IMG/VR virus record: IMGVR_UViG_3300009509_000001 | Span: 32,001 to 96,000 of that record | Direction: 5' to 3' (one strand) | Length of the DNA: 64,000 nt | From: a virus | In this document: one piece after another, positions 1 to 64,000 of the stretch | Position numbering within the stretch: position 1 is the stretch's first letter | Layout of the letters: each line of letters begins with the position of its first letter | Program-made: the position numbers and the translations under genes | Notes under the pieces: model-generated | Database searches by the model: none | What the model was told of the DNA's origin: nothing | The model's input: the letters and a program-made list of their open reading frames with translations, nothing else

Positions 1-393
1 AATCGAAACGCCATTGTATTTGAAAACCCCGAGCTTGTCCTTTATCAGCAGGTACTCTGCCTTGATGACGAGCTCGAGGTTCCATTTGCCAGGGGTCATG
101 ACCGGCTTGCCTTCACGGATGTAGCTGCACAACCAGCAGTTTAGAACATGGCCCATGTTGGTGTACACGGATTCCAGTATCTTGTCCGCCTGCTCGTGGC
201 TGACGTTCGAGTTGTACCCCTGCGTCAGCGTCTCGAGATGCGTACGTATCACCGTAAGGGTGTCGGCGTTGGCCTTTTTGTCTCTGCTGCGGTACCAGAG
301 CAGCGCGATCGTCAGTATCATGCTACCGAACGAAAACACGGCTACCACCGCTTCGGATACGGCCTTCAGCATCTCTTTGTCCAGCTTGTCCAT
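1..393 (-). CDS. Hypothetical membrane protein, runs off the left edge (possible holin-like)
   Basis: Not in the ORF track. Translated by hand from ATG at 393, open to position 1 (MDKLDKEMLKAVSEAVVAVFSFGSMILTIALLWYRSRD...); one N-terminal hydrophobic helix. Confidence 0.6.
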   Translation of the reverse strand, partial: MDKLDKEMLKAVSEAVVAVFSFGSMILTIALLWYRSRDKKANADTLTVIRTHLETLTQGYNSNVSHEQADKILESVYTNMGHVLNCWLCSYIREGKPVMTPGKWNLELVIKAEYLLIKDKLGVFKYNGVSI

Positions 394-401
394 TTTACCG
401 G

Positions 402-776
402 TTATTCTCCGTCAAGCAGTTCACAGATTTTGCCAGAAACTCCCGCCTGGGTGTACACGACGCACACGGCGTTCTGGATAAGGGTAGCTTCCTTGGCGGA
501 CAGCTCGACCGTGCCGTCGGCATCGATGGCATCGATGACCCGGTTGGCAAGCTTATAGCGTTCGCGCACATTCTCCGGCTTCGGGTGTTGCCCGTCGCCC
601 ACGGCGGCGGCAGGATGCAGCAGGGACGCCGCGATGACGCTGCCGACGGTCATGTCGCGCATCTCCGGAGGTTCCCCGGTTTCTCTGATTTTCTGCAGAT
701 CCTGACCGGGAACCGCTTCCTGCATGCTCTGACCGCTGATGCGGTTCATGATGACTTCATTGACGTCAATCTTCAT
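402..776 (-). CDS. Hypothetical protein (possible tail-fibre assembly-type chaperone)
   Basis: 124 aa; GAGGAG Shine-Dalgarno (SD) upstream; lies downstream of the fibre genes. Confidence 0.65.
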   Translation of the reverse strand: MKIDVNEVIMNRISGQSMQEAVPGQDLQKIRETGEPPEMRDMTVGSVIAASLLHPAAAVGDGQHPKPENVRERYKLANRVIDAIDADGTVELSAKEATLIQNAVCVVYTQAGVSGKICELLDGE

Positions 777-855
777 GTCGTCTCCTCGTCGCTTTGTGTT
801 AATGGGGGCAACCCGAGCGGCTGCCTTTCATAATAAAATAGCATATATAGCGTAA

Positions 856-1431
856 TCAGTCAATATCCAGAACGCGGCCCGTATGCAGCGCAAACCTGCG
901 CCTTCCGGCCGATTCCTTGAGGATCTGACGAAGAGCGGATTCGAATCCGCGCAAACTGGACATGGCCGTGACCATAAGCCTGTACGGCTTTTTCCCGGTT
1001 ATCGGCTCGGCGTCGGAATCCATCGCAGCGCTGTCCCGGTATCCGTCGAACAACGAGTACGCCTCATCGGTCGTGAAGTTCATGACAAGCGTCTTCTGTT
1101 TCCAGGCACCGGCCACCACGCCTTTTGCGGTAGTGACCTGCTTCTTTCGATACGAGTCGGACTTGTCCGCGGCCACGGCGCCGCTCAGCGGGCTGCCGTC
1201 GTACGTAAACATTTCGTATACGATGCGATCAATAAGATCCGAGAACAGGTTGACGTCGCGAAGTTCGATCTCGATCTGAACGGTATCCACATACACGGGG
1301 CTCTCCGGGGTGCACTTGCCGGACAACGTGAGAAGGCCCTTGAGCGGCCCGTCCATGGTGAACGTGGACGGTACCCAGATGGCGGTCGTGGCCCCGGTCG
1401 GAAGCTCTACCCGTCGCTGTATGCAAAGCAT
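856..1431 (-). CDS. Hypothetical protein, paralog-like to 1434..2039
   Basis: 191 aa; starts 2 nt after the upstream stop; shares P[IV]TGKKP with its neighbour. Confidence 0.6.
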   Translation of the reverse strand: MLCIQRRVELPTGATTAIWVPSTFTMDGPLKGLLTLSGKCTPESPVYVDTVQIEIELRDVNLFSDLIDRIVYEMFTYDGSPLSGAVAADKSDSYRKKQVTTAKGVVAGAWKQKTLVMNFTTDEAYSLFDGYRDSAAMDSDAEPITGKKPYRLMVTAMSSLRGFESALRQILKESAGRRRFALHTGRVLDID

Positions 1432-1433
1432 GG

Positions 1434-2039
1434 CTATGCCCCCACTTCTTTGACGATTCCGCCCTCGAGCGCCGTTCCCACCATTATGTCGGCCAGGATG
1501 TCGGCATACAGGTCGGGATATGTCGCGAGCGTATCCATCGGTATCGATACGCGAATCGGCTTCTTCCCGGTAACCGGCGGCTTCCCGTTACAGAACGAGT
1601 CGACGTCCAGATACCCGAACATGTACAGCTCCACGGCATTCTCCTTCAATCTGGCAATCAGTTTGGCACACCGCCAGCAGCTGGCCGCTGCACCGGACTC
1701 GGTCACGACGCTTTTGACGATGAGCCGTCCGTGGACATCGATCGGGCATGGCTCGATGGAGCCGCCGTACCACTTGCTGTCCTCCTGGGTAAGAAGGTAC
1801 GTAGCCAGCTCCGTGAAAACGGATTCATAGCTGGCCAGGATTCTGATGTCCACGATCTGGATGTCCAGCGGCAGCAACGGATCACCGTCGGCCACAAGGG
1901 CGGCCTCGTCGACATATCCAAGCAGCGACACTTCCGCCTGCCCGGATTCCAGGTCTGCATTCAGCAGCGTACCGTCCCAGGCCAGCGCAGGGGCGCCGCA
2001 GGGCGTATCGATGCTCTTCTCAATGTATTTCTCTGCCAT
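1434..2039 (-). CDS. Hypothetical protein
   Basis: 201 aa; AGGAG SD; PVTGKKP motif. Confidence 0.7.
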   Translation of the reverse strand: MAEKYIEKSIDTPCGAPALAWDGTLLNADLESGQAEVSLLGYVDEAALVADGDPLLPLDIQIVDIRILASYESVFTELATYLLTQEDSKWYGGSIEPCPIDVHGRLIVKSVVTESGAAASCWRCAKLIARLKENAVELYMFGYLDVDSFCNGKPPVTGKKPIRVSIPMDTLATYPDLYADILADIMVGTALEGGIVKEVGA

Positions 2040-2052
2040 AATTTATCTCCTA

Positions 2053-4329
2053 TTAAAGATGTTCGCCGTCACGGAACTGCAGGGCCTTCACCAGGAAGGA
2101 CACGCCGTACGTGTTTCCGGCCGTTCCCCGACTGGCGGCTTCGATGTTCAGCCACAGCAGCTCTGCCGGATCTCCGTCGGCTTCAGCGCCCTTGTGACTG
2201 ATGTCCAGCGTAAACTGATAGGTGACCTGCTGGCCGGCCACACCGCTCTTGCTGACGGTGTGGCTCGTCTCACCGGCCGTGCTCGCAGGATCGGTGGTAG
2301 ATATGGTATCACCATCTTTGCTGGAATTCAACCAGGCGATCATCTGCAGCGTCCCGGTGCCCGAAGGAACCAGGACGACCTCCACCACAAGCGGGGCCGA
2401 CGTATCGATCCAGCGTGCGAGCGGGAACACGGCACCGACATTGTCGTCATCCGTATTGAAATTGTTGTTGATCATGCCGGCCTTGCAGTTGGAGCTGCGC
2501 CACAGATCCTGGTCGCCCATGTTGGCGCCGGCGTCCTGGAAACTGTTCCAGAACACGGGGATACCGGCGTAGGCCCTGGCGTTTCCGGACATCTGCCGGA
2601 ACCCGTCGACATTGATCTTGACATTGTCCGTCTGCAGTCTTATCTGCTCGAAGGTCGGCGCCGTAGTGATCGTGGCCGTGATAATACGGAATCTGACCCA
2701 ATAATAACTGGTGCCCAGCGTCATCGGATCAGTCTTGGTCCAGTCGGCCCGTATGGCCGGGTTGAACATGACGTCGTAAGTTCCTGTGGCCACGGTGAAC
2801 AAAGCGCTGTTCTTGCGGTAGTACTTGCCGGACGCCTGCACGGTCATGATGTTGAACCTGGACCAGACATCTCCCCAGGTTCCGGTAGCGTCATTGGCCA
2901 CCCAGGTATCGGTGATCTCGAACGTATTCGTAGTAACGTTGGTGATCTCGAACGTACCGTTGTAGTTGGTGGTTCCGGAAATCGTGACGACGTCGCCGTT
3001 GGACAATCCGTGTGCAGCGGAAGTAACGGTGACCTGGCCGCCGCCGGCATCGGCGAACGCCGTAATAGAGCCTGTCTGTGCTGTCGGGTATTCAGCAACC
3101 ATATCGCCGGAACCGAGTACGGCCGCCACCGTACTGCTGAACTGGATTCCGAGGAACTTGTGGAATTCGGAAGTGGATATGGGAACCATCGACCCGACGT
3201 AAAGCGCATCGTTGACGTCGAGGCCCATGGTGAACGTACTCGCAGCTGGGCTCTTGGCTTCGGTCGTTCTGTCAGTGTATGTCGTAAGCCCGTCGTCATA
3301 CGTATATACAAGCATGCCGTTGACGTAGCTTGCGCCTGCGCCGAGGGACGCTTTGCGCGGGAACGTCGGATGCCCGACATGCAGCTCCGCGAGTACGGCG
3401 AGCGACTCTGCTTCTGCCGCGGTGCTGAGGAAGTGCGCCTGCATTGTCGCATCCGGGTGCAGACTGAAATAGTTGGCGTCGGAGATACCGAATCCCTTCG
3501 AGATCGTCCCGGCTCCCGCCTGGTAATTCAAAACCGTGTTGTCCAGGAAACTGACGTTGAACCCGGAGAACACACTGCCTGTCCCGGTGATGTCGCAGCC
3601 ATAGTCGTTCTCGTTCATGATCCCTGCGCGGAGGATGAGTTCGCCGCCCGACTCGATGTAGCAACCCTTAGTGGCGTTGCGCACGATGACCTCGTTGGCA
3701 TCGAGTACGCCGGTGGCCGATACGTGCAGTCCGTTGACGACGCTTGCCTGCTCACTGAAGCCACTGAATAGCGTGGCGTGTCCGCCGGAGACGAAAATAA
3801 GGTCCGTCAGTGCCAGATTGCCGCCCGTACGGATGTCGAAGATAGCGGGTGTGCCCGCTTCAACCTTGATGCCGACCGTCATTGCGTCGCCGAACGGCAG
3901 GAATACCGGACGGCGGATCGTCGGACGGGCGCTTGCATGGTTCACCAGGACACAACGGGTGACGTCCAGGAACGTGATGTCGTCCAATACGTAACTGCCG
4001 GCCGCATTGATGTTGAACGCATAGGCTGACGAAAGATGATTCTGGATGGCCACGCCGATAACCTTGGAACCGGAGGACAGGGTGATGGCTTCCTGCGTCG
4101 TGTTTCCGGTGAAGTCCAGGATGGTGTCTCCACCGAGGGCCTGCAGCGTGACGTAGGCAGGGACGTTAAGCACATTGTTGCCGATGCTGTAGACGCCGGC
4201 GTTCAGATACACGACGTACGGCTTGCTGATGGACGAGTCGGTGATGGCATCCAATGCCGCCTTGATGTCGTCGCCTACGCACAGGTTGTATATCTGCTTG
4301 GCAGGATTATGATGGTTGTCGTGGCCCAT
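2053..4329 (-). CDS. Tail fibre/spike-like protein with N-terminal beta-helix-like region
   Basis: 758 aa; beta-helix-like periodicity in the N-terminal third; AHGLSNGDVVTISGTTNYNGTFEIT segment typical of phage tail proteins; tail context. Confidence 0.65.
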   Translation of the reverse strand: MGHDNHHNPAKQIYNLCVGDDIKAALDAITDSSISKPYVVYLNAGVYSIGNNVLNVPAYVTLQALGGDTILDFTGNTTQEAITLSSGSKVIGVAIQNHLSSAYAFNINAAGSYVLDDITFLDVTRCVLVNHASARPTIRRPVFLPFGDAMTVGIKVEAGTPAIFDIRTGGNLALTDLIFVSGGHATLFSGFSEQASVVNGLHVSATGVLDANEVIVRNATKGCYIESGGELILRAGIMNENDYGCDITGTGSVFSGFNVSFLDNTVLNYQAGAGTISKGFGISDANYFSLHPDATMQAHFLSTAAEAESLAVLAELHVGHPTFPRKASLGAGASYVNGMLVYTYDDGLTTYTDRTTEAKSPAASTFTMGLDVNDALYVGSMVPISTSEFHKFLGIQFSSTVAAVLGSGDMVAEYPTAQTGSITAFADAGGGQVTVTSAAHGLSNGDVVTISGTTNYNGTFEITNVTTNTFEITDTWVANDATGTWGDVWSRFNIMTVQASGKYYRKNSALFTVATGTYDVMFNPAIRADWTKTDPMTLGTSYYWVRFRIITATITTAPTFEQIRLQTDNVKINVDGFRQMSGNARAYAGIPVFWNSFQDAGANMGDQDLWRSSNCKAGMINNNFNTDDDNVGAVFPLARWIDTSAPLVVEVVLVPSGTGTLQMIAWLNSSKDGDTISTTDPASTAGETSHTVSKSGVAGQQVTYQFTLDISHKGAEADGDPAELLWLNIEAASRGTAGNTYGVSFLVKALQFRDGEHL

Positions 4330-4340
4330 AGTTCTCTCCC

Positions 4341-5036
4341 CTATGTTCTAAATGGTGCGTCTTTGTTCTTCGTTCCGCCCACCATTGGCCTGAAGTGAAC
4401 GTCACCAGTTTCGATGAACGGATCGGACGACATCGTGCCGTTGTAGGTCCAGGTGATTTGAATGATGCCGTCCACCTCGATCTCGTCGGTGTCGAGCAAC
4501 CCGCCCGCACCACCAGGGGCACTGAGCTGGATCTCGTTGACGACGTGGCAGAACTGCGGATAGTTGGCGATGGTCAGTCCGTTGACGGCGATCTGCAGAG
4601 CGATCGGTGGGCTGAACTTGGCGAACGGCGCAGCCGTATTGCGTGGTGCGTAGCTGACTGCCAGGTTCATCACGAAGTTGCCGCTGATCGTCTCCGCACC
4701 AAGCAGATCCGTAGCGCTTCCCGCATTGTGCGCCCAGTGCGGATGCACATACAGGTCGCTGCCCAGTACGTACCGGTGTGGGATATGGTAGCGCGTGTCG
4801 ACCTTGTCGTTGGGGCCATACTGGAACCCGCGGACTATCGTACCGCCGTTGTCCTGAAAGTTGGCCACGGCTGGTGCGTTCGCGCCGGCGTAGTCGGGAA
4901 GGACAAGGCCGATGATGTCGTCCCATCCCCAGTCGTTTGCGAGCTCGTCACCGACCTTCATGCCTTCGCTTCCGGAGGGCATGACAATTTCCGCAGGGTA
5001 TATGGTTGCTCCGTTGTGATTTTCATGTCCTGGCAT
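4341..5036 (-). CDS. Virion structural protein (beta-sandwich-like)
   Basis: 231 aa; AGGAG SD; beta-rich composition; tail module. Confidence 0.55.
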   Translation of the reverse strand: MPGHENHNGATIYPAEIVMPSGSEGMKVGDELANDWGWDDIIGLVLPDYAGANAPAVANFQDNGGTIVRGFQYGPNDKVDTRYHIPHRYVLGSDLYVHPHWAHNAGSATDLLGAETISGNFVMNLAVSYAPRNTAAPFAKFSPPIALQIAVNGLTIANYPQFCHVVNEIQLSAPGGAGGLLDTDEIEVDGIIQITWTYNGTMSSDPFIETGDVHFRPMVGGTKNKDAPFRT

Positions 5037-5048
5037 ATAATAATCTCC

Positions 5049-7871
5049 TTAAATCATTGGCGGACGGCGCTTGTATGGATGCGTGTCCGGAAGTTGATGC
5101 GGGAAGCCCCATTTCCAGGCGAGGTAGCCTTCGATCTTGTAGATCGTATCCGAGTCTAGCGGAACAGGTACTATCAGCACCTCGTTAACGTCTCCGAAGC
5201 CTTCGGAATCCGTACCTGCGTTACCGCCGAGTGCGGTTGCTTGATCGTCAGGTGATCCGCTGAATACGAACGATAGTGCGCCGCCGTTCTTTTGATAAGC
5301 ATTGCCACCTGGGACGAAGCCTATTAGTGCCCGCTCTGCTTCAGCCCAGGCAATGCCGGAAGCCCCCGTAAAGCCGGGCGCCATGTGTCCGACATCGTCT
5401 CCGCCCGTGTTCACGACAAACGGCTGATTGCCGGCGCTTGTGTACAGAAGCGTCCTGATCGCCGTATTCGCTCGGGGTGCCCCCACTACGAACATGTAAT
5501 AGGTAGCTCCCAGCGGAGTCGTGAAGTCCATGTTGTCGTCGAGTCCGAACGCTACGGTCTTCCCTGTAATCGTCGGTCGCTGTGCCGGTGTGGCCTGGAC
5601 CAGATGGTTGGCGTTGCCGCTCCTGTCATTCCAGGCGGATACGGCCCCGGCACCTTCATCCGTAATGGTACTGGTATACGCTGCGTCGTACCATGCTGCC
5701 GTGGCAATGTCGTTCGGCGTCCAGAGCTTGGTGCGCTGCGGCTTCTTCGCCTTGTACGGGTGGTCAGCCGGCAGATTGGCGGTCAGGCCCCACTTGTGGG
5801 CCAGGTAGCCTTCGATCTGCTGGCGAGTGGTCTGCGAGGCACCCTCAAGTACGATGATTTCGCCCATCGCGCCGTTCATGCCGACAGTGCTGTCCACGTT
5901 GAGGAGTGCGGAATCGGTTACGTCAGCCGGAACGGCGGTACCGTTGGTAGACCCCGTGGACGTCAATTCAACACCATCCAGGAAAGCCTTTGCCTCGGCA
6001 TACTGATCGCCGGCTGCGCGTGTGAACACCGCTATGTGCGCGGTGGCGTCGCCCGCTATGTCGAACTTTACCATACCGTCGATGTATCGCCAGGATAGTT
6101 GGTCCTGTTCATATGAAATGCCCAGGCTGCCGTTGCCCGCGCCGATCTGCAGGAACCTGCCAAAACCGGTGGCTGGGTCGTCGTCACTTGCGAGTACCGC
6201 TACGACACACAAATCAGGGTCGGCGCCGAGGCCGAGCCTGGACGCGATGTCCATTGACTCGGCAGCCGTATCGTCGAAATCAAGAGCGTTACGTCCGTTG
6301 ATCGTACGTATGCGCGTTGTAGGCCGCTGGCTGGCGACACTCTGTATGGCGTGCCTGGCGTTACCGCTCTTGTCATTCCACTGCTGCACGTCGGTCGACG
6401 CCTGGGAGATTATGAGAACCTCGGAGATGGCCAGGATGTACATCTGTTCGGTGACCGCTGCGCTGTCGGCGCGGCGCCACTGGAAGTCGTCCTCGGCTTC
6501 GCAGATGCCCAAAGACACGGATGCCCCGCCCACTTCCTTGCCGGCGAGAGCGGAGCCGTTCTGGGCGCAGCCCGTCCATACAGGCGTATAGTTGAAGAAC
6601 GGGGCCGTGCCGGGAAGATCCGGAGCCGACGAAACCGCGGCACCGTTCTCGAAGCGATTGATCTTGTTGGGAAGCGCGGGCGGGCTGGTGAACAGCCCTG
6701 CCAGGTTTTCCTTTACCGTTTGAGACGCCATATTGAACAGGGCGCTGTCCGTGGAGACGCCGGGGACCATATCCGTATTAACCTGGGCGGCCACCGTCGG
6801 AGTCGATACGAACGCCTTCCAGGTTATGGCTCCGAGGCCGGCAGCCGCTGCCGCCGCCTGGACGTGATTGTTGTAATCGGCGATGTTACTGGACGTCGCA
6901 TCACGCACGGTGCTGCTGACGAAGGCCATGCGATATTTGTCGCCGATCTTCCAGAGAGCGCCCGTGTTCGGATTGATCCCGCCGTTGGCCGTGAGATCCA
7001 GCAGCCCGGCGTTCACCGGAGTCCGTTCGACGGTATCGGCGTCGGCACCGTCGTACCAGGCGACCATAGCGATGTCGCTCGGGTCCCAGTCTTCCGCGGC
7101 CAGCGACGAGTCGGTGGGTGGGCGGTACTTGAACGGGTGGTCTTCCGGCAAACTGGCTGTCAGTCCCCACTTATGGGCCAGGTGACCTTCCATCTTCTGC
7201 CTATCTTCCGGACTCAAGTGCGGTGTGATGATGAACTCGGCGACTGCACCGTCGAACCTTCCTGCGGAGAAGTCGTTGGTACACAGATTAATGAAATAAA
7301 TACTGGTCGGGGCGTCCGGAATGTCTTTATCACTGATAGTAGGATCTACCGTACCGTCCCTGAATATGGAGATGGCACTCCCGTCGAACGCCCACGCTGC
7401 TATGTGCGGATTCGCATCCCAGGTGAATGTCCCTCCGGCCGACGACGGCACTGCTGCGTCATTGCCATAAAAATACCCGCCGAGACCGCCCAAAGTGGCG
7501 CCCGCTCGCAAACCCTTTCCGGCGGATCTGAACGTGAACAGGTTCTCGTTGTTGCTGAGGTCCGATATGGCCACGGCGTATACGTCGTAATCGGTGTTCC
7601 GAAGCCCTGCTGGGGATACTTTCCTCAGACGTTCTTCAAAGGTATCGTTGAAGTCAATGATGTTCTTGCCATTCAACGTACGCGTGCCGGTAGACGGCTT
7701 GAGGGCCAGCGTGGTCTCAGTCAGGTGGTTTCCTTTACCGCTCTTGTCGCTCCACTGCTCCACCCTACCAGGATTGGTGGTGTGGATAACGGTCGACAAG
7801 TCAGAGGCGTCGTACCACGCTTCGGTAGCGAGCAGCTTCGGTGTCCAGGGTCTCATTCCTATTGCTGGCAT
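5049..7871 (-). CDS. Receptor-binding/tail fibre protein with three LamG-like repeats and an inserted lectin-like domain
   Basis: 940 aa; three modules W.P..I...AWYD[AG]...W.D[KR]SG...EG[YH]LA[HW]KWG...LP..HP[YF]K; the second is interrupted by GDKYRMAFVSSTVRDATSSNIADYN... (about 200 aa). Confidence 0.75.
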   Translation of the reverse strand: MPAIGMRPWTPKLLATEAWYDASDLSTVIHTTNPGRVEQWSDKSGKGNHLTETTLALKPSTGTRTLNGKNIIDFNDTFEERLRKVSPAGLRNTDYDVYAVAISDLSNNENLFTFRSAGKGLRAGATLGGLGGYFYGNDAAVPSSAGGTFTWDANPHIAAWAFDGSAISIFRDGTVDPTISDKDIPDAPTSIYFINLCTNDFSAGRFDGAVAEFIITPHLSPEDRQKMEGHLAHKWGLTASLPEDHPFKYRPPTDSSLAAEDWDPSDIAMVAWYDGADADTVERTPVNAGLLDLTANGGINPNTGALWKIGDKYRMAFVSSTVRDATSSNIADYNNHVQAAAAAAGLGAITWKAFVSTPTVAAQVNTDMVPGVSTDSALFNMASQTVKENLAGLFTSPPALPNKINRFENGAAVSSAPDLPGTAPFFNYTPVWTGCAQNGSALAGKEVGGASVSLGICEAEDDFQWRRADSAAVTEQMYILAISEVLIISQASTDVQQWNDKSGNARHAIQSVASQRPTTRIRTINGRNALDFDDTAAESMDIASRLGLGADPDLCVVAVLASDDDPATGFGRFLQIGAGNGSLGISYEQDQLSWRYIDGMVKFDIAGDATAHIAVFTRAAGDQYAEAKAFLDGVELTSTGSTNGTAVPADVTDSALLNVDSTVGMNGAMGEIIVLEGASQTTRQQIEGYLAHKWGLTANLPADHPYKAKKPQRTKLWTPNDIATAAWYDAAYTSTITDEGAGAVSAWNDRSGNANHLVQATPAQRPTITGKTVAFGLDDNMDFTTPLGATYYMFVVGAPRANTAIRTLLYTSAGNQPFVVNTGGDDVGHMAPGFTGASGIAWAEAERALIGFVPGGNAYQKNGGALSFVFSGSPDDQATALGGNAGTDSEGFGDVNEVLIVPVPLDSDTIYKIEGYLAWKWGFPHQLPDTHPYKRRPPMI

Positions 7872-7881
7872 ATGTCAATCC

Positions 7882-9999
7882 TTAAATGTGCGGAGGGTCG
7901 ATCTTGTACGGGTGGTTGGACGGCAGCTTGGCCTGCAACCCCCATTTATGGGCGAGGTAACCTTCGGCTTTCTGTCTCGTTACAGTGTCAGATACCGGGA
8001 CCATAATGAATTCACCTATAGCTGTCAGGGTGTTTGCATCGGCAAAAGCCCCCAGTTCGATTGTGTCTACGGTGAACGGAGGAGTAACCGTGCCGGTTGT
8101 CCCTGCGGCATTTCCGTTAAGATAGCCTTTAACGTTGGTCTCGTCATAGGAGCACGACACTATCATCGGCGTTGCTTCCAGTGTCGCCGAACCGAAAACC
8201 TGTTGGTTAGTTCCGGCGTCGTTTTCCATCCTGAAATTAATAGCCTTGAGTCCGTTAACCTTGGTGTATGCAAACGCCTGGCCACCGGAATTTGATAACT
8301 GCCAGAAGGCTTCATACGCCAGAAGAGGATTATACCAAGCTCCTACAAAAACTACCTCAAACCCGCCGCTGCTCGAAAACGGTAGAGACCCAACGAGCTT
8401 TCTCGGGAACTCCGAGTAAACAGTATTAAGTCCGTTTATGAACTTACTTCCTATCTGCGGCTGCGACGTAGGAACGGCTTGCGACACATGCCGGGCATTG
8501 CCACTCTTATCGCTCCACTGGCTTACAGATCCGCCAGCTTCGGTAACGGTGCTGGTAGCCGAGGCGTCATACCAGGCTGCCGTGTCGATGTCAGCAGGTG
8601 TCCACAGAACCGTAGGAGCTGCGTCCTTGTACGGGTGATCGTCAGGGAGGTTCGCAGTAAGCCCCCACTTGTGGGCCAGGTAGCCTTCGATCCGCTGGCG
8701 GTCTGCAAGAGTCGGCTCTGTCAGCATGATGATGACTTCACCAAGCTTCCCGTCCAAATTGTCGGCGCCGTTACGCCCTAATCGGCTGATTTCAAAGTCC
8801 ACTGCGCTCCAGGTTCCGGCACTGACGGGAGTTCCGCCGTTCTTGGCAACATACGCTTCGTTGTCAGATCCGACCCAGTACTCCAGAATACCTGGTGTTC
8901 CTGCCGATATACCGCTGCCGGCTGCTCCGGTGAAGTCTATACCTCCAACCTCATCGGCACCTAACCTCATATAAAACTTGTCTTGGAACAGCCCAAGTTG
9001 TGTGTATCGACTTGTAGTGGAGTCGTACACCACTGAGTTAGTCGCATCCGAATCCGTCTCCATAACAATAAAGCAGTACAACGGAGGATTATCGGTAATT
9101 ATAGATGATAATGGCATCTGTGTCTGGGGGCTAAGAGCTTGCCAGTCAAGGGTGTTTAATCCATTTATAGTCCTGGTACCTGTAATGGGCTGGACGGTAG
9201 GCGTTGGTTGGATCAGGTGGTTGGCATTACCGCTCTTGTCGCTCCACTGCTCCACCTGTCCGGGCGTCGTGGTGTCGTCGATCGTTGTTTCGTCGGCTGC
9301 ATCGTACCAGGCGGCCGTAGCAATCTTGTCAGGTGCCCAGTTGACGCGCCTGGCGCCGTTGATCTGCTCGACCTTGACGCTGGTGATGATGGCGGAAGCC
9401 GTCGCGCCGATTATGGCAATGGCCAGATCGTAGCCTTTGCGTCCGATGTCGTTGACCGGGTCGGTAGTGTATTCACCTACAAAGGTATGAACGAGGTCAT
9501 CGCTCGCCACCGATCCGGTAAGGCTTACGAATGCCCTTGCTTTCTGTATGGCACCGACACCTACAAAGTCTGACCGACTACCTAGACCTGTTGCTGGAAA
9601 CCCAGGCTCAAAGGCACACAGCCTGACATCGTAGGCACCACTGGCAGCGCCGTAAAGCTTTCCGCTAAGAAACTTGTCGTAGGCCACTGTGATCGTGAAC
9701 CGGTACGTAACCGTATTGATATTGATCGGCCCTATAACACTCTCAGCTGTGATGGCACCGGTGTTGGTGTAGTTGGGGTCAACGCCCTGTTCATCTGCTG
9801 GTCCTGGACTGACCCAGTCCCCGCTAGAGGCATTATTCAAGCCGATACGATCAGCACCGAAGCCATTACTGGACCTAAGCCAGCCGACCGTCGGAACTCC
9901 CTGTAGATACCCGGGAACGACAGGGCTCTCGAAGCCCTCCTCAAACAGAAGAGCTCCCGGCGCAAGCTGCTTTGCGGTGGCTAATACTAGATTGCTCAT
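7882..9999 (-). CDS. Receptor-binding/tail fibre protein with two LamG-like repeats
   Basis: 705 aa; same module twice, after an unrelated N-terminal domain of about 220 aa. Confidence 0.75.
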   Translation of the reverse strand: MSNLVLATAKQLAPGALLFEEGFESPVVPGYLQGVPTVGWLRSSNGFGADRIGLNNASSGDWVSPGPADEQGVDPNYTNTGAITAESVIGPININTVTYRFTITVAYDKFLSGKLYGAASGAYDVRLCAFEPGFPATGLGSRSDFVGVGAIQKARAFVSLTGSVASDDLVHTFVGEYTTDPVNDIGRKGYDLAIAIIGATASAIITSVKVEQINGARRVNWAPDKIATAAWYDAADETTIDDTTTPGQVEQWSDKSGNANHLIQPTPTVQPITGTRTINGLNTLDWQALSPQTQMPLSSIITDNPPLYCFIVMETDSDATNSVVYDSTTSRYTQLGLFQDKFYMRLGADEVGGIDFTGAAGSGISAGTPGILEYWVGSDNEAYVAKNGGTPVSAGTWSAVDFEISRLGRNGADNLDGKLGEVIIMLTEPTLADRQRIEGYLAHKWGLTANLPDDHPYKDAAPTVLWTPADIDTAAWYDASATSTVTEAGGSVSQWSDKSGNARHVSQAVPTSQPQIGSKFINGLNTVYSEFPRKLVGSLPFSSSGGFEVVFVGAWYNPLLAYEAFWQLSNSGGQAFAYTKVNGLKAINFRMENDAGTNQQVFGSATLEATPMIVSCSYDETNVKGYLNGNAAGTTGTVTPPFTVDTIELGAFADANTLTAIGEFIMVPVSDTVTRQKAEGYLAHKWGLQAKLPSNHPYKIDPPHI

Positions 10000-12953
10000 A
10001 CGCTAAGGTCTACGCTGTAGGTCTTAACCCCGTCGTAGTAACTCCAGGTTTTGGTGTTCGCGTCCTTGGCCTGCATCCAGACGAAGCCTGCCGGAGGATT
10101 GACTGGTGCCACGGCGTATTCCACGACCGTGAAGCCGCTGCCGCCTGCGGGGGCCGTCGTGGCCTTGATGCCACTTTCCTGCACGTCTCCGTTCAGGTCG
10201 GTGGTCAGGATCTCGTCGCCGCTGTTCAATTTACTGAGGCGCAAGGTTCCCTTGACGTCCACTCGGCTGTCAGCGGCAACGCCGCTTAGCTTGTCGAACT
10301 GCACGATTTTGTCGTCGTCGATCGAGATGTCGGTGGAGAACGCAGGGCCTGCTCCATGGCTGTACCAGTCGAGCGCCACGCTGCTGAGTCTTGCGTAGAC
10401 TTCGCCGGAAGTGCCGAGGCCGCCCCAGTCCTTCGACCAGACTTCAAGAACATCGCCGCGAACGCCGAGGCCAGCCTCTACCGCGCCGTCGACGTTGATC
10501 TCGCCCTGGGCGCCGATGGAACCCGGGGTGTAGATCGCGCCGCCGGTGATGGAGCCGGCGCCAGATAAGATCGGTGTGCCCGTGTTCGCCGTGAACGCCA
10601 TGTTGGTCACGAAGGATACTGAATTACCGTCAATTAGCGGAGTACCGTTGATCGTGACGTCGAACTGATCGTTGGCGCCCGTGACGACTACCGGAGAAGC
10701 CCCGCCCGAAGCCACGTTCATCGTGAGCGTGGCCATATCGAGAGTCAGCGAATCGAGCCCGGCATCGTATACGAAGGCGGACCCTGAGACGTTCTTTCTG
10801 ATGGCGAAGTTCAGGTCGGCGAAGCCGTCGTTGAACGCAACTGCTCCATTGTTTATCGTAAGGGATTCCTTCGCAGCCGCCCCCTGGACGTCTATCACCG
10901 GTTGTGCGCCGTTCCTCGTCTGGAACGCGCCGACCACGGTAAGCGTCTCGGCATCCCAGGTGAAATTGGCGTCGCCTTCGATGATGCCGTCAGCCGTCCA
11001 TACTGCGACCTGGTTATCGACCGGAGCCCCGGTCTTCGTAACGTAGCCGGTGGTTGTCAAATAGTCGATGACTGCGCCGCTGGTGGGCAGTGCCGCGTCT
11101 GTGTCCGTAATGGTGGTCTGAAGAGAGTCTATGTTGACTGCTCCCATGATGAAGCCGTTAAACAACGTGAGCTCCGGCCCGATCAGCATTCCGGTGGTGC
11201 CTACAGTTGGACCACGGGTGATGTCGAATACGGTGGTATAGCCATTTTCAGCATCGTTTACAGTATACAGCCCGAACACGGCTGCATTCGCTCTAAACGC
11301 CCACTTTCCTCTGTCGACTGCGGCATCGGTTTCCACAAGCATCGACACGGGTGACGTCCCGTACGTTCTCGACTTCCCGTACTCGACCGTGAACGCATCA
11401 GCCGGGATGCCACCGCCGGTCGGAGCCGCCTCGAACACCCACCGCATGCCATGGTTGGACGTAGTGTGCGTTTCAGTCGCTTCCGAGTACAGGCTGGCCG
11501 CTTCAGAAAATGCCCAGACGGCCGCACCGGAACCGCGCGTGTAGGTCCGCAGCCGCTGCGTGACGTCGCCTGACTGTGTGAGTCCCACGGAACCGAAATA
11601 GACGTCAAGGTTCAACGGCTGCTGGTCGGTCAGGGCTATGATATTAGCAGGCTGATCCCCACCGTAGGTGTTCAGGCCGATAGACGGGTCCGCCGTCACG
11701 GGCGATACGAGCGTGGACCAGATGCGGCTCGTCGCCGCCGGTTCCTGGATGTCCAGGCCGTTGAGGGCCGTGCGCGTGTTGTTGACACGGAAGCCAAACG
11801 CCGTGTTCGCATTGTCGACGACCATGTAAAGGTCATTCACCCGGACACAGTTCTGGATGTACAGGTCACTCGTGGCGTCGATGTACATGGTGCCATAGCC
11901 CTGGATCATCGGCTGATCCTTGGTTCCAGTACCTGCTATGGCCAACCGGGAACCTGCCTCGAGAACAGTATTGGTGTTGTTGTAGGAAATGTCGATCAAT
12001 GCACCGGCGGCGTTGCTGGAGTTGAAGCGGGCGACCTCGGCGGAGGTGTTATTGACCAAAAGATTGTAATTGCCGATCGCCACATCACTGCCAATCAGCG
12101 TCTTGCTGTTGATCCTGAAGCGCGGATCAATCCCGGGACCAGAAGTTATCAGCAGCAGTTCGTTCTGATCCGGCGCAAGCTGAAACTCCGCGGATACGGG
12201 GGAGCCGCCGCTGGTCGAGGCGTTAATACCAAGCTTGTGCGTAGTCCCATTGGCAGGTATATACCCGGCATATACATCGCCCTTGAAAGTGGACGCCGAC
12301 TCGGCGATGACAGCCGCAAGGTTGGCGCCGTTCGTATACAGTGCGATCTGAGCTGAAGATTTTATGCCGAGACCGGTAGGAAACGAAAGAGCGAATTCAG
12401 GGTTGGTTATAAGCTGAAGCTCGGCCGTGCCGCCTTGGAAGGTGTCGGTCAGCGTCAGCAAAGTCTGCGTAGTTTCGTACGGGAGCGCATCTGAGAGATT
12501 CAGCGTCTTGAACGCGACGGCGCTGTTGGTGCGCAAGTCCTGGTTGATCGTGTCGATGTTGACGAGATTCGGGTGCTGATGCGCTTTGGACCCAAGGGCG
12601 GCGAGCGTATCGTCAACATAGTTTCCAGCGGGCGTAATGCCTATTGTAGTCCCGTAGGGGAGCGCTCCCGTTACGTAGACATTGGGGTCGCCTATCAGGT
12701 CGGCGCTGTAATCGTCGGCCTGCGCCACGATGTTGGGGCCGGGCCGTCCAAATACCGACGTTATGGAGCCGGCGGTACCGGAGTTCTCCCATCCCGGGGT
12801 CGGAATTTCGGACCATGCGTATACAGCTGCCGGGTCACCGTCGATGATGGCCCAGTCACCGGGTTCGCCGGTTGGGTATGCGGTCTGCAATTCGACCAGA
12901 GACGTGTAATATCCAAGAAAATTGGTGCCGCCAACTACATTGATAATAGGCAT
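9996..12953 (-). CDS. Long tail fibre-like structural protein
   Basis: 985 aa; G/T/A/D-rich beta composition; 4-nt overlap with the downstream gene. Confidence 0.65.
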   Translation of the reverse strand: MPIINVVGGTNFLGYYTSLVELQTAYPTGEPGDWAIIDGDPAAVYAWSEIPTPGWENSGTAGSITSVFGRPGPNIVAQADDYSADLIGDPNVYVTGALPYGTTIGITPAGNYVDDTLAALGSKAHQHPNLVNIDTINQDLRTNSAVAFKTLNLSDALPYETTQTLLTLTDTFQGGTAELQLITNPEFALSFPTGLGIKSSAQIALYTNGANLAAVIAESASTFKGDVYAGYIPANGTTHKLGINASTSGGSPVSAEFQLAPDQNELLLITSGPGIDPRFRINSKTLIGSDVAIGNYNLLVNNTSAEVARFNSSNAAGALIDISYNNTNTVLEAGSRLAIAGTGTKDQPMIQGYGTMYIDATSDLYIQNCVRVNDLYMVVDNANTAFGFRVNNTRTALNGLDIQEPAATSRIWSTLVSPVTADPSIGLNTYGGDQPANIIALTDQQPLNLDVYFGSVGLTQSGDVTQRLRTYTRGSGAAVWAFSEAASLYSEATETHTTSNHGMRWVFEAAPTGGGIPADAFTVEYGKSRTYGTSPVSMLVETDAAVDRGKWAFRANAAVFGLYTVNDAENGYTTVFDITRGPTVGTTGMLIGPELTLFNGFIMGAVNIDSLQTTITDTDAALPTSGAVIDYLTTTGYVTKTGAPVDNQVAVWTADGIIEGDANFTWDAETLTVVGAFQTRNGAQPVIDVQGAAAKESLTINNGAVAFNDGFADLNFAIRKNVSGSAFVYDAGLDSLTLDMATLTMNVASGGASPVVVTGANDQFDVTINGTPLIDGNSVSFVTNMAFTANTGTPILSGAGSITGGAIYTPGSIGAQGEINVDGAVEAGLGVRGDVLEVWSKDWGGLGTSGEVYARLSSVALDWYSHGAGPAFSTDISIDDDKIVQFDKLSGVAADSRVDVKGTLRLSKLNSGDEILTTDLNGDVQESGIKATTAPAGGSGFTVVEYAVAPVNPPAGFVWMQAKDANTKTWSYYDGVKTYSVDLSV

Positions 12954-13004
12954 ATGTCAGCCCTCCGGAGCCTAGTTATGTTTCACAAAGGTTCAGAAAA
13001 TTGT

Positions 13005-13331
13005 CTAAGCTGAGCAGGACATTACGCAGATTCGATGCTGCACGCCAGTGTCGGCATGGATGGCCCAGATCTCGGCCTTGGTATAGTTCACCTCGTTGAT
13101 CTCATACGATCCGCCGTCGGGCGACAGATAGATGCCTTTGCCCACTTCGGCCTGGTTGGTCGGACTGTCGGGATCAGGGCTGTTGGTTACCGCCAGATAC
13201 ATGCCCACATTCGATGGGTTCGTAATGGTGATACATCTGCGCGGATACTCAGTCCTCGGATGAATGAGAGTCCCGGTGGACTCCACGTCGAACCCGGTGG
13301 GTATTCCACCATTGTTTACGTTTTCCGGCAT
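13005..13331 (-). CDS. Small virion protein
   Basis: 108 aa; RRCITITNPS...GIYLSPDGGSYEI pattern seen in small beta-sandwich virion proteins; AGGAG SD. Confidence 0.55.
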   Translation of the reverse strand: MPENVNNGGIPTGFDVESTGTLIHPRTEYPRRCITITNPSNVGMYLAVTNSPDPDSPTNQAEVGKGIYLSPDGGSYEINEVNYTKAEIWAIHADTGVQHRICVMSCSA

Positions 13332-13349
13332 ATGATGCTCCTGCTATTT

Positions 13350-13381
13350 GAAAAAGCGGCCCGACCCCGATGAGCCGGGCC
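13350..13381 (-). terminator. Rho-independent terminator
   Basis: Minus strand GGCCCG...CGGGCC stem then GCTTTTT, just after the stop at 13388. Confidence 0.6.
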
Positions 13382-13387
13382 TGTTGA

Positions 13388-14128
13388 TTATTTTGTCTCA
13401 GCCTTCTTTGCGGCTGCCTTCTTTTTGCGCGTTTCAGCCGCTTTCTTCGAGGCTGCGCTGCGCTTTGCCGCCGCCGCGGCTTCAGCATCTGCCTCGGCTT
13501 TGGCCTTGTCGGCTTCGATCTCCTGGGCGGTCTTCACCGCCTCTTGCGCCTGTTCCTTCTCGGCGGCCTTAGCGGCCTTTTCGACCGGGTCGCCGATGTT
13601 CTCGGTCAGGGCTTCGTCCATGCTGACGACTTCGGCGTCCTGACCCTGGCGGGTGTCACTGGTGCCCGGTTCCTGCCAGCCCATGGCGTCGCGCATGCTG
13701 ACGGTCTCCTGGCCAGTGGCCTTCTGGACGATGTCCTTGGAGTCCTCTACGGCGTCCTTGCCGTCACCAACCGCGTTGATGATCTTCTCGCGCGATTTCT
13801 TGGGCTCGGCTGCCTTCTCGGCCGCCTTGGCCGCTGCTTCAATCTGCTTCTGCTCGGTCTCGTAAACGATACCGTCGGTGATAGCGGTGACGTGGTCGAC
13901 CTCGACGCCGCCTGCGACGCGGTACTTGAGCTTTACCATCTTGGTCTGCAGCGCCTGCGTGAGCTCGGCTTTCTGCGTTTTCGTGCCGGCCGTGTAAACA
14001 CAGTACGGATAGACGACGGTCTGTCCGGCCTTGATGATCACACCGTTGGATCCGATCCATTTGTACTTCAAATCACGCGCAGTCGGGTTTGTTACGACTG
14101 AGGCGATAGTGGGTTCTGAGTTTCTCAT
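13388..14128 (-). CDS. Hypothetical protein with Ala/Lys/Glu-rich tail
   Basis: 246 aa; folded-looking N-terminus, then histone-like AKAAEK/KKAAAKK tail. Confidence 0.75.
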   Translation of the reverse strand: MRNSEPTIASVVTNPTARDLKYKWIGSNGVIIKAGQTVVYPYCVYTAGTKTQKAELTQALQTKMVKLKYRVAGGVEVDHVTAITDGIVYETEQKQIEAAAKAAEKAAEPKKSREKIINAVGDGKDAVEDSKDIVQKATGQETVSMRDAMGWQEPGTSDTRQGQDAEVVSMDEALTENIGDPVEKAAKAAEKEQAQEAVKTAQEIEADKAKAEADAEAAAAAKRSAASKKAAETRKKKAAAKKAETK

Positions 14129-14161
14129 TTTCTCGTACCTTCTCTTGCTTTGGGATATTAA

Positions 14162-14199
14162 GAAAAAGACTCCCGGACCCGCGGTCCGGGTACGGGAGC
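14162..14199 (-). terminator. Rho-independent terminator after the major capsid gene
   Basis: Minus strand CCCGGAC-CGCGG-GTCCGGG stem followed by AGTCTTTTT. Confidence 0.7.
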
Positions 14200-14243
14200 C
14201 TTACCATTAACACAAAGGTCAATCGGTTGGTCTGCAGCCTAGA

Positions 14244-15212
14244 CTACAGAAGGGCACCGGTCCGCCAGTTGTGTGCACTGCCGGTGAAGCGTGCCAGGCA
14301 CACTGCGGCAATGTTCGCGACGGTGGCACCCACACATTCGTAGGCGTAGAAGCTGAGCATGAAATCCTCGTGCTTGGTGGACATACAGATGTTGTCCAAC
14401 ACGAAGAAGTCGCCCAGATATTTCGGCGCTGCGAACATGTAAAGGTCGTTGTCGGCGACCAGGTCGTTCTTGATGGTGATGTTCCACTTCAGGCCCATGA
14501 TGGTCCGTTCGGTGAAACCGTTGGTGAAGAGATCTTCAGCCAAGTCACCCCCGATGGTATTCCGGTCGAACGCAACAATATCCCAGATGGTATAGTTGTT
14601 GATCAGACCAGCCACCGGGTTCAAACGACGGTTGGTTGCGGCCAAACCACGCATGGCGTTGGCCAGGGTGTCGCGGTCCATGCCACCAGCCTCGATCGTC
14701 TGACAAGCAGCGAGCGTGGGGTTCGGCACGTTCGGCGTACCGGGAACTACGATGGCATCGACGGTCGCCATGAACTTCCGGTCTTCTTCCGCAAGGATGT
14801 CCTTGAGGATGAAGTCGTTGAAGATCTGACGGATGTCCATGTCGTAGGTGAGCAGCTCGTTGACGTCGGCGACGTAACGACGGCTCATGATACGGTCGAA
14901 CATGACGCGGTAGCGCGGGGCGGTAAGGTTGCTGTCCATGGGGCTGGTGCCGAACGGGACGGTGTAAGCGCCCGCAGAGTTCGGTTCCATGTCCTTGACG
15001 ATGACGGGAAGCGGGGTGTCAACCTGCTTGTCGAGATCGCTGGGCATCACGTCCGCAACGTCGTAAAACTTGCGGGCGAAACCTTCTTCACGTTGACGCA
15101 GGCGAAGGTAGTTGTTAACCTTGTCCTCAGCCTGCTTGCGGATGCCGAAGTCCTGGGAGGTAAGACCCTGGACGACGGACTCGTTCATCATTTTGACTTC
15201 AGAGGTGTTCAT
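14244..15212 (-). CDS. Major capsid protein (HK97-fold, inferred)
   Basis: 322 aa; last gene of a protease-scaffold-decoration run, followed by a terminator; spine-helix-like KDILAEEDRKFMA; strongly biased codons; N-terminal IRKQA processing-like site. Confidence 0.8.
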   Translation of the reverse strand: MNTSEVKMMNESVVQGLTSQDFGIRKQAEDKVNNYLRLRQREEGFARKFYDVADVMPSDLDKQVDTPLPVIVKDMEPNSAGAYTVPFGTSPMDSNLTAPRYRVMFDRIMSRRYVADVNELLTYDMDIRQIFNDFILKDILAEEDRKFMATVDAIVVPGTPNVPNPTLAACQTIEAGGMDRDTLANAMRGLAATNRRLNPVAGLINNYTIWDIVAFDRNTIGGDLAEDLFTNGFTERTIMGLKWNITIKNDLVADNDLYMFAAPKYLGDFFVLDNICMSTKHEDFMLSFYAYECVGATVANIAAVCLARFTGSAHNWRTGALL

Positions 15213-15226
15213 CGTTTAGAGTCTCC

Positions 15227-15745
15227 TTAGACGTCGGCGCCGGCGGGAATGTACTCCGTCCAGAAGGACAGAACATTCTTGCCATCGCGGTTAACGCTTA
15301 CACCCTTGGACACGACACCAACAGCGGTGAGGTTTCCGTAGGGGAGCTGTCCGAGCAGGTCCACCAGACCGTCGGCCTTGCCTTGCAGCAGGTCGTTCGG
15401 TGCGTACGCGGACGTACCGGTGTACTCGGTGGTTTCAACTTCGAAGGCACCGGAGCCCACGAGGCCGGACATTACTCCACCGGAGATGTTGCCGACGTCG
15501 GAGTTGGTGTCGAAGTCGTCCTGCGAGTTGATCACGAAGATCGGCATCGGCTTGTTGCCGACTGCACCCACGGGACAGCCCTTCACGAGTTCGCCTTGTG
15601 CATCCAGAGAGCAGCACATGCCTTCCAGAATGTCTTCACCGGCCTTGGGGGGCGCAGCGAAGTCAAGGCGGCGAGTGGGGATAGCGCCCTTGACGCTAAC
15701 GAGGGTATGGTCAAACATTTGACCAGGAGTGAGAGTACCACCCAT
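15227..15745 (-). CDS. Capsid decoration/cement protein (inferred)
   Basis: 172 aa Gly-rich beta protein immediately upstream of MCP, the usual position of decoration genes. Confidence 0.6.
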   Translation of the reverse strand: MGGTLTPGQMFDHTLVSVKGAIPTRRLDFAAPPKAGEDILEGMCCSLDAQGELVKGCPVGAVGNKPMPIFVINSQDDFDTNSDVGNISGGVMSGLVGSGAFEVETTEYTGTSAYAPNDLLQGKADGLVDLLGQLPYGNLTAVGVVSKGVSVNRDGKNVLSFWTEYIPAGADV

Positions 15746-15768
15746 TTTGTAGCCTCCTTTTCTTGGTT

Positions 15769-16167
15769 TTAGCTAAGAGTTGTATTCCAGCTTTGTTCCC
15801 ATGCTTCGTCCGAAGCTGCCTTATTCTGCCCACCGGCGGCATCAGCCGCCTGTTTGGCGAGCGGAGCGGGCGTGCCAAGCGGACGAGGTGCGGAGTCGCT
15901 TTCGCGCTTCCCAAACTCGTCTGCGAGACGCTGCAGACTCAGCAATGCTTGATCCGGATTTTCCGGATACGACTGCACCAGCGTTTCAGCGGCCTCCTTT
16001 GACAGGAGATTACGAGCAACCAGCTTTTTGGCCGTTTGCTTGAGGACATCCTCACTGAAAGCGGGCTTTGCACTGGCCACTGCGGCCTTCTTGCGAAGGT
16101 CTGCGATGACTTCCTGCGACACTTCAACGTAGTCCACTACGTTTTCGAGCAGTTCCCGCGTGTTCAT
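15769..16167 (-). CDS. Head assembly/scaffold-associated protein
   Basis: 132 aa, helical; LRKKA and LAKQA motifs. Confidence 0.6.
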   Translation of the reverse strand: MNTRELLENVVDYVEVSQEVIADLRKKAAVASAKPAFSEDVLKQTAKKLVARNLLSKEAAETLVQSYPENPDQALLSLQRLADEFGKRESDSAPRPLGTPAPLAKQAADAAGGQNKAASDEAWEQSWNTTLS

Positions 16168-16179
16168 GATGATGTCTCC

Positions 16180-17226
16180 TTACTTCGCTTGGATTGACTT
16201 CAGGGCTTCCAGAAGGGCGCCCTTACGGTCGGATGCGGTTTTCTCCAGAGGCGGCTCCTCGACGGGAACTTCCTCTTCGGCCATGGGCTCTTCACCCATA
16301 GCGGCTTCTTCCTGAAGCATCGCTACGATCTCTTCATCAGAAGCACCGGTTTCTGCCTTGATTTCCTCAACGGCGGCTTGCGCCTCCATGAGTTCCTCAG
16401 GCGTCACACCGGCAGCATCCAGTTGTGCTGCCAAGTCATCCAGGGCAGCCGTATCGTCTGGAGACAACTCGGCTTCCGGTTGGGCCTCCTCAGGAAGGAC
16501 AGCCTCCGGACTCTGGACGGCGGCGGCGTCGAGCAATGCGGCGGCTTCTTCCTCGGAAGGAGCCATGCCTGCGTCGACGACCTCGTTTATGTCCTCAGCT
16601 TTCTTCTGCAGGCCCCGTTGGAAACCGGCGTTGAAAGCCAGAAAACTTTCGAGAACTTCGGGATCGATGTCCTCTTCGGCCAATTTGCTGATGCCGGCTG
16701 CGGGCGCCTGGGACGCCTGCTTCTGGATCGGCTCGACCTGTTCAAACTTGTTGGTGGCGATGACTTGCAGAATCGTCGAAGCCAGCCGTTCCGCACGCGC
16801 AACCTTCGCGATCTCACTGGGAGCCGCGTGGGCGGTGGTAACGTCGGTGACGTTCACGTTGTCGCCTTCCATCTTGACGGACTCGTCCGCGTTGAGCTCT
16901 TTCGGGCTCTGCGGGTTGTCCTGCGGATGAGTGACTTCGTCCTCTTCCTTGACCTGGGCGCCGTCGTCGGTGGCCAGCTGAGCGTCACCCTTGGTGGCTC
17001 CCATTTCGCTGTCCTTGAGATCGGCTTCCATTTCCGCACCACGATCCTTTTCGGCAGCCAGCGTGTTGTCGGCGCTGACCTCTTTGATCTCGGTGCCCGT
17101 CTTCTTTGCCTTCAGCTCTTCAGCACCTTCCCCCTGGGGGTTGGTCTGGTCGGCGGCGGTCTTCTGCAGGTTGGCCTGGTCGAAGAAGTCGTCGACGAGT
17201 GAAGTGACCAAATCTTGTTGATTCAT
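16180..17226 (-). CDS. Scaffold-like acidic protein
   Basis: Start taken at MNQQDL (17226); very acidic, low complexity; six [LI]xKxA motifs; between protease and MCP. Confidence 0.65.
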   Translation of the reverse strand: MNQQDLVTSLVDDFFDQANLQKTAADQTNPQGEGAEELKAKKTGTEIKEVSADNTLAAEKDRGAEMEADLKDSEMGATKGDAQLATDDGAQVKEEDEVTHPQDNPQSPKELNADESVKMEGDNVNVTDVTTAHAAPSEIAKVARAERLASTILQVIATNKFEQVEPIQKQASQAPAAGISKLAEEDIDPEVLESFLAFNAGFQRGLQKKAEDINEVVDAGMAPSEEEAAALLDAAAVQSPEAVLPEEAQPEAELSPDDTAALDDLAAQLDAAGVTPEELMEAQAAVEEIKAETGASDEEIVAMLQEEAAMGEEPMAEEEVPVEEPPLEKTASDRKGALLEALKSIQAK

Positions 17227-17267
17227 TGTCACGGGTCCTTTTTGGTTTCCGTTTGGATTGCACCTAC

Positions 17268-18710
17268 CTATACTGTAGCACAAAGTTGGACTACAGACAA
17301 ACGCTGCTCGGTGTCGGTGAGACCATCAGCGAAGCTAAGCACGTAATTGGCGTACTCGCGCGCCAGGAGAACGGACGAGTCCGATGCCTCCGACGCCTTC
17401 TTCTGTATGACGACCTTACCGCCCACAGGGGCTCCATTCAGAACGGCCCTGATGACCCGAACCCGTACAGGTTCTTGTTCAATCGAACACTCGGGCTGCA
17501 TGGCCTTCGCGTCCGCCATCAGTGACCCGTCACAGGAACCGGCGGGCTCGTAGCTGCCGTCGTTCAGAACGTCGGAGAGACTGTCGGACTCCAGCAGATT
17601 GCCCAGGATTCCCGGGACGGCCTGCTTTACGTCGGCCATTTCGCCTTCGACGTCGCCGAACTTGTCACCCATGACCAGCTTTAGGAAAAGCTCCACCGGC
17701 AGGATGACCTTGCAGCGTTTGAGCGCGCCCATTACGGCGTGCGGGTCTTCGGCCGACATGCGGCCGATTGCATTGTCGTCGACGCATCCGAAGCCGGATT
17801 CCGGGGCAAACGCCTCGGTACCCATATCCGGGTCGTTCGACAGCAAAACTTCTTTTTCGATCTTGGCCAGCTTCTGGAGCAGGTTGTACCTGCGAGCCAG
17901 GTTACTACCGGCCGGGAAAGCGTTTACGGGCGGAGCCATGCCGTACATTTCGGCCAGGTGGGCTCCGGTGAGAACTCCGGCGGCGGCGACTTTTCGCAGC
18001 CCGAAGCAGATCTTCTCGGCGGGGCGTTCGACGCCGCTGATGTCATGGAAGAACGGGCGCGGCGTAAGCGCGCACACCTGCGTTCCGTCGCTGGCCAGCT
18101 GCATCGCGTACTTGTTGAGGTGGTCGCAATAGTCTTCGATCTTGCGGGCCTCGTTATGGCAGTAGCTGCAGATGTCCTCAGGGCAGTCGCTGCCCATGCT
18201 GAAAAAGATGGCTTCGTCATTGGCGACCTTCTGGAGCTCTTTGCGCCATTGCCGTTCATCGACGCCGATGATGAGCTCACCGCGATCCATCGGCAGGTTG
18301 TACGCCGCTTTGACGATATAGCCGCTGGGTTTTCCGTCTTCATGCTTGTTGATGTGCTGCTTGTAGACGGCGCCGTTGGCCATGAAAGTCTTGTCGTGGT
18401 AGTCGACCAGGCCGCCCTTGAGATGGATGGTGCGGCGTTCCGGGTCCTTCGGGTCCGGGCACGTATGGCTCGCGCTCTTGCGGATGAAGGCGTCACCGTT
18501 GTTGTTCGGCCCGTAGCGATCCCATGCGCCGACACTGATAAGATGGATGTACTGGTGCCCCGGCCGGCGCTCGAATTCCATGTCCTTGTCGAACAGTGCG
18601 GCACGCTTGTGCAGCCAGCCGTTGTCGATCCCGCGGCTGTGCAGCGGTACCAGGCTTGCCGTCGGCATGCCGAAGTCGAACGAATCCGGGAATATCAGCT
18701 TCCTGATCAC
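17268..18710 (-). CDS. Prohead protease (HK97/assemblin-like) with Cys/His insert
   Basis: 480 aa; KQHINK (His), IFFSMG (catalytic Ser-like), CSYCHN...CDH, FFHDISGVERPA resembling the E[VI]S.V..PA motif of HK97-type proteases; position upstream of scaffold and MCP. Confidence 0.7.
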   Translation of the reverse strand: MIRKLIFPDSFDFGMPTASLVPLHSRGIDNGWLHKRAALFDKDMEFERRPGHQYIHLISVGAWDRYGPNNNGDAFIRKSASHTCPDPKDPERRTIHLKGGLVDYHDKTFMANGAVYKQHINKHEDGKPSGYIVKAAYNLPMDRGELIIGVDERQWRKELQKVANDEAIFFSMGSDCPEDICSYCHNEARKIEDYCDHLNKYAMQLASDGTQVCALTPRPFFHDISGVERPAEKICFGLRKVAAAGVLTGAHLAEMYGMAPPVNAFPAGSNLARRYNLLQKLAKIEKEVLLSNDPDMGTEAFAPESGFGCVDDNAIGRMSAEDPHAVMGALKRCKVILPVELFLKLVMGDKFGDVEGEMADVKQAVPGILGNLLESDSLSDVLNDGSYEPAGSCDGSLMADAKAMQPECSIEQEPVRVRVIRAVLNGAPVGGKVVIQKKASEASDSSVLLAREYANYVLSFADGLTDTEQRLSVVQLCATV

Positions 18711-20386
18711 TTGGTGCCTCCGCTTACCATGTAATCGAGGAGATTCTTGTACTCCTCGTCGGTCATGTTTCCGCCTTCACGCAGCTTCTTGATGGCCGTG
18801 ATGGCCTTGCGGCCGACCTTCTTGGTTTTGCTGCGCGCGGCCTTGACGTCCTTCTCGGACTGGGTACGACGCTCGGCGCCCTTTTCCTTGAGATCCATTT
18901 CGCGTTCCTTGACGGAGAGTTCGCGCTCTTTGAGAGCGTCGGACTTGGCGTCGCGGCGCGGGGCCTTCTTTTCACCGCCGCCGGCTTTCGCCGGAGCGCC
19001 CTTAGCCCCTGCGGACCCGTCGAGAATGTCGCCGACGCGCCCGGCATCGAGACCGGCCTTGTACTTGGCGGCCCGGTCCTCAAGCTGCTTGGCAGCCAGA
19101 TCGACGTCGGTTATCCGCCCCTTGGCGATCTCCTTGCCGATGGCCTGGAGTTCCTTGATGGTGGCCGGATCGGAAACGTTGCCCTGGACGAGCTGCTGGC
19201 GTACCAGCGACTTCAGCCACGAGCTGTATTTCGGATCCAACAGGTCGGGCATTGCGCCGACGACGTTGTTGTATGCCTCCATCGTTTCGTCGATGGGATA
19301 ATCTTTGGTAAAATCGTCGGCCGCGACGTCCACGAACGCCTGCGTGGCCCGGATCTGGTTGAGGCGGTTGCGCAGAGTGGCGTCAAACGCCTCCTCTTCG
19401 CCGACCTTCTTTTCCTTGGTCAGCTGCTCGTACATCGGGGTCTTGGCGAAGTTGATGACCGGGTCGAGAAGACGCTGGGCGCTTCCCTTGACCGCCGCCC
19501 CGACTCCGCGTGCGGCACCGCCGACGTTGCCCAGGGACGTCATTCCCCGAACACCTTCGCCTGCCTCTTCCTGAAACTGCTCTGCTACGCCCAGCTCGGG
19601 AAGCGTCAGCGCCACTTTCTTGAGCAGACGGTTGAAATGGTTGTATGACCGGGCCTCGTCGATTGCGATGCTTACGCTGGTATAGGGTTCCTCCAGCGGG
19701 AAGATCGCGGCGGCCGCAGTCTTGTGGAGTTTGAATTCCGTGGACGTGTGCGCTCCGACCAGCTTCATCAGCCGGACGCCGTCGTCGCCGTAACGGTTGA
19801 CGGCTAAGCGTGCGACCTTCATCATCGGCTTGCTGGGCATGCGCCGGATGACGCTGCAGATACGATGGATGGCGTCCTCGCTTGCCTGCTTGTGCATCGA
19901 GATCTTTTCGCGGAATTTGTCGATGCTGCGGCTCAGGTTGTCGGTCGCGGTCATGATTTGTCGGTCCAGGCAACGGACGTCGACCGGCTTCGGCTCGGCA
20001 CCCAGATCGAAGGCGACCTTGCTCAGGCCGTGCACCCTCAACGTGTTCTCCTGGAGAGCCGGTATCGGCAGGTCGAGTGCGGCGGAAGCCGCCTTCTTGT
20101 GGTATCCGTAGATAATGTTGATGACGATGTTGGGATCGATGAGCGGAATGTCTTCGGCGCGGTCTTCACTCGCGCGCTTCTGGAGCGTATGAATGCTCTT
20201 CGACTTGTTGTAGGCTTCGCATGCGCGCCGGACGAGTTCCGGGGTCATGCCGTCGAACTGCGTGAAAGTTTCCGCTGCCACTTTGTTCAGGTCGGCGTCA
20301 GGCGTGAATCTCGTTTTGTCGATTATCTGCTCGATGGCCGACATGACCGACTGTTCAAGGGCTTTGTCAAGTTTCTTGAAACTCAT
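18707..20386 (-). CDS. Putative internal head/ejection protein
   Basis: 559 aa, helical; seven phi-x-K-x-A motifs; Gly/Ala amphipathic segment (GNVGGAARGVGAAVKG). Confidence 0.6.
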   Translation of the reverse strand: MSFKKLDKALEQSVMSAIEQIIDKTRFTPDADLNKVAAETFTQFDGMTPELVRRACEAYNKSKSIHTLQKRASEDRAEDIPLIDPNIVINIIYGYHKKAASAALDLPIPALQENTLRVHGLSKVAFDLGAEPKPVDVRCLDRQIMTATDNLSRSIDKFREKISMHKQASEDAIHRICSVIRRMPSKPMMKVARLAVNRYGDDGVRLMKLVGAHTSTEFKLHKTAAAAIFPLEEPYTSVSIAIDEARSYNHFNRLLKKVALTLPELGVAEQFQEEAGEGVRGMTSLGNVGGAARGVGAAVKGSAQRLLDPVINFAKTPMYEQLTKEKKVGEEEAFDATLRNRLNQIRATQAFVDVAADDFTKDYPIDETMEAYNNVVGAMPDLLDPKYSSWLKSLVRQQLVQGNVSDPATIKELQAIGKEIAKGRITDVDLAAKQLEDRAAKYKAGLDAGRVGDILDGSAGAKGAPAKAGGGEKKAPRRDAKSDALKERELSVKEREMDLKEKGAERRTQSEKDVKAARSKTKKVGRKAITAIKKLREGGNMTDEEYKNLLDYMVSGGTK

Positions 20387-20389
20387 GCC

Positions 20390-21220
20390 TTATACCTCAT
20401 CTTGAAATTTGTTAATAGCTATCATTTCATCTTCAAGCGTCATCGACTCGTCCGGACGTCGTATCGCGGACTCCAACGCGTCGAAAACTTCCGCCAGCAT
20501 GGCCCGATCATCATGAGTGTTGTCGTCATCGGGCCTTGTGGACTCCTTGTGCCACAGAGCCGTAAGGCTCGCTGCGGGAGTACCAGCACTATCTATTAAC
20601 TTAGCACCGGTATGGATAGATTTCAAAACTTCCTTGACGTGCGTGCTTATGCCGAGCCCCTGCATCCACTGGGCGAGCTCCGGCTCCAGGTGTTTTCCGT
20701 CTATCGCATACTTCGAAAATTTGTCTATTCCGCCGCCATAGGCGACGACCTTCCACATGTACGCCGTGTCGAACTTGTCCTTTCGAGTGATGCTCCTGTT
20801 CGGCACGAAAATGTTCTTGTGCACCCAGAACGGTTTGTCTCTGTCGGCCGCCACGTCGAAGAACAGGTGCTGGTACAGCTTTACCAGCCGAGGCGTAAGG
20901 AACCTGGACACGTACGCCTGGAAAAACTCGATGTCGGCGTCTTCGGCCAGCAGCCCGGCCTCCATGATGTCCCGGAACCCGCTGACGCTGTTGTCCCGGT
21001 AGATCTCCAGCGCGAGCACGAGCCCACGTATATGCCCGTTGTTGCGGAGCATGTCCTTATCCAGCGACTGGTTGTAGTACCGTACGATCAGCTCCTTCAA
21101 CCGCTTGACGCCGTCATCCGGGCACTGGCCGTAGACCGGGAGATTCGCTTTCTCCCGCTCCACTTCGCGCATGGCGATCTGAAACCGCCAGTCGGGTCTG
21201 TCTGTGAATGGACTATCCAA
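20390..21220 (-). CDS. Hypothetical protein
   Basis: 276 aa; overlaps the upstream stop; no recognised motif. Confidence 0.7.
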   Translation of the reverse strand: MDSPFTDRPDWRFQIAMREVEREKANLPVYGQCPDDGVKRLKELIVRYYNQSLDKDMLRNNGHIRGLVLALEIYRDNSVSGFRDIMEAGLLAEDADIEFFQAYVSRFLTPRLVKLYQHLFFDVAADRDKPFWVHKNIFVPNRSITRKDKFDTAYMWKVVAYGGGIDKFSKYAIDGKHLEPELAQWMQGLGISTHVKEVLKSIHTGAKLIDSAGTPAASLTALWHKESTRPDDDNTHDDRAMLAEVFDALESAIRRPDESMTLEDEMIAINKFQDEV

Positions 21221-23408
21221 AGTTTTCCGTCAGCTCGTCTGCGAATAGGTTGGCGTCGCTTCCACTGGTCGACTTGTGCAGGAACAGCGTCAGGTCGCTG
21301 AGATTCTGGAAGTTGTCGCGGAGACTGTCTTCCAGCTCGCTCATCTTTTCCTGACCGTACTGATCCTTGAACTGGTTGTAGTGCCAGTAGAACATGAAGA
21401 GGATGCGGCCGATGCGGTCAAGCGCCAGCAGCAGATCCTGCATATAGTCCTCGACCATCCGGCTTGGGCTGCCGTTGGCGGCCAGCGCCTTCAGGACGCT
21501 GACGTCCATGACGTCCTTGACGCCTTTCTCACTGGCCTTGACGACCTTGTCGACATCGCCCTCGGCCATGGCCGGGTCGAGCGTCTCATTCTCTTCGAAC
21601 GGGGTCACGTCTTCATAGTAGACGCTCTTGACCTTTTCGTCGTCTTCACCGATCTGCGGAGCAGCGTACTTGACCAGGTAGTCGGTGCGGTCGGGCCGTC
21701 CGACGCTGGCCTGTTTGCTCAGCATCTGGCGGGCATCCGGGGCACTGATCTTGTGCTGTTTGATCAGCTTGAGCAGCGCCGCGTTCTTGGTGAGCATGCG
21801 CTCCTTGCCGAACTTGCTGTCCAGCGAGAAGCTCAGCCCATCGGTCTGAATGGTAAGGCCACGCCATCCGGCGGTCTTTATGATCTTGTGCTTGATGGTC
21901 TCGATGTCGCCGAACGCCATATCCATGTCGCAACATCCGCGCAGCGCCACGATCCGTGCGCCTTCGGGGATGTACAGGTGCGTTCCCTTGCGGCATACTT
22001 CACCAGGCTTACCGGTCAACTCGATGATGCCCTTCGTGTCCACCCAGTCATGGGTGTCGGTGTCGCATGGAAGCTTCACCTGGGCGATCTTGTTGCCGAT
22101 GATGGAGGAATCGTTGCCCGTGCGGAATTCCTGGTAATTGCCCTTGCTGTCGATGGCGATGCAGTTCTGCCATTCCCATCTCTTCAGCGTGTCGTCGCTT
22201 TCCGGCGATTCTTCCGCCGGGCCGTCGCTCTCGGCGTCGTCGAACTTGCGGAGCAGGTTCGTCGGCTTGATGCCGATGCCCATAAGGTCGGTCGCTTCCC
22301 GGGCCTCGAGTGTGCGGGCCAGCAAAGGCTGCTCGCACTTGACGGCCACGGAGGGCCGGTCGAGATCGATGACGACGCAGGTGAAAGCCTTGATGTCGAC
22401 GGTGTTGCCGCCGTCCGGGTGCTTCCAGCTACCCTTCTTCTGCGGCTGCACGATGACGTAGCATTTGCGGAAGCTGCCGTCGGCCAACAGGATCTCGTAG
22501 TACCCGTTCTTGACCGGCGTGCTGAGACTGCCGCTGTCCTGCTTGTCGGTGAACACCGTGGACGTGTACTCGCGGTTGTCGACCACGTACAGGCCGTCGC
22601 GAAGCACCACTTCCTTAGCCTTGTCGTCCAGCTTCTGGACGGCTTCGGCGTCATCGATGCTGACGACCTGGAGATCGCTCTGATCGACCGTGTCCTCGAC
22701 CTTCAGCGAGTAACTGCCGTCCTGCACTTCGGTACCGTCGGCGGCAGGGGTCTGATCCTGCACGGCGGCCGCGATCTTGCGAATCGACTCGGGCTCGTAG
22801 TGGGCCAGCACGGCATTCGCGAAATCCGGATTGCCGTTCATGGTGCGCATGAAACTGACGAACGCGTGCTTCCCGAGGCGTGGAATCCACGTGCGCAAGT
22901 CGAATGCATTGTAATCGTAACGATCGTAAACGGTGAGCATGTCTTCGACGTCCACGTCGCGCAGCAGCGAATTGTCACTGGCGCCCTTGAACATGATGCT
23001 GTTGCTCTTGCCGTCGCGGCGGAGGCTGACGCCGTCGGCACGTTTCGGGTTGCTCTTCGGCATGTCGCCGGCGGGTTCGCCGAGCACGGTGGCCCGGTTC
23101 GACTTGATGTAGCTTACCCAGCTGTCCTTGGCCGGTACGAACTGGCTCTTCTCCGGCAGATACATCATATCGTATCCACGGATGCGTCCGTTCAGGAGGA
23201 AGCACGGCACATAGATCCACTGGTCGCCGATCTTGTAGACCATGACGCCCATTCCGCGGGTGCCTTCGTCATCGCGTTCGATCAGCTGGAAACCGACCTT
23301 GTATTCACTGAGAGACGGGAGCCGCTGTGTGATCTCCGCCTCGGCTACGTTCGACAACTTGATTTCGAAGTCATCTGCCGATGCATTCTTTCTGAGTACG
23401 TTTATCAT
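21213..23408 (-). CDS. Large hypothetical protein coupled to the RNAP beta' C-terminal gene
   Basis: 731 aa; starts 1 nt after the beta'-C stop; six phi-x-K-x-A motifs. Confidence 0.75.
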   Translation of the reverse strand: MINVLRKNASADDFEIKLSNVAEAEITQRLPSLSEYKVGFQLIERDDEGTRGMGVMVYKIGDQWIYVPCFLLNGRIRGYDMMYLPEKSQFVPAKDSWVSYIKSNRATVLGEPAGDMPKSNPKRADGVSLRRDGKSNSIMFKGASDNSLLRDVDVEDMLTVYDRYDYNAFDLRTWIPRLGKHAFVSFMRTMNGNPDFANAVLAHYEPESIRKIAAAVQDQTPAADGTEVQDGSYSLKVEDTVDQSDLQVVSIDDAEAVQKLDDKAKEVVLRDGLYVVDNREYTSTVFTDKQDSGSLSTPVKNGYYEILLADGSFRKCYVIVQPQKKGSWKHPDGGNTVDIKAFTCVVIDLDRPSVAVKCEQPLLARTLEAREATDLMGIGIKPTNLLRKFDDAESDGPAEESPESDDTLKRWEWQNCIAIDSKGNYQEFRTGNDSSIIGNKIAQVKLPCDTDTHDWVDTKGIIELTGKPGEVCRKGTHLYIPEGARIVALRGCCDMDMAFGDIETIKHKIIKTAGWRGLTIQTDGLSFSLDSKFGKERMLTKNAALLKLIKQHKISAPDARQMLSKQASVGRPDRTDYLVKYAAPQIGEDDEKVKSVYYEDVTPFEENETLDPAMAEGDVDKVVKASEKGVKDVMDVSVLKALAANGSPSRMVEDYMQDLLLALDRIGRILFMFYWHYNQFKDQYGQEKMSELEDSLRDNFQNLSDLTLFLHKSTSGSDANLFADELTENFG

Positions 23409-23409
23409 G

Positions 23410-25233
23410 TCAGACCTCGTTTATGTTTACTAGCCTCGGGAAATAGGAAATGCTGTCCTTCTCGCTGACAGCTCCTCTGGTGGCGGCTCTGGTCACCGTT
23501 CGTTTAAGATTTTCACCCGCCAACTGCGTCATGAGATCGGGGTCCGTGCTCATGAAGTCCTGCGCACGGATGATCTCCGGTTCGAAAGGTGGCGGGCTCG
23601 CATGCGTCATAACCTGTTTTACACCGGCTGCCTGAAGCTTTCTGATCACGCGCGGCGTTATGCGCGTTCCAATGGTGTAATGCAGGTATGGCTGTTCTAA
23701 GTATAACTTATTCGCCGTAGTGACCGTTTTCAACCCAGCCCCCTCACGCGGCGTCCAATCGGCGGCCAACGTGTTGTAGTTTATCACGTCGTCCGGAAGG
23801 TGGCCGTTGATTCCCTCCGGGTCGGTGATGCGCACCTTGTTGACGAATTCACGGGCAAGGTACTCGAGATTCCGACGGTCGGTTCCGCTGTTCGAATTCT
23901 TCAGCAGGCTGCGAAGATGATTCAGGAAGTATACCCGGCCTTCGCCGATTCCCTTGTGCTTCACGAGCTCGGCGGCGTTGAGCATGCCGTTGGTCATCAT
24001 GTCGCCGGCCTCCACCGTGTCACCCTGTTTTACCGTGATGTCGTAGCCTTCGGGCACATAGTGCTTCTCACTGCCGACCCACAGAAACGTCCCGCCCTGG
24101 GCGGCCTTGGCGACTCTGGCGACCTTTCCGTCCACCTGGGACAGTACTGCGGCGCCAGGAAATTCCTTGGGCACCTGAAAAAACTTGTTGACGGCCTTGA
24201 AGCCGCTCTCCTGCTTCTGCGTGCTGCCGATCTCCCCGCCGGCATGCTTCGAGCTGATGGCGCTCTGGGTAAGCGGCTCGATGAAACTTCTGGCGCCCGT
24301 AATCCCCACGGTGTCGCCGATGTCCGGCAACGTCCCGGTTTCGCGCACTCCCGCGCACTTGGCGCAGATGCCCTCTTTGGCTTTGCAGTTCAGGGCGCTT
24401 CGGCCCACGATCTTCTTATCCTTGATCAGCGCGGAGTTCTCGTCGTCGATGATCGTCCCTGCCGGAAGACCCGCGATCGGCTTGGCCAGCACGGTTCCGA
24501 TGTTGTCCGGATCGTCGCCGTCCAGCTCGAGGCCCTCGGTCGTTCCGCAATCCTCCGTGGTCACCACGTCGCGATGACTCACGTTGGTGAGTTGCTTTCC
24601 GAAGTAACCGCTGTCGGCCGTCGCGAACTGCACGTCCACGTAACCTTTGCGCCCGCCGTGACTGGCGGCCCAGTAGGACAGTGGGCTCACGCCCTCGGCG
24701 TAGCCCTCTAAGTTTGGATAAGGCACGGGCCTTCCCTTGGAGTCGGCGCTTATGAGGTTGCCGAGCAGCAGCTGACGCAGCTGAAAGGCTTTACCGCGGC
24801 TCCCGCTGTTGATCTGGAGTGCGAACGCGCCATTGCGGTCGCTGACCGCCTTCAACAGGTCGTCGTCGATCGTGGCGCTGAAGTCCTGGACCATTTTGAG
24901 GACGGCCTGCTCCTTCTGCTCTGGGCTCAGCAGCGGGCTGTCATACGTCTGGTCGACCTTTTCCTTCAAGGCGTCGCGCCGTTGTTTGATCTCCGGCGGG
25001 ATCTTGAAGTCTTCAAGGCTAAGCGAGGCTTCGCGACCGTACAGCGACGCCACGTTGATGCCGATCGTGTTCAGCTTCTGGAGCGACTCGACATACTTGT
25101 CGGGGTCTTCCTGGGCCATGCGGGTGAACAGCTTGCCGACGGCACGCTTGTCCAACGCTCCCTGGAAGTCCTTGTAGCCTTCCGGTAGTGCTTCCCTGAC
25201 CTTTTCACGGCCCAATGTGGTTACTGCGCTCAT
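23410..25233 (-). CDS. rpoC: Phage multisubunit RNA polymerase, C-terminal half of beta'
   Basis: 607 aa; SGSRG (SGARG), ASHGGRKGYVDVQFATADSGYFGKQL (bridge helix, cf. [26 protein letters not shown]), C...GICAKC, EPLTQSAISSKHAGG (trigger loop, cf. EPGTQLTMRTFHIGG). Confidence 0.92.
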   Translation of the reverse strand: MSAVTTLGREKVREALPEGYKDFQGALDKRAVGKLFTRMAQEDPDKYVESLQKLNTIGINVASLYGREASLSLEDFKIPPEIKQRRDALKEKVDQTYDSPLLSPEQKEQAVLKMVQDFSATIDDDLLKAVSDRNGAFALQINSGSRGKAFQLRQLLLGNLISADSKGRPVPYPNLEGYAEGVSPLSYWAASHGGRKGYVDVQFATADSGYFGKQLTNVSHRDVVTTEDCGTTEGLELDGDDPDNIGTVLAKPIAGLPAGTIIDDENSALIKDKKIVGRSALNCKAKEGICAKCAGVRETGTLPDIGDTVGITGARSFIEPLTQSAISSKHAGGEIGSTQKQESGFKAVNKFFQVPKEFPGAAVLSQVDGKVARVAKAAQGGTFLWVGSEKHYVPEGYDITVKQGDTVEAGDMMTNGMLNAAELVKHKGIGEGRVYFLNHLRSLLKNSNSGTDRRNLEYLAREFVNKVRITDPEGINGHLPDDVINYNTLAADWTPREGAGLKTVTTANKLYLEQPYLHYTIGTRITPRVIRKLQAAGVKQVMTHASPPPFEPEIIRAQDFMSTDPDLMTQLAGENLKRTVTRAATRGAVSEKDSISYFPRLVNINEV

Positions 25234-25237
25234 TTAT

Positions 25238-25981
25238 CTACTTCAGGGGTTCGGGCACGCCACCTGCCGCCCATGATTTCGCGGATTCATGAAGACCAGC
25301 CGCAGCACCGCCGTAAAGCAACGTTCGAAGAGCCGTTGCGAGGGCGCCTTTGCCGGCGGTTTTCAACTTTGCACGCGTCGGGATGCCCGGCGCACTCTTT
25401 ATCTTTCCTGGGCTGACGTTCATCCCCTTCGGAGCATTTACTCCGATAGACATCTTCTTGGGCTTTCCAGCCTGGGCAGCCTCGAACTTGGCGAGTTCGC
25501 CTGCCTCGAGCTTGTTAAGATCGTACAAAGACTTCAAACCGCTCCCAATGCCAAAGACGGGTGCAGCGACTCCGGTGACCTTGGCTACGTTCCCGGTTGC
25601 GGCATCCGCAGCCGTCTCGAGAATCCCGCGATTGGCGAGTTTCTTCTTTTCGGCGAGAAGCTTGTCGTAATCTTCGTATTCCTTTTCCTTCTTCTTGCCC
25701 TGGGCCGACAGGTACGAGCCGACCCCGGCCCCGGCAGTGGCACCGAGGCCAGCGCCGAGTATGCCGGCACCCGCGCCCTTCAGTCCGAGCCCGTAACGCG
25801 TAAGCAGGTAGCCCATTCCGCCGCCGCCGAGAGTGGTCAATGCCAGAAGCATCGCACGTTGCTTGGATGCATCCTTGCTCGACGGCTTGGCGTCCTTCTT
25901 GTCTTCGTCGCCCGCTGTTTTGTAAAGTAGGTACTGTCGCACTGTCGGCCTCCTTATCGAGCCAGCTTGGTTTTGCTCCAA
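25238..25981 (-). CDS. Glycine-zipper membrane-type internal virion protein
   Basis: 247 aa; LLALTTLGGGGMGYLL and GAGILGAGLGATAGAGVG segments; LYKTA near the N-terminus. Confidence 0.65.
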   Translation of the reverse strand: MEQNQAGSIRRPTVRQYLLYKTAGDEDKKDAKPSSKDASKQRAMLLALTTLGGGGMGYLLTRYGLGLKGAGAGILGAGLGATAGAGVGSYLSAQGKKKEKEYEDYDKLLAEKKKLANRGILETAADAATGNVAKVTGVAAPVFGIGSGLKSLYDLNKLEAGELAKFEAAQAGKPKKMSIGVNAPKGMNVSPGKIKSAPGIPTRAKLKTAGKGALATALRTLLYGGAAAGLHESAKSWAAGGVPEPLK

Positions 25982-26685
25982 TCGATGACGCTGGCCGTTT
26001 TCGGCAAGGTTTCACCTGGAGGGAGCCCGGCATCCATCTCTGAAAATCCAGGAGCTCCTGAAAGTTGGTCTGCAGCGAGGGCCGCTGCCGCATTGTCGAT
26101 TTCGGACGGTTCGGCCTGCGCCGGCGTCGGTTCGGTATCGCCGCCCATGCCGACGTCACCGGCCGGAAGCTGCACGCCCATGGCTGCAGCCAATGCCGAC
26201 AAGCGATCGTCCACGGCCTGCATTTTGGCCATGATGTCCTTGTTCGTGGCGCGGCCGGATTCTTCTTTCTCCTTGCCGCCGCTCACTTCCTGCAAAATCT
26301 GCTGAAGGTCTTCGAGATTGAGCTGAACGGGGGTTCCCGCCGCCGCTTCCATCTCTTCCATTCCGGGCTCCGGGGGCATTCCGCCGCCCATTGCCATTGC
26401 AGCCATCGGATCACCGCCCATAGCTGCCATCGGATCACCGCCCATTGCGACCGGGTCCATCGGCATTCCGCCGCCGCCCATTGCGGCCATCGGATCACCG
26501 CCCATAGCTGCCATCGGATCACCGCCAGGAGGCATGCCACCCATTGCGGCCATCGGGTCCATCGGCGGGGCACCACCACCCATGGCAGCAGCCTGAGCTT
26601 CTTGCGTTACGGGGTTGAAGGCGTTCTTTTTCAGCCCGTTTCTGGCCTCGGCTGCCTGTTTCTTCAATAGGTTAAGGTCAATCAT
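25954..26685 (-). CDS. Low-complexity Met/Gly/acidic protein (MGGDPMAA repeats)
   Basis: Start at MIDLNLLKKQA (26685) with AGGAGG SD; repeated MGGDPMAA; lies between the RNAP genes. Confidence 0.7.
   Translation of the reverse strand: MIDLNLLKKQAAEARNGLKKNAFNPVTQEAQAAAMGGGAPPMDPMAAMGGMPPGGDPMAAMGGDPMAAMGGGGMPMDPVAMGGDPMAAMGGDPMAAMAMGGGMPPEPGMEEMEAAAGTPVQLNLEDLQQILQEVSGGKEKEESGRATNKDIMAKMQAVDDRLSALAAAMGVQLPAGDVGMGGDTEPTPAQAEPSEIDNAAAALAADQLSGAPGFSEMDAGLPPGETLPKTASVIDWSKTKLAR
26380..26560 (-). repeat. Coding tandem repeat of 24-nt units (MGGDPMAA)
   Basis: GCCATCGGATCACCGCC recurs four times (plus the start of a fifth) with 24-nt periodicity. Confidence 0.85.
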
Positions 26686-26716
26686 GATTCCTCCTGAGTT
26701 TCTATTTAATATAGTC

Positions 26717-29700
26717 TTATGCCTTGCTTTTTTCCAATATGACGATCGGCGTGTCGATGTCGATCTCCCCGGCGTTGAACGCTTCCTGCGCTTCGCGCAT
26801 GGTTCTGAACGTACGCTTGGCCTGGCCCTTGCCCGGCCGCGTGGCCAGATACAGCCCCTGTACGAACTGCTGGCGCGGTACGTAGTGGGCCGTGAAGTCA
26901 CGCGGACTCAGGAGGTTAGCTTCGGGCGTCATCTTGGCCCTGGCCTCCTCGACCGCCTCTTTGCTGACGGGAGCGTAATAGGTCACGCTGTCTCCGTCGA
27001 AATCCATACCGTAAGGTTCGACGATGCTGGGGCTCACCTGCACCGACTTGCCTTTGACGAGCACCGGTTCGAACGCCATGACTCCGTACTTGTGCAGCGT
27101 CGGTGCCCGGTTCACGATGACCGGGCGTTCCTTGACCGCTTCGTACAGGAAGCTCTCGGCCTTCTGATCGCGATCCTTCACGCGCTTGATGGCGTCGGTC
27201 GGCGCATAACCGCTCTTCACCATGTTGCGGACGACGAACGGCTCGAAGACGTCCCAGGCATCCTTGATCGGAATGCCGATCTTGTTAAGGGGCATGGACG
27301 GGTTCGGCGTCACGACGCCGCTTCCGGCCAGGTTCATGGCCGTACCGAGCACGCGGCGGTGATAGCCACCGTACTTGGCGCTCCCCTTTCCGAGTGCCCA
27401 CTTGAGCAGGCCCTGGACGTTCTTTTCCTGGAGCTTGGCGTCGTCGGGATCATACATCCCGGTGAGTGCCTTGTAGGTGTTGTACATCTGTTTGCGGGCG
27501 CCCTTTATACTGCTGTCGGGCAGTCGCTCGCGAGCCGAACGCATGTCGTCGCGGGCGAACACCAGGCTGCGGTACAGCATATTGGCATCGGCCGTGATGT
27601 TCGTGCCGTCGAGCTGCGTAACCGGGCGGAACTTCGGCGGGAGCACCGGGACACGCTCCATCATGAAGTCTTTCGGGTGAACGTCCTGTTCCTCCATGCT
27701 CTTCAGGAACCGGTAACGCTTGAGCGCCTTGTCCTTCTTGCTGGGCGTACTTCCCTTCAGATCCTCCATGGCGCCCTTGACCGCGGCCTTCATGTCGATC
27801 TTGGCCAGCGCCGCCTGTATGGCGGCTCCGCCGGTCTTGTCGCCGATGGCCTCTTCGCCGCTCATGACGGCGTTGAATTTCTTCTGCGTCATTCCGAGTA
27901 CGCTGGCGAGCGCAGGCTCCATGACCGGGTTCGGTAGTGGCTCGTCGAGCTGAATGTAACCCCAGCCGGTGCCGTCGTCTCCGAAAATCTTCGGATCGAA
28001 CAGGCCCCCGTCGATCGGCTTCATGGTCTTCTGGTCGAAGGTGCGGGCGACCCCGAGCTCATGGCCTTTGGCCAGATCCTTGGCCTGGCGGTCAGTCATT
28101 CCGAAAAAGTTGATGCGGTCGGGCTGCTCATCGACGTTGATGCCGGCTCCCTTCAGATGCTCGTAGAACTTCTTGTTGACGATGGGGGTGCTCGGCATCT
28201 TGGGCACGCGGCCCATGCGGAAGTCACGCCAGAACTCGTCGTTGGCCTGGCCGCGGATGAGCTTCGCGTCCTTGAGTACCTTCATGGCTCCGTGGCTCAC
28301 CAGCGCCGACGTGTGAAGTCCCCCGATGAACTTGGAACCATGCTTGCCGCCTCTGAGCGGCGTGTCCTCACCGGAGGACGGGCCGACTCCACGGCCTTTG
28401 CCTTTGTCCTCGGCCATATGCATCAGTCTGTAGTAGAAGGCTTCGCCTGTGAGGACTTCGGGTATCTTGCGGCCGGTCACGGGGTCATATAGATCTTCGT
28501 TGGCGCTCAGGCCGGCCTGCTTCAGTTTTTCCTCGTACTTATCAATCATCTTTTCGTCGAATCCTTCGACGATTTCGGGCTTCCCGGTCTTCCTGGCCAG
28601 CTTTCCGGCAAGCGCTTCGGTGACCTGCATCGGATTGACGCGGCTGATTATGCCGAGCGGGCTCAGCAGCACATCGTATGGGTTGCCGTCCTTGTCCAGC
28701 GGCATCTCGTTGTCGGGAAGAATGTTCACCACGCCCTTGGCTGCATATCGGCTGCTCATTTTGTCGCCGTTGCGCATGGGCACGTTGGCCCTGGTGTAAA
28801 CCGTGGCGTGCTTGTCGCCTTTGTCGGCTTCCACGACCTTGCCTTCGTAATCGTGATCCCAGGTTTCGACCACGGCCGTGCGGGTCTTGCGTCCCAGGCT
28901 GCCGGGCTTGGCCTCGTTGTGCCTGACGGCCACGATCATCGGGTCGCCCTTGCGCAACACGGTGCCGGGCTTCACGATCCCCTGGTCGGTAAGCGTGTCC
29001 ATCTGGTCCTTGGTGAATCGGCCGGAGAACTTGCCGATAAATTCCTTCTTGTCAAAAGCGGTGTTGGTGGAGACGGGTACGCGCTGCTTGTACATCTTCT
29101 CGGCGGCGAGCTTCTTGGCTGCCGATTCGGAGATCGTGATCGCGTCTTCGTATGCGTGACCCTTCCAGTTCATGTAGGCTACGCGCAGATTGCGGCCCTG
29201 GGCTGCGACGCCCTTGTCGTCCGTGTAGTTGGTCGTGGCCAGAACCTGGTTGGGTTTGACCTCGTCGCCGACCTTAACCTGCGGAATGCTGCGCAGGTAC
29301 CCCTTCTGGTTGAACGGGTGATTGTTGTACAGATCGTATGTCTCGGTGCCTTCGGGTCCGCGGATGGTGATGCTGTCGGCGTCCATGGCTGCAACAGTCC
29401 CCTTGATCGTGGACTTCCGCACACCCATCATCTGCCCGATGTCCTCTTCGGCCGTGCTGGTGCCCTGGCGACTGCGTACGAGTGGAGCTTCACGCTGCGC
29501 AAGCGGCATCGCCTGGACGCCGTACTTGCCACCCATCTGCAGGCGGTTGGACATGATCCCGCTCTTCCCGGGGACGCTGTTGGAGCCCTTGCTGAACATG
29601 TTGGAGTCGTCCATGATGTAGTAGTCCACGTCCTGCTTGGGGACGATCTTCACGCCCTTGCTTCCGTGGATGGCCGGAACGAACTTTCCCTTGGCATCGA

Positions 29701-31075
29701 ACTCCTTCTTGGTCGCCACGCGGCTGCGGGCGGCCGTCAGACTGTCGACCCATTCTTCCTTGCCGGTCTTGGCATTGAACATTTTGGTGTAAAGCCGGCC
29801 ATCGTCGCCCTTTCGGACACCGTTGGCCAGGTACAGATCCAAACCGACGCGTAGAGATTCCACGCTGCGGACGGGGTCGACGAAGCCGGCAAAGCTGTCC
29901 TGTACCGCCCGAGTCTCGCTGGGAGCCGTGCGTACACCGCTGATCCCACCTTCGCCAATGCGGCTGATCTTCGTGCTCAGGTCGATGGCTGAAAAGGGAC
30001 TGCTCCCATCGATATAACTCGCATGACGTGACTCGTTGAATATTGCATCGACGTGTTTATTCATGGGAGCAGTCGGTATATCATCGAAATTACCGCGACG
30101 CGATATGCGCCACAGCAGATTCCGCGCTATGCCCCCACCGTCACGCACGATGCGCTCGGCGAAATAATCGGCGGGTCCGTCCACCTTCTGAAATTCAAGG
30201 CTGTCTCGATAATCCTCCCCGGCTTCTCCCCGGCTAAGCTTCAGGACCTTGCCGGCCGATTCCAGAAGAGTCTCGGGCGTGAGCCTCGGGTGTGGGCGTC
30301 CAAGCGTAATCTCGGTGGATACCGGGTCCAGCTCTGTACGCTGGAGCTTCTCGATGAGCTCGTCGTATTGGGCGGACTTGTCCTGCGCCGTTTTCGGTAT
30401 TCCACCCGTAAACCGCTGCGTCGGCTGCTGGATGTCGCTGGCACGTCGGTTGACGTCCAGGAGCTCGGCGCCCCACTGTTGTTTGATCTGATCGTCGGTC
30501 ATCCCCTGCCGTTTCAGGATCGTGTAAAGTTTGTAACCCCTTGTTCCCTGCTTGAGCCGGAATATGCCGGTCTTCGGGTCGAGCTCGATCTTGAACTGGC
30601 CGCCGGTACCCTGCTTCGGGTTTACGTGGGCCTCGAAAAAGCCGTTCTCCTTCTTGCGCGTGTATACGCCCGGCGTCAGTCTGAACATGTAGTTGATCGA
30701 CTGTTCGCTGCCGTTGCGGATGAAGGTTCCCCGTTCCGTCATCCACGGCACGTTCATGAGCACGCGCGGATTGCTCGTGGTGGTTTCCCCGGTCTCCTTG
30801 TTCGTTAGCTTCCAGCGACCGCGCAGCTTGGCGGTCACGCTGCCGTTCTGAAGCACGGCCTGCTTCTCGTCCCGGAGCCTGGGTTTGTATTCGTCGTAAT
30901 CGACACCGTCGACATCGAGCACGAAGCGTTCGTTCTCCAGCGGGAAACGCTGTCTGAACGCGCTTTTCGTGTTGTCGAGGATCCGTTGGCGCACCTGGGC
31001 GTAGTCCGTCGGGCTGTATGGCTTCGACTTTGCACCGACAACCGGATCCAGTAGACGGGTCTGGAAGTCCTGCAT
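26717..31075 (-). CDS. rpoBC: Phage multisubunit RNA polymerase, beta fused to N-terminal half of beta'
   Basis: 1452 aa. Beta motifs: GRNLRVAYMNWKGHAYEDAITISE, GDKMSSRYAAKGV, DVLLSPLGIISRVN, YRLMHMAEDK. Beta' motifs: GGLFDPKIFG, VPVLPPKFRP, NRAPTLH, catalytic YGMDFDGD (26990-27013), PRQQFVQGLYLAT. Confidence 0.95.
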   Translation of the reverse strand: MQDFQTRLLDPVVGAKSKPYSPTDYAQVRQRILDNTKSAFRQRFPLENERFVLDVDGVDYDEYKPRLRDEKQAVLQNGSVTAKLRGRWKLTNKETGETTTSNPRVLMNVPWMTERGTFIRNGSEQSINYMFRLTPGVYTRKKENGFFEAHVNPKQGTGGQFKIELDPKTGIFRLKQGTRGYKLYTILKRQGMTDDQIKQQWGAELLDVNRRASDIQQPTQRFTGGIPKTAQDKSAQYDELIEKLQRTELDPVSTEITLGRPHPRLTPETLLESAGKVLKLSRGEAGEDYRDSLEFQKVDGPADYFAERIVRDGGGIARNLLWRISRRGNFDDIPTAPMNKHVDAIFNESRHASYIDGSSPFSAIDLSTKISRIGEGGISGVRTAPSETRAVQDSFAGFVDPVRSVESLRVGLDLYLANGVRKGDDGRLYTKMFNAKTGKEEWVDSLTAARSRVATKKEFDAKGKFVPAIHGSKGVKIVPKQDVDYYIMDDSNMFSKGSNSVPGKSGIMSNRLQMGGKYGVQAMPLAQREAPLVRSRQGTSTAEEDIGQMMGVRKSTIKGTVAAMDADSITIRGPEGTETYDLYNNHPFNQKGYLRSIPQVKVGDEVKPNQVLATTNYTDDKGVAAQGRNLRVAYMNWKGHAYEDAITISESAAKKLAAEKMYKQRVPVSTNTAFDKKEFIGKFSGRFTKDQMDTLTDQGIVKPGTVLRKGDPMIVAVRHNEAKPGSLGRKTRTAVVETWDHDYEGKVVEADKGDKHATVYTRANVPMRNGDKMSSRYAAKGVVNILPDNEMPLDKDGNPYDVLLSPLGIISRVNPMQVTEALAGKLARKTGKPEIVEGFDEKMIDKYEEKLKQAGLSANEDLYDPVTGRKIPEVLTGEAFYYRLMHMAEDKGKGRGVGPSSGEDTPLRGGKHGSKFIGGLHTSALVSHGAMKVLKDAKLIRGQANDEFWRDFRMGRVPKMPSTPIVNKKFYEHLKGAGINVDEQPDRINFFGMTDRQAKDLAKGHELGVARTFDQKTMKPIDGGLFDPKIFGDDGTGWGYIQLDEPLPNPVMEPALASVLGMTQKKFNAVMSGEEAIGDKTGGAAIQAALAKIDMKAAVKGAMEDLKGSTPSKKDKALKRYRFLKSMEEQDVHPKDFMMERVPVLPPKFRPVTQLDGTNITADANMLYRSLVFARDDMRSARERLPDSSIKGARKQMYNTYKALTGMYDPDDAKLQEKNVQGLLKWALGKGSAKYGGYHRRVLGTAMNLAGSGVVTPNPSMPLNKIGIPIKDAWDVFEPFVVRNMVKSGYAPTDAIKRVKDRDQKAESFLYEAVKERPVIVNRAPTLHKYGVMAFEPVLVKGKSVQVSPSIVEPYGMDFDGDSVTYYAPVSKEAVEEARAKMTPEANLLSPRDFTAHYVPRQQFVQGLYLATRPGKGQAKRTFRTMREAQEAFNAGEIDIDTPIVILEKSKA

Positions 31076-31076
31076 A

Positions 31077-32057
31077 CTACACCACCGCTACGTTGCGAGC
31101 CAACGTGTCCGTCGGGTCGATGATCTGGTCCTCGAGAGCTCCGGCACTCGCACCCTGGTCGATGAGATTGACGCTGCGTGGCCGGACCTTCTTTTTCTTG
31201 TTTATATGCGCGTCGAGCTTGGCCTTTATGCGCGGGTCGATAGCGCCGATGAGTACCGGCGGACGCTCCTGCAAGGCCATGCGCTCGGCCGCCTTTTCAG
31301 CCGCCTTTATGCGCTGCCGGTTGGGATCGCGCTCGTCGGCCCACTGCTTGGTAAGCACGGCGCCGCCGGCGAAAGCCGTCACGCCCAGCAACGCCAATGC
31401 GGCCTGGAGCGATCCCATGGTAGATGACTGTCCCGGGTCCTTGATGCCGAGGATGAGGCGCTGGGCAAACGTCGGGCGCTGGCGATCTTCGGCTTCCTTC
31501 TCGATCAGGTCCCGGGTGATCCCGGCGGCCTGCTCGGCCCGTTCCTTACCGTAGTCGCGGAGCGACGGGTCCGGGCTGATGACCGGCATTCCGGCCTGTA
31601 CGGACGCTTCGAGCCTGCGGTTGCCCTTCTGGGCCTCCTGCTTGCGCTCGAGCGCGCTGAGAAGATACTTGATCCCGAAGGCGCCGCCGCCGTAGAGCCC
31701 TGCCATGAGCATGGCTTTCGTCAGCATCTTCTGATCGAAGGTCGCATCTTTTCCGGCGGCCCGCATGAAGCCTGGCACCGGAGTGTCTTCGACGCCGAAC
31801 GGAAGAGCGGCCGCCTTCACGTAATCGCCAATTCCGGCCGTTTTGCGAACTGTACTCATAAGCTCGAGATTGACCTTGCCGAGCTTGTTCATATTCTCTT
31901 CAATGCGTTTCTGCCGCTCACGCTTCGCACGTATATCGGCGAGCTTGTTGGCCAGGGTAAAGCCACCGTAGCTGCTGATTGCCATGGCCGCGATCGGAAG
32001 GACGAACTGCATCGACTCAAGGTCTGCCTGCTTTTTGATCATATCTTCATTCGGCAC
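31077..32057 (-). CDS. Membrane-type internal virion protein
   Basis: 326 aa; three hydrophobic Gly/Ala segments; IKKQA, VRKTA, IEKEA. Confidence 0.65.
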   Translation of the reverse strand: MPNEDMIKKQADLESMQFVLPIAAMAISSYGGFTLANKLADIRAKRERQKRIEENMNKLGKVNLELMSTVRKTAGIGDYVKAAALPFGVEDTPVPGFMRAAGKDATFDQKMLTKAMLMAGLYGGGAFGIKYLLSALERKQEAQKGNRRLEASVQAGMPVISPDPSLRDYGKERAEQAAGITRDLIEKEAEDRQRPTFAQRLILGIKDPGQSSTMGSLQAALALLGVTAFAGGAVLTKQWADERDPNRQRIKAAEKAAERMALQERPPVLIGAIDPRIKAKLDAHINKKKKVRPRSVNLIDQGASAGALEDQIIDPTDTLARNVAVV

Positions 32058-32373
32058 GGGTCGTGTCCTCCGGTTGAATATATTTGAAACTTATGGTTCT
32101 TAAAAGTATCTTCCAGGTCTCGAGCCTGGGGACCCACTGCTTTTCTTCGAACGAGATGTGGGTCCAGCCCTTGGCTACCTCGTCGATTATCCGGTTATAA
32201 GCCTTTATGTCTTCGGCATCGCTCATGACGAACACCTGCAGTTTCGTCGTGTGCACCCGACGCGGCCGCATACGTGGCGGATCGTCGTTCTTCAGATTAA
32301 GTGCCGGCCCTTCGTAGGGCAGCCCTTCGTACATCCCGCGAATGTACGTCATTCCTGGTTCTGGTGTACTCAT
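32047..32373 (-). CDS. Hypothetical protein
   Basis: 108 aa; overlaps both neighbours. Confidence 0.65.
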   Translation of the reverse strand: MSTPEPGMTYIRGMYEGLPYEGPALNLKNDDPPRMRPRRVHTTKLQVFVMSDAEDIKAYNRIIDEVAKGWTHISFEEKQWVPRLETWKILLRTISFKYIQPEDTTRAE

Positions 32374-32696
32374 ACAAACATATCGCGCCGGCGCGATTCA
32401 TCCTGCTGTTGTCTCTTTCGTTCGATCAGCTTGCGTTTCAACGCCTGCATCTGACGCTGGCGCAGTGCGAGCTGTTCCCGCACGGTCGCGTCGACGACGC
32501 GTTCCTGCAAAGCTTCCTTGTCGCTGTCGGTCGGAGAACTCATCTTCGACGCCAGATAGCCGAACGCCGCACCGCCGACGAGCGGGACGCCGACCAGGTA
32601 AGGTCCGATACTGCCGAGGCCCTCGCCGATGCCTTCGATGGCGTCGCCCCAGCCGAACTTGGCTTTCTTATGCATGAAAGTGGTGAACTTGTCCAT
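32370..32696 (-). CDS. Small membrane/coiled-coil internal virion protein
   Basis: 108 aa; MHKKA, then GPYLVGVPLVGGAAFGYLA, then coiled coil; AGGAG SD. Confidence 0.7.
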   Translation of the reverse strand: MDKFTTFMHKKAKFGWGDAIEGIGEGLGSIGPYLVGVPLVGGAAFGYLASKMSSPTDSDKEALQERVVDATVREQLALRQRQMQALKRKLIERKRQQQDESRRRDMFV

Positions 32697-32705
32697 GTGC
32701 TTCTC

Positions 32706-33560
32706 CTATGAAATTAAACCGGTCGTACGCAATGCTCCGGCCAGTCCGCCGGTTACGCTGGCAATGCGCGTAACGTCCTTCGGCAATGCGAAAATGTTTC
32801 CAAGCGCGTAGGCCGTCACGGCGGCACCTGCAAATCCGAGGCCCGCCCGGATCGCGCCGTTGGTCAGGTCAGCCATGCTGGTGTTCCCGCTGCGTCTGTC
32901 CGAGCTCGTATTGTCGAATATGGTGCCGATAGCGGCCTTCTGACCACTGGTCAGGAATCTGTCGTTGGCCACGATCTCTTTGGCGTGATCCAGCGGTATG
33001 ACATCCATGGACATCACCGCCTGATTGCTCGCATCGCCCATACCACCTAACATAGCCGTTTTTTGAATAGGTTTCAACGCTGCAGTCTTCTGCCGATCCC
33101 GATCCATGTAGTTCCAACGGGTCATACTCTTCCACGGATGCTTAGTGTCCAGATTGCTGGCCACGCTCAGCCCGCCGGCTCCAAGAGCTGCGATGAGCGC
33201 CAACCGCCTGCGGAACTTCGAGATCTCCTCGTCGGTGACCGGCTGTGCGCCCATCCCGGGGACCATCTGTGCTCCACGGCCCATGAGCCGCGCTATGATC
33301 GGCGCAGCCAGATAAGCACCGCCACCAGCAACCGTAGCTGCGGCCAAGGCGCTTCCCGCCGGGTTTACCGTGTACTTTTTCCACTTCTTGTACGGAACCG
33401 TCCAGTCGGCATTGCTGAGAATGTTGCCGCCACTGGAGGCGCCGGCGCTTGCGTCGTATTCCTTACTGGGGCCGGCGTCGCGACTCTTCAGGTCGGTCGT
33501 CGGTCCTTTGGGCTTCTGTGCCAGCGGGACTTTCTTATCTTTTTTAACGGTTACTGCCAT
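32706..33560 (-). CDS. Glycine-zipper internal virion protein
   Basis: Start at MAVTVKK (33560); several Gly/Ala hydrophobic helices; IQKTA. Confidence 0.65.
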   Translation of the reverse strand: MAVTVKKDKKVPLAQKPKGPTTDLKSRDAGPSKEYDASAGASSGGNILSNADWTVPYKKWKKYTVNPAGSALAAATVAGGGAYLAAPIIARLMGRGAQMVPGMGAQPVTDEEISKFRRRLALIAALGAGGLSVASNLDTKHPWKSMTRWNYMDRDRQKTAALKPIQKTAMLGGMGDASNQAVMSMDVIPLDHAKEIVANDRFLTSGQKAAIGTIFDNTSSDRRSGNTSMADLTNGAIRAGLGFAGAAVTAYALGNIFALPKDVTRIASVTGGLAGALRTTGLIS

Positions 33561-33562
33561 GG

Positions 33563-34363
33563 TCACACCCGCATATTGTTCATGAAGTTGGTGAATGCAC
33601 TGCCGCGCTGTGGCTGCGGCCGTCTGAAATTCCTGTTCGCCGCCCACCAGTTGGGGTTCTGCGGGTTCTGCTGTGCCTGGGCCTGCTGCTGCGGTTTGTC
33701 TCCGCCGAACAGACCTCCGGCCAGGAGCAGACCGCCGGCGCCGATCGCCAGCTTGCCCCAGTTGCCCTTCATCCAGTCGCCGATCTTTTTGTTGCGCTCG
33801 GTCTTATACTTGTCGTAGGCTCCCTTGGTGCCTGACATGAAGCCCTGGTTGAACTGCTTGGACACTTCCAGATCCGGATCAATGGCTTTACTGGGCTGCG
33901 CCGGCTGCGCCCCATCGTTCATGCCGAACATGCCCTTGACCATCTGTTTGCCTCTTTCGGCGGCGTCCACCACAGTGTTCACCGCAGGGGCTGCCGTAGT
34001 CGCCATCCGGTATTTCGGATCGCTCTCGGACATGATGCGCCGGTCTTCCGGGCTGAACTGTATCCGACGTTGCTCGGGCGTTAGCGTGCGCAGATAGTTT
34101 CCGTAGGATTCGATCTCCTGAGCGCGTCCACCGCCGGTAAGCCCTTCCCACACGCCCTTGCCCTGGACGTATCCGGTTACAAGTTTGCGTCCGGCCGCTG
34201 CACCTATCTGGTTCGCTTCTGCCGGGGTCTTGCCGGCCTTCAGCGCCGCCGCTCTGGCTCGCACGGTAGCGCTCGCCGCCTGCTGCCGCAGGGCGTTCAT
34301 GCGCTTGATCTGCTCGGGCGACATGCCCTGGGCCGTTTTCAGCAATGCTTCTTTAAGATGCAC
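33563..34363 (-). CDS. Putative internal virion protein
   Basis: 266 aa; LLKTA; C-terminal LAIGAGGLLLAGGLFGG. Confidence 0.65.
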   Translation of the reverse strand: MHLKEALLKTAQGMSPEQIKRMNALRQQAASATVRARAAALKAGKTPAEANQIGAAAGRKLVTGYVQGKGVWEGLTGGGRAQEIESYGNYLRTLTPEQRRIQFSPEDRRIMSESDPKYRMATTAAPAVNTVVDAAERGKQMVKGMFGMNDGAQPAQPSKAIDPDLEVSKQFNQGFMSGTKGAYDKYKTERNKKIGDWMKGNWGKLAIGAGGLLLAGGLFGGDKPQQQAQAQQNPQNPNWWAANRNFRRPQPQRGSAFTNFMNNMRV

Positions 34364-34375
34364 GGGACGCTCTAG

Positions 34376-35830
34376 TTAAAGGGTTGGTTTTTTCTTGACC
34401 AGCGGCGGTTGCCCGGCGACCACCTGTTTGGGTTCTTCCGGCTTCTTGGTCTTCGACAAAATCTGTTCAGCGCCGCTTAGGAGTTGCGGGTTCGTCTCAC
34501 CGCTGGCCGCCCGCTTGGCGTCCTGCCGCGCCTTGAACCGCTGCCCGGGCGTCAGCTCGGTATCCGTCGAAGCCACCGCAGGTGTCGCGGGTGTCACCGG
34601 CTTCTCGGCAGTCGGGGCATTCCTGCGCGCCTGAACGAGCTGCTGGTGCTGCTGCATGGTAAGTGGTGACAGTCCGGCGCCTTGGCGCTGCTTGTTGGCT
34701 TCCGCCAACGTGCTTTCAGTCGGATAAACCACTCTTCCACCGACGTTCATGCTGCCGGCAATGGCTTCTTGATTTATCTTTGACGCTTTGTCCCATGTCG
34801 ATGCGTCAGCAGGCCCGAAAATCTTCGCCCCGCCGGCATTCACATGCTCCTGGAACTGTGCGTCGGTCATATTGCTGTCGGCGAGCTCCTTCGGCATCAT
34901 GTAAATGTTGCCCTGAAATTCGACCGGCCGATCGTTGGCGCTCGGCTGATATGCGTCGGTGGTAGCGGCTGCGGCCTGCTCGGGCTTCTGCACGGTCTCG
35001 GGCTGCTTCGTCATGGCGGCCTCCACCTCGGGGTTCAGCATGGACGTGCGCTTAGCTTCTTCAGCCACTGCTTCGCCCTTTTTAAGCTCCTCGGCTTGCT
35101 GCCTGGCTGCGCGCTCGGCCCGTGCACGCTCTACGTCGGCGCGGGAAATGGGTGGGGTGGACGCGATGGTTTCCGCTGCCACGGGCGGTTTCGCGGTCTG
35201 CCCCGTAGTCTGAACGGCATCGGTACCCTTCGTGACGTCGTCGGCCTGCGGCTCGTTCTGGACGCGTTCCTGCGTAGTTCCCGGGTTTTTGATGGTGGTG
35301 TTGATATGGTCCTGCATGACGGCCCGGTCTTCTTCGCTGGCACCGGGGACAGCCGTATCAATGGCACTGTCCATCGCGGTCTCCATGTCCTTCGGCAACC
35401 AGCCGAACTCACGAGCGGCGTACATGCCGAGCCCCGCGATAAGTCCACCGATAGCAGCACCCTTGGCTCCGCCGAAGGCTCCACCGACCAGTGCGCCGAT
35501 AATGGCGCCGCCGACGCCGGCACCGACAGTGTATCGATTGATCTTGGCACCACCAAGAGCCTCGCGCATACCGCCTTCCAGCGCGGTCTTCGCCCACTCG
35601 GCCTTTATGGCCGCCTGCTCCTCGGGAGTCTTGTCCTTCAGCTTTTCGCCGATCTCCCGGTCGTGCTTGGCCTTCCAGTATTCGCCGGTCTTCAGCGGGT
35701 TCAGGGCGTCCTCCGGATTCTGCAGGGGCTTCTCCAGCCACTGGTTGAACTGCTGCCCGATGTCCCCTGGTTCGGCCGTCTTACGAAGCCCTTCACGGGC
35801 CGCTCTCAAATCTGCTTTGGTGACGCTCAT
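34376..35830 (-). CDS. Glycine-zipper internal virion/ejection protein
   Basis: 484 aa; LRKTA; GAGVGGAIIGALVGGAFGGAKGAAIGGLIAGLG; long disordered tail. Confidence 0.65.
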   Translation of the reverse strand: MSVTKADLRAAREGLRKTAEPGDIGQQFNQWLEKPLQNPEDALNPLKTGEYWKAKHDREIGEKLKDKTPEEQAAIKAEWAKTALEGGMREALGGAKINRYTVGAGVGGAIIGALVGGAFGGAKGAAIGGLIAGLGMYAAREFGWLPKDMETAMDSAIDTAVPGASEEDRAVMQDHINTTIKNPGTTQERVQNEPQADDVTKGTDAVQTTGQTAKPPVAAETIASTPPISRADVERARAERAARQQAEELKKGEAVAEEAKRTSMLNPEVEAAMTKQPETVQKPEQAAAATTDAYQPSANDRPVEFQGNIYMMPKELADSNMTDAQFQEHVNAGGAKIFGPADASTWDKASKINQEAIAGSMNVGGRVVYPTESTLAEANKQRQGAGLSPLTMQQHQQLVQARRNAPTAEKPVTPATPAVASTDTELTPGQRFKARQDAKRAASGETNPQLLSGAEQILSKTKKPEEPKQVVAGQPPLVKKKPTL

Positions 35831-35839
35831 GATCGACTC

Positions 35840-36322
35840 CTAGTTTGAACCCGGAGCGCTTAGCATCCAGTTGGTGTCCATAGCCTGCTGCTTGGCTTCG
35901 GCCACGCGTTGATCGTTCATATCGCGAACCTCGTTCTGAAGCTGGTTCGCCTTGATGAATTCCTTCTGGGCCTTGGCCACGTTCTGGGCCGCCTTGCCCT
36001 TCTGCTGGAGCCGTGCGGCCGCTTCGTTGGTCTGCTCGGTCTGCTGCTCGAACGCCTGCTTTTCCTTTTCCTGCTGCGCCATCTGCGCCTGCTGAGCCTG
36101 CATCTGGTTCGAGCGCTGGGACATGTTCATGGGAGTGGCCGACGGCATCGGTGCGGCCTGGGCCGGCATGGTACTCGCTGCAGCGCCCATCGACGGGTTC
36201 TGCGGCATGGTTGCCGGGGCGGAAGGCGCCTGTGCGGCGGATTGTGGTTGCTGCACGGCAGCTAGTTTACGCAACGCCGCTACACCTACGGCGGCTTCCA
36301 ATTTAGGGTCGAGCATGGTCAA
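35840..36322 (-). CDS. Gln/Ala-rich coiled-coil protein
   Basis: 160 aa; LRKLA; AGGAGG SD. Confidence 0.7.
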   Translation of the reverse strand: MTMLDPKLEAAVGVAALRKLAAVQQPQSAAQAPSAPATMPQNPSMGAAASTMPAQAAPMPSATPMNMSQRSNQMQAQQAQMAQQEKEKQAFEQQTEQTNEAAARLQQKGKAAQNVAKAQKEFIKANQLQNEVRDMNDQRVAEAKQQAMDTNWMLSAPGSN

Positions 36323-36364
36323 GCCTCCTGAATTTTTTCATAAATATTACTATATCACCGGGAG

Positions 36365-38224
36365 CTACATCATGCCACCCTGGGCCTTTGCCTGGGTGAG
36401 TGCTTGCGACTGCACTCCCTGCTCCATTTTCTGCAATTCCTCTTTGACGAGTGCGCTCATGGTCGGGTCCGTCTTGTTCAGGTTCGCGAGCTGACTCTGA
36501 CGGTCAGGTGCAGAGAATACCTGCTGCGCGAATGCGGCCGCATCGGCCTGCATCTGATCCAGTGTCGGTGGTCCGCCACCGCCAACCGGCATTCCGGGTG
36601 CGGGCGCTCCGCCGGCCGCAGGCATTACGCCGCCGGCCGCTGGTGGTGCCGCTTCGCCCTGCGGAAGCCCCATGTTGGCCTGCGCCGCGTTCGGCGGGAT
36701 CTGCCCGGGTGGCGCCATCTGGACGTATTCGTCCAGCATCTGGGCCTTGGACTCCTTGGCGTTCTCTTCGCGTGCGTCGTCGGCCATTTGGCGACGTTCC
36801 TCCTTGAGGCGCTCGCGCTCGATCTCCGGATCGATGTGGAAAGCTTTGAGGGCCGTGGTCTGCGAGACGACGCCGGCGCTGGCCAGATTCAATTTGACCT
36901 GCTTGGTGACGTCGTCTTCCGCGATCGACACATAGACCAGGCGGCCGTGAATCTCTTTCCAGCCGATCTGTTCGCTGCAGGCTTCGAGATACCAGTTTAT
37001 CCAGGTCGAGATCGGATCGGTGAAATGGCTCCAGCTGCGTTCGAAGGCTCTGAGGCCGATCGGTGGTCCGTTGACGGAAGCGAAGCTGCTGCGGTAGAAT
37101 TCGGTGGCCACGCCCATCGTGGTCAAAAGCTGGTCGTATCGGCGCTCGATCTGCTCGGCCGGGGTGATGCTCTGGCCTTCACCGCCGGCGATGTTGTAAT
37201 CGACGGGGGCCGGCAGCGTGTGCCAGCCGGTCGGATCGCTCTTGTGACGGCTGATCATGGCCTTCACGTTGCCCATGAAGTTCTGCATGCCGAAAGTCTG
37301 CAGCGGGTCGACGCCACCCTTGGTGGTGGCTGGCGTCAGATAACGGAGCGGGACGATCCAGTCGCTGGCGATGGCTTCGTCGAAACGCTCGAGCATCTGA
37401 AGCTGCACGACCTGACTGAAACAGCTCATGAACAGGGGTATTCCCCACCCGTCGTTAAGCCTGAATCCGCCTGCGGCCGGTTCGATCGAAAGGTGCTTGA
37501 AGGTCTCCGGGTCGAACCGAAGTCGTGTGCGGTCCTTGACAGCCTCGATGAACTCCCATGGAATGGAGCATAGCGACAAGTGGTCGCCCTTCTGGATCTT
37601 GCCGGCGCTTCGGCCGTCGATCCGCAGATAGAACTCGCGGCGGCCGCTCAGGCGGCAGAAATCGATCTCGACGTCGCGTGGGTCCCAGCGGATGACGACG
37701 AGCCCGCTCTTGTGGCTCTTGTCCTGTGAATCCTTGCGCTTATGTGCGCCGTGAAAGCCGCACGCTGGACAGGTGGACAGAAATTCATAGCCGGCCGACC
37801 ATTTGTAGTCGATGTCGGGCTTGAGTTTTTCGAGCACGCGGGTCATTCCGCACTCCGGACACTGGATGGACCGGTTGATGGGAAGCGTCAGACTGGTAAA
37901 GCTGTTGCCGAACCCGATAAGGTCGTCACCGACCAGACCGGCGTTCTCCAGGATGTTGAAGTCGCGATGGAGCTGGAGCGTGTAGTCCTTCCGCTCCGCG
38001 ACGCTCAGGTCCTCCCCATAGATCTCGAGTTCGTTCAGGAAATATCGAATGGACCGTTTGATGGCCATCGTATAGACGCCGTGACGATTCCACAGCCATT
38101 CCGCCCACTGAAGGACCTCGTCCATCGTGCGCGGGTATATGAGATTGGCGTAGGTTCTAAACGGATTCGCTACGCCCGTTGAGTCCAGGTCCCTTTTGTC
38201 GTATGGATTCAGCTCTATTGGCAT
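36365..38224 (-). CDS. Portal protein with zinc-ribbon insertion
   Basis: 619 aa; DDLIGFGNSF, W.P..V, WGIPLFMSC and ASAGVVSQTTAL motifs typical of portals; CPECG...CPACG insert; M/P/G/Q-rich tail; heads the head module. Confidence 0.75.
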   Translation of the reverse strand: MPIELNPYDKRDLDSTGVANPFRTYANLIYPRTMDEVLQWAEWLWNRHGVYTMAIKRSIRYFLNELEIYGEDLSVAERKDYTLQLHRDFNILENAGLVGDDLIGFGNSFTSLTLPINRSIQCPECGMTRVLEKLKPDIDYKWSAGYEFLSTCPACGFHGAHKRKDSQDKSHKSGLVVIRWDPRDVEIDFCRLSGRREFYLRIDGRSAGKIQKGDHLSLCSIPWEFIEAVKDRTRLRFDPETFKHLSIEPAAGGFRLNDGWGIPLFMSCFSQVVQLQMLERFDEAIASDWIVPLRYLTPATTKGGVDPLQTFGMQNFMGNVKAMISRHKSDPTGWHTLPAPVDYNIAGGEGQSITPAEQIERRYDQLLTTMGVATEFYRSSFASVNGPPIGLRAFERSWSHFTDPISTWINWYLEACSEQIGWKEIHGRLVYVSIAEDDVTKQVKLNLASAGVVSQTTALKAFHIDPEIERERLKEERRQMADDAREENAKESKAQMLDEYVQMAPPGQIPPNAAQANMGLPQGEAAPPAAGGVMPAAGGAPAPGMPVGGGGPPTLDQMQADAAAFAQQVFSAPDRQSQLANLNKTDPTMSALVKEELQKMEQGVQSQALTQAKAQGGMM

Positions 38225-38375
38225 GGATGTCTCCTGTAGCCGCTATGGATGTCAGATTGTCGTCACCGGAATCACGGCACGCCCCGCAGACCGGCACCGA
38301 TTCAAAGCCGGAGACGGCCGGGTTCTTGCGACATCTGCAGCAAACGATCCGCTCACTGCTGTTTTTCTTAATCAT
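38157..38375 (-). CDS. Small Zn-finger-like protein
   Basis: CCRC...VCGAC; overlaps the portal start by 68 nt, so uncertain. Confidence 0.45.
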   Translation of the reverse strand: MIKKNSSERIVCCRCRKNPAVSGFESVPVCGACRDSGDDNLTSIAATGDIHANRAESIRQKGPGLNGRSESV

Positions 38376-39169
38376 GAGATGTCTCCGATGGGTTCTGCAC
38401 AGAAAGGCATTATTAGTAATATATCGCCCTTGTAGGTGAAACTCAAACCGAGGTTGAGTACACTGTGCGCGTTGCCGTCGAACTCGACGGACAGCGGCAT
38501 TTCATGGCTGATCGGCGGTTCGTACATGGAATCCTGGTTCTTCGAACTCGCGAGCACGATGAACCGCTCCTGGGCAAAGGCCGATGCATACGTCGTGGTC
38601 ATACGCCCGAAGGCGCCGCTGAACGTCACGCGGACGCCGTTCTTGGTGACGGGTGCCGTCTCCGGGGCAGGCTGCACTGCCGCTGCTTGCGGCTGCGCCT
38701 GTGGCTGCGCGTTCTGCATGAACATGTTCATCATCTGCATCATCATCTGCATCGGATCGACCGATCCGGGCATCTGTTGAGCCGTCTTCGGCATCGTGCC
38801 TGGCGCCGGCGTGTTGAACATGACGTCGCCGAGGTCTTCCGGAATGCCGGAAGCGGCGGCCTCTTTCGCGTCATTCCCGAACAGGTCGGGCTTAAAGTTG
38901 TCTTCTTCGTGCATAACCATGAATGCTCCGTTTGCGTCGGCCCCTACCTGGCGGCGTTTGAACCCGTCGCCGTACCGCCTTTCCTCGGCAGTCGCCTTAC
39001 CGCTGATGCCACCATCCTTGGTGCTGCGCGGTACGATGGTGTTCTTGCCCATACTTCCATACGTGCCTTCGTCGAGGCCGTTCTCGTCATCAATGCAGAC
39101 GAGCGTCACGTTTCCTGACTTGTGGAACTTCTGAGCGTTCCTGAATACTTCAGATAATGGTTCGCCCAT
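38372..39169 (-). CDS. Hypothetical protein
   Basis: 265 aa; GGAGG SD; MQMMMQMM linker; MPKTA. Confidence 0.75.
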   Translation of the reverse strand: MGEPLSEVFRNAQKFHKSGNVTLVCIDDENGLDEGTYGSMGKNTIVPRSTKDGGISGKATAEERRYGDGFKRRQVGADANGAFMVMHEEDNFKPDLFGNDAKEAAASGIPEDLGDVMFNTPAPGTMPKTAQQMPGSVDPMQMMMQMMNMFMQNAQPQAQPQAAAVQPAPETAPVTKNGVRVTFSGAFGRMTTTYASAFAQERFIVLASSKNQDSMYEPPISHEMPLSVEFDGNAHSVLNLGLSFTYKGDILLIMPFCAEPIGDIS

Positions 39170-39216
39170 GAGGGGGTCCTCCGTGTTAATGGTAATTTCC
39201 AGGAGATCCTGGAAAT

Positions 39217-39417
39217 CTACGCGTCGGCCTGCTGCAGCTCGTCGCGGGAAACGCCCTCACGCTGACTCAGGTAACCCGACATGTATCCATCGACGCTCGG
39301 GTCGTTGTTCGGGTTGTCCCGAAGATACCCGGCCATGAAGCCGGCCTGGAATGCGTTGGTCTGTTCGACTGGAATCTGTTGTTCCTGTTCTTGTTGGATG
39401 GTTTCTTCGTCAGGCAT
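39217..39417 (-). CDS. Small hypothetical protein
   Basis: 66 aa; AAGGAGGT SD; F.AGFMAGYL...GYMSGYL repeat. Confidence 0.65.
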   Translation of the reverse strand: MPDEETIQQEQEQQIPVEQTNAFQAGFMAGYLRDNPNNDPSVDGYMSGYLSQREGVSRDELQQADA

Positions 39418-39443
39418 GGTAACCTCCTTTGGTTGTTACTCTT

Positions 39444-39471
39444 AATGTACATATTTACGCCCGTACGTCAA
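39444..39471 (-). promoter_or_regulatory. Sigma70-like promoter
   Basis: TTGACG-16 nt-TACATT on the minus strand in an intergenic gap. Confidence 0.5.
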
Positions 39472-39474
39472 GAC

Positions 39475-39505
39475 AAAACAGCCCCGGGCGTTTTTGCCAC
39501 GGGGC
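39475..39505 (-). terminator. Rho-independent terminator separating accessory and structural modules
   Basis: GCCCCG...CGGGGC stem followed by TGTTTT. Confidence 0.6.
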
Positions 39506-39552
39506 CATCGAATAAGAATGAACTATTACTCTAGCCCCGCGGCGGCTTATTG

Positions 39553-40158
39553 TCAAACTTCGTGCAGGTTGTACTCGCCGCATTTGCAGCAGCATTTGTT
39601 TCCGGGGTCCTGCCACTCGTCACACACGGCACAGGCCACGATGATCGTCATCGTATACTCGTCCTCCGGCTCCTCGCCGAGCACGTCGACGGCCGTGTTC
39701 CACAGGATCTCGGCCGTCTGCTTGAATATCCTGAAGCGCATCCGATTGTAATTGATGGACTTGAATATGTTGTGCTCTTCTGGGTCTTCGTGCCGCTGAA
39801 CGGCCGCGCTCCAGTCCACCAGCATTTCGACCATATCGACCAGGTTCATCCCGTTGATACCGTTCTCGAAATGCTCCGGATGATGGCGGTTGTTCGCGTA
39901 ATGGTGCTTGAGCGCCGGCTGGAGCGAGCCCTTGAGCAGGGCATTGTACTCCTTCGACCCGTACTTCAGTTCGCGGAGTTCGGCCGCGGCCGCGAAGTAC
40001 GGCAGTTCCTCCTTGCGGAGCTTGCTTCGGTCGTGCCGGCGCCCACGCAGGCGCATCAGGTTGCTGACGGCATCCAGCTGTCCTCGTACATTGTGCTGGT
40101 GAATGAGGATGCCGTCGCGTTCTGCCAGTAACTGGTCACGTGTTGGTTCGGGTGTCAT
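39553..40158 (-). CDS. DUF5662-like HD-type protein
   Basis: HDRSKL...ALKHHYANNRHHPEHFENGINGMNLVDMVEMLVDW; C-terminal Cys cluster. Confidence 0.7.
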   Translation of the reverse strand: MTPEPTRDQLLAERDGILIHQHNVRGQLDAVSNLMRLRGRRHDRSKLRKEELPYFAAAAELRELKYGSKEYNALLKGSLQPALKHHYANNRHHPEHFENGINGMNLVDMVEMLVDWSAAVQRHEDPEEHNIFKSINYNRMRFRIFKQTAEILWNTAVDVLGEEPEDEYTMTIIVACAVCDEWQDPGNKCCCKCGEYNLHEV

Positions 40159-40679
40159 TGGTTGCCGTCCTCCGCCATGGTCGACGGTTCGTCCGTCGAT
40201 TCGGGGAACGCGGCCTCTTCCAGGGACCTCAGTCGCTGCGCCTGCAGCATGGCCAGATCCGGCCCCATGTACTGCAGGAACGCTTCCTTATGGTGCGGAG
40301 CGGTGATCACGAACGCCTGGCCGTTGATGACCAGCGTGTGCCCTGGAAGCCACTTGAGCCTCTTGGCTCGTTTACCCATCAGGGCCACGCGAATACCGGC
40401 CTTCGACGTGCCGATCACCCGCATCTTGATGCCTTCATGTCCGTTGATGCGCTCGCCGACCGAGAAGTGCTTCGAGCAGTCGTACTCGGGCTTCTTGGGT
40501 TCCTCCTTCGGCGGATCGAGCGTCGCCATGATAGCGGCGACATCCGCCCGCTGCTCCGGCGTCCAGTCCTTCGTCGGATCTTCACCAAGCAGCACGTCGG
40601 CCGCCTCGTCAAGGCCGAGCTGTGGTTGATCTTTCGTTTCTTCTTCCGTCATACTTACCTCCTCAGAATGGTATGTCAT
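40155..40679 (-). CDS. Hypothetical protein
   Basis: 174 aa; overlaps both neighbours. Confidence 0.65.
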   Translation of the reverse strand: MTYHSEEVSMTEEETKDQPQLGLDEAADVLLGEDPTKDWTPEQRADVAAIMATLDPPKEEPKKPEYDCSKHFSVGERINGHEGIKMRVIGTSKAGIRVALMGKRAKRLKWLPGHTLVINGQAFVITAPHHKEAFLQYMGPDLAMLQAQRLRSLEEAAFPESTDEPSTMAEDGNQ

Positions 40680-41154
40680 CGATTGATTCGTCGCTTACGT
40701 CGAACGGGTCGTCGTCGCTCCCGGCGGGGAACGGCGGCGGTTTGGGCCGACTGGGCTGATACGCCGGCGGCTGATAGGCAGGGGACTGCACGGGAGCCGG
40801 GCCGTCGCCGCTGTCCGTCATTTCATTCTGCGTGATCACGGCCTCTGCAGTGATCCGCACGGCACTGCGCTTTCCACCGCCGTTGGGGTCGTCCCAGGAC
40901 TCGTAGGTCAAACGACCCTGTACGATCACGAACATGGCCGCCTTGAGTTTGTCCCGGAACTGAAGGGCCTGGTCGCCCCAGGCTTTGACTTCGAAGAAGC
41001 CGTGCTCCTGCCGGGCCTGGCCCGCCCACACGTATTCGCGGGCACACCGGATTGAGAACGTGAGCAGCGCCGTTCCGTTGTTGCCCACGTTGCGCATCTC
41101 GGGTTCGCGCGTGACGATCCCGGATATAGTGATTGAATTAAGGTCTTTCATCAT
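40663..41154 (-). CDS. ssb: Single-stranded DNA-binding protein
   Basis: LNSITISG.VTREPEMR OB-fold start, VIVQGRLTYESWDD, P/Q linker, acidic IDDIPF C-terminus. Confidence 0.93.
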   Translation of the reverse strand: MMKDLNSITISGIVTREPEMRNVGNNGTALLTFSIRCAREYVWAGQARQEHGFFEVKAWGDQALQFRDKLKAAMFVIVQGRLTYESWDDPNGGGKRSAVRITAEAVITQNEMTDSGDGPAPVQSPAYQPPAYQPSRPKPPPFPAGSDDDPFDVSDESIDDIPF

Positions 41155-41585
41155 CGATCCTTCAGCTGCATCTGTTCCGTACGCTGATCGAACTTGTCGC
41201 GCAATATACGCTGGTAGTCGTCGGTGCGCTGCTCCGGCGGGAAGAACTTATCGAAGGTCTTCTTCGGGTTCTTCTCGGGCTGCGGCTGCAGCGGCATCGG
41301 GAACTCCGGCTTGGCGGATTCCGCAGCCATGTGGGCGCAGGTGGCCTCCACGGCCTCCTTCAGCTTCTTGATCTCCTCGGCCATCATGGTGATCAGCTCC
41401 TTGTCGGCCGCGCGTGCGATGGCCAACTCGTGTTCCATGATCTCCATCCGGGCATCCTTTGTCGCAAGCTCCCGCTCATGCATCATCGTCGTGCGGAGAT
41501 TCCAGCCGACGGCCGCACCGATGGCGGCCAGGGTCATGGCTATCAGCACCTTCATAGAGTCCTCTGCTATCTTCTGCCAGTTCAT
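41151..41585 (-). CDS. Membrane-anchored coiled-coil protein
   Basis: N-terminal VLIAMTLAAIGAAVGW, then coiled coil. Confidence 0.65.
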   Translation of the reverse strand: MNWQKIAEDSMKVLIAMTLAAIGAAVGWNLRTTMMHERELATKDARMEIMEHELAIARAADKELITMMAEEIKKLKEAVEATCAHMAAESAKPEFPMPLQPQPEKNPKKTFDKFFPPEQRTDDYQRILRDKFDQRTEQMQLKDR

Positions 41586-41929
41586 TCCTCACCCTCCGGG
41601 TACTCGGCCGAGAGCATGTCCAGCGTCACGTCAGGCGGCGGCAGCAGGCCGGTGCCGCACGTGCATTCCGGGATTATGCGGTCGCATGTGCCGCACCTTC
41701 CGTTGAACGCACGGCTCAGCGTCTCTTCCGCCGTGCCGTCTTCCATATCCTCCTTATCGGGGGCTATTCCCATGATCGCGGCTGCGGCATGCAGCGCCTT
41801 CCGCCGAATGATCGGAATGGGGCCGAAGGAGTCGGCCATCGGGTCGATGCTCCGGGTGGTGCAGGCGTTGGCTATGGCGACCAGGCGGTCGACGGTTTCC
41901 AGCTCTGCAGGCGTCTTTATCTCGCTCAT
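41582..41929 (-). CDS. Hypothetical protein
   Basis: 115 aa; CGTC...C.CG; 4-nt overlaps. Confidence 0.6.
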   Translation of the reverse strand: MSEIKTPAELETVDRLVAIANACTTRSIDPMADSFGPIPIIRRKALHAAAAIMGIAPDKEDMEDGTAEETLSRAFNGRCGTCDRIIPECTCGTGLLPPPDVTLDMLSAEYPEGEE

Positions 41930-42213
41930 TGCGTGGTCTCCACTTTGTGTATGTTGTTGTCCGGATAAAACTTGTCGGCCTTCTCCGTCACGTTGTAGCT
42001 GTTGAAATGGCCGTGCATGGCCCGCTTGTTCAGGTACCCGAGCTCCACGAGCTTCTCGAGCCGCCTGTACACCCAGTTGCCCTTCACATGCATACCGTGG
42101 CGATCGGCGGCGCCGGTAACGTCCGGGACGCGGGCGCGCAGCCCGTCGCGATACCGGACGGCGTCACGAACCATGTCGATCCAGAACTTGCGCAGCTCTT
42201 TAGTTGCCAGCAT
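41926..42213 (-). CDS. Winged-helix-like DNA-binding protein
   Basis: VYRRLEKLVELGYLNKR...YNVTEKA, a wHTH recognition helix/wing pattern. Confidence 0.6.
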   Translation of the reverse strand: MLATKELRKFWIDMVRDAVRYRDGLRARVPDVTGAADRHGMHVKGNWVYRRLEKLVELGYLNKRAMHGHFNSYNVTEKADKFYPDNNIHKVETTQ

Positions 42214-42409
42214 CGGACCTCCTTCTCAACCGCCGCTTCCGCATGTTGATGGCGTTGATCTCGGCCTTGGTCTCGCGTTTGAGTTTCTCGGAGTCCTCGT
42301 CGGTCATGTGCTCGTAGCACTCGAGAAACCGGCGCCGGTCGCTTATGGCGCATTCCAGTATGAACATACTGAACTCAGTCGAGGATTCGAAATGTTTGGG
42401 CGTGCTCAC
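42200..42409 (-). CDS. Small hypothetical protein
   Basis: 3' part of track ORF 42200..42532; probable GTG start overlapping the upstream stop. Confidence 0.45.
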   Translation of the reverse strand: MSTPKHFESSTEFSMFILECAISDRRRFLECYEHMTDEDSEKLKRETKAEINAINMRKRRLRRRSDAGN

Positions 42410-42981
42410 CACTTGATCTGCACCTCCTTGGGGCTTCCGCCGATCGCGGCGTGCAGACTGTCGCTCGTGGAGTCCATGGTCTTCTCGGCCTCGTCCCGCC
42501 AATGCTCGAGGTCGGCCTGCTGCGCCCGGCAAAGCTCCTCCATCTCCTTCAGCTGTTCGTTGCGGGTCTCGATCGCCTGGTCCTGCTCCAGCCGCTTCTC
42601 CTGCAGGCGCTGAACCTCGTCCTTGGCTTTGTCCAGCTGCGCCGCGGCCTTCTTCAGATCCCTGATTTCATCAAGGTACGATTCGATGAGTTCTCTGGAA
42701 AGGGTGTTGTTGCTCATGCCGTCCTCAAAGAAGTAGACGGGATTTTCCACCCACTCGGCGTCCTTGGGCGCCTGCTTGACCACGACCTTTCCACGGTACC
42801 GTTCGGTATACTTGCTGCTGTTGCCGTCGTTCAGATCCGCTTCCATGTTCCAGTCGATGAATTCATCACCTTCAAGCCACAGGATCGGCTTGCCGAAAAG
42901 CTCGGTGGCCGTGTCGGGGATGTACGGATGTTCCCGCACGATCTGCGGCTCGTTGTCGGTGGTTTTCTTTTTAGGCGACAT
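42406..42981 (-). CDS. Coiled-coil hypothetical protein
   Basis: 191 aa; GAGGT SD; long C-terminal coiled coil. Confidence 0.7.
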   Translation of the reverse strand: MSPKKKTTDNEPQIVREHPYIPDTATELFGKPILWLEGDEFIDWNMEADLNDGNSSKYTERYRGKVVVKQAPKDAEWVENPVYFFEDGMSNNTLSRELIESYLDEIRDLKKAAAQLDKAKDEVQRLQEKRLEQDQAIETRNEQLKEMEELCRAQQADLEHWRDEAEKTMDSTSDSLHAAIGGSPKEVQIKW

Positions 42982-43441
42982 CAGGGTACCTCAATGTTGC
43001 TAATTCAGTTACATATCCCACGACGCTGTCGGGGGAACGGTCGAAGGCGGAGCATTGATGCGCATAGAATGTGGACAGTGCGCCCGATCTCGGCATGACT
43101 GGAACGGGTCCGGCCGGATCGCGGTATTCAATATCCTCCCAGCAGGCGGTGCTCCACAAGCCGTGGAAGTGCGTGCTGAGCTTAACAAAGTTCATGAAGT
43201 TGTACTCGTCGCACAGCGTACGGTAGCTACGGTTCATCTGGCAGTGGTAGTTCATGTGGCAATCGCCGCACAGCGTCACGCCGTTATCCGGGTCGAACCG
43301 GAGTTCCGGGAAGTACGTGGCGTGGTTCACGTGGTGGGCATGCCGGTTCTGCAGGCTGTTGCAAATCACGCAGCGTTTGTCGCGCATGATCACGGTTGCC
43401 CGCCAGACGCGGTACTCGTAGGTGTCTCTCCAGTCACTCAT
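42971..43441 (-). CDS. HNH endonuclease
   Basis: RDKRCVICN...HAHHV...NGVTLCGDCH. Confidence 0.85.
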   Translation of the reverse strand: MSDWRDTYEYRVWRATVIMRDKRCVICNSLQNRHAHHVNHATYFPELRFDPDNGVTLCGDCHMNYHCQMNRSYRTLCDEYNFMNFVKLSTHFHGLWSTACWEDIEYRDPAGPVPVMPRSGALSTFYAHQCSAFDRSPDSVVGYVTELATLRYPDVA

Positions 43442-43713
43442 TGTTTACCTCCTTTGAAGTCAAACTTATCACGGGTCAGCCTGTAGTGGGGCGGTAGCAT
43501 TCCATGCGCTTCCCAGTACAGTGTCTTCTCCTTCTCGTTCAGTCTCGGGCCGTTACGGTCCCGGGCGGCGAAACGCTCCAGTATCTTGACGACCCTGAAC
43601 ATCTCATCGTCCGACAGGCGTCGTATCAGCTTATCCAGGTACTCTACGTCCCGCTCGTGCTCAGTCATCGGTCGGTACCCTTCAGTGTGGGTTTGGTATA
43701 AGCGTGTAGGCAC
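43438..43713 (-). CDS. Hypothetical protein
   Basis: Coupled overlaps; the true start may be MTEHERD. Confidence 0.55.
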   Translation of the reverse strand: MPTRLYQTHTEGYRPMTEHERDVEYLDKLIRRLSDDEMFRVVKILERFAARDRNGPRLNEKEKTLYWEAHGMLPPHYRLTRDKFDFKGGKQ

Positions 43714-43883
43714 TCGAAGCTGCAGAAGTCCTTATTGGTCACGCGGCGGCAGCCCATGACCTGGAACTGTATAGCTACCCAGCCCGCGAAGGGCGACGGG
43801 CCACCGATGGACATCTCCTTGTCGGACTCTTCGATCTTCTTGCACTGATCGCAGGTCTTTCTGGTTATCTCTCGCGTGCTCAT
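43665..43883 (-). CDS. Small Zn-finger-like protein
   Basis: TCDQC...DFCSFEC. Confidence 0.6.
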   Translation of the reverse strand: MSTREITRKTCDQCKKIEESDKEMSIGGPSPFAGWVAIQFQVMGCRRVTNKDFCSFECLHAYTKPTLKGTDR

Positions 43884-44098
43884 TTCAATCTGCTCCAGCT
43901 TTTTATAAGGTTGACGATCATGAGGAAGCCCGTGGTTATCATGAGCGGCGTGAAAAGCCCGATTTCCCCTACGGCTCGGTGCAAGAAATAGGCGTAGAGC
44001 AGTCCGAGCATCAGCATGCCGACCACGTCACGGGTGATTCCTTTGATCAGCTTGTTCATCAGCCGTCCAGCTCCGTCGTCGTCGTTGCCGGCGGCCAT
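43880..44098 (-). CDS. Small two-TM membrane protein
   Basis: Two hydrophobic helices. Confidence 0.55.
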   Translation of the reverse strand: MAAGNDDDGAGRLMNKLIKGITRDVVGMLMLGLLYAYFLHRAVGEIGLFTPLMITTGFLMIVNLIKSWSRLK

Positions 44099-44658
44099 TC
44101 GCTGCAGCCTTCGGTCGGCACCCCGTTGATCAGCCGGTTGAGCTCCATGATCTGGTCGGCATTGAAATGGTGGATATAGAACTTGTCACGGCCGCGATCG
44201 AGCGACTTGTGGCTCAGATAGCCCTTGTAGTTCTTGCCGCTGGCCCGCTCGTGCACGGCGCCGTCCCTCAGCAGCTCCAACACCTTCTCGGGCTTCAGGC
44301 TGCCGCAGTACGTGCAGGTGTGATCGTTGCGCCAGTAGTCCTTACCGTCCTTCAGGAAGAACACGCCGGTTCCGGCTCCGACCTCCTGGGCGCGTCGCGG
44401 GCATACGCCGCTTTCCTGTGGCTCCCAGGTCTCGTGGTTCTGCGTGTTGCGGATATACATGGCCTGCATGGCGTATTCGTTGGCGATGGTCTGAAGGCCG
44501 TCGTTGAGCTTCTCCATCTCGGGCAGTCCGATCGTGCCCAGGCCATCCTTGCCGTAGATGAAGGTCGTCGGGTCCTTGTCGGCGTTCACGAGCACGACGA
44601 ACGCGGCCTTTACGTCAGTGTTTTCCAGCAGTTTGATGATCTGATCTTGCGTCGTCAT
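44059..44658 (-). CDS. Hypothetical protein
   Basis: 199 aa; CPRR...TCTYCGS...KFY..HF; AGGAG SD. Confidence 0.7.
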   Translation of the reverse strand: MTTQDQIIKLLENTDVKAAFVVLVNADKDPTTFIYGKDGLGTIGLPEMEKLNDGLQTIANEYAMQAMYIRNTQNHETWEPQESGVCPRRAQEVGAGTGVFFLKDGKDYWRNDHTCTYCGSLKPEKVLELLRDGAVHERASGKNYKGYLSHKSLDRGRDKFYIHHFNADQIMELNRLINGVPTEGCSEWPPATTTTELDG

Positions 44659-44851
44659 CCGATTTCTCCTTATGAATTATGCGTGGGAACGTCACTCGCG
44701 ATCCGATACGCTGTTTGCACTTCGGGCACTCATGCACGTATTTGGGCGGGTTCACCATAAGCGTCTCACCCGTAAACTTCATGATCTCGGTGCATTCGTC
44801 GCACCATAGGTCTTCACGATAGGCGGCAACCTCTGTCGTAACGATCGTCAC
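44615..44851 (-). CDS. Zn-ribbon protein
   Basis: CDEC...HECPKC...FPRI. Confidence 0.6.
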   Translation of the reverse strand: MTIVTTEVAAYREDLWCDECTEIMKFTGETLMVNPPKYVHECPKCKQRIGSRVTFPRIIHKEKSDDDARSDHQTAGKH

Positions 44852-45462
44852 TCAGGGTACTCCGGCGGTGCGGGGTACTCCGACGTGTCTTCGAGTGGGG
44901 TGGGCTCGAGTGGGGTGGGCTCGTCCGACCGGGCCTTGTCGATCGCCTCCAGCTTCCTGGCCGTTTCGTCCTGGATGGCCCGCGACTTCTCGTCGATCTC
45001 GTCAAGCGGAATCTTCGGGATGTCGTCGAGGATCTTGCGGTCCTCTTCGTTCTTGATCTCCTGGGTCATCTTGTCCATGGCCATCTGCTGCGCACGCTCT
45101 TCGCCGTCCGTCATGATCTTCTCGAGCACGTCCTGGGCCTGCGCCGACGCTTTCAGCGGATCGCGTCGTACCACGGGCTCGACGACGGTCGTGGTCGTAC
45201 GGTCCTGTTCAAGGTCGATGGCGCGGTTGAGTGCGGCCATGGCCCCCTTCAGGTCGGCGAGCTTGTCGCCCTTGCCGCGCTGGCCGGGCATGAGCAGCTT
45301 CTTGATGCAGTGCGCGATGGCCGGGCACGTGACGCCGAACGCTTCGAGAACCGCGTATACGTCGACCTGGATGGCCGCGCGCTTTCCGGGCTCGAGGGCC
45401 ACCGGGCTGATGATGCGTTTGAGGTACTTGGACCCTTCGTGTTTGGTGATGTCTTCCGGCAT
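44848..45462 (-). CDS. DUF3310/SaV-like protein with C-terminal extension
   Basis: VDVYAVLEAFGVTCPAIAHCIKKLL.PGQRGKGD...DL..A...L.RAI. Confidence 0.65.
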   Translation of the reverse strand: MPEDITKHEGSKYLKRIISPVALEPGKRAAIQVDVYAVLEAFGVTCPAIAHCIKKLLMPGQRGKGDKLADLKGAMAALNRAIDLEQDRTTTTVVEPVVRRDPLKASAQAQDVLEKIMTDGEERAQQMAMDKMTQEIKNEEDRKILDDIPKIPLDEIDEKSRAIQDETARKLEAIDKARSDEPTPLEPTPLEDTSEYPAPPEYPE

Positions 45463-45464
45463 TC

Positions 45465-45833
45465 TTATTCCTCCGATGTTTCGAGCAGGCTCTGCCCGTG
45501 TGTGTTAAGTTCGAGTTCCCCCTGGCTGATGCGACGGAGCACGCGTTTGTACGCGCGGTCCAGCACGCCGGTGGTTATGTAGGTGTCGAGCTGCACGTTG
45601 AAGGCGAACCGCTGAAGCAGATCGCCGCGCCTGGCCCTGTCCACGAGCTCGCGCATGGGCAGGCAGGTATCTTCCATGTAAGTGTCGTATGCACGGCGCA
45701 ACACGTAGGCGGCGGTATTTCCGCTCGGGTCGTCAACGAGCTGCAGCAGCACGGCGTCGCACATGTCGTCCCGTTCGCACACGCGGCGAAACAGCGCGAC
45801 GGCCTTGTCCAGTTGCAGCTTCAGTTGAGTCAT
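45465..45833 (-). CDS. Hypothetical protein
   Basis: Start at MTQLKL, overlapping the upstream stop. Confidence 0.55.
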   Translation of the reverse strand: MTQLKLQLDKAVALFRRVCERDDMCDAVLLQLVDDPSGNTAAYVLRRAYDTYMEDTCLPMRELVDRARRGDLLQRFAFNVQLDTYITTGVLDRAYKRVLRRISQGELELNTHGQSLLETSEE

Positions 45834-46456
45834 AGCAGCGGCCTTATGGAGTTTCGTCCCGTGCGCCGATGCCGGAACTGGATTTCGCCGTTGCAGCCGC
45901 GGACCACCGGGTATCCCATGAACTCGAAGTTGTCGAAGAGCTTCATGTCTTCGTACGGCACGCGGAATTCGTAGCATCGTTTGTCGCCCTCGCTGTTGAC
46001 GGCCTTCATGACCGCGGCCATCATCTCCCTGATGACCGACATGGGAAGGCCGAGCACCGACTCCTCCCCGTCCGGGATCGGCTCCGGCTTGAGCACGACG
46101 TCCTTGAACTCGTCGCCGGGCATGAACCCGTTCACTTCGTCGAGGACCTGGCTGACGAACATGGAACGGCGGCGGAATCCGCCCTTGCCGTACTTGGCCT
46201 CCAGGCCCTCGAGTCCCGGTATGCTCCCGCTCATGTCCGGCCGGGCCTTCTGTACCTTGATCTTGCGGCCGCCCTTGACCTCTTCGACCTCGATGACCGC
46301 CAGTACGCTGGGAACGGTCGTGGTGAAATCGTCATGCAGATAATGTTCGGTCGGTTCGCACTCGGTGGTGACGTCGAGTATCGTGATCCCCTGGGCTGCC
46401 GGGAGCGTACGCACGGGGTCTTTGACGCGCTCCTGTAGGCGGGTCTTTTTCGCCAT
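45830..46456 (-). CDS. Hypothetical protein
   Basis: Start at MAKKTR with AAGGAG SD, just downstream of a promoter. Confidence 0.7.
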   Translation of the reverse strand: MAKKTRLQERVKDPVRTLPAAQGITILDVTTECEPTEHYLHDDFTTTVPSVLAVIEVEEVKGGRKIKVQKARPDMSGSIPGLEGLEAKYGKGGFRRRSMFVSQVLDEVNGFMPGDEFKDVVLKPEPIPDGEESVLGLPMSVIREMMAAVMKAVNSEGDKRCYEFRVPYEDMKLFDNFEFMGYPVVRGCNGEIQFRHRRTGRNSIRPLL

Positions 46457-46482
46457 TCTTATTCTCTCCTTTACGTGTCGAC

Positions 46483-46523
46483 ACGATAGCGCGGAATCAC
46501 CGAAGTTGCAAGCGATTCCGCGC
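46483..46523 (-). promoter_or_regulatory. Sigma70-like promoter overlapped by a 10-bp inverted repeat
   Basis: TTGCAA (46506-11), 17 nt, TATCGT (46483-88); GCGCGGAATC/GATTCCGCGC arms at 46489-98 and 46514-23. Confidence 0.6.
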
Positions 46524-46536
46524 AATATGCCGCACT

Positions 46537-47007
46537 TTACCCTGAACTTTCAGGAGTTCCTGACTTTTCATCCAGCCTTGCTGTCATGAACATGCTCACC
46601 GGTTTGAAGCCGCAGGACTCGTAGCACCTGATGGCGCCGACGTTGTCCGCATGAACATTGAGGTTGACGTGCTTCAGGCCGGCGGCCTTCATCGAACTCA
46701 TGACCAGCTTTATGGCCAGTTTGCCATAGCCGTGTCCCCAGTACTTCTCGTAAAGCACGATGTCGCCGATGGCGCCCGCTTCGTCGAAGTTGTGGGACTC
46801 CTGGCTGAGGATGACGCCGGCGACCTCATCGTCGACCATGATCATGTCGACCTTGTAGTCGTCGAGATCGAAGTGCGGGTTGCGCAGCTTCATGTCGCGG
46901 GCGTCGAACAGCTTCAGCTGAACCATATGAAGCCGCCCGAGCAGATCGAACACGTGGCTCGTGTGCTCGAGCGGATCATAATCAAGCAATGACACCGTCA
47001 CGCTCAT
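46537..47007 (-). CDS. GNAT-family N-acetyltransferase
   Basis: YWGHGYG (motif A), NLNVHADNVGAIRCYESCGF. Confidence 0.88.
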   Translation of the reverse strand: MSVTVSLLDYDPLEHTSHVFDLLGRLHMVQLKLFDARDMKLRNPHFDLDDYKVDMIMVDDEVAGVILSQESHNFDEAGAIGDIVLYEKYWGHGYGKLAIKLVMSSMKAAGLKHVNLNVHADNVGAIRCYESCGFKPVSMFMTARLDEKSGTPESSG

Positions 47008-47519
47008 TCAGCCGACTCCGTGATGGTCTCGTCGCTGTTAGCGCGGTAGCCCGTGTTCGACGGGCCGATGTTGCAGCCGTACTGGTCCGTATAACCGGGG
47101 TTCACGATGTCTTCGTTCTTGAAGACGTGGCGCCGGAAGTCGACGTTGCGGGTCAGGCTGCGCATGACCTCCATGGTATTGTTGGCGACGGTTGTCTGGG
47201 CACTCAGCTTCTGCTCAAGCTCGAAGACCTTCCTGTCGCGCTCGAACATTCCACGTTCATGCGTCAACTGCGCCTCCTGGGCGCTGAGGTCGTCGGCCAG
47301 CTTCTCGAGCTTGTCGGCCTTCAGCTTCAGATCGCGGAGAGCGCAGAGCTCCTTGGCGTTCTCGGTTATGGTCACGTCCTGCTCCGCGATCCGCTTCTCC
47401 ATCTGGTCGGCCTCGGACAACCGGTCCTTGACGAAGCCGCAGACGTGCTCCGGCATTTCGGCTTTGAGCAGCTTGACCATGTCGTCATGCAGCTTCTTGC
47501 TCAGCTTCTGTTCACTCAT
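47004..47519 (-). CDS. Coiled-coil hypothetical protein
   Basis: Start at MSEQKL with AAGGAG SD. Confidence 0.7.
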   Translation of the reverse strand: MSEQKLSKKLHDDMVKLLKAEMPEHVCGFVKDRLSEADQMEKRIAEQDVTITENAKELCALRDLKLKADKLEKLADDLSAQEAQLTHERGMFERDRKVFELEQKLSAQTTVANNTMEVMRSLTRNVDFRRHVFKNEDIVNPGYTDQYGCNIGPSNTGYRANSDETITESAE

Positions 47520-47548
47520 GGGTATCTCCTTTGTGTTAATGGTAATGG

Positions 47549-48421
47549 TTATACGGCGATCGGGGCGATGATGGCCGGATGCGGATCGTACCCGATCCAC
47601 TCGACGTCTTCGTGCGTCCAGCCGAAGATGCCGCCGGGGTTCGTCACCTTGACGCATGGCAGATCCCGCATCTTGCGCCGCAGCTGCTCCTCGATCTGCT
47701 CGATGTGGTTGACGTACACGTGGCAGTCGCAGAGCGTGCCGGTAAGTCGTCCGGGCGTCGCGCCGATCTCACGGCACAGCAGCACGAGCAGCATGGCGTA
47801 GCTCGCGATGTTGAAGGGCACGCCCAGGAACATGTCGCAGCTCCGCTGATGCCAGTGCAGGTTGATCACGCCGTTGACGTACGTGATGTTCCACAGGACG
47901 TGGCAGGGCGGAAGCGCCATCTCGCCGTGCTGTACCGGGTTCCAGGCGCTGCATACCATGCGCCGGTCGTTCGGCATGTTGTGCAGCTTCCAGACGATGT
48001 TGGCCAGCTGGTCGGTCGAGCTCATGTACTCGGGCTCCTTCTTCAGGCCGGCGCTCACCAGCTTGTAGGGCTGCCCGTGGCGGCGCCACTGGTAGCCGTA
48101 GATCGGCCCCAGGTCGTTCCAGTCCTCCTGGCTCATGCCGTAAGGACGGGTCAGCGAGTTGCTCCACTCGTTCCAGATGTTGCACTTGCGGTCCTTGTAC
48201 CACTGCTTGTCCGTGATGCCGCCGATGAAGCCCTCGAGCTCCACGAGCATGGTGCGCTTGGCCATCTTCTTGGTGGTCAGCAGGGGGAAGCCCTCCTTCA
48301 TGTCGTGTTCGAAGTGCTGGGGCGGCAAAACGAGCGTGTCGACGCCCGTGCGGTTCTCCTTCACGTCACTGTCCTGAAGACAGCGCTGAAGCATGTCAAG
48401 ATAACAGAGTTCACCGTTCAT
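47549..48421 (-). CDS. thyA: Thymidylate synthase
   Basis: Start at MNGELCY; FPLLTTKK, LGPIYGYQWR, MALPPCH, HQRSCDMFLGVPFNIASY, DCHVYVNH. Confidence 0.96.
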   Translation of the reverse strand: MNGELCYLDMLQRCLQDSDVKENRTGVDTLVLPPQHFEHDMKEGFPLLTTKKMAKRTMLVELEGFIGGITDKQWYKDRKCNIWNEWSNSLTRPYGMSQEDWNDLGPIYGYQWRRHGQPYKLVSAGLKKEPEYMSSTDQLANIVWKLHNMPNDRRMVCSAWNPVQHGEMALPPCHVLWNITYVNGVINLHWHQRSCDMFLGVPFNIASYAMLLVLLCREIGATPGRLTGTLCDCHVYVNHIEQIEEQLRRKMRDLPCVKVTNPGGIFGWTHEDVEWIGYDPHPAIIAPIAV

Positions 48422-48438
48422 CCGTAATTCCTTTAGGG

Positions 48439-48954
48439 TTAGAGTTGCGCTTGGATCGGGTGCGCATGGGGCGCAAGCGGCATGGCCAACGGGCTTTGCT
48501 CCGTCAGCGACGGCTGGTTCCAGTTGGTGTGATCCCCGTCGTAGTAGGCTACGGTGGACATCAGGACCCCGAAGTCGAAGCCCTCGAGATGCGCATAAAG
48601 CTCCGGCAGCATAATCCGGACGTGCTCGCGTTGTTCTTGCGGGAACATGGCGTTGAACTGACCGGCGATCAACGACGGCGCCTCGTGGCAGAAGTCGACG
48701 AGCGCCTTGGCCTTCTCGGGCATGGCCAGTTCCCACAGGTCGCACATCATGCGGACGGTGCTGACGCGCACCATCCTGATGCACGGCCGTTCCAGGAAGT
48801 CCGAGAGACTGCTGGGCCGAAGCGCGAACGAGCCGCCGGGCCATGTGGGCGCCAGCAGGTCGAACAGTTCGGGCGGCCGGGCTTCACGCATCAGCCGCTT
48901 GGCGATGTCGGTCGTGTTCTCGGCACACTCGATGAGTTGCATAATGTCGCTCAT
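48439..48954 (-). CDS. Hypothetical protein
   Basis: 171 aa; coupled to the upstream small ORF. Confidence 0.65.
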   Translation of the reverse strand: MSDIMQLIECAENTTDIAKRLMREARPPELFDLLAPTWPGGSFALRPSSLSDFLERPCIRMVRVSTVRMMCDLWELAMPEKAKALVDFCHEAPSLIAGQFNAMFPQEQREHVRIMLPELYAHLEGFDFGVLMSTVAYYDGDHTNWNQPSLTEQSPLAMPLAPHAHPIQAQL

Positions 48955-49109
48955 TCTGCTTTGTCGCCCATTGGCTTGGCAATGACCTTGGCGCCCTCGC
49001 CGACCACGGATTCGGCCGCGGCCTGCACTTCGTCGATCAGGCGTTCTTCCTGCTCATCGTCGATGAGCACCGGCAGTTGTACCACGAGGTACTTGTTTCG
49101 CTTCTCCAT
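48951..49109 (-). CDS. Small hypothetical protein (52 aa)
   Basis: Below the track cutoff; MEKRNKYLVVQLP...; AAGGAG SD. Confidence 0.55.
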   Translation of the reverse strand: MEKRNKYLVVQLPVLIDDEQEERLIDEVQAAAESVVGEGAKVIAKPMGDKAE

Positions 49110-49125
49110 GAGTAGCTCCTTTGTG

Positions 49126-50013
49126 TTAATAGGTATAATGGGAAAGTTCTGTCTCGTCGTCGTCTTCCGGGAACAGGTCGCGCGCCTTTTCGGTCCGGTT
49201 GTTGGCCTGCGCCCGCGCCGTCTCCAGCGTGCTCATCGCCCGGGTGAGGCTGTTCTGCGTCTGCTTCATCGTATTGATCAGCCGGTCCATTTCAGGATCC
49301 TGCACGATCTGGTCCTTGCGCTGCTTGAGCGAGTCCAGGGCCGTGCGGTGCGTCCACGACTGTCGACCGCTCACGTCGACGATCACGCCCTCGCTTCGCA
49401 GGAAGTCCCGGACGTCCTCCAGCTCCTTGATCTTCTTTTCGATGCGCTCCTGCCGCTCCCGTGTGGCCGAGAGCTCGTGGGCCAGACTGCTCCGCAGCAT
49501 TCTGCCGATGGTCAGCGCGTCCTGCTCCAGCTCCATCGACCGCTTGACCCTGGCGATCCGTTCCTCGCGCGTGAACTCCGACTTGTCCATGAGCCCCAGC
49601 TTGTTGAGGATCATACCTAAAAAATAGACGGGGCGATAGGTTACCGTGCGGTACGGCGCCTTTTTGACGGTGCGCATGCCCGTCCCGTTCTTGTGAACGT
49701 ATATGAGTCCGGCGTCTGCCGGCACTTCATCCTTCTTGATGACGCCGTGCGGGCACACGAAATACAGGTTGTTGCACATCTCGAGGTACTGGTGCCACTT
49801 CTCGTCCTGCACGAAGTCCTGGCGGCTCACCTTGATCTCGTAGCCCCATATCTGGATCTTGCTGTAGGCGGGCTTGATCGCGATCGCGTCGATGCGGCTC
49901 TGGTGCCCCAGGACGCTGCGGCCGTAGTCCGTCACCTCGTCGAAGAAGATGTGGCGCTGCGATTCCGCGCGCTTCATAAGCAGATGCCTGATGTCCCTTG
50001 CCGTGATGTTCAT
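49126..50013 (-). CDS. MmcB-like PD-(D/E)xK nuclease-fold protein with coiled coil
   Basis: RIDAIAI...WGYEIKVSRQDF..DEKW.QYLEMCN.LYFV.P. Confidence 0.75.
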   Translation of the reverse strand: MNITARDIRHLLMKRAESQRHIFFDEVTDYGRSVLGHQSRIDAIAIKPAYSKIQIWGYEIKVSRQDFVQDEKWHQYLEMCNNLYFVCPHGVIKKDEVPADAGLIYVHKNGTGMRTVKKAPYRTVTYRPVYFLGMILNKLGLMDKSEFTREERIARVKRSMELEQDALTIGRMLRSSLAHELSATRERQERIEKKIKELEDVRDFLRSEGVIVDVSGRQSWTHRTALDSLKQRKDQIVQDPEMDRLINTMKQTQNSLTRAMSTLETARAQANNRTEKARDLFPEDDDETELSHYTY

Positions 50014-50774
50014 GCCAGTTCAAGCGCCTCCTCATAGACTTCGAGCAGGTCTTTGCCGGGCGGCGTCCGAAGCAGCAGATCGAGTTCCATCTCGACACAC
50101 CGCATGTCGTTGAGTTTGCGCCACGGCCCGGCGAATATGATCGAGGCGTTGGCGAGCAGCGTGTTCAGGAAGGCGATGCGGTTCATGTGGATCTCGGCCC
50201 AGTTCGGTATCTTGATCTCCGTGGCCTCCTGGATGACCCGGAAGCCGTTGCGCAACGTGCCGCCGTAGTTGTAGGTGGTTAGCGGCAGGAAGTCCAGTGC
50301 CCGGATGGCCAGGAACGCTTCGGGGTACGCGGCGTCCGTGTGGAACAGGTCGAGAGTGCCGGTGCATCCGAAGTAGGCCGTCATGTTGATCAGGCACTCT
50401 ACCTGCACGATCGCACCGTGCTTGATTCCCAGCGTCTTCAGCATGTCGTAGGCGTAGTCGGCACTGCGCTTCTCGTTGTCGCGGAAGCGCGGGTCGTACA
50501 CTACGTCGTGCAGGATGATGGCCAGGTGCAGGATCGCACGGTCCACGTTCTCGTGGATAAGTTCGTGGAAGGTTCCGGCGTCGCTCATCATCTGCGCCAC
50601 ATGGCCGACGGCTCCGTCGGCCTGGAACATGACGTGGTAGCGCCTGCCGGCGTGCTCGTCGTAGCAGTGGAGCACGGCGTAGAACGCCTGGGTGATCTTC
50701 TCGTCGTTCGTCGCGCCGAGTTTCTTGCAGGCGGCGAACCATACCTGCCGCATCATTTCTGGTCTGCTTATCAT
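50010..50774 (-). CDS. HD-superfamily metal-dependent phosphohydrolase (COG4339-like)
   Basis: Start at MISRPE; RRYH...HV...LAIILHDVVYDP...DNE..SA. Confidence 0.75.
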   Translation of the reverse strand: MISRPEMMRQVWFAACKKLGATNDEKITQAFYAVLHCYDEHAGRRYHVMFQADGAVGHVAQMMSDAGTFHELIHENVDRAILHLAIILHDVVYDPRFRDNEKRSADYAYDMLKTLGIKHGAIVQVECLINMTAYFGCTGTLDLFHTDAAYPEAFLAIRALDFLPLTTYNYGGTLRNGFRVIQEATEIKIPNWAEIHMNRIAFLNTLLANASIIFAGPWRKLNDMRCVEMELDLLLRTPPGKDLLEVYEEALELA

Positions 50775-50782
50775 TCTTATCC

Positions 50783-51034
50783 TCAGTTCCGCTGCTGCGG
50801 GTGTTCCTCGTTGTCTTTCCTGATGGCCTCGTACAGGTTCATCAGGGCTTCTCGCGTGTGCGGCGATTGGCCGCCGCCGGCGCCGATCGAACAGAACTCC
50901 ATCGACGGGATCATGCTGGGCCTTGCGGCATCGTCCAGCACGAAGCCGATTATGACGTCGCCATCCTCCTGCAGCATCACCGTGATGCGGCCGCGGGGGC
51001 TCATGTCTTCGAATCTGGTTACCGGTTCTTTCAT
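50783..51034 (-). CDS. Hypothetical protein
   Basis: 83 aa from MKEPVT; EFC..G.GGGQSPHT..AL. Confidence 0.6.
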   Translation of the reverse strand: MKEPVTRFEDMSPRGRITVMLQEDGDVIIGFVLDDAARPSMIPSMEFCSIGAGGGQSPHTREALMNLYEAIRKDNEEHPQQRN

Positions 51035-51040
51035 TGGCGT

Positions 51041-51090
51041 AAAAAGGGCGGGGGATGCCACACGGCCGAGGCCATGATGGTCCCCCGCCC
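51041..51090 (-). terminator. Rho-independent terminator after the Tad1-like gene
   Basis: GGGCGGGGGA...TCCCCCGCCC 10-bp stem followed by TTTTT. Confidence 0.7.
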
Positions 51091-51105
51091 GACCTTTGTG
51101 AAAAG

Positions 51106-51792
51106 TTAGGGTCTAAGGCGCCCTTCAACGCCGCGCTTCTCGCGGTCGCTCGTGCGCTTGTTCATCCACATGAGCGCCTCTTCCAGACGCATGATGGCCT
51201 GCTCGTTCTCCTTGCAGGCGTACTTGCCGGCCTGGAACGCCTGCATGCGGTCGATGATTATGGCGATCAGCGGCTCGTGCTGCAGACCGTTGACGCCGTT
51301 GTGCTTGACGGGGCCTTCCTGGAAGTGGATGCTCATCAGGCTGCGGCCGTGGTCCGTGTCGTCGTTGCTGAACACCTCGTACTGGTGGCACGCTCCGCCG
51401 GGACCCGGCCGGTCCATGCTGCAGACCTCAAGGGCCTTGTCGCTGTAGATCACCCGCACGTGCTCGGGCACGTCCACGATCTTCGGCGCTTCGGCCTTCG
51501 GCTTGTAGACCGGGGGCGTGAACGTGATCTCGTGGGCCGGATCGCCGTCGACGAATATGGTGAACGTCGTGTGGTCGATGTGCTGGGCCTTCTGCAGCGT
51601 ATGGTTGTCGAACACGTAGCCCAGGATGTGCGCGTAGTGCGGCGAATCCTGCAGCATGTCGTGGAACTCGTCGGGAACCCGGATGAACACCACCCGGTCC
51701 TGCCCGCGGTACTGCCGGAGCGCACGGCGCAGCGGGGTCGTGTCCACGCGCTCCAGGTAAAGCTCGTTCGGTGTCGGTATGTAGTCTGCCAT
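51106..51792 (-). CDS. tad1: Tad1/Acb2-family immune-signal sponge with extra N-terminal domain
   Basis: C-terminal ~100 aa: GPGGACHQY...IHFQEG...NG...LIAIIIDRMQAFQAGKYACKENEQAIMRLEEALMWMNKRTSDREKRGVEG, matching the recalled Tad1 pattern GPGGA.H.Y...FQKG...DRL..FQAG...REN..A....EEALMWMN.R..DR..R.V.G. Confidence 0.8.
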   Translation of the reverse strand: MADYIPTPNELYLERVDTTPLRRALRQYRGQDRVVFIRVPDEFHDMLQDSPHYAHILGYVFDNHTLQKAQHIDHTTFTIFVDGDPAHEITFTPPVYKPKAEAPKIVDVPEHVRVIYSDKALEVCSMDRPGPGGACHQYEVFSNDDTDHGRSLMSIHFQEGPVKHNGVNGLQHEPLIAIIIDRMQAFQAGKYACKENEQAIMRLEEALMWMNKRTSDREKRGVEGRLRP

Positions 51793-51802
51793 TGTATCCT
51801 CC

Positions 51803-52564
51803 TTATGTCGATAAACTTATGTTGTCCGTCAGTGCGTTCTTCGCCGCATCCAGCTCGGCCTGAAGCTTCTTCCATTCGGCGCTCATGTCGAGTCCGAACT
51901 CGGCCAGGGCCGTCTGCTTGCTGACCACTCCGGCCTGCATGGCCTTCATGAACACGTTCGGCTGCGTGTTGGGCGTGCCCTGGAACTGTACCGGCTGTTT
52001 GAACTGATGCCACTTGCCGACGCCCTGTTTCTTCGGCGCCATGCGGCCCTGCGCATAGGCTTCGCGGATGACCATGTTGGCCAGGCGCACGTCTATCTTG
52101 CAGACGCGGACGACGTCCTGGCGCTGGAACCACGGACTCTTCTTGGACTTGCACCACTCGCGAATCTTCTCGATGTGAACGTCCAGCGACTGCTTGGACA
52201 CCACGGGCCATCTGGTCCACCGCCGAAACCGCGGTTTTTTATGCTCGCGAGTAATCCTGATGCCGCCGATCGCCTGCATGTCCATGCGGTCGACGTGGTT
52301 GCCCGGAAAGACCTGCATGCCCCAAAGGGTCGGCTCGGCCATGCCGTGACTTGTCTGATACTTCTGACTGCGCCGAAGCCCGTCGTAGGCCGCCGGCGGG
52401 ATCATCAGCGCCACGTTGTCGGCGTCGATGCTCGCCCGGTTCAACCCTGCCCAGGCGCCTGCGGCCGCCAGCTCCGAGAGCGTGATGCCCATGGCCTGGG
52501 CGGTCGCTTCGCGCTCCGACAGCTTCTTGGGGTCCTGCAGCATGTTCTGATTCTGGTACATCAT
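51803..52564 (-). CDS. wHTH-like protein with portal-like C-terminal segment
   Basis: Start at MMYQNQ; FQRQDVVRVC...ANMVIREA...GKWHQF; ends AGVVSKQTALAEFGLD. Confidence 0.7.
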   Translation of the reverse strand: MMYQNQNMLQDPKKLSEREATAQAMGITLSELAAAGAWAGLNRASIDADNVALMIPPAAYDGLRRSQKYQTSHGMAEPTLWGMQVFPGNHVDRMDMQAIGGIRITREHKKPRFRRWTRWPVVSKQSLDVHIEKIREWCKSKKSPWFQRQDVVRVCKIDVRLANMVIREAYAQGRMAPKKQGVGKWHQFKQPVQFQGTPNTQPNVFMKAMQAGVVSKQTALAEFGLDMSAEWKKLQAELDAAKNALTDNISLST

Positions 52565-53217
52565 GGTCTGAACGCCTCGCCGAACATGGTGTTCTTGTAG
52601 AATTCGTTCATCATCTGCTCGCCGAACTCCTTCGGTATGGTCGCGCTTCCGCTGCGGGCCATGTTCTTGAGCGTGGCGACGCGGCGCTTCCACCAGCGGC
52701 CCGACCGCTCGATCAGCTTGTAGCTCTCGGCGTCCTTGAGCATGCGATGGGCCTTGCTCTTCGTGACGTCGAACTCCTTCATGACCATGCCACGGTTGAT
52801 GTAGCTGCTGCCGGTCTGTTCCTCGCGCCGCTTCAGCATGTCCTCGATCTGCTCGTAGTGGAGCCAACGGGCGCCGACGTTGAAATTCACGGCCTTGACG
52901 GCGCTGGCGTTGGCTACGCTGGCGCCGACCTGCTCGCGCACCCGGAACTGCATCATGTATGCCTTGTCCTTGCCGACGGCCGGATCGACGTGGACGTCGA
53001 ACGGCTGGTTCTGGTACTCGCTCATGAAGCGCTTCCGGACATCGTCCTGCCGATGCGGTATGAGCGCTGCGTGCGGGTTATTACGCGGGATGGTTATCAC
53101 CACTTCCTGCGGCGGCACGGCCTTGAGCCGGCCGTTCTTGTCGATGGTCACGAAGCCGTCGCCGTACAGCAGGGCGTCGCGCGTCGCCTTCTCCATTTCG
53201 TGTTCGAACTCTGTCAT
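52561..53217 (-). CDS. wHTH-like protein with portal/terminase-like motifs
   Basis: YINRGMVMKEF...AHRMLKDA...IERSGRWW; N-terminal DALLYGDGFV, FMSEYQNQP, VDPAVG. Confidence 0.7.
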   Translation of the reverse strand: MTEFEHEMEKATRDALLYGDGFVTIDKNGRLKAVPPQEVVITIPRNNPHAALIPHRQDDVRKRFMSEYQNQPFDVHVDPAVGKDKAYMMQFRVREQVGASVANASAVKAVNFNVGARWLHYEQIEDMLKRREEQTGSSYINRGMVMKEFDVTKSKAHRMLKDAESYKLIERSGRWWKRRVATLKNMARSGSATIPKEFGEQMMNEFYKNTMFGEAFRP

Positions 53218-53697
53218 TTATCGTACCTCGAATTTAACGTCTATTACATGGGCCGGCTGTTGAACCGTCACGTCGACCAGCAGCCTGTTCGGATCGTTCG
53301 GGTCCACGCGCACCTCGTCCACGTCGAAGATCTTGCGGGCGAACCCGTCTTCGCGCTGGCGCATGCGCAGGTAGTCGTTGGACGCCTTGGCCAGTGCCTT
53401 GGGCTCGGTCGTCAGCTCGTACCATTTACCGACGCGCTTGGCCTTGAGCATGGTCACCGCCCATTTCAGGATCTTGGCCGCCTCCGCCTCCGTCAGATTC
53501 GCGTGACGAAGCAGGTCGCTGCGCCGCACGTAGAACTTTCCGTTCTCGTCCGGGTTCTTGCCGGCCGTGGCCTTGGCCACCACGGAGTCCCATACGGGTC
53601 CGTAGGCCAGGCCGTCCTCGAGATCGTCGAGCAATCCCTTGATGATCGCCTGGTTCACTCTGGTCAGCTTCGAAACCGTTTCGTCGAATGCTTTCAT
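53218..53697 (-). CDS. wHTH-like protein carrying a copy of the MCP N-terminal segment
   Basis: FYVRRSDLL...AAKILKWA...VGKWYEL; NDYLRMRQREDGFARKIFDV. Confidence 0.75.
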   Translation of the reverse strand: MKAFDETVSKLTRVNQAIIKGLLDDLEDGLAYGPVWDSVVAKATAGKNPDENGKFYVRRSDLLRHANLTEAEAAKILKWAVTMLKAKRVGKWYELTTEPKALAKASNDYLRMRQREDGFARKIFDVDEVRVDPNDPNRLLVDVTVQQPAHVIDVKFEVR

Positions 53698-54155
53698 GTC
53701 GTCTCCGGCGCCTTGTGTTTGTACGGATGTCTGTCCGGTAGTTGGTCGTACAGCCCATGTCGATGGGCCATGTAGCCTTCCACCTTCTCGCGGATGGCGG
53801 TCTGCCGGTCCTTGAACCGGTACCAGCAGCCGTTGGCGTGCCGGAGCATGCCGCCCCTGATCAGGGTCTCGAGCGCCTCTTCGGCTTTCGGCCCGAACAG
53901 ACGGAAGAGCTCCGACCGGCAGGTGTAGACGCAGCCCGACTCGTCCGGCGTCTTCCGCTCCAGGAACTCGGCGAGCTTAGTGCGGTAGTGCGTGAACGTC
54001 TGCGGCCTCGGGATGTCCTCGTGCACGACGGCAAACCCGTTCGTGATGGCCTTCACGCTTATGACTCCGTCCTCCGGGTCCTTGAAGCTGACGAACTCGC
54101 TGTCCATCACTTGCGGAACGACGGGCGACGGGAAGCTCATGCCGTAGGTGTTCAC
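53694..54155 (-). CDS. wHTH-like protein carrying the tail-fibre module C-terminal motif
   Basis: VYTCRSELF...AEEALETL...NGCWYRF; ends EGYMAHRHGLYDQLPDRHPYK. Confidence 0.75.
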   Translation of the reverse strand: MNTYGMSFPSPVVPQVMDSEFVSFKDPEDGVISVKAITNGFAVVHEDIPRPQTFTHYRTKLAEFLERKTPDESGCVYTCRSELFRLFGPKAEEALETLIRGGMLRHANGCWYRFKDRQTAIREKVEGYMAHRHGLYDQLPDRHPYKHKAPETT

Positions 54156-54418
54156 AGAATGTCCTCGTTGGTCAGGGCCTTACGCACTTCGGCCAACAGC
54201 CCTTCCTGGTTCACGTAATGTCGTTTGCTGTGCTTGCCGCTGGCCCACCGGCCGTTGACGCGCAGTCTGTATTTGTAATCGTCGGCGGGATCGTTGGTCC
54301 ACTGGGATTTGCGGAACACTTCGATCCTGCATGAGCCTTCCCGCCCACGCAACAAAGTCAGGTTGCCCACGGGTAGTCGTTTCTCAGCCATTTGTCGGTA
54401 CCTTTGCTTCTTGGCCAT
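54152..54418 (-). CDS. Basic hypothetical protein
   Basis: 88 aa; first gene after a terminator/promoter gap. Confidence 0.6.
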   Translation of the reverse strand: MAKKQRYRQMAEKRLPVGNLTLLRGREGSCRIEVFRKSQWTNDPADDYKYRLRVNGRWASGKHSKRHYVNQEGLLAEVRKALTNEDIL

Positions 54419-54520
54419 GGCATTTCACGGGCGGTTCGCCTGAGCGCCATTGCAGCTTCGTTTACGGCTAATATGCGGCGTTACAGCGGCAACTTCAAGC
54501 GCTGCCGGAAAAAAGGCATG

Positions 54521-54547
54521 AAAAAAGCCGCCGGTCGACCCGGCGGC
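54521..54547 (-). terminator. Rho-independent terminator
   Basis: GCCGCCGG-GTCGA-CCGGCGGC then TTTTTT. Confidence 0.8.
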
Positions 54548-54572
54548 CAGGGAGAGAAGAGTCCGAAAGGGT

Positions 54573-54818
54573 TCAACGGACTCCGATGGCGTTCAATTTC
54601 TCTATGATCAGGTCATGGATCTCCGGGGCGGCCTCCTTCCCGGTAAAGTCCACGAATTTGTCGTCCAGGCTTCGGTATGCCGTGGACGTAACTGGTACCT
54701 TGGTCCCGAACAGGACCGTCAGGTCGAAGATGCTGCGTCTGATGGTCACCAACACCAGAACGCGCCCCTCCACGTTGTCTTTGCCGAGGTATCTTACCTC
54801 CTTCGTCATTGCCTCCAT
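54573..54818 (-). CDS. Hypothetical protein
   Basis: 81 aa; AGGAGG SD. Confidence 0.65.
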   Translation of the reverse strand: MEAMTKEVRYLGKDNVEGRVLVLVTIRRSIFDLTVLFGTKVPVTSTAYRSLDDKFVDFTGKEAAPEIHDLIIEKLNAIGVR

Positions 54819-54836
54819 GCCTCCTAGCGTTTGGCG

Positions 54837-55283
54837 TTACAGAAACTTCTCCAGCTCGTCGTTGAGCTTCAGATAGCCTTCAGGGGCTTTGTCGCCCTTG
54901 AAAATCAATTCGACCTTTGCCTTCGTGTTGCGGCTGAACATGCCGCGGCGCATTTCGATGCTCATCTCGTGCTTGCACTCGTCGTCGTCGCACTCGTGTT
55001 CGTCCAGGCCACCGATCTCCACGTCGAACTCCATGCGCATCTTGTCGAGGCGAATGCCGCTGGCTGGCATGAGCGCAAGCATCGGCACTTCGATCTCTCG
55101 CATGGCTCCATCGCCGCCCGGCACCGGAACCTGCAGCTTGAGGGTCTTGACCTTTCCGTCCTCGTCGATGTGCTGCTTGATCGTATCAAGATGCTGGTTG
55201 CGCACCAGTTCCTGGGCCTTGATCACCGCGTTCTGCAGCGCCCGTATAAGTTTGCTCAGTCCCGTTACTCGTTTGTGTGCCAT
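54837..55283 (-). CDS. DUF2589-like protein (partner type)
   Basis: L..LIRALQNAV..AQ......IEVPMLALMP.S...D.M.MEFDV...I.L...G...PEG..KL. Confidence 0.65.
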   Translation of the reverse strand: MAHKRVTGLSKLIRALQNAVIKAQELVRNQHLDTIKQHIDEDGKVKTLKLQVPVPGGDGAMREIEVPMLALMPASGIRLDKMRMEFDVEIGGLDEHECDDDECKHEMSIEMRRGMFSRNTKAKVELIFKGDKAPEGYLKLNDELEKFL

Positions 55284-55540
55284 TACATCTTAACCCTGTG
55301 TGTTACGATTCCGACCTTCTTGACGACGGTGATGCCGCGCGCCGACTTCATCTCGCAGTAAGAGGAGTCCAGCGCCTGGCTGCTGCAGCCGCGGCCCACG
55401 ATGTAGCCGCAGGCCGTGCAGACTTCGACCATGGCGGTGCCGTCGCACCCACTGCACTTGCGCGTCCGCTTCTTCGGGTCGCGGCCCGTGCCGTTGCAGT
55501 CCGGGCAAATGCCCTTCTTCGTATCGAGCCGACCGATCAT
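55283..55540 (-). CDS. Zn-finger protein (DnaJ-type CxxCxGxG)
   Basis: CPDCNGTG...CSGCDGT...CTACG. Confidence 0.6.
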   Translation of the reverse strand: MIGRLDTKKGICPDCNGTGRDPKKRTRKCSGCDGTAMVEVCTACGYIVGRGCSSQALDSSYCEMKSARGITVVKKVGIVTHRVKM

Positions 55541-55914
55541 GGCTGCTCCTTGTACCATTTATCGTAGTATTTGTCGTCGCTTCCCAGAACCCGTCCGGCA
55601 TACTTCCGCATGTTGACCTTGCAGTTCTTGCACGTCACGTCGTCGATTACTTTGGTCTTGTCGTACCCTGTATGCTCTCGGGCGAAACCGCATTGGTGTA
55701 CGCCGTCGTAATGAACTTTCAGCGCTTTCAGCGCTTTCACGGCAACCGGCTTCTTACGGGATGCCTTCTCGCGCTCCGCCCGCTTCTTCTCTTTGTACTC
55801 ACGCGTCTTCACCATCTGCCTGAGTGTGCTGCAGAAGGAGCTGCATGTCTTCTGGTTGGCCCTATGTGCGTAATACGGTTTACCGCACATGCGGCATATA
55901 CGGCGTTTCTTCAT
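55537..55914 (-). CDS. Basic Zn-finger protein
   Basis: CRMCGKPY...CSSFC; HQC...CKNC. Confidence 0.6.
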   Translation of the reverse strand: MKKRRICRMCGKPYYAHRANQKTCSSFCSTLRQMVKTREYKEKKRAEREKASRKKPVAVKALKALKVHYDGVHQCGFAREHTGYDKTKVIDDVTCKNCKVNMRKYAGRVLGSDDKYYDKWYKEQP

Positions 55915-56201
55915 AATACCGGCTGCTCCTCCGTGATACGCGGCTGTCTGGTAAATCCGATGTGGTAGACTATGTGCTGGAGCACTACCTGGTGCTCGCC
56001 CATCTGGTACACGGCGAAGCCTTTCTCCTGCCCGATCAGCTTGCCCCTTGGGGACGACCGGTTGATGAGGAAGTTCACCTTGTCCATCGCCTTTCGGATC
56101 TCCTCTTCCGTCTTGATCCTGCTTGGATCGGTGTTACCCACGACGACCCGCTCTACGTGTCGGATCGCCGTGAGATCGAATGGTTTGTCGTCGTGCGACA
56201 T
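55911..56201 (-). CDS. Conserved-looking hypothetical protein
   Basis: 96 aa; coupled to the DUF2589 gene; R.VVG..DP...GEHQVVLQ...YHIGF.R.P. Confidence 0.7.
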   Translation of the reverse strand: MSHDDKPFDLTAIRHVERVVVGNTDPSRIKTEEEIRKAMDKVNFLINRSSPRGKLIGQEKGFAVYQMGEHQVVLQHIVYHIGFTRQPRITEEQPVL

Positions 56202-56836
56202 CAGGGCGTTGTTGCCGGGGTTGGGCTGATGGCGTCGTTCATCATGTCGAGAACGCGGGCCAATCCTTCAGGCATGCCGCTGTCCGACGCACTGACCGTG
56301 ACGTCGTACTTGGCGCTGTTGTCGCTCTTGCGCGTGTGCGCCGAGTGCGACGAGGTCTTGCCATGCACCTTGACCGTGGCCTTGAACGGACCCCAGCCGA
56401 CACTGGCGCTGCCTTCGAAGCCGGCTTCGCTGTCGCTGGCCTCGGTGTCCTCGGTACTGGAGTTGACGCTCATGGTGAAGGCGATGTCCACCTTGTCGAC
56501 CTTGAGGGACGGCATGGGGATGATGGCCAGCAGCGGTACGTCGATCTCCACGTTCTTCGGGGTGATCTTGGAAACCGTCTTGGTCTTGTCGGCCGGGTCC
56601 TCCACCTGTTCAAGGATGTTCTGCATGTAGCCGAACTTCACCATGTTGGCGACCTTGATCGTCTTGGTCTTGTCGGCCGGGTCCTCCACTTCCTGGAATC
56701 CGGTCTTCAGAATGAAATCCGCGTTCGCACTGATCATCTGCGCGTTCGCCTTGGCTGCGGCCTGCAAAGGGCCGCCGATCAGGGAATCCATCGGCAGGTT
56801 GCCGAATTGTTTACCCATGTCTACGAGTCCAGGCAT
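56201..56836 (-). CDS. DUF2589 family protein
   Basis: QFGNLPMDSLIGGPLQAAA...VPLLAIIPMPSL...GWGPF...TRKSDNSAKYDV.V.A...GMPEGLARVLD; GGAGGT SD. Confidence 0.8.
   Translation of the reverse strand: MPGLVDMGKQFGNLPMDSLIGGPLQAAAKANAQMISANADFILKTGFQEVEDPADKTKTIKVANMVKFGYMQNILEQVEDPADKTKTVSKITPKNVEIDVPLLAIIPMPSLKVDKVDIAFTMSVNSSTEDTEASDSEAGFEGSASVGWGPFKATVKVHGKTSSHSAHTRKSDNSAKYDVTVSASDSGMPEGLARVLDMMNDAISPTPATTP
56576..56689. repeat. 30-nt exact direct repeat inside the DUF2589 gene (VEDPADKTKT x2)
   Basis: CGTCTTGGTCTTGTCGGCCGGGTCCTCCAC at 56576-56605 and 56660-56689. Confidence 0.9.
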
Positions 56837-56997
56837 CTGGTACCTCCGTTTGTTTGTTCTTGTTGCCCTTTGTGTTAATGAAAATGGTAGCCCCGGTTTC
56901 CTGATCGCGCTGTCAACGAGCCCCTTCCGGCTGAGGCTTTAACGGCTCCCACGCGATCAGTGCCGGCTGCCCGGCAAGGCACAAGGGCACTACCTGA

Positions 56998-57149
56998 TGG
57001 CCAGGAAGGCGGGACTTGAACCCGCATAAGGATGCATCCACACCGACGGTCGGAACGCGAACGCGCTGACTACGCGCTCCAACCAAGCTACCCGGCCGAG
57101 CCGGGTCACTGCCAGTTGTGTCGGTGGCCTACCGTTCGGCCACTCCCTG
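56998..57149 (-). ncRNA. tRNA-like RNA 1 (152 nt), anticodon loop replaced by a ~72-nt insert
   Basis: Acceptor CAGGGAG/CTTCCTG, G73, CCA; D arm GCC-GAACGGTA-GGC; stem CACCGAC/GTCGGTG; variable hairpin GGATGCATCC; T arm GCGGG-TTCAAGT-CCCGC. Confidence 0.7.
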
Positions 57150-57238
57150 GAATGCCTCTGACCCATACGCCGGTCTAAGGCGGTAGCGACGTCCGTAGAG
57201 CCCGTGCGCTCCTTGGCTACTTCTGTAAGGCACGGTGT

Positions 57239-57336
57239 TGGTGAAGAGTGACGGATTTGAACCGCCTTCAAGTGCGTCCTGCCCAACGGCCGAAGCCGTG
57301 CTCCGCTCTTGCTTTACCGACATAAGATAACCCTTC
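57239..57336 (-). ncRNA. tRNA-like RNA 2 (98 nt), anticodon loop replaced by a 27-nt UUCG-hairpin insert
   Basis: Acceptor GAAGGGT/ACTCTTC, A73, CCA; D arm CTT-ATGTCGGTA-AAG; stem AAGAGCG/CGCACTT (one mismatch); T arm GGCGG-TTCAAAT-CCGTC. Confidence 0.65.
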
Positions 57337-57411
57337 AATAAATGCCGACCCCTTACCACCATCATGTGTCAGGTAGTGCGCGGGTCGGCGCAATCAATGG
57401 AGGCAAGGTAC

Positions 57412-57663
57412 TCAAGTGAACCCGGAAGGGTACTGCTGCCATTTTATCGGCGGCCCCGAAAACAGGGCCATACCCTCCTCCAAACAGCCCGCTATGTCCA
57501 CCTCCAGGACGGGGGCCTGAGTTCCACAGGCGATGAGCAGACATGGCACGTCGGCGCTACCGAAGTCGCAGTGCGCCGGGTGGTTGTGGCCGCCCCTGCA
57601 TAGGACGTGATGCTTCACTGGCTGTACGGTGATCAAACCCGCCGCGAGCAAAGTCATCAACAT
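57412..57663 (-). CDS. Small Cys/His-rich hypothetical protein
   Basis: Start at MLMTLL with a perfect AGGAGGT SD; 83 aa. Confidence 0.5.
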   Translation of the reverse strand: MLMTLLAAGLITVQPVKHHVLCRGGHNHPAHCDFGSADVPCLLIACGTQAPVLEVDIAGCLEEGMALFSGPPIKWQQYPSGFT

Positions 57664-57825
57664 GGCTGCACCTCCTGTGTTGAAATCTAAAGGGCACTTC
57701 CCTCCCTCCCCTTCGTGAGCCACGTTCGCTCCGTCCAGTTCGGGAGGTGCCGGCGACCCGGCAAGGCAAGAACCCGCCTGCGGGAGCGCGGCGGCGATGC
57801 GCCGTCAATCACGCTCCATGCTTTA

Positions 57826-57854
57826 TCTATAACGGGAGTTTGCCGCTAAGTCAA
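57826..57854 (-). promoter_or_regulatory. Sigma70-like promoter for the small ORF/tRNA-like/DUF2589 unit
   Basis: TTGACT-17 nt-TATAGA. Confidence 0.7.
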
Positions 57855-57871
57855 GGCAACTTGGAAATTAC

Positions 57872-57904
57872 TCAGTGGATAATCAGTGGATAATCAGTGG
57901 CTAA
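57872..57904. repeat. Three tandem 11-bp repeats resembling DnaA boxes
   Basis: TCAGTGGATAA x2 plus TCAGTGGCTAA; the minus strand reads TTATCCACT. Confidence 0.85.
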
Positions 57905-57910
57905 CTTAAA

Positions 57911-58219
57911 TTACCAGGAAGTATTCTGCGGATGGTGCACGGCCTCGGGCGGCGTGTCGTCGAAGAGTATGCGGTGCGGCTGCACGTCGAAGATGATGCG
58001 GTACTGGATGCCGGCCCGCTCCATGTCGGCCAGGATCGTGCGCTTCGTGTTCTCGATGCTCCAGGGCTTGCCGTGGTCGTGCAGGCCGCGCATGGTGATG
58101 AGTATGATGTCATGGCCCTCGTCGTGAACGCGCTGCAGCCGCTCGAAGGCGCCGGGCAGCCACTCGCCCGTGTGGTAGTTCACGAGCGTTCCGTCAATGT
58201 CGTAGATGTGCGTGCTCAT
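57911..58219 (-). CDS. HAD-superfamily hydrolase (short phosphatase-like)
   Basis: Start at MSTHIYDIDGTL (DxDGT motif I), LITMRG (motif II), ILFDD. Confidence 0.75.
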   Translation of the reverse strand: MSTHIYDIDGTLVNYHTGEWLPGAFERLQRVHDEGHDIILITMRGLHDHGKPWSIENTKRTILADMERAGIQYRIIFDVQPHRILFDDTPPEAVHHPQNTSW

Positions 58220-58497
58220 CGTATGAACCCATAGGCTATGAGTCCGGCGCTCAGGCCGACGATGATCCAGAAGCACCAGGCCATGACCTTGGCCCTGCGG
58301 GCGGACACCTTATGCTGCGGCGTCCAGTTGTTGGCGTCGGCGATTCGCCGCGCTTCGGCCTTGGCTTCCTTGTACGCTTCCTTCTTCTGGCGCTTGTGCC
58401 GCTCGGCCAGCTTGCGCTTGTTGGTCGTACGGTGGCTGTTGTGCTTGCGGTTCCAGTTGAGGGTCCTGCTGCGCTCCTGGTTGTTCACATAGCTCAT
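58216..58497 (-). CDS. Basic protein with C-terminal TM helix
   Basis: K/R-rich, ending VMAWCFWIIVGLSAGLIAYGFI. Confidence 0.65.
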   Translation of the reverse strand: MSYVNNQERSRTLNWNRKHNSHRTTNKRKLAERHKRQKKEAYKEAKAEARRIADANNWTPQHKVSARRAKVMAWCFWIIVGLSAGLIAYGFIR

Positions 58498-58736
58498 GGG
58501 ATCGTGTACTCCATCACTTCGTTGAAATCCTTGATGGCGGCCTGGGCGTTCGGATGCGGATCGGTGCCGGCGCCACGCTGGTTGCCGTTGATGAAGAACT
58601 GCCAGCGCCAGAAACTGTCATGTCCCTTGGTGGCGGCCCCGCCCGTGTAGGGCTCGGTCGGTTTTCCGCAATGCTCCTTCATGCCGGGGCCGCGGCCGCC
58701 GCACTCGGTGCATACCATCATCAGTCGTTGCGTCAT
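58494..58736 (-). CDS. Small Zn-finger-like protein
   Basis: CTECG...HCG; AGGAGG SD. Confidence 0.6.
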   Translation of the reverse strand: MTQRLMMVCTECGGRGPGMKEHCGKPTEPYTGGAATKGHDSFWRWQFFINGNQRGAGTDPHPNAQAAIKDFNEVMEYTIP

Positions 58737-58746
58737 GTCATCCTCC

Positions 58747-60267
58747 TTATAGTCTTACCCACCAGACGTAGTCGTCTTCCAGGTGAAGTTCCAATTTGGC
58801 CGTGGCCACGAACTCGTCGACGGCCTGCTTCACCTGTGGTCCGAAGGTCGTGCCGTTGCGCGTCGGGTGGTTGTAGTCGTGGCCCGCCAGTATCCCGCCG
58901 GACTTCACGCGGTTTCGCCACATTGAAATGTCCTTGGACACCGCCTTGTAGCTGTGGTCCGCATCCAGGAACACCAGGTCGAACAGGCTGCCCGGCGTGT
59001 TCCTGTACGCCTGTTCGCTCGTGGCCTTTCGCACACGGATGCGCTTACCATACGGGTACAGCGCCCACATGGCGTCCAGCATGTTTAGTCGATGCCGCTT
59101 GTCGTCCTGGTTGGCGATGTAGTCGCCGGTCGCCGCATACTCGCTGCCCGTCGGCGGCGGCGCCCAGACGTCGACCGCCAGTATGTTGGCGGATGGAATG
59201 GCTGCGGCCAGGTAGGCCGTCGTCTCGCCGCGGTAGACGCCGATCTCGGCGATGCGTGGATTGGCGATCCCATCAAGAAGCCGGTGGAGTACACGGGCAC
59301 GCCCATACGGCGCACGCGGCTCCGGCCGCTCATCATAGCGGGCCAGCTTTATCGGCATCTTCTCGAAGTGCTCCCACTGGCCACTGAAGCCGCTAGTGTC
59401 CTTACGTAGCCACGTAGTGGTGAGTTCGCTTCGATCACTGATCGTCGTGTAGCCACGGATGGCTATGTGCGGAACACCGTCACGAAAAGCCACGACCCAC
59501 CACCATTCCATGCGGCTGCAGCCCTGACCAATGGTTCCGTCTGCCCGAAGCTCGATGTCCCTGGAGTCGTGGCCCACGCGTTCATACTTGTAGAATCCGG
59601 CGAACTCCTGATAAAGCTCGTAATCCTCGAACGGCATGTCCAGGTGATGGCTCTCGGCAAGCTGGTCGCCGGCACTCTGCAATGACCGCCACTTGTGGGC
59701 GCCGATCACGGGGATGCCGGCCTCGATGGATTCCCGCGCCGTCACCAGCCAGTTGAACACCCGTGGCAAATATGATACCTCGACGTCCATAATCCCGACG
59801 GCCATGTTCAATGCCGTCTGCTCCATGAACGGACTTGCGTCCAGTATGACGTCCTCGGTGAGCCGCCGGGCCACCCGCAGATAGTCGGCGTGCCCTCTGT
59901 TCATGATCATGAGACCTGCGTTGAAGTAGTTGGCCGACGTGGCGCCAAACTTCTCCATGCATTCGTCGATGACATGGGCGGCGTAGTTGACGTCCCTTAC
60001 CACCTGGAGCTTGCCGTCAATAACCTCCGCCGGGTTCCATTGTCGGCAGAACAGGATGTCAGCGTCGAAGTAGATCACTGTGTCGGCGTCCACGTAGTCG
60101 AACGCATACGTGCGCATGAGCGACGGGTTCAAGCATCCGCTGTCCTCGTACTCACGGTCACCGAGGATCGTCACGGGCAGGCCCGTACAAAGCTCGAAGC
60201 GCCGTGCCGCTTCCTGCGCCAGCGGCAAGTGTCCGCCGGTTCCTACAGTCAGTCCGATCATATTCAT
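58747..60267 (-). CDS. GT8-like glycosyltransferase fused to a class I SAM methyltransferase (Methyltransf_24-like)
   Basis: YFDADILF (DxD), YFNAGLMIMN; C-terminal IAEIGVYRG, VFLDADHSY, GGILAGHDY. Confidence 0.8.
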   Translation of the reverse strand: MNMIGLTVGTGGHLPLAQEAARRFELCTGLPVTILGDREYEDSGCLNPSLMRTYAFDYVDADTVIYFDADILFCRQWNPAEVIDGKLQVVRDVNYAAHVIDECMEKFGATSANYFNAGLMIMNRGHADYLRVARRLTEDVILDASPFMEQTALNMAVGIMDVEVSYLPRVFNWLVTARESIEAGIPVIGAHKWRSLQSAGDQLAESHHLDMPFEDYELYQEFAGFYKYERVGHDSRDIELRADGTIGQGCSRMEWWWVVAFRDGVPHIAIRGYTTISDRSELTTTWLRKDTSGFSGQWEHFEKMPIKLARYDERPEPRAPYGRARVLHRLLDGIANPRIAEIGVYRGETTAYLAAAIPSANILAVDVWAPPPTGSEYAATGDYIANQDDKRHRLNMLDAMWALYPYGKRIRVRKATSEQAYRNTPGSLFDLVFLDADHSYKAVSKDISMWRNRVKSGGILAGHDYNHPTRNGTTFGPQVKQAVDEFVATAKLELHLEDDYVWWVRL

Positions 60268-62474
60268 CGCAAGCGCTCCCTGCCTTCGTCCCAGTCACGT
60301 ATCTTCAGCGACCAGCCTGGGTCGGGCCACCAACGGTGATCACGGCCGCTCGGATTGAACTCATGGCCGCCGCCGTAGGGTATGGTGAACTTCTCGCCTC
60401 CCGGTGCTCCGCCCCATTTCATGCGGTAATGCGTAGCGTTCCAGTTGCCGAAGGTGTTACGGTTATGCTTGGCATATACCGGGTCGCTGCCGACGGTCCG
60501 GCTTCCGCCGCCACTCTCGATGTCCACCGCGCCTATCTCCATGGGCGCGTCCATGGTCGTCTCCGTACCCGCATTGCATCTGGGCAGGTGGTAGTATTTG
60601 GCCCCAGCCAGTTCGCAACGCCTGACGAAGTCGTTGTCCTCGAAATAGGCCGGGTAAAAGTTCTCGTCGAACCAGCCGACCTTGTGTATGAACGACGTAT
60701 GAAGTCTGAAGGCGTTGAAGCCGCCGAGCATCCACAATACATCGTCGGGGCCGCACGGAACCTGCTCCTCCATATACGCGAGTGTCCCGGGCAGCAGCCG
60801 GGTATCGTTCGAGCTTATGGTTATGCGGTCGTACCCAAGTGACATTCCATGCATGACGATCCTATTCCAGGAAGCGGCCACACCGAGATTGTACCTGGGT
60901 GAATACAGATCGAACTTCAGTTCCCTGGACATGGCCTTCAGCCTGTCGTTGAATTCCTGATCGTAAGTGTTGTTGTTGACTACGAATATATCGGCCGGGT
61001 AGTCGATGGATCGTACGCACTGTTCAAGAAGGTCGATCCGGTTGAGTACCGGTATTCCCACGAACACGCGGCCACTTCCCCCGCCATGGGCCGCCGGGGC
61101 ACTGATCATACGCTCCTCCACTCTACGGCATACGCACAGGAAGGACCAATCTTCCTGCACAGGTTCACATTTGATTACCTCGAATCCACCTATAAGCCTT
61201 ATAACACGGCAAAAGCTGTCCATAGTGAATGAATGCTCATGCGTAGGATCGAGGTTAATGGTTCGGTTGCCTCCACGGCGCAAGCCGTCTTCATCGGGAA
61301 CCACTACGGCCATATGCCCGCCTGTCTTCAGCACACGCTTCCATTCCTGGAGCGTCTTCACGTAGTCTACGTAATGCTCGATGTTGTGTCTGGCTACAAC
61401 GAAGTCCAGTTCCCCGTCCGCAAACATATGTAGATCATCTCCGCTGGCCTGTATATCGGCCTGGCTGGGCTGTCCCGCAGTACAGCCGACGGAACCCCGC
61501 TGGCCGGCAGCTACAAGGTCAACGCCTATACAGTTTGCCGATGACTTTCGATGCCCACACCCGACATCAACTCCTTTACCTTTCAGGCAGTATGGGAGTA
61601 CAGCGAGCCGCTCCGGGTGCATGGCCTCGCCGCCATTCGGCGGAGGGTACAGCATCTGCGCGTATTTACCCTGATCCTCCTGAACTGTGCGGGGCAACGC
61701 CTCGTCCACAGGAACGGCTGTATACCGGTGACGGCGTCCAAACAGATCATCGCCGGTTTCCAGGCACCTTATTATGTGTTCCGGGTTGAGTGCTATCCCA
61801 GCGTGCTCGGTATGCGCGTAGGCCATAAGCTTAGCACATATGGCATCAATGCCTCCCTGGAAGCTATAATGCCACCCGGCCGGGCAATCCAATAAATATG
61901 TGTGCACTCCGCGTTTACGCATGACATCACCGTTAAGGTCCGTTCCACGCATGCCCTCCTCATGTGTGAATATAGTCCCTGCACACCACAAACCTTCCTC
62001 AGCCTGCAGGTAGTTCAGGAAATAGTAATAAGTTCGCGTCGGTACGCGACACTGGTTCTTGGCAGGGTCGAATACCTCGTAAGCCGACGAATGCGGGATC
62101 TCGTCAAGATCGAATACGCCGATGACGTCACGTGGCTCAGAGTGAGGCTGCTCGTGTAGGCATGTGACGTGACAGTCATAGTAGCCCGAAGCCCCCTGGC
62201 TCGTCGTGCTTCGCTGGAAGTTCTCGCGGAACCAGACGCCACCAATCTCCGTAAGGTCGACCATTATGTACTTGATCTTATGATGCCATGGCTTGAAGCG
62301 GTCCCAATTATCCTTCAGGTACAAAGGCTTGTCGGGTCCTGCATGCGCTTGGTTGGCCTCAGCTATGACGAACACGTCGACGATCTCATCCAGTTCTCGT
62401 AGGCGCAGCTCCAATAGATCCAACTCGTTGAAAAAGGTTACACAATCATATACACGGCGTCCGTCTTTTCGCAT
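60264..62474 (-). CDS. Three-domain fusion: GT17-like, SAM methyltransferase, GT2-like
   Basis: YDCVTFFNELDLLELRL...DLDEIP...GWHYSF; GVDVGCG...WKRVLKTGG; GIPVLNR...GWFDENFYPAYFEDNDF. Confidence 0.8.
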   Translation of the reverse strand: MRKDGRRVYDCVTFFNELDLLELRLRELDEIVDVFVIAEANQAHAGPDKPLYLKDNWDRFKPWHHKIKYIMVDLTEIGGVWFRENFQRSTTSQGASGYYDCHVTCLHEQPHSEPRDVIGVFDLDEIPHSSAYEVFDPAKNQCRVPTRTYYYFLNYLQAEEGLWCAGTIFTHEEGMRGTDLNGDVMRKRGVHTYLLDCPAGWHYSFQGGIDAICAKLMAYAHTEHAGIALNPEHIIRCLETGDDLFGRRHRYTAVPVDEALPRTVQEDQGKYAQMLYPPPNGGEAMHPERLAVLPYCLKGKGVDVGCGHRKSSANCIGVDLVAAGQRGSVGCTAGQPSQADIQASGDDLHMFADGELDFVVARHNIEHYVDYVKTLQEWKRVLKTGGHMAVVVPDEDGLRRGGNRTINLDPTHEHSFTMDSFCRVIRLIGGFEVIKCEPVQEDWSFLCVCRRVEERMISAPAAHGGGSGRVFVGIPVLNRIDLLEQCVRSIDYPADIFVVNNNTYDQEFNDRLKAMSRELKFDLYSPRYNLGVAASWNRIVMHGMSLGYDRITISSNDTRLLPGTLAYMEEQVPCGPDDVLWMLGGFNAFRLHTSFIHKVGWFDENFYPAYFEDNDFVRRCELAGAKYYHLPRCNAGTETTMDAPMEIGAVDIESGGGSRTVGSDPVYAKHNRNTFGNWNATHYRMKWGGAPGGEKFTIPYGGGHEFNPSGRDHRWWPDPGWSLKIRDWDEGRERLR

Positions 62475-62476
62475 AA

Positions 62477-63775
62477 TTACTTATTGTCCTCGAGAATGCC
62501 AAGGCACTCCGAAAGAAGCTCGTCGCGTACCTCCTGGCTGTTTACTTTTATCGGCCCGGCTCCCCTTGTACCGATCCGCTGCCATTCGAGCATGGCTTCC
62601 TTTTCAGGGTACTCCACCAGCCTGTATCCGAGCCGGTGTATCATGTTGGTGAACGGCACTTCACTCATTCCCTCGTGTGCGCTTACACCACGTCGGTCCG
62701 TGATTCGCCAATGCGGCAATATCGGGTATTGCAGGTCCTCGGCAATGGTCTGCTCCCGAACCTTGTACAGTATCTCTCTGGTGGTCACTCCGACGCCGCC
62801 GGAGCAGTGGGGCGCTCCCGGATGCCCTATGCCACCGCACATGCCGACGAATCCGATCTGCTGGCCACCTATTCGTATCATGGTCTCGAGTGCGATCTTG
62901 AACACATTGTCGGCAAGCTGTATGCAGTCGTCCTCCACGAAGAACCAGGAGTCGTACGCATGGTGTAACGTGCGGAAGGCATGATCATAGGCCCCGAACG
63001 ATATGCCGATATTCGGCCGCTCCAGCACGTATATCCGACCGTTCGGCGTCTCCTGACCATGCATACTGTAAAGGAAGTCCATGTTTGCCTTGAACGCGGC
63101 ATCGTCCAATATCGGATCATTGGCAAGCGGATAGTTATGAACGAGCAACGTATCCACCGGCATTCCCTGGTCAAGCGTCAGCTCCTTGGCACAGGTGCAC
63201 TTCAGCACGTTCAGGTAGTCCGCTATGGTCTTCGGCGGCTCCCGCCTGGTGCCTGCCCAGCACGCAATGACCTTGGCACTCCTGCCCGTGTGTCGCGGTA
63301 TCGGATCGGACACGTCCAGCCGCACACCAACGTCGATGTCGGTGGTGTCGGTCTCGTAGAATCCTACGTGCTTGTCCACTTTAAGCGCCCGCACATTCTC
63401 GTGCAGCACCCTTCCCGTGAACGCCTGCAGTCCCATGTCGCGGCCGATCTCGCGCAGGGCTTTGTATGCCTTCCACACGTGTCCTTTGCCACGGGCGCTG
63501 GGGGCTATGTCCATCCCTATGCTCATGGTGCGGTTGACGACGTCCTTATGGCCCGTACGCACATAGCCGACGAACTCGCCGGAATCGCCGTCCTCGATGG
63601 CCAGCCATTCAGGTCGATCCGTCCTGAACCACTCGACGGCCTGCTCGATGGTGTAGGCTTCCTGTGTATGCAGCCACTTCAAAGTGTCCTCATGGTTACG
63701 AATCTCGAGCACGGCCGGAAGATCCTGCTCAGTAAGTTCACGAAATCGTACACTGACGCCCATCACAGTCCCCAC
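62477..63775 (-). CDS. GNAT N-acetyltransferase (PseH/RimL-like) fused to a GT-A-like domain
   Basis: FRELTEQDL..VLEIRN...ARGKG...N.RAL....GF; C-terminal NIGISFGAY...WFFVEDD. Confidence 0.7.
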   Translation of the reverse strand: MGTVMGVSVRFRELTEQDLPAVLEIRNHEDTLKWLHTQEAYTIEQAVEWFRTDRPEWLAIEDGDSGEFVGYVRTGHKDVVNRTMSIGMDIAPSARGKGHVWKAYKALREIGRDMGLQAFTGRVLHENVRALKVDKHVGFYETDTTDIDVGVRLDVSDPIPRHTGRSAKVIACWAGTRREPPKTIADYLNVLKCTCAKELTLDQGMPVDTLLVHNYPLANDPILDDAAFKANMDFLYSMHGQETPNGRIYVLERPNIGISFGAYDHAFRTLHHAYDSWFFVEDDCIQLADNVFKIALETMIRIGGQQIGFVGMCGGIGHPGAPHCSGGVGVTTREILYKVREQTIAEDLQYPILPHWRITDRRGVSAHEGMSEVPFTNMIHRLGYRLVEYPEKEAMLEWQRIGTRGAGPIKVNSQEVRDELLSECLGILEDNK

Positions 63776-64000
63776 TCGTTTATGGTTTTCACAACATGGT
63801 CACGATCGCTGACGGTGAGCCACCATCCGACGGGTATGGAAATCTGACGGTCGTAAAACATGGAGACGCCTGGAAGATCTCGCGAGTACTGACTGAACGC
63901 CGTGAACTCGTCGTTGCGTCGATGCACGGGGCTCGTCGCTATGCCGGCATCCTCCATATGGGTCTGGAACGCCTGTTTATCGTCTACAAGTATGGTGTAA
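63763..64000 (-). CDS. DegT/DnrJ/EryC1/StrS-family sugar aminotransferase, C-terminal part (partial)
   Basis: The frame extends to the window edge: YTILVDD...GIATSPVH.RND...LPG...ISIPVGWWL..D...VV..I. Confidence 0.7.
   Translation of the reverse strand, partial: YTILVDDKQAFQTHMEDAGIATSPVHRRNDEFTAFSQYSRDLPGVSMFYDRQISIPVGWWLTVSDRDHVVKTINEWGL

Follow-up and report, generated by a model that had tools for sequence, protein, structure and literature searches.

Acr-Aca operons are small and early and carry a strong host-type promoter, and in HTH-fused anti-CRISPRs such as AcrIIA1 the HTH is fused to, or sits beside, a counter-defence module. Accessory proteins can also reach the capsid interior, as T4 IPI-III do via short targeting segments; the capsid-targeting sequences of T4 are N-terminal. 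Virion proteins are in turn read by the host: the T4 Gol peptide, a capsid segment of ~30 aa, is sensed in this way (Lit). Among published triggers of bacterial immunity, the MCP activates Thoeris ThsB (PMC12578639), the portal activates the TIR protein SpbK (PMC12847820), side tail fibres set sensitivity to Thoeris II (bioRxiv 10.64898/2026.06.04.730250), and Avs proteins sense the core virion proteome (reviewed in PMC13728456). Bacterial immunity senses capsid, portal and fibre, which raises the question of how a phage responds when those proteins cannot mutate.

We analysed a window of 64,000 nucleotides (positions 32,001 to 96,000 of IMG/VR record IMGVR_UViG_3300009509_000001) from a 194.6-kb uncultured phage genome. 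It contains an array of four translationally coupled minus-strand genes (A-D), each of which joins a winged-helix (wHTH) core to a graft of 25-55 aa whose homologue is one of the phage's own virion proteins. No described system has wHTH carriers with grafted peptides of the phage's own virion. As in Acr-Aca systems, an HTH occurs fused to or beside a counter-defence module; in two related contigs, L009 and L032, the Tad1 domain itself is fused to an HTH_3 domain, so that this type of fusion recurs in the cassette. By contrast, the core here is a predicted CRP-type winged helix instead of an Xre-type HTH, and the appended parts are copies of virion peptides instead of inhibitor domains. The locus also resembles Tad1 sponges and anti-signalling hotspots (8KBB, 7UAV; bioRxiv 10.64898/2026.06.04.730250), in that a Tad1 homologue is coupled to it within an accessory, variable cassette, whereas the wHTH-graft proteins have no similarity to sponges or to known anti-defence families (Pfam, PHROGs). 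The donors are the same virion proteins that act as immunity triggers (T4 Gol/Lit; MCP-ThsB, PMC12578639; portal-SpbK, PMC12847820), but natural triggers lie inside virion proteins, whereas here extra copies sit on separate carriers. If the products were packaged, the grafts would be short targeting segments like those of capsid-targeted internal proteins (T4 IPI-III; PhiKZ gp184, PMC11297242), the latter being matched by the Tad1-like neighbour; unlike in those systems, they would be C-terminal copies of MCP, portal or fibre. Plant NLR integrated decoys (concept cited in PMC11702601) likewise place a copied target piece on an unrelated carrier, where it engages the other side's recognition. 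In plants the decoy belongs to the host and serves to detect the pathogen; here it would belong to the virus and serve to escape the host.

Results

The array lies in one operon with conserved control signals

The cassette is ordered as promoter, leader, three to five wHTH-graft genes and then Tad1 (Table 1). Its genes overlap or abut at GTGA (leader/A), ATGA (A/B), TAAATG (B/C) and ATGA (C/D), and 3' of the D stop AAGGAGG-N7-ATG forms the start region of the Tad1-like gene. The original prediction, which placed the array directly upstream of a Tad1-like gene in one operon, thus stands. The true start of D is ATG 52564; the listed ORF began instead at a TTG further upstream.

Table 1. Features of the wHTH-graft cassette and of the donor genes in the window.
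Feature	Position	Strand	Details
Two modular fibre-like virion proteins, 940 aa and 705 aa	5049..9999	-	phrog_10356 'virion structural protein', 2.7e-73 and 3.4e-49
MCP	14244..15212	-	donor of B and C grafts (E-class graft in relatives); phrog_2522 match
Portal	36365..38224	-	donor of D graft (aa 442-481); phrog_2739 match
Tad1 homologue, 228 aa	51106..51792	-	~120-aa N-terminal extension; last linked cassette gene
Paralogue D, 253 aa	51803-52564	-	N-terminal domain; core 51992-52186; portal-crown-like graft 51845-51958 (portal crown, aa 442-481)
Paralogue C, 218 aa	52561-53217	-	portal-type N-terminal motif 53041-53196; graft 52873-52974 (MCP C-terminal strands, aa 277-313); core 52675-52863
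Paralogue B, 159 aa	53218-53697	-	long N-terminal helix; core 53404-53598; C-terminal graft 53221-53391 (MCP aa 30-78, N-arm)
Paralogue A, 153 aa	53694-54155	-	wHTH core 53805-53990; C-terminal graft 53706-53801 (fibre-module end motif)
Leader gene, 88 aa as listed	54152..54418	-	conserved part from ~54391 (MAEKRLP)
Sigma70-like operon promoter	54470..54499	-	TTGAAG-17-CATATT; read from sequence
Intrinsic terminator	54526..54548	-	closes upstream unit; 9-bp stem, 8 GC pairs, then T-run

Four loci keep the order of terminator and then sigma70-like promoter. A hairpin with T-run occupies the equivalent position in L008, L009 and L015, and the promoter's CTTGA and TAT.TT are invariant across the four aligned loci. 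The operon promoter matches 8/12 consensus positions and was overlooked by a simple promoter scan for that reason. Its conservation suggests that the array is expressed by the host polymerase, probably early; a k-mer search for a phage-specific promoter found no enrichment. The leader gene is always cassette gene 1 and encodes 79-88 aa among the loci. Its counterparts open the cassettes of L008 (71% identity) and L009 (43%), and others occur in L015, L031 and L032; among PHROGs it matches phrog_18900 (2.4e-6), a family with no assigned function. Downstream of the -10, L009 and L015 carry two 20-nt TTGCC-N10-GGCAA elements, and the window has weaker versions of them. A genome-wide search with the operator pattern TGCC-N10-12-GCAA found no enrichment of this promoter-proximal repeat elsewhere.

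The shared core is a predicted CRP/FNR-type winged helix

The four ORFs had been described as sharing a sequence pattern. Indeed, a core of ~60 aa aligns in A, B, C and D, and a six-frame HMM search found just these four occurrences in the 194.6-kb genome. A 13-sequence core profile matches residues 187-222 of CLP (3IWZ; helix E, helix F and wing; E 9.8e-5) as well as Vfr (3e-3). In the AlphaFold model of B, residues 1-100 have pLDDT >89 and contain two helices (59-66 and 70-82) and a hairpin (86-95); in that of D, the core (124-188) is at pLDDT ~85. The Foldseek and VIA-align lists consist of winged-helix proteins only (VIA-align Z 7-8.4, rmsd 2-3 A over 61-70 residues). With D, matches to the core took up the list, which gave no fold for the N-terminal domain. 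Profile match, models and fold searches together identify the core as a predicted CRP/FNR-type winged helix, and the anticipated winged-helix fold is thus borne out by structure prediction. No curated Pfam HTH family scored above its gathering cut-off for A-D, and no PHROGs family matches the core. The ESM Atlas returned no feature matches and weak structural neighbours (TM <0.5) that are nevertheless winged-helix proteins, and in a BFVD fold search the matches were to generic HTH proteins and fell short of significance.

The cores are mostly basic (pI 9-11). Their recognition helix is variable, acidic in some members, and the base-contacting residues are not conserved. These properties bear on whether the proteins are regulators that sense assembly, with the wHTH controlling late genes and the graft bound by a free partner (scaffold, chaperone or neighbouring subunit), which would tune transcription to the unassembled pool. 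A DNA-binding fold of CRP type and the presence of one paralogue class per virion component are what such regulators would call for, and the autoregulation of P22 scaffolding protein is a precedent for gene control coupled to assembly. However, the lack of conserved base-contacting residues, the failure to find a shared operator near the structural genes, and the distribution of the array described below make this quite unlikely.

Each graft matches one virion protein of the same phage

The MCP is 25% identical to that of Salmonella phage Arash, and aa 33-47 are nearly invariant among its 349 homologues. The portal matches the Arash portal (E 2e-53) and that of Bacillus phage G (1e-4). The A-type motif ends each LamG-type module of the two fibre-like proteins, in five copies; Xanthomonas phages and cyanophages have it too, in tail-fibre or structural proteins.

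Residues 119-153 of A are 53-58% identical to the five module ends (44 bits), and B aa 107-152 align to MCP aa 33-71 with 16/23 identical residues in the helix (40 bits). Each of these two scores, which concern segments already proposed in the original prediction, was reached by 0/100 shuffles. The single-sequence matches of C to MCP aa 280-313 and of D to portal aa 443-476 (26.6 bits) were reached by 8-9/100 shuffles, and both attain significance only with family profiles. Searched against the proteome, subfamily profiles link A to the fibres (1e-24 and 1e-18), B to the MCP (1.4e-7), C to the MCP (6.6e-4) and D to the portal (4.9e-4), the last bearing out the portal segment that had been claimed for D. 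For each class the virion protein is the sole significant proteome match, all runners-up having E >= 0.09. In the reverse direction, the MCP profile finds B (4.5e-10) and C (5.7e-5), and hhalign gives P ~5e-4 for both C/MCP and D/portal. An all-versus-all BLASTP of 244 proteins returned five non-self pairs at E < 1e-3, three of which pair an array protein with a virion protein.

The grafts retain the invariant residues of the MCP clade (Y-L-R...E..F core). Over the B graft, 15/69 nucleotides differ from the MCP gene and 6/16 identical residues use different codons, so the graft is not a fresh MCP copy. Orthologues are 28-35% identical overall versus 68% within the graft helix. Because adjacent accessory genes are likewise 30-48% identical between the two phages compared, the fast divergence of the array is nothing unusual for its region. 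The segments are present and conserved in orthologues, and shuffled versions score lower; from these comparisons we infer that the grafts are real and selected.

It could still be argued that the grafts have no function of their own, being recombination-captured fragments kept as generic helices or strands (linkers, oligomerisation) of ordinary wHTH regulators. Phage genomes are mosaic, the single-sequence matches of C and D are weak, and the grafts were modelled at low confidence (pLDDT 40-70 in the B and D AlphaFold models). On such an account, though, one would not expect five separate classes all derived from virion proteins, conserved across lineages with the donor's invariant residues, against a background match rate in the proteome close to zero, and we consider it improbable. 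Two further origins were ruled out. Intact, coupled ORFs lacking colinearity with a second structural module are incompatible with the decay of one, and grafts that copy invariant rather than variable parts with silent gene-conversion cassettes.

Paralogue C had also been credited with portal- and terminase-like motifs. This is borne out in part: its N-terminus matches phrog_27442 (9e-8) and the portal family phrog_12 (0.01); no similarity to the phage's own portal, and none to terminase, was found in C. The motif is closer to HK97-type portals (phrog_12) than to the phage's own portal. The N-terminus also has a marginal match to a 265-aa gene upstream of the portal, reached by 0/200 shuffles for C and 9/200 for its orthologue P0007.

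Grafts could also act against other phages, as dominant-negative interface peptides that poison co-infecting relatives or satellites with the same modules. What they copy are the best-conserved blocks, which occur widely in the clade, and the N-terminal motif of C looks like HK97-type portals rather than the phage's own. The peptides nonetheless best match the phage's own proteins, implying self-poisoning too, and no satellite or exclusion context is visible; interference of this kind therefore seems very unlikely.

The downstream gene is a Tad1 homologue with a capsid-protein relative

Residues 124-225 of the Tad1-like protein match PDB 8KBB (E 9e-23) and 7UAV (E 7e-18), and the gene matches phrog_2428 at 4.6e-37. 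The Pfam Acb2_Tad1_hairpin is below cut-off in the window protein and on record for the L008 orthologue. By homology the gene is a true Tad1 homologue.

The same 228-aa protein also matches PhiKZ gp184 (230 aa, 8Y6V_I) at E 1e-8, a protein located on the inner face of the capsid and cleaved by the head protease (PMC11297242), and Bacillus phage Tad1 homologues carry structural-protein annotation. This raises a serious rival that was absent from the original prediction's list. The grafts might dock the wHTH proteins and the extended Tad1 to MCP, scaffold, portal and fibres, so that they are packaged and delivered with the DNA to the next cell. Basic cores would be expected of DNA-packed proteins. 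In addition, the MCP pieces used are the N-arm, the E-loop/spine helix and the C-terminal strands, which we take to be the assembly-interface, scaffold-facing parts of the HK97 fold, and no A-domain piece was seen. Against packaging, the conserved sigma70-like promoter suggests host-polymerase and probably early expression, a fibre-end graft has no obvious place within the head, and the grafts are C-terminal, in contrast to the N-terminal targeting sequences of T4. On balance we regard packaging as rather unlikely.

The cassette is modular and most likely accessory

The original prediction looked to related phages for a conserved core with swapped fragments, and this is what we found. The same core-plus-graft design occurs in at least six other metagenomic contigs (L008, L009/L010, L015, L032/L033, L031 and L007), where classes A to E are reshuffled; the fifth class, E, carries MCP aa 96-146. 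A-type designs are present in P0010 and in L032 (4283-4618). Orthologues of B occur in L008 (187 aa), L010 (128 aa), P0005 and L032 (128 aa), and those of D are P0011, P0013 and a 257-aa protein in L009. C has the orthologue P0007 and compact core-plus-graft forms in L032 (118 aa) and L015 (92 aa). The array is always preceded by the conserved leader and sigma70-like promoter, and Tad1 follows it wherever the contig extends far enough (four contig lineages). The linked MCPs P0017 and P0020 have an N-arm identical to that of the window MCP. The design's recurrence in independent assemblies rules out an assembly chimera.

By contrast, the wHTH core has no match in nine more distant IMG/VR relatives of the same MCP family (42-83% identical; one genome complete, three ~80% complete), in a search whose positive control worked, and Tad1 is absent from 5/5 of those tested, including the complete genome (185 kb). 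Because these relatives share the MCP family and show no array and, in the five tested, no Tad1, the array is most likely an accessory cassette. This distribution also speaks against regulators that sense assembly: the complete relative and the three ~80% complete ones share the MCP family and its invariant N-arm with no detectable array, and array composition differs even among close relatives.

Cultured phages contain no close DNA or protein relatives of B, C or D, and matched A through the fibre motif only. IMG/VR scans with B, C, a D-like alignment and the leader returned no true relatives, a JGI metagenome scan recovered just the NCBI contigs again, and a word-based protein search with B recovered B alone.

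Discussion

The context favours an accessory, early, putative counter-defence role. As a candidate function, to which we assign a probability of about 0.35, the array would provide early counter-defence by mimicking virion-protein triggers. Its modular conserved design, the graft statistics, the coupling to Tad1 in one transcription unit, the terminator and promoter conserved in four loci, and the accessory distribution all support this mimicry reading, as does the coincidence of the donors with published triggers of bacterial immunity. More tentatively still, interchangeable wHTH carriers would each show one invariant capsid, portal or fibre peptide and so competitively blind host sensors, with Tad1 as a second layer.

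Such a mechanism might proceed as follows. The cassette would be read by the host RNA polymerase, with its products appearing ahead of the real virion proteins or together with them. Each product would be a small basic winged-helix carrier displaying one conserved peptide of the late virion, namely the MCP N-arm, the MCP E-loop/spine helix, the MCP C-terminal strands, the portal crown or the fibre-module end. These mimics could fill the sites of the usual peptide binders, the likeliest targets being immune sensors that respond to the capsid, the portal or fibres (Thoeris/TIR, Avs, CapRel-type). The peptides would bind these sensors yet not switch them on, and Tad1 would mop up residual signal. 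An Aca-like autorepressor or a DNA tether is a possible role of the winged helix, as in HTH-fused anti-CRISPRs.

Several observations weigh against mimicry. Known sensors mostly bind folded domains, not 25-55-aa peptides, and a mimic that binds a sensor could trigger it instead of blocking it. Decoy function alone leaves the role of the wHTH unexplained, with its unconserved and sometimes acidic recognition helix, and no enrichment of the promoter-proximal repeats is seen across the rest of the genome. The resemblance of the Tad1-like protein to inner-capsid gp184 points to packaging rather than to cytoplasmic decoys, and the array's rapid divergence is ordinary for its region.

The array may be a new, putative way to blunt, or exploit, virion-protein recognition. 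It offers a concrete, testable candidate answer to how a phage responds when sensed proteins cannot mutate, since its carriers show exactly the invariant peptides and are linked to a known sponge. The grafts mark functionally 'addressable' segments of 25-55 aa in HK97-fold MCP and portal, which is useful for studies of sensors and their triggers. If trigger mimicry is true, it would add a new principle to those by which phages evade bacterial immunity; if its rivals are, the array would reveal a new capsid-targeting code or a new coupling of gene control to assembly.

The array and its operon

The array genes A to D share an alignable block of ~60 amino acids, a core that a whole-genome search found nowhere beyond these four positions. 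No Pfam family matched the array proteins above threshold. A core profile built from 13 sequences matched residues 187–222 of CLP, a protein of the CRP family (3IWZ, E 9.8e-5), where its helix-turn-helix and wing lie, and also Vfr. The AlphaFold model of B, which has a long N-terminal helix, reached a pLDDT above 89 over residues 1–100, and the core of D about 85. Foldseek and VIA-align returned exclusively winged-helix matches (Sso10a, CRP, MarR, IclR, Z-alpha and SelB WH; VIA-align Z 7–8.4, rmsd 2–3 Å across 61–70 residues). Profile, models and fold matches together uphold the original prediction of winged-helix-like genes, and the confident models portray the core as a winged helix (wHTH). 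Its charge is mostly basic and its recognition helix is variable.

A strong terminator precedes a sigma70-like promoter; three further phage contigs have its blocks CTTGA and TAT.TT unchanged in the corresponding region. Six coupled genes follow (leader, A, B, C, D and a 228-aa gene), joined through GTGA, ATGA, TAAATG, ATGA and finally a 10-nt spacer carrying AAGGAGG. Array and 228-aa gene are predicted to be co-transcribed from this conserved host-type promoter. In two related contigs, two 20-nt TTGCC-N10-GGCAA elements lie 26 nt apart, 3′ of the -10 (L009 9251–9316; L015 9401–9466), with weaker counterparts in the window at 54400–54470. These could be operators or a 5′UTR hairpin; genome-wide enrichment of the motif was looked for and none was found. 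Further upstream lie two DUF2589 genes, a pair that also precedes the cassette in L015, and a run of large fusion genes that is partly conserved, in rearranged order, in the relative L008.

Coordinates of the cassette, the donor genes and other genes (window numbering)
Feature	Position	Strand	Description
Two modular fibre-like proteins	5049–9999	-	705 aa and 940 aa; 'virion structural protein' PHROG
MCP (major capsid protein)	14244–15212	-	25% identity to Salmonella phage Arash MCP
RNA polymerase	26717–31075		1452 aa
Portal	36365–38224	-	Arash portal match, E 2e-53
Scaffold-like candidate	38372–39169		265 aa, just upstream of portal
Thymidylate synthase	47549–48844		431 aa
Tad1 homologue	51106–51792	-	228 aa; last of six genes
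D	51803–52564	-	core + portal graft
C	52561–53217	-	core + MCP graft
B	53218–53697	-	core + MCP graft
A	53694–54155	-	core + fibre-end graft
Leader	54152–54418	-	small; first operon gene
Promoter	54499–54470	-	TTGAAG-17-CATATT
Terminator	54548–54526	-	strong; upstream of promoter
DUF2589 genes	54837–55283, 56201–56836		upstream of cassette
Fusion genes	58747–63775		glycosyltransferase, methyltransferase, GNAT acetyltransferase

Grafts from the phage's own virion proteins

The source genome is complete (194,576 bp with direct terminal repeats; the window is its bases 32001–96000), and nearly all genes lie on the minus strand. Its MCP stands at the head of a clade with 349 homologues from metagenomes, a large share of them on 100–185-kb contigs. 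Elsewhere, a single chain carries domain 6 of the RNA polymerase subunit Rpb2 together with domains 1 and 2 of Rpb1, a fused beta/beta′-like multisubunit polymerase; the phage is not PhiKZ-like. In the thymidylate synthase the Pfam domain covers only residues 148–431, leaving ~147 N-terminal residues without explanation unless the start codon is miscalled.

BLASTP of A–D against the phage's own 240 proteins aligned the last 32 residues of A with all five fibre module ends (53–58% identity) and residues 107–152 of B with MCP 33–71, where 16 of 23 helix residues are identical. Both of these predicted segments scored more than 10 bits above each of 100 shuffles. As single sequences, C against MCP 280–313 and D against portal 443–476 fell inside the shuffle range. 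Subfamily HMMs, built after relatives had been found, each returned one virion protein type as sole significant proteome match (next-best all E ≥ 0.09): A the fibres (1e-24 and 1e-18), B MCP 30–64 (1.4e-7), C MCP 264–313 (6.6e-4) and D portal 442–481 (4.9e-4), the last bearing out the portal segment proposed for D. In reverse, an MCP profile found B (4.5e-10) and C (5.7e-5), and hhalign agrees for C with MCP and for D with portal. Three of the five non-self pairs at E < 1e-3 in an all-versus-all BLASTP of the proteome were array-virion pairs.

Graft B and its donor disagree at 15 of 69 nucleotides and encode 6 of the 16 identical residues by different codons, so the graft is an old copy whose protein sequence has been maintained. 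The portal/terminase-like motifs proposed for C stood only in part: its N-terminus resembles HK97-type portals (phrog_12 at 0.01, phrog_27442 at 9e-8) but not the phage's own portal. It also marginally matches residues 57–81 of the 265-aa protein, which has a low-complexity centre rich in Q, M and P.

Relatives and reshuffled graft classes

Relatives were sought exhaustively with HMMER, using the core profile, and through a family-profile search; those that emerged are few but clear, and their contigs carry the same cassette. L008 (80 kb; MCP 93% identical) encodes leader, B-type, C-type, D-type and Tad1; L009/L010 encode leader, E-type, A-type, B-type, D-type, one extra gene and HTH_3-Tad1. 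In L032/L033 the leader is followed by five compact genes, one further gene and HTH_3-Tad1. The compact genes join the core, in turn, to an MCP C-terminal graft, MCP 96–146 (E 5.9e-15), a fibre-end motif and the MCP N-arm (E 1.4e-8), and the fifth is D-type. L015 and L031 hold further variants, in one of which a crown-like segment precedes the core. From this composition, the unit is a ~60-aa winged helix plus one graft of 25–55 aa, with at least five graft classes reshuffled across lineages.

The grafts draw on three separate parts of MCP (the N-arm, the block of E-loop and spine helix, and the C-terminal strands), which are the interface parts of an HK97-fold protein; none of the members identified carries an A-domain piece. 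Within the MCP clade, conservation is highest in the blocks that B and E copy, and B-type grafts retain the invariant Y-L-R...E..F residues.

No core match turned up in nine IMG/VR relatives with MCPs 42–83% identical (one complete at 185 kb, three about 80% complete, the others 20–52% fragments), the phage's own genome serving as working positive control, and Tad1 is absent from the five tested, the complete genome included. The cassette is therefore most likely accessory among phages using the same capsid family. Between the window phage and L008, identity is 28–35% for array proteins, 30–48% for neighbouring accessory genes, 71% for the leader and 93% for MCP, placing the array among the fastest-diverging genes, though the entire region is variable.

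Tad1 and the function of the array

The gene directly after the array, predicted to be Tad1-like, encodes a genuine Tad1 homologue (8KBB, E 9e-23; 7UAV, E 7e-18) with ~120 additional N-terminal residues. In L009 (11946–12593) and L032 (6025–6675) an Xre-type HTH_3 domain replaces this extension; with Tad1 itself HTH-fused in two lineages, such fusion is recurrent in the cassette. Unexpectedly, the C-terminal part of the window's homologue also matches PhiKZ gp184 (8Y6V_I), an inner-capsid minor protein of similar length (230 aa), and Tad1 homologues of Bacillus phages are annotated 'structural'. Tad1-type domains may be packaged in some phages. Both observations favour the main rival, in which the grafts would be docking peptides for packaging into the virion, a reading we rank second and as less probable than the leading one. 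Regulators that sense assembly come next, as an unlikely reading, and interference between phages and the lack of any graft-specific role are each somewhat less likely still.

Searches of Pfam, PHROGs, PDB, BFVD, ESM Atlas and the literature that was covered found no described family or system of this design. The wHTH-plus-graft architecture is real and modular; it has been conserved and is under selection. In published work, TIR/Thoeris-type and Avs immunity are triggered by MCP, tail fibres and portal (PMC12578639; bioRxiv 10.64898/2026.06.04.730250; PMC12847820; reviewed in PMC13728456). Because architecture and context are established and the donors are such triggers, we rank first, tentatively (probability about 0.35), that the array may serve counter-defence through trigger mimicry; the winged helix might act as an Aca-like autorepressor or tether.

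Follow-up and report, generated by a model that had tools for sequence, protein, structure and literature searches.

A copy of the capsid-protein N-arm, kept at the end of a winged-helix accessory protein of a large phage, as a probable molecular mimic

Introduction

Why does a large uncultured phage carry, in a small gene of its own, a second copy of a short piece of its major capsid protein (MCP)? The initial annotation of the DNA studied here had noticed such a copy in an accessory gene. It proposed that the copy is conserved at the protein level, rather than being a fresh duplication of DNA. We analyzed the gene, its relatives, and its neighborhood, and weighed what the copied piece may do.

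Results

The MCP and its N-arm motif

The window—the whole stretch of 64,000 nucleotides that was analyzed—corresponds to bases 32001–96000 of a complete virus record of 194,576 bp, which has direct terminal repeats, a G+C content of 59%, and nearly all of its genes on the minus strand. The source of the copy lies in its first quarter.

14244–15212, minus strand: MCP gene, 322 aa, source of the copied segment
15057–15116, minus strand: MCP N-arm motif NNYLRLRQREEGFARKFYDV, residues 33–52

The MCP was identified by its match to phrog_2522, the major head protein (E 5e-7), and its profile matches the Gp27 MCP of PDB 6wkk_A (E 7e-6). The MCP of Salmonella phage Arash is 25% identical to it, although Arash does not carry the accessory gene. 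In IMG/VR, we found 80 relatives of this MCP, which share 37–83% identity and come from phages of 150–235 kb. Across 30 MCPs (38–83% identity), R41, E42, G44, and R47 of the arm motif are invariant, while D43 and F45 are conserved in more than 90%. K26 and A28 of the putative processing site, IRKQA, are likewise invariant in the 30 sequences. The arm motif begins five residues past A28, in agreement with the earlier observation that the segment lies just after this site. The AF2 model of the MCP, built from a five-sequence alignment, has a pLDDT of 34; segments were therefore placed on the HK97 fold by combining what is generally known of that fold with profile positions and predicted helices.

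One candidate, a 115-aa “short MCP” (P0002), was rejected as a fragment gene, as it represents the MCP gene of a relative, either split or wrongly assembled. In the close relative L045 (JGI Ga0452204_139471, positions 3971–4883), the MCP annotation consists of two ORFs, one of 115 aa and one of 177 aa; the gene may truly be split there, or the break may stem from a frameshift or from an error in assembly.

The accessory gene encodes a two-part protein

The 159-aa ORF that bears the copy is a real gene encoding a protein of two parts.

53218–53697, minus strand: accessory gene, 159 aa, with a long helix, a winged helix, and an MCP-arm tail
53404–53697, minus strand: residues 1–98, N-terminal helix and winged helix-turn-helix (HTH), AF2 pLDDT 75–91
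53320–53379, minus strand: MCP N-arm motif in the accessory protein, NDYLRMRQREDGFARKIFDV, residues 107–126, 15 of 20 residues identical to MCP 33–52
53221–53319, minus strand: tail, residues 127–159, a diverged continuation of MCP residues ~53–75, at the start of the E-loop

Its codon usage (GC3 0.82, GC2 0.36) resembles that of the real genes of this genome. A GGAG sequence lies 6–9 nt 5′ of the ATG, and the ATG overlaps the stop codon of the upstream gene.

In the AF2 model built from the family alignment, a long helix (residues 2–45) is followed by a strand (56–58), two helices (59–66 and 70–82), and a hairpin (86–89 and 92–95). The three-helix core and the β-hairpin wing that define a winged helix are thus both present in a confidently modeled region. 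The top Foldseek matches are Sso10a, CRP/FNR, MarR, and IclR; these are weak, with a best E of 2.2e-3 and TM scores of 0.26–0.45. The matches in the Atlas (TM 0.39–0.45) and in BFVD are likewise winged-helix proteins. No Pfam HTH family scores above the cut-off in the 159-aa protein. K47, G53, Y56, and G90 of the core are invariant in eight family members and paralogues. The long helix is reminiscent of the Sso10a coiled coil, so that the 159-aa protein may form a dimer. Beyond the core, AF2 predicts a helix at residues 100–124 that contains the arm motif, at low confidence, and the tail is disordered, with a pLDDT below 50.

How closely does the second part resemble the MCP? Both peptides were found at the positions first reported, on the minus strand. 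By BLASTP, accessory residues 107–152 align with MCP 33–71 over 46 columns with 50% identity and two gaps past the motif, at an E of 3e-9 pairwise and 7.6e-7 against the phage's own set of 222 proteins. Moreover, a profile of 30 MCP sequences recovers the accessory segment among 11,663 stop-to-stop frames, with an E of 8.5e-6. The conserved positions of the MCP arm are kept: R115, E116, D117, G118, F119, and R121 correspond to R41, E42, D/E43, G44, F45, and R47. The profile covers positions 27–62 only in the 159-aa protein, and a P- and A-domain match, which would span most of its ~310 positions, was not found. Neither Pfam nor PHROG yields an MCP match in the accessory protein.

The residues following the motif had been likened to the C-termini of tail-sheath proteins. 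This likeness did not hold up: the sheath models PF04984 and PF17482 match nothing in the whole genome, and the best proteome matches of the tail, VDPNDPNRLLVDVTVQQPAHVIDVKFEV, have E values of 0.7 or higher. The alignment indicates that the tail is better read as a diverged continuation of the MCP into the first strand of the E-loop. Outside the window, positions 25383–28028 of the virus record encode an 881-aa homologue of the Arash virion protein gp236, which belongs to no family; a faint, non-significant likeness (E 0.1–44) links its C-terminus (residues 854–878) to two tails, that of the 159-aa protein and that of the ORF preceding the family member P0005.

An old copy whose peptide has been retained

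The 20 codons of the two segments differ at 12 nucleotides, of which seven are synonymous and five are non-synonymous. The proportion of synonymous differences, pS, is 0.55 and thus near saturation, as compared to a pN of 0.11 (omega ~0.11; Fisher p = 0.002). The initial annotation had counted 11 differences over 59 nt. That count and the five substitutions (N/D, L/M, E/D, F/I, and Y/F) stand, while the split has to be corrected to six synonymous and five non-synonymous differences, instead of five and six. In all seven synonymous differences, the MCP has a codon ending in T or A and the accessory gene has one ending in G or C. The pS of the copy equals that between the orthologous MCPs of the phage under study (G000) and its 83%-identical relative G001. 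Since the synonymous sites are near saturation, pN is low, and pS matches that of orthologous MCPs, we conclude that the copying event lies far back and that the encoded peptide has been maintained. At the DNA level, the identity does not extend beyond 60 nt, and the flanking sequences are no more alike than expected by chance. The proposed protein-level conservation is therefore borne out, with the motif also being the part best kept in four homologues. These substitution patterns indicate that the arm copy is under purifying selection within a small protein family. A role of the repeat at the RNA or DNA level and a DGR-like template were both rejected, given the 60-nt limit of the identity, the nearly saturated synonymous sites, and the random flanks.

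From which MCP was the arm derived? At D108, D117, and I123, the accessory copy has the clade-wide MCP consensus (ND, RED, and KI), where the phage's own MCP has NN, REE, and KF. The YLR, RQ, FARK, and DV elements are common to the accessory copy and the own-lineage MCP. Moreover, pN is lowest toward the own-lineage MCP (0.11–0.13), as compared to 0.21–0.22 toward the nearest accessory homologues, P0006 and P0007. The copy shares own-lineage residues and follows the clade consensus elsewhere, and therefore was derived from the MCP of the high-GC subclade. By the same pattern, it remains inside the sequence space permitted to the arm.

The arm motif is the best conserved part of the accessory family

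No close relative of the accessory protein was found in phage records, in IMG/VR, or in a word-indexed set of 5.8 billion proteins, which returned only the protein itself. An exhaustive phmmer search of 1.84 billion representatives recovered four remote homologues of 136–254 aa, with 27–35% identity and E values of 3e-12 to 2e-6. We propose that the accessory protein and these homologues (P0001 and P0005–P0008) are a family defined in sequence by a winged-helix core followed by DYLRxRxRED(G/S)FA(R)KIF. No Pfam or PHROG model represents it. The mean pairwise identity within the family is 0.56 in the motif, 0.24 in the winged-helix core, and 0.16–0.17 elsewhere, and residues 107–126 are the most conserved 20-residue window. 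Each member matches the MCP profile at the N-arm positions 24–62 (single-sequence E 3e-10 to 1e-6). In addition, the tails of the homologues retain a PAD/PxDP element, comparable to TPADLD of the MCP, while the K-x-A site is not conserved in the family. In P0008 (254 aa, Logan SRR13425446), the segment AQGAISQQTAMRQFGIDPGAEYERMRQE follows the arm motif; it resembles the portal-like segment of ORF 51803–52564 of the window and portal residues 443–476.

The specificity of the motif was examined with a DNA pattern for DYLRxRxRED.F. In IMG/VR as searched—2.9 million viral contigs, possibly with the phage's own record left out—the pattern has no match. Among 241 million metagenome records it has 43 matches, comprising 33 full MCPs of the clade, three members of the accessory family, and seven chance matches in unrelated frames. 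By this measure, the motif occurs almost only in the clade MCPs and the accessory family. Free drift in relatives and wide occurrence as a generic motif, the two outcomes named beforehand as speaking against conservation, were both looked for and neither was seen, as the motif is specific and is the part best conserved in the homologues.

The gene lies in a winged-helix array beside a Tad1 homologue

The accessory gene is one of four coupled genes with a winged-helix core, which overlap or abut.

54526–54548, minus strand: intrinsic-terminator-like hairpin with a 9-bp stem (eight GC pairs) followed by TTTTTT, ending the upstream unit
53694–54155, minus strand: upstream paralogue, 153 aa, winged-helix core HMM E 4e-21, C-terminal motif KVEGYMAHRHGLYDQLPDRHPYKHKAP
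52561–53217, minus strand: downstream paralogue, 218 aa, core at residues 129–177, HMM E 2e-7 (its sequence being absent from the model build)
51803–52564, minus strand: fourth array gene, ~253 aa, weak winged-helix core, HMM E 0.17
51106–51792, minus strand: homologue of Tad1 (Thoeris anti-defence 1), 228 aa, directly 3′ of the array and three genes past the 159-aa gene

The paralogues carry other virion-like pieces. The 153-aa protein has three matches (E 2e-7 to 4e-6) with a 940-aa, fibre-like virion structural protein (window 5049–7871, minus strand; phrog_10356), in which its C-terminal motif occurs thrice, at residues 223–252, 680–714, and 912–938. Residues 83–113 of the 218-aa protein resemble the MCP C-terminus, 280–310 (MCP profile E 0.032), and its top match in the phage's own proteome outside the array is the MCP (E 0.061). 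The N-terminus of this protein is also portal-like (phrog_27442, E 9e-8; the portal phrog_12, E 0.01). Segment 202–235 of the fourth gene product resembles residues 443–476 of the portal (window 36365–38224), with 41% identity over 34 aa; this is its top own-proteome match (E 0.086). The MCP C-terminus and portal matches of these two paralogues are each borderline, at E 0.03–0.09. For three of the four array genes, the 159-aa gene included, the best own-proteome match is a virion protein.

Residues 134–225 of the Tad1 homologue match Tad1 of PDB 8kbb_A (E 9e-23), five further Tad1 chains, and phrog_2428 (E 5e-37). The homologue has a 130-aa N-terminal extension of unknown kind. On contig L047, a Tad1 homologue lies directly upstream of the family member P0006, and linkage to Tad1 is seen in two of the four visible contexts. 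A search for Tad1 in nine relatives that are lower in GC or more distant (eight with MCP fragments, plus G005) yielded no homologue.

An 88-aa ORF (54152–54418) lies 3′ of the terminator and is followed by the array, and a weak promoter-like sequence, TTGAAG-17-CATATT, is present downstream of the terminator. We found no shared promoter motif by which the operon could be dated. Between window positions 54400 and 54600, no operator-like inverted repeat was found, the only such element being the terminator hairpin. The other neighbors are non-structural: DUF2589 proteins, an HD phosphohydrolase, and an MmcB-like nuclease. Two DUF2589 paralogues are located upstream of the array (window 54837–55283 and 56201–56836, minus strand), and DUF2589 pairs also occur near the winged-helix array of the relative that bears P0007. 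Spread by a homing endonuclease was considered, since an HNH gene adjoins the MCP fragments of the relatives G002 and G003, and was rejected, as no endonuclease turned up among the array-flanking genes that we examined.

MCP pieces recur in the clade

Are MCP pieces displayed elsewhere? Contig L048 has at least four tandem winged-helix paralogues; MCP 97–151 forms the end of one of them (profile E 1e-15), and the arm motif forms that of the one after it, P0007. The lower-GC relatives are without the winged-helix family and have small ORFs made of MCP pieces. In G004 (IMGVR_UViG_3300035698_012088, positions 147553–148019), two adjacent stand-alone ORFs of 87 and 59 aa correspond to MCP 97–154 and 30–74. 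The order of the pieces, spine helix and then arm, is common to these mini-ORFs and the L048 array. In G002 (IMGVR_UViG_3300022868_000014) and G003, spine-helix pieces adjoin an HNH gene at a distance of 2 kb from the MCP. Among 30 more distant relatives, six have MCP pieces (arm, E-loop, spine helix, or C-terminus) in other frames. Within these genomes, fragments of other large genes are rare.

Several further arrangements were observed in these relatives. In G002 (59815–61942), and in the same way in G003, the HNH endonuclease ORF is directly 3′ of the MCP gene, and the spine-helix fragments of G002 (61327–61942) contain an internal tandem repeat, KKRYEVKFDSKVTARYSADSMVTARYSAED. In G002, the gene immediately preceding the MCP (58131–58727) has a second copy 13 kb away (71790–72575), which is 82% identical over 204 aa and is fused into a 261-aa protein. 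Long tandem arrays of paralogous ORFs of 90–125 aa are present in G002 (1.5–12 kb) and G004 (135–146 kb); these share a C-terminal motif of 16–20 residues at 70–90% identity, while the rest is diverged. At locus L163 (G013, 52500–56500), a 240-aa frame joins MCP 80–106 (E-loop) directly to MCP 286–310 (C-terminus), followed by an unrelated helical part; it looks like an internally deleted mini-MCP.

Discussion

What does the arm copy do? Because selection has preserved it, we regard the accessory protein as a probable molecular mimic. What the surviving explanations share is most likely competitive mimicry of the free MCP arm. We propose that the tail would occupy the protein surface that normally recognizes the free arm of new, unassembled capsid protein.

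Which protein would own this surface? We rank a host immune sensor of virion proteins first, as a tentative choice. It ranks highest because the gene is coupled to paralogues—two of them with capsid-, portal-, or fibre-like pieces—with Tad1 directly after them, and because the surroundings are non-structural and the array as a whole presents pieces of several virion proteins. We infer both the binding and the identity of this target. Moreover, the arm motif is near-invariant in 30 diverged MCPs, and therefore is a stable feature that a sensor or another partner could read. The array would then be a set of decoys for several epitopes, presumably produced before the real virion proteins, in which each winged-helix carrier may display another piece: the MCP arm, the MCP C-terminus, the portal, the fibre, and, in a relative, the MCP spine helix. 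That the four-gene array and its counterparts in relatives work with Tad1 as such a multi-epitope system, blunting the sensors of virion proteins, is conceivable and somewhat more doubtful than the host-sensor target itself. Several points count against a decoy. Known capsid sensors become active once they bind their trigger, and a decoy must therefore bind without activating. The winged-helix domain is without a role in a pure decoy model, and the one hint of early expression is a weak promoter-like site. The occurrence of Tad1 in two of the four visible contexts, its absence from the nine other relatives, and the borderline MCP C-terminus and portal matches also weigh against it. In the literature searched, we found no description of an MCP-fragment decoy, nor of any phage gene assembled out of parts of the phage's own capsid protein.

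Alternatively, the tail might dock on the phage's own assembly machinery, either at the C-terminus of the scaffold or in the groove of a neighboring MCP that receives the arm. The winged-helix protein would thereby be tethered to capsomers or procapsids, as a timer, a chaperone, an anchor for cargo or DNA, or a titrated regulator. The pieces copied in the clade—the N-arm, E-loop strands, spine helix, and C-terminal strands—correspond to the regions of the HK97 fold through which a subunit touches the scaffold or its neighbors. In 80alpha procapsids, the helix-and-hook at the scaffold C-terminus binds mainly the MCP N-arm helix, which is its main grip, and CpmB competes for this site (PMC5644958). 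The putative scaffold of the phage studied here (window 16180–17283) ends in an amphipathic helix after a KTA site, and the virion of the related phage Arash packs 116 proteins (PMC10585845). Against such docking, 38 kb separate the gene from the head module, its surroundings are non-structural and include Tad1, and the N-terminus of the accessory protein (MKAFDETVSK...) is without a K-x-A site. Furthermore, a free arm copy in quantity should poison the phage's own assembly. We consider docking a possibility of slightly lower rank than the host sensor.

The accessory protein could instead be a winged-helix regulator of the Tad1 operon, in the manner of the Aca proteins, with its MCP-derived tail serving, without any mimicry, as a linker or an oligomerization helix, or else as a sensor of the late phase. 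HTH regulators beside anti-defence genes are the rule for Aca proteins, and both the fold and the unit shared with an anti-defence gene fit this picture. A regulator of this kind is nevertheless unlikely: conservation peaks in the tail rather than in the winged-helix core, the four tandem paralogues bear different virion-like pieces, the operon is preceded by no operator-like inverted repeat, and no Pfam HTH model reaches its cut-off.

Slightly less probable still is a weapon against co-infecting related phages or satellites, in which the arm copy would poison their capsid assembly and spare the phage's own diverged MCP. The three positions at which the copy follows the clade consensus would suit such a weapon, as would the near-invariance of the motif across a large clade of 150–235 kb phages. 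However, these three positions are the only ones that differ in this way, 15 of the 20 residues are still identical to the own MCP, and pN is lowest toward the own-lineage MCP (0.11–0.13, versus 0.21–0.22 toward P0006 and P0007); such a weapon is also without precedent.

A neutral scar, left when illegitimate recombination put a piece of the highly expressed MCP gene in frame, is highly improbable: partial duplications are common in these genomes (the 82% copy of the pre-MCP gene in G002, the tail-fibre paralogues) and an HNH endonuclease adjoins the G002 MCP fragments, but the omega of ~0.11 with synonymous sites near saturation, the position of the motif as the best conserved part of a family at 27–35% identity, and the recurrence of MCP pieces in many lineages, where fragments of other genes are rare, largely rule it out.

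If the tail is a mimic, phages turn short pieces of structural proteins into separate, selected genes. It would also pinpoint a surface of the capsid protein that is important to a partner, whether that partner belongs to the assembly machinery or is a host immune sensor. In a hunt for such a partner, the conserved motif and its separate copy can serve directly as bait. As MCP pieces occur in many relatives of the 150–235 kb clade, the principle may be general. The decoy array, if real, would represent a new class of anti-defence genes built from the phage's own structural genes.

How does this protein compare with known systems? Its tail is homologous to the N-arm of HK97-fold MCPs of the phage G gp27 type (PDB 6WKK; PHROG 2522), and keeps the R, E, D, G, F, R, K/R, and I residues. 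In contrast to these MCPs, the accessory protein holds only MCP ~27–75, with no P- or A-domain or capsid fold, fused behind a winged helix.

The Gol region of T4 gp23, a short part of the MCP, is read by the host protease Lit together with EF-Tu. An MCP also triggers the CapRel SJ46 host defence (PMC13728456, on CapRel and CBASS). In both systems, a local part of the MCP is recognized by a host defence protein, which gives a phage a reason to present that part on a separate protein. The trigger there is a part of the MCP itself, whereas here a separate gene carries the piece.

In the SaPI1 protein CpmB and the 80alpha scaffold, we see another likeness, as the helix of the MCP N-arm is a hub for competing binders (PMC5644958). 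CpmB, however, mimics the scaffold—the binder of the arm—and is encoded by a satellite, while the accessory protein copies the arm and is encoded by the phage. With the Aca regulators, it shares the small HTH-type design and the placement in one unit with an anti-defence gene; this is a likeness by context, and four tandem paralogues with virion-like pieces and no operator repeat set the array apart.

A further parallel to the proposed decoy is DSAD1, a phage inhibitor of DSR2, which reportedly occupies a host sensor that otherwise binds a virion protein, the tail tube. To our knowledge, DSAD1 is not a copy of a virion protein. The similarity of the accessory protein to a virion protein, in contrast, is one of direct homology.

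Follow-up and report, generated by a model that had tools for sequence, protein, structure and literature searches.

Introduction

Transfer RNA genes of phages are usually regarded as codon-usage helpers, or as replacements for host tRNAs that have been cut by defence nucleases. For two products of phage T4, RNAC and RNAD, we know of no function that has been established in 50 years. These RNAs, also called species 1 and species 2 (rnaC and rnaD), are small, stable and non-decoding, belong to the T4 tRNA cluster, and are of unknown function (PMC9697503). The tRNA body has also been put to use in the laboratory, where the engineered tRNA scaffold of Ponchon and Dardel provides correct processing and protection from nucleases in E. 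coli (PMC3753655).

Here we describe TL2, a tRNA-shaped RNA gene of a phage, found in a stretch of 64,000 nucleotides (referred to throughout as the window). An earlier note, made from the letters of the window, had read this gene either as a chargeable, non-decoding tRNA mimic or as an unusual tRNA containing an intron. On balance, we favour the interpretation that TL2 is a stable RNA without a decoding role, constructed on a class II tRNA chassis; it would mature as a tRNA does, and its conserved junction would be its working part. The non-decoding mimic stands as the best of the readings proposed earlier, since the tRNA shape appears to be under selection and there is no usable anticodon. 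It is almost certain that TL2 reads no codons.

Results

The source genome is that of a complete 194,576-bp phage with direct terminal repeats, and the window corresponds to its bases 32001-96000. The phage carries split multisubunit RNA-polymerase beta-like genes, and nearly all genes in the window lie on the minus strand. ARAGORN, run with introns allowed on both the window and the whole 194,576-bp genome, placed TL2 at c[56998,57149] exactly. The entire gene, 152 nt at 56998-57149 on the minus strand, is defined by this call together with the fold, the homolog and the pair counts presented below, and its sequence and coordinates are as the earlier note had described them, the strand being minus. 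Positions in the RNA are numbered such that position i equals window 57150 - i. The loop proposed in intron mode is implausible, having G33 and the anticodon ACC. A second intron-mode call, at genome 101197-102381, was a false positive within coding sequence.

With default settings, ARAGORN reported no tRNA, whether run on the window or on the whole genome, and by this measure the phage is without any ordinary tRNA. A search of Rfam at the gathering score gave no match for TL2. In E-value mode only weak matches to tRNA-Sec were seen, at 16.8 bits for TL2 (gathering score 47) and at 24.3 bits for a neighbouring RNA, TL1. TL2 is thus below the threshold at which either default ARAGORN or Rfam detects a canonical tRNA. 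The earlier note had proposed running tRNA finders on the sequence; intron mode returned the exact ends of the gene, and the two standard procedures returned nothing, which leaves standard annotation blind to TL2.

A single homolog of TL2 was found, in the 1.3-kb Logan contig L008 (L008:67-226, 160 nt), which was retrieved by searching with the protein encoded by the downstream DUF2589 gene. In its MFE structure (-73.9 kcal/mol, z = -3.0), TL2 forms a cloverleaf with two hairpins branching from the open end of the anticodon stem; none of 200 shuffled sequences folded as well. All features described here lie on the minus strand. The 5' strand of the acceptor stem, CAGGGAG (57143-57149), is followed by U8 and G9; 7/7 of its positions are paired in both homologs, with four double changes and one single change between them. 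The D arm (57127-57140) is of the class II type, with a 3-bp stem and GG in the loop, and is identical to L008 at 12 of 15 columns, one pair changing from C-G to U-G. The 5' strand of the anticodon stem, ACCGAC (57120-57125), pairs with the 3' strand GUCGGU (57042-57047), and pair counts against L008 give 6 bp in both homologs with one double change of A-U to C-G. The variable arm (57026-57041) consists of 16 nt, comprising the hairpin GGA-UGCA-UCC and its flanks, and L008 has GAGU-GCGC-ACUC in the same place, with one double change. The T arm, GCGGG-UUCAAGU-CCCGC (57009-57025), has a canonical T loop and is 5/5 paired in both homologs, with one double and one single change. The gene ends (56998-57008) with the acceptor 3' strand CUUCCUG, the discriminator G (57001) and an encoded CCA (56998-57000), of which the CCA is identical in L008 and the discriminator is A there.

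TL2 therefore has the 7-bp acceptor, unpaired N73, CCA, GG-containing D arm and UUCRANY T loop of a canonical tRNA. The anticodon stem is present as well, but in place of the 7-nt U33 loop that would close it in a tRNA there is a junction of 72 nt in the window and 80 nt in L008. The window copy agrees with the description given in the earlier note, namely a 7-bp acceptor, G73, CCA, a type II D arm, a variable hairpin and a T arm without an anticodon loop. When we compared the model R1 with the tRNAs of T4, the best matches were tRNA-Leu (32.3 bits) and tRNA-Ser (30.3 bits). The body of TL2, whose D stem has 3 bp, whose long variable arm contains a hairpin and whose nearest relatives are Ser and Leu tRNAs, is, as judged from its sequence, of the class II tRNA type.

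The 72 nt found between the strands of the anticodon stem, where a 7-nt loop would be expected, form a three-way junction with two hairpins, Pa and Pb. The insert opens with J1 (57107-57119), a conserved single strand, ACAACUGGCAGUG, which is identical to L008 at 12 of 13 positions and reads ACAACUGGCAG(U/A)G across the two homologs. In Pa (57090-57106, ACCCGGC-UCG-GCCGGGU), the base ACCC/GGGU is invariant, and in L008 a longer and unrelated hairpin takes the place of the distal part. Between Pa and Pb lies J2 (57085-57089), a conserved AGCUU that forms, together with the flanking GGG and GG, the invariant block GGGUAGCUUGG (positions 57-67, 11/11 identical). Pb (57048-57084) is a 12-bp helix formed by GGUUGGAGCGCG and CGCGUUCCGACC with a 13-nt loop; L008 has the same helix with a different sequence, and six double changes leave it 95.7% paired across the two homologs. 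Two hairpins had been drawn in the insert by the earlier note. One of these, CCCGGC-TCG-GCCGGG, corresponds to Pa, but the other, GCGCG/CGCGU, is one of two registers, and the comparison, with its six double changes, favours the 12-bp Pb.

A nested or switchable fold had also been suggested, in which an inner GGCCGGG pairs with the 3' end of the gene in a shifted register. GGCCGGG of the window can pair with CCUGGCC at the 3' end, but the equivalents in L008, AGUAGGG and CCUGUCGU, give three pairs only. This part of the earlier proposal therefore has no counterpart in the homolog, indicating that the switch is not conserved. A D-arm-like piece in the insert, UAGCUUGG(N)AGC, is conserved between the homologs, and may be a relic of the 5' half of a tRNA or a part of the junction fold.

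The strands J1 and J2, together with the base of Pa, also allow a k-turn-like motif to be drawn, with A.U as its second pair. In this drawing GGC-AGU-G-A-CCC would lie opposite GGG-U-A-GCU with A.U at 2b.2n, and all these bases are invariant in both homologs. A precedent for A.U at 2b.2n exists in T. thermophilus Kt-23 (PMC2790904). RNAalifold predicted an alternative pairing, A40-U64 and G41-C63.

We then used the homolog to look at selection on the RNA. A covariance model built from the window copy alone detected the L008 copy at 77.4 bits (E ~2e-16). The DUF2589 protein of L008 is 91% identical to that of the window, and the adjacent DUF2589 gene served as a neutral yardstick, with an identity of 87% over its whole length and 70% at four-fold sites. 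In a two-sequence alignment that was fitted to the model, and therefore favours the structure, 97.6% of cells were standard pairs and double-sided changes were present at 13 of 43 pairs, against 0-3 in controls where the partners were slid by 1-3 columns. The double changes were found in the acceptor (4), the anticodon stem (1), Pb (6), the variable arm (1) and the T arm (1). RNAalifold returned the same cloverleaf and three-way junction from the same model-fitted alignment, and this result is thus not fully independent. The G-U pairs, three in the window copy and five in L008, identify the minus strand as that of the RNA. The lengths of 152 and 160 nt reflect several indels that sum to 8 nt, and a coding reading is thereby excluded. 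The check for covariation suggested by the earlier note, carried out here on one related sequence, thus revealed compensatory changes, and comparison of the two sequences indicates that TL2 is a real RNA under selection, which has kept its fold through matched base changes.

Upstream of its DUF2589 gene, L008 contains a genuine tRNA that is truncated at the 5' end, then the TL2 homolog, and then a further structured stretch. The tRNA has the anticodon CAU and scored 36.2 bits in Rfam against a gathering score of 29. The TL2 homolog begins 7 nt past the CCA of this tRNA, which places it in a tRNA array, with which it would be co-processed. We saw no recognisable counterpart of the L008 tRNA(CAT) in the window.

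The presence of a tRNA in one phage and not in the other would be in keeping with TL2 being a decaying remnant, that is, a tRNA-Ser/Leu gene into which part of another tRNA gene was inserted too recently for its shape to have been lost. The D-arm-like piece UAGCUUGGUUGGAGC in the insert and the absence of a working tRNA from the phage would also fit such an origin. However, thirteen double-sided compensatory changes at ~30% neutral divergence are unexpected without selection on pairing, and the core of TL2 is far more conserved than four-fold sites. In addition, the flanking intergenic sequence has diverged nearly past alignment and the TL2 unit has not. We therefore regard decay as very improbable.

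Conservation within the gene was distributed unevenly. Between U8 and the base of Pa (positions 8-47), the two homologs agree at 36 of 41 columns. In the acceptor stem, only 5 of 14 bases are identical and 7/7 pairs are kept, and the discriminator is G in the window as against A in L008. This pattern implies that selection maintains the sequence itself in the D arm, the anticodon stem and the junction face, and maintains the shape only in the acceptor stem, Pb and the variable arm. It marks out the junction limb as the likely functional surface, and argues against a conserved set of synthetase identity elements in the acceptor end.

The same observations bear on whether TL2 could be charged. 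SerRS and LeuRS do not read the anticodon, and one of these enzymes might charge TL2, which would then serve as a decoy for a tRNA-directed defence or as a non-ribosomal amino-acid donor. The class II body, the encoded CCA and the intact elbow would suit such a chargeable RNA, and a cluster of glycan-building genes is found just upstream. On the other hand, the discriminator differs (G and A) and acceptor pairs 1-3 are not conserved. The upstream GNAT domain belongs to the RimJ/RimL-type Acetyltransf_3 family and is not a Fem-type aminoacyl-tRNA transferase, and anticodon nucleases could be decoyed only by an RNA with an anticodon loop. Taken together, these points make a charged decoy or carrier quite improbable. 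Charging by SerRS in particular, as the earlier note had envisaged, finds no specific case here, since the homolog has A73, the acceptor pairs turn over at a roughly neutral rate, and G2:C71 is absent in both copies.

If the insert were an intron, its removal from a class II tRNA would restore a decoding tRNA. The only version of this that is consistent in both homologs places the intron at the 37/38 site, with a length of 67 nt in the window and 75 nt in L008, and leaves the loop CACAACG with the anticodon CAA (Leu). A73, the usual discriminator of tRNA-Leu, is present in L008, and Leu(CAA) is among the in-silico excisions of both homologs. ARAGORN accepts the TL2 gene in intron mode, and unexplained tRNA introns, some of them tRNA-like, have been reported in tailed phages, namely the Lak megaphages and other jumbo phages (10.1101/356790; PMC13037316). 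Nevertheless, the CACAACG loop carries A33 and C37 where the near-universal U33 and a purine at 37 would be expected, and G73 of the window conflicts with a Leu identity. We scored ~650 to 730 in-silico excisions per homolog with ARAGORN. Many were accepted, because the tRNA body is strong, but no canonical U33 loop was common to both homologs. With the stem fixed by covariation, inspection showed that any 7 nt taken from both flanks would place A or C at position 33 in both homologs.

Nor did the insert resemble a group I intron or one of the bulge-helix-bulge type. At 72-80 nt it falls short of the ~200 nt or more of a group I intron, and the insert alone matched no Rfam intron, ribozyme or other family, with no group I match even at E up to 10. 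A bulge-helix-bulge (3-nt/4-bp/3-nt) could not be drawn by inspection in either homolog, because Pb stacks directly on the anticodon stem. A Pfam search of the complete phage genome found no RtcB, Rnl2-type ligase, CCA-adding enzyme or Ro60/TROVE, and no Rnl1-type ligase, the search for the latter being without a positive control. We found no insert-less allele. The earlier note was thus correct in setting aside a group I intron on grounds of length and in seeing no bulge-helix-bulge. Its alternative of an unusual intron retains the intron-mode call in its favour, but is weakened by the lack of a conserved U33 loop, of an Rfam intron and of RtcB/Rnl ligases, and we consider an intron-containing tRNA decidedly unlikely.

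TL2 is accompanied by a second tRNA-shaped RNA, TL1 (57239-57336, minus strand), whose match to Rfam tRNA-Sec (24.3 bits, E 0.038) is below threshold. The fold predicted for TL1 comprises a 7-bp acceptor stem with A73 and CCA, and a T arm; a UUCG-capped rod would replace the anticodon arm. TL1 and TL2 lie within an intergenic tract of ~0.5 to 1 kb, and in both phages the RNA cluster is followed directly by the DUF2589 gene. The two RNAs are bracketed by a perfect inverted repeat of 11 bp on the minus strand. Its 3' arm (56987-56997) starts at the first base after the CCA of TL2 and pairs with the 5' arm (57369-57379), which is upstream of TL1. By our estimate ~0.05 such repeats are expected by chance in 621 nt, and L008 is cut off upstream. 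The leader just before the ribosome-binding site is conserved between the phages.

A 22-nt hairpin motif is duplicated in the leaders of both units. Further upstream on the minus strand we noted a possible small ORF, for which no homolog was found, followed by a sigma-70-like promoter and then by a triple CCACTGATTAT repeat. The candidate promoter, TTGACT-17 nt-TATAGA (57826-57854, minus strand), was read by eye and is upstream of both the small ORF and the RNA cluster; it is outside the list produced by the consensus scanner, which accepts a -10 hexamer only when its sixth base is T. Beyond the upstream side of the RNA cluster there is a cluster of glycan-building genes.

This arrangement raises the possibility that the RNAs act in cis, as a processing or leader element in which tRNA-shaped units provide punctuation for RNase P and 3' trimming and have no role in trans. 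Together with the 11-bp bracketing helix, they would cleave the precursor, and so set or stabilise the 5' end at which the mRNA of the DUF2589 operon begins. The position of the cluster directly upstream of the DUF2589 gene in both phages is compatible with this, as are the perfect inverted repeat running from the base after CCA to the region upstream of TL1, the hairpin motif doubled in the two leaders, and the conserved leader just 5' of the ribosome-binding site. However, an acceptor/T minihelix suffices for punctuation, and it would be left unexplained why the D arm, anticodon stem, J1 and J2 are 90-100% conserved and why Pa and Pb have been retained. Relatives also express the same operon without such an RNA. 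We consider a purely cis-acting role unlikely. As for targets in trans, no antisense target stood out above shuffled queries when J1 and J2 were scanned for duplexes across the whole phage genome.

Finally, we searched for further relatives of TL2. A blastn search with the 1.1-kb region and with the 152-nt gene against 50,697 phage records returned nothing relevant, and four exact or degenerate pattern scans of IMG/VR gave no match. Pattern scans of JGI metagenomes and GTDB genomes found the same chance match only, in a metX-like coding frame where the model had no match. No match to TL2 was seen in two IMG/VR relatives identified through the RNA polymerase gene, and a search of 151 bacterial genomes with the model returned ordinary tRNA-Leu and tRNA-Ser only. 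Among the contigs with close DUF2589 relatives (L002-L007 and L014), the RNA was absent or the contig was too short. No RNA of this kind precedes the DUF2589 gene in L002-L007, the closest syntenic relatives (60-84% DUF2589 identity), which implies that it is dispensable in the lineage and that the cluster is located at a variable module boundary.

Discussion

The interpretation that we favour, a stable non-decoding RNA on a class II chassis, can be set out as follows. TL1 and TL2 would be co-transcribed in a longer minus-strand precursor, with transcription probably starting at the sigma-70-like promoter near 57850 or reading through from upstream. Host tRNA maturation would then release TL2, with RNase P cutting at the 5' end of the 7-bp acceptor and 3' trimming stopping at the encoded CCA. 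The released RNA is expected to adopt an L shape through the usual elbow of D loop and T loop, and its anticodon limb would run on into the three-way junction formed by the anticodon stem, Pa and Pb. The strongly conserved face, to which the D arm and anticodon stem belong along with J1 (ACAACUGGCAG), the Pa base and J2 (GGGUAGCUUGG), would be the working part and would most likely bind a protein partner. The tRNA body would provide processing, stability and possibly access to factors that handle tRNAs.

A more specific and bolder proposal, which we rate as unlikely, is that TL2 is a natural tRNA scaffold. Here a class II body matured, and perhaps charged, by the host would carry a conserved k-junction-like module in place of the anticodon. 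Such an RNA could enter the pathways that handle tRNAs (RNase P, the CCA end, a synthetase or a tRNA-directed defence enzyme) and never the decoding centre, and could act as an inhibitor, a decoy or a carrier. If true, this would define a class of phage effector RNAs that is so far undescribed.

Set against the usual view of phage tRNA genes, TL2 has kept the parts needed for tRNA-like making and handling, has lost decoding, and has gained a conserved structured module. Should it be expressed, it would offer a route into under-described phage RNAs that are missed by standard annotation.

Several known RNAs resemble TL2 in part. Bacterial tRNA-Sec has an 8-bp acceptor with a 5-bp T stem, a 6-bp D stem and a UCA anticodon. 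TL2 was rejected as a tRNA-Sec since it has a 7+5 arrangement with a 3-bp D stem and no UCA loop, and scored 16.8 bits against the gathering score of 47. YrlA-type Y RNAs and the tRNA-like domain of tmRNA resemble TL2 in being non-decoding and in mimicking part of a tRNA (PMC4201824). The ends of YrlA form a Ro-binding stem and those of TL2 an acceptor with CCA; there is no TROVE gene in the complete genome and no Rfam match, and we rejected a Y RNA. A tmRNA was rejected because the 3:70 pair is G3-C70 in the window and U3-A70 in L008 and not G3:U70, and because ARAGORN found nothing in tmRNA mode; in addition, pseudoknots are absent, and inspection showed no shared reading frame with a stop.

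With the class II tRNAs for Ser and Leu, TL2 shares a 3-bp D stem with GG in the loop, the long variable arm, the 7-bp acceptor, the CCA and the T arm. Bacterial tRNA-Ser(CGA) genes have exactly the same anticodon stem, ACCGA/UCGGU, and the T arm of TL2 matches that of a bacterial tRNA-Leu(CAA) at every base. Unlike these tRNAs, TL2 has no 7-nt anticodon loop and stays below the thresholds of Rfam and default ARAGORN.

The tRNA introns of Lak and jumbo phages resemble TL2 in that the anticodon region is interrupted by tens of nucleotides that are conserved, structured and sometimes tRNA-like (10.1101/356790; PMC13037316). Removal of those introns gives a normal anticodon and intron-less alleles exist, whereas no excision of TL2 gives a canonical loop and no allele without the insert was found.

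The nearest described natural analogues are rnaC and rnaD of T4, which, like TL2, give rise to a non-decoding RNA from a phage tRNA gene array. The rnaC RNA has a canonical T arm, CCGGG-UUCGAAU-CCCGG, beside long hairpins, and no anticodon arm in its predicted fold. As annotated, it has no full 7-bp acceptor, D arm or encoded CCA, whereas TL2 has every tRNA arm and the loop alone is replaced. Homology was rejected, as R1 scored rnaC at 16.7 bits over a 95-nt 3' part that includes the T arm, and the folds differ. Judging from the sequences, the likeness between TL2 and rnaC is one of kind and not of descent.

In its design TL2 is most readily compared with the engineered tRNA scaffold of Ponchon and Dardel, in which the acceptor, D and T arms are likewise kept and the anticodon stem-loop is swapped for a structured RNA. 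That scaffold is man-made and based on tRNA-Lys3 or tRNA-Met, whereas TL2 is natural, of class II, and has an insert that appears to be under selection. If expressed, TL2 would be the natural counterpart of the laboratory scaffold. Among known systems, it is a variant of a poorly described kind, of which two members are known.

A second tRNA-shaped RNA upstream of TL2

A second tRNA-shaped RNA, TL1, lies upstream of TL2 on the minus strand (window 57239-57336). TL1 has an acceptor stem (GAAGGGU/ACUCUUC), a T arm (GGCGG-UUCAAAU-CCGUC) and a 3' end in which A73 is followed by CCA, and a predicted rod of ∼41 nt with a UUCG tetraloop at its tip stands in for the anticodon arm. The best Rfam match was tRNA-Sec (24.3 bits, E = 0.038), and the fold z-score was only -1.2. 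Since L008, the contig from the sister phage, is cut off upstream, TL1 is left without a homolog for comparison. Directly upstream of its TL2 homolog, L008 carries a genuine tRNA with anticodon CAU and an encoded CCA (L008:1-59), of the elongator Met or Ile2 type; the matching place in the window (57150-57238) holds only spacer that cannot be aligned.

A further structured stretch is found between TL2 and the start of the DUF2589 gene (window 56880-56997, minus strand), with a counterpart at L008:227-400. In both phages this stretch finishes with CCA, right in front of a conserved leader, (U/A)UUUCAUUAACACAAAGG, and has a terminal helix that closes it (GGUAG.GCCC/GGG.CUACC; GGGCGGU/ACCGCCC). 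It may be a third tRNA-shaped unit, much degenerated.

Repeats and a promoter-like site around the RNA cluster

Both TL1 and TL2 are flanked by an 11-bp perfect inverted repeat (window 56987-56997 and 57369-57379), one arm of which starts at the first base past the CCA of TL2, and which may form a long-range processing helix. A 22-nt motif, consisting of a GCCGG-N4-CCGGC hairpin with its flanks, occurs once after TL2 (56960-56981) and once in the leader behind a promoter-like site (57747-57768). These two copies are identical at 20 of 22 positions, and no others were found elsewhere in the 194-kb genome. The promoter-like site itself reads TTGACT-17-TATAGA (57826-57854), and just upstream of it is a triple direct repeat, CCACTGA(TTAT) (57869-57900, minus strand), that may serve as an operator.

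Protein-coding and candidate loci of the phage

Two loci of the same genome lie outside the window. A reverse transcriptase of 387 aa (RVT_1, 65 bits; genome 163459-164136, minus strand; locus L012) is located 74 kb from the RNA cluster, next to genes for a DUF2201/VWA-like metallopeptidase-domain protein and an AAA_23 protein. At locus L016, the intron mode of ARAGORN called a 'tRNA-Thr' with a 1094-nt intron (genome 101197-102381, plus strand), which we rejected as a false positive because the opposite, minus strand carries coding sequence there and Rfam gave no match.

Directly downstream of the RNA cluster are two DUF2589 genes of 211 and 148 aa (window 54837-56836, minus strand), with small genes between them. 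With 777 matches, this gene pair is conserved across many uncultured phage contigs as well as in bacteria.
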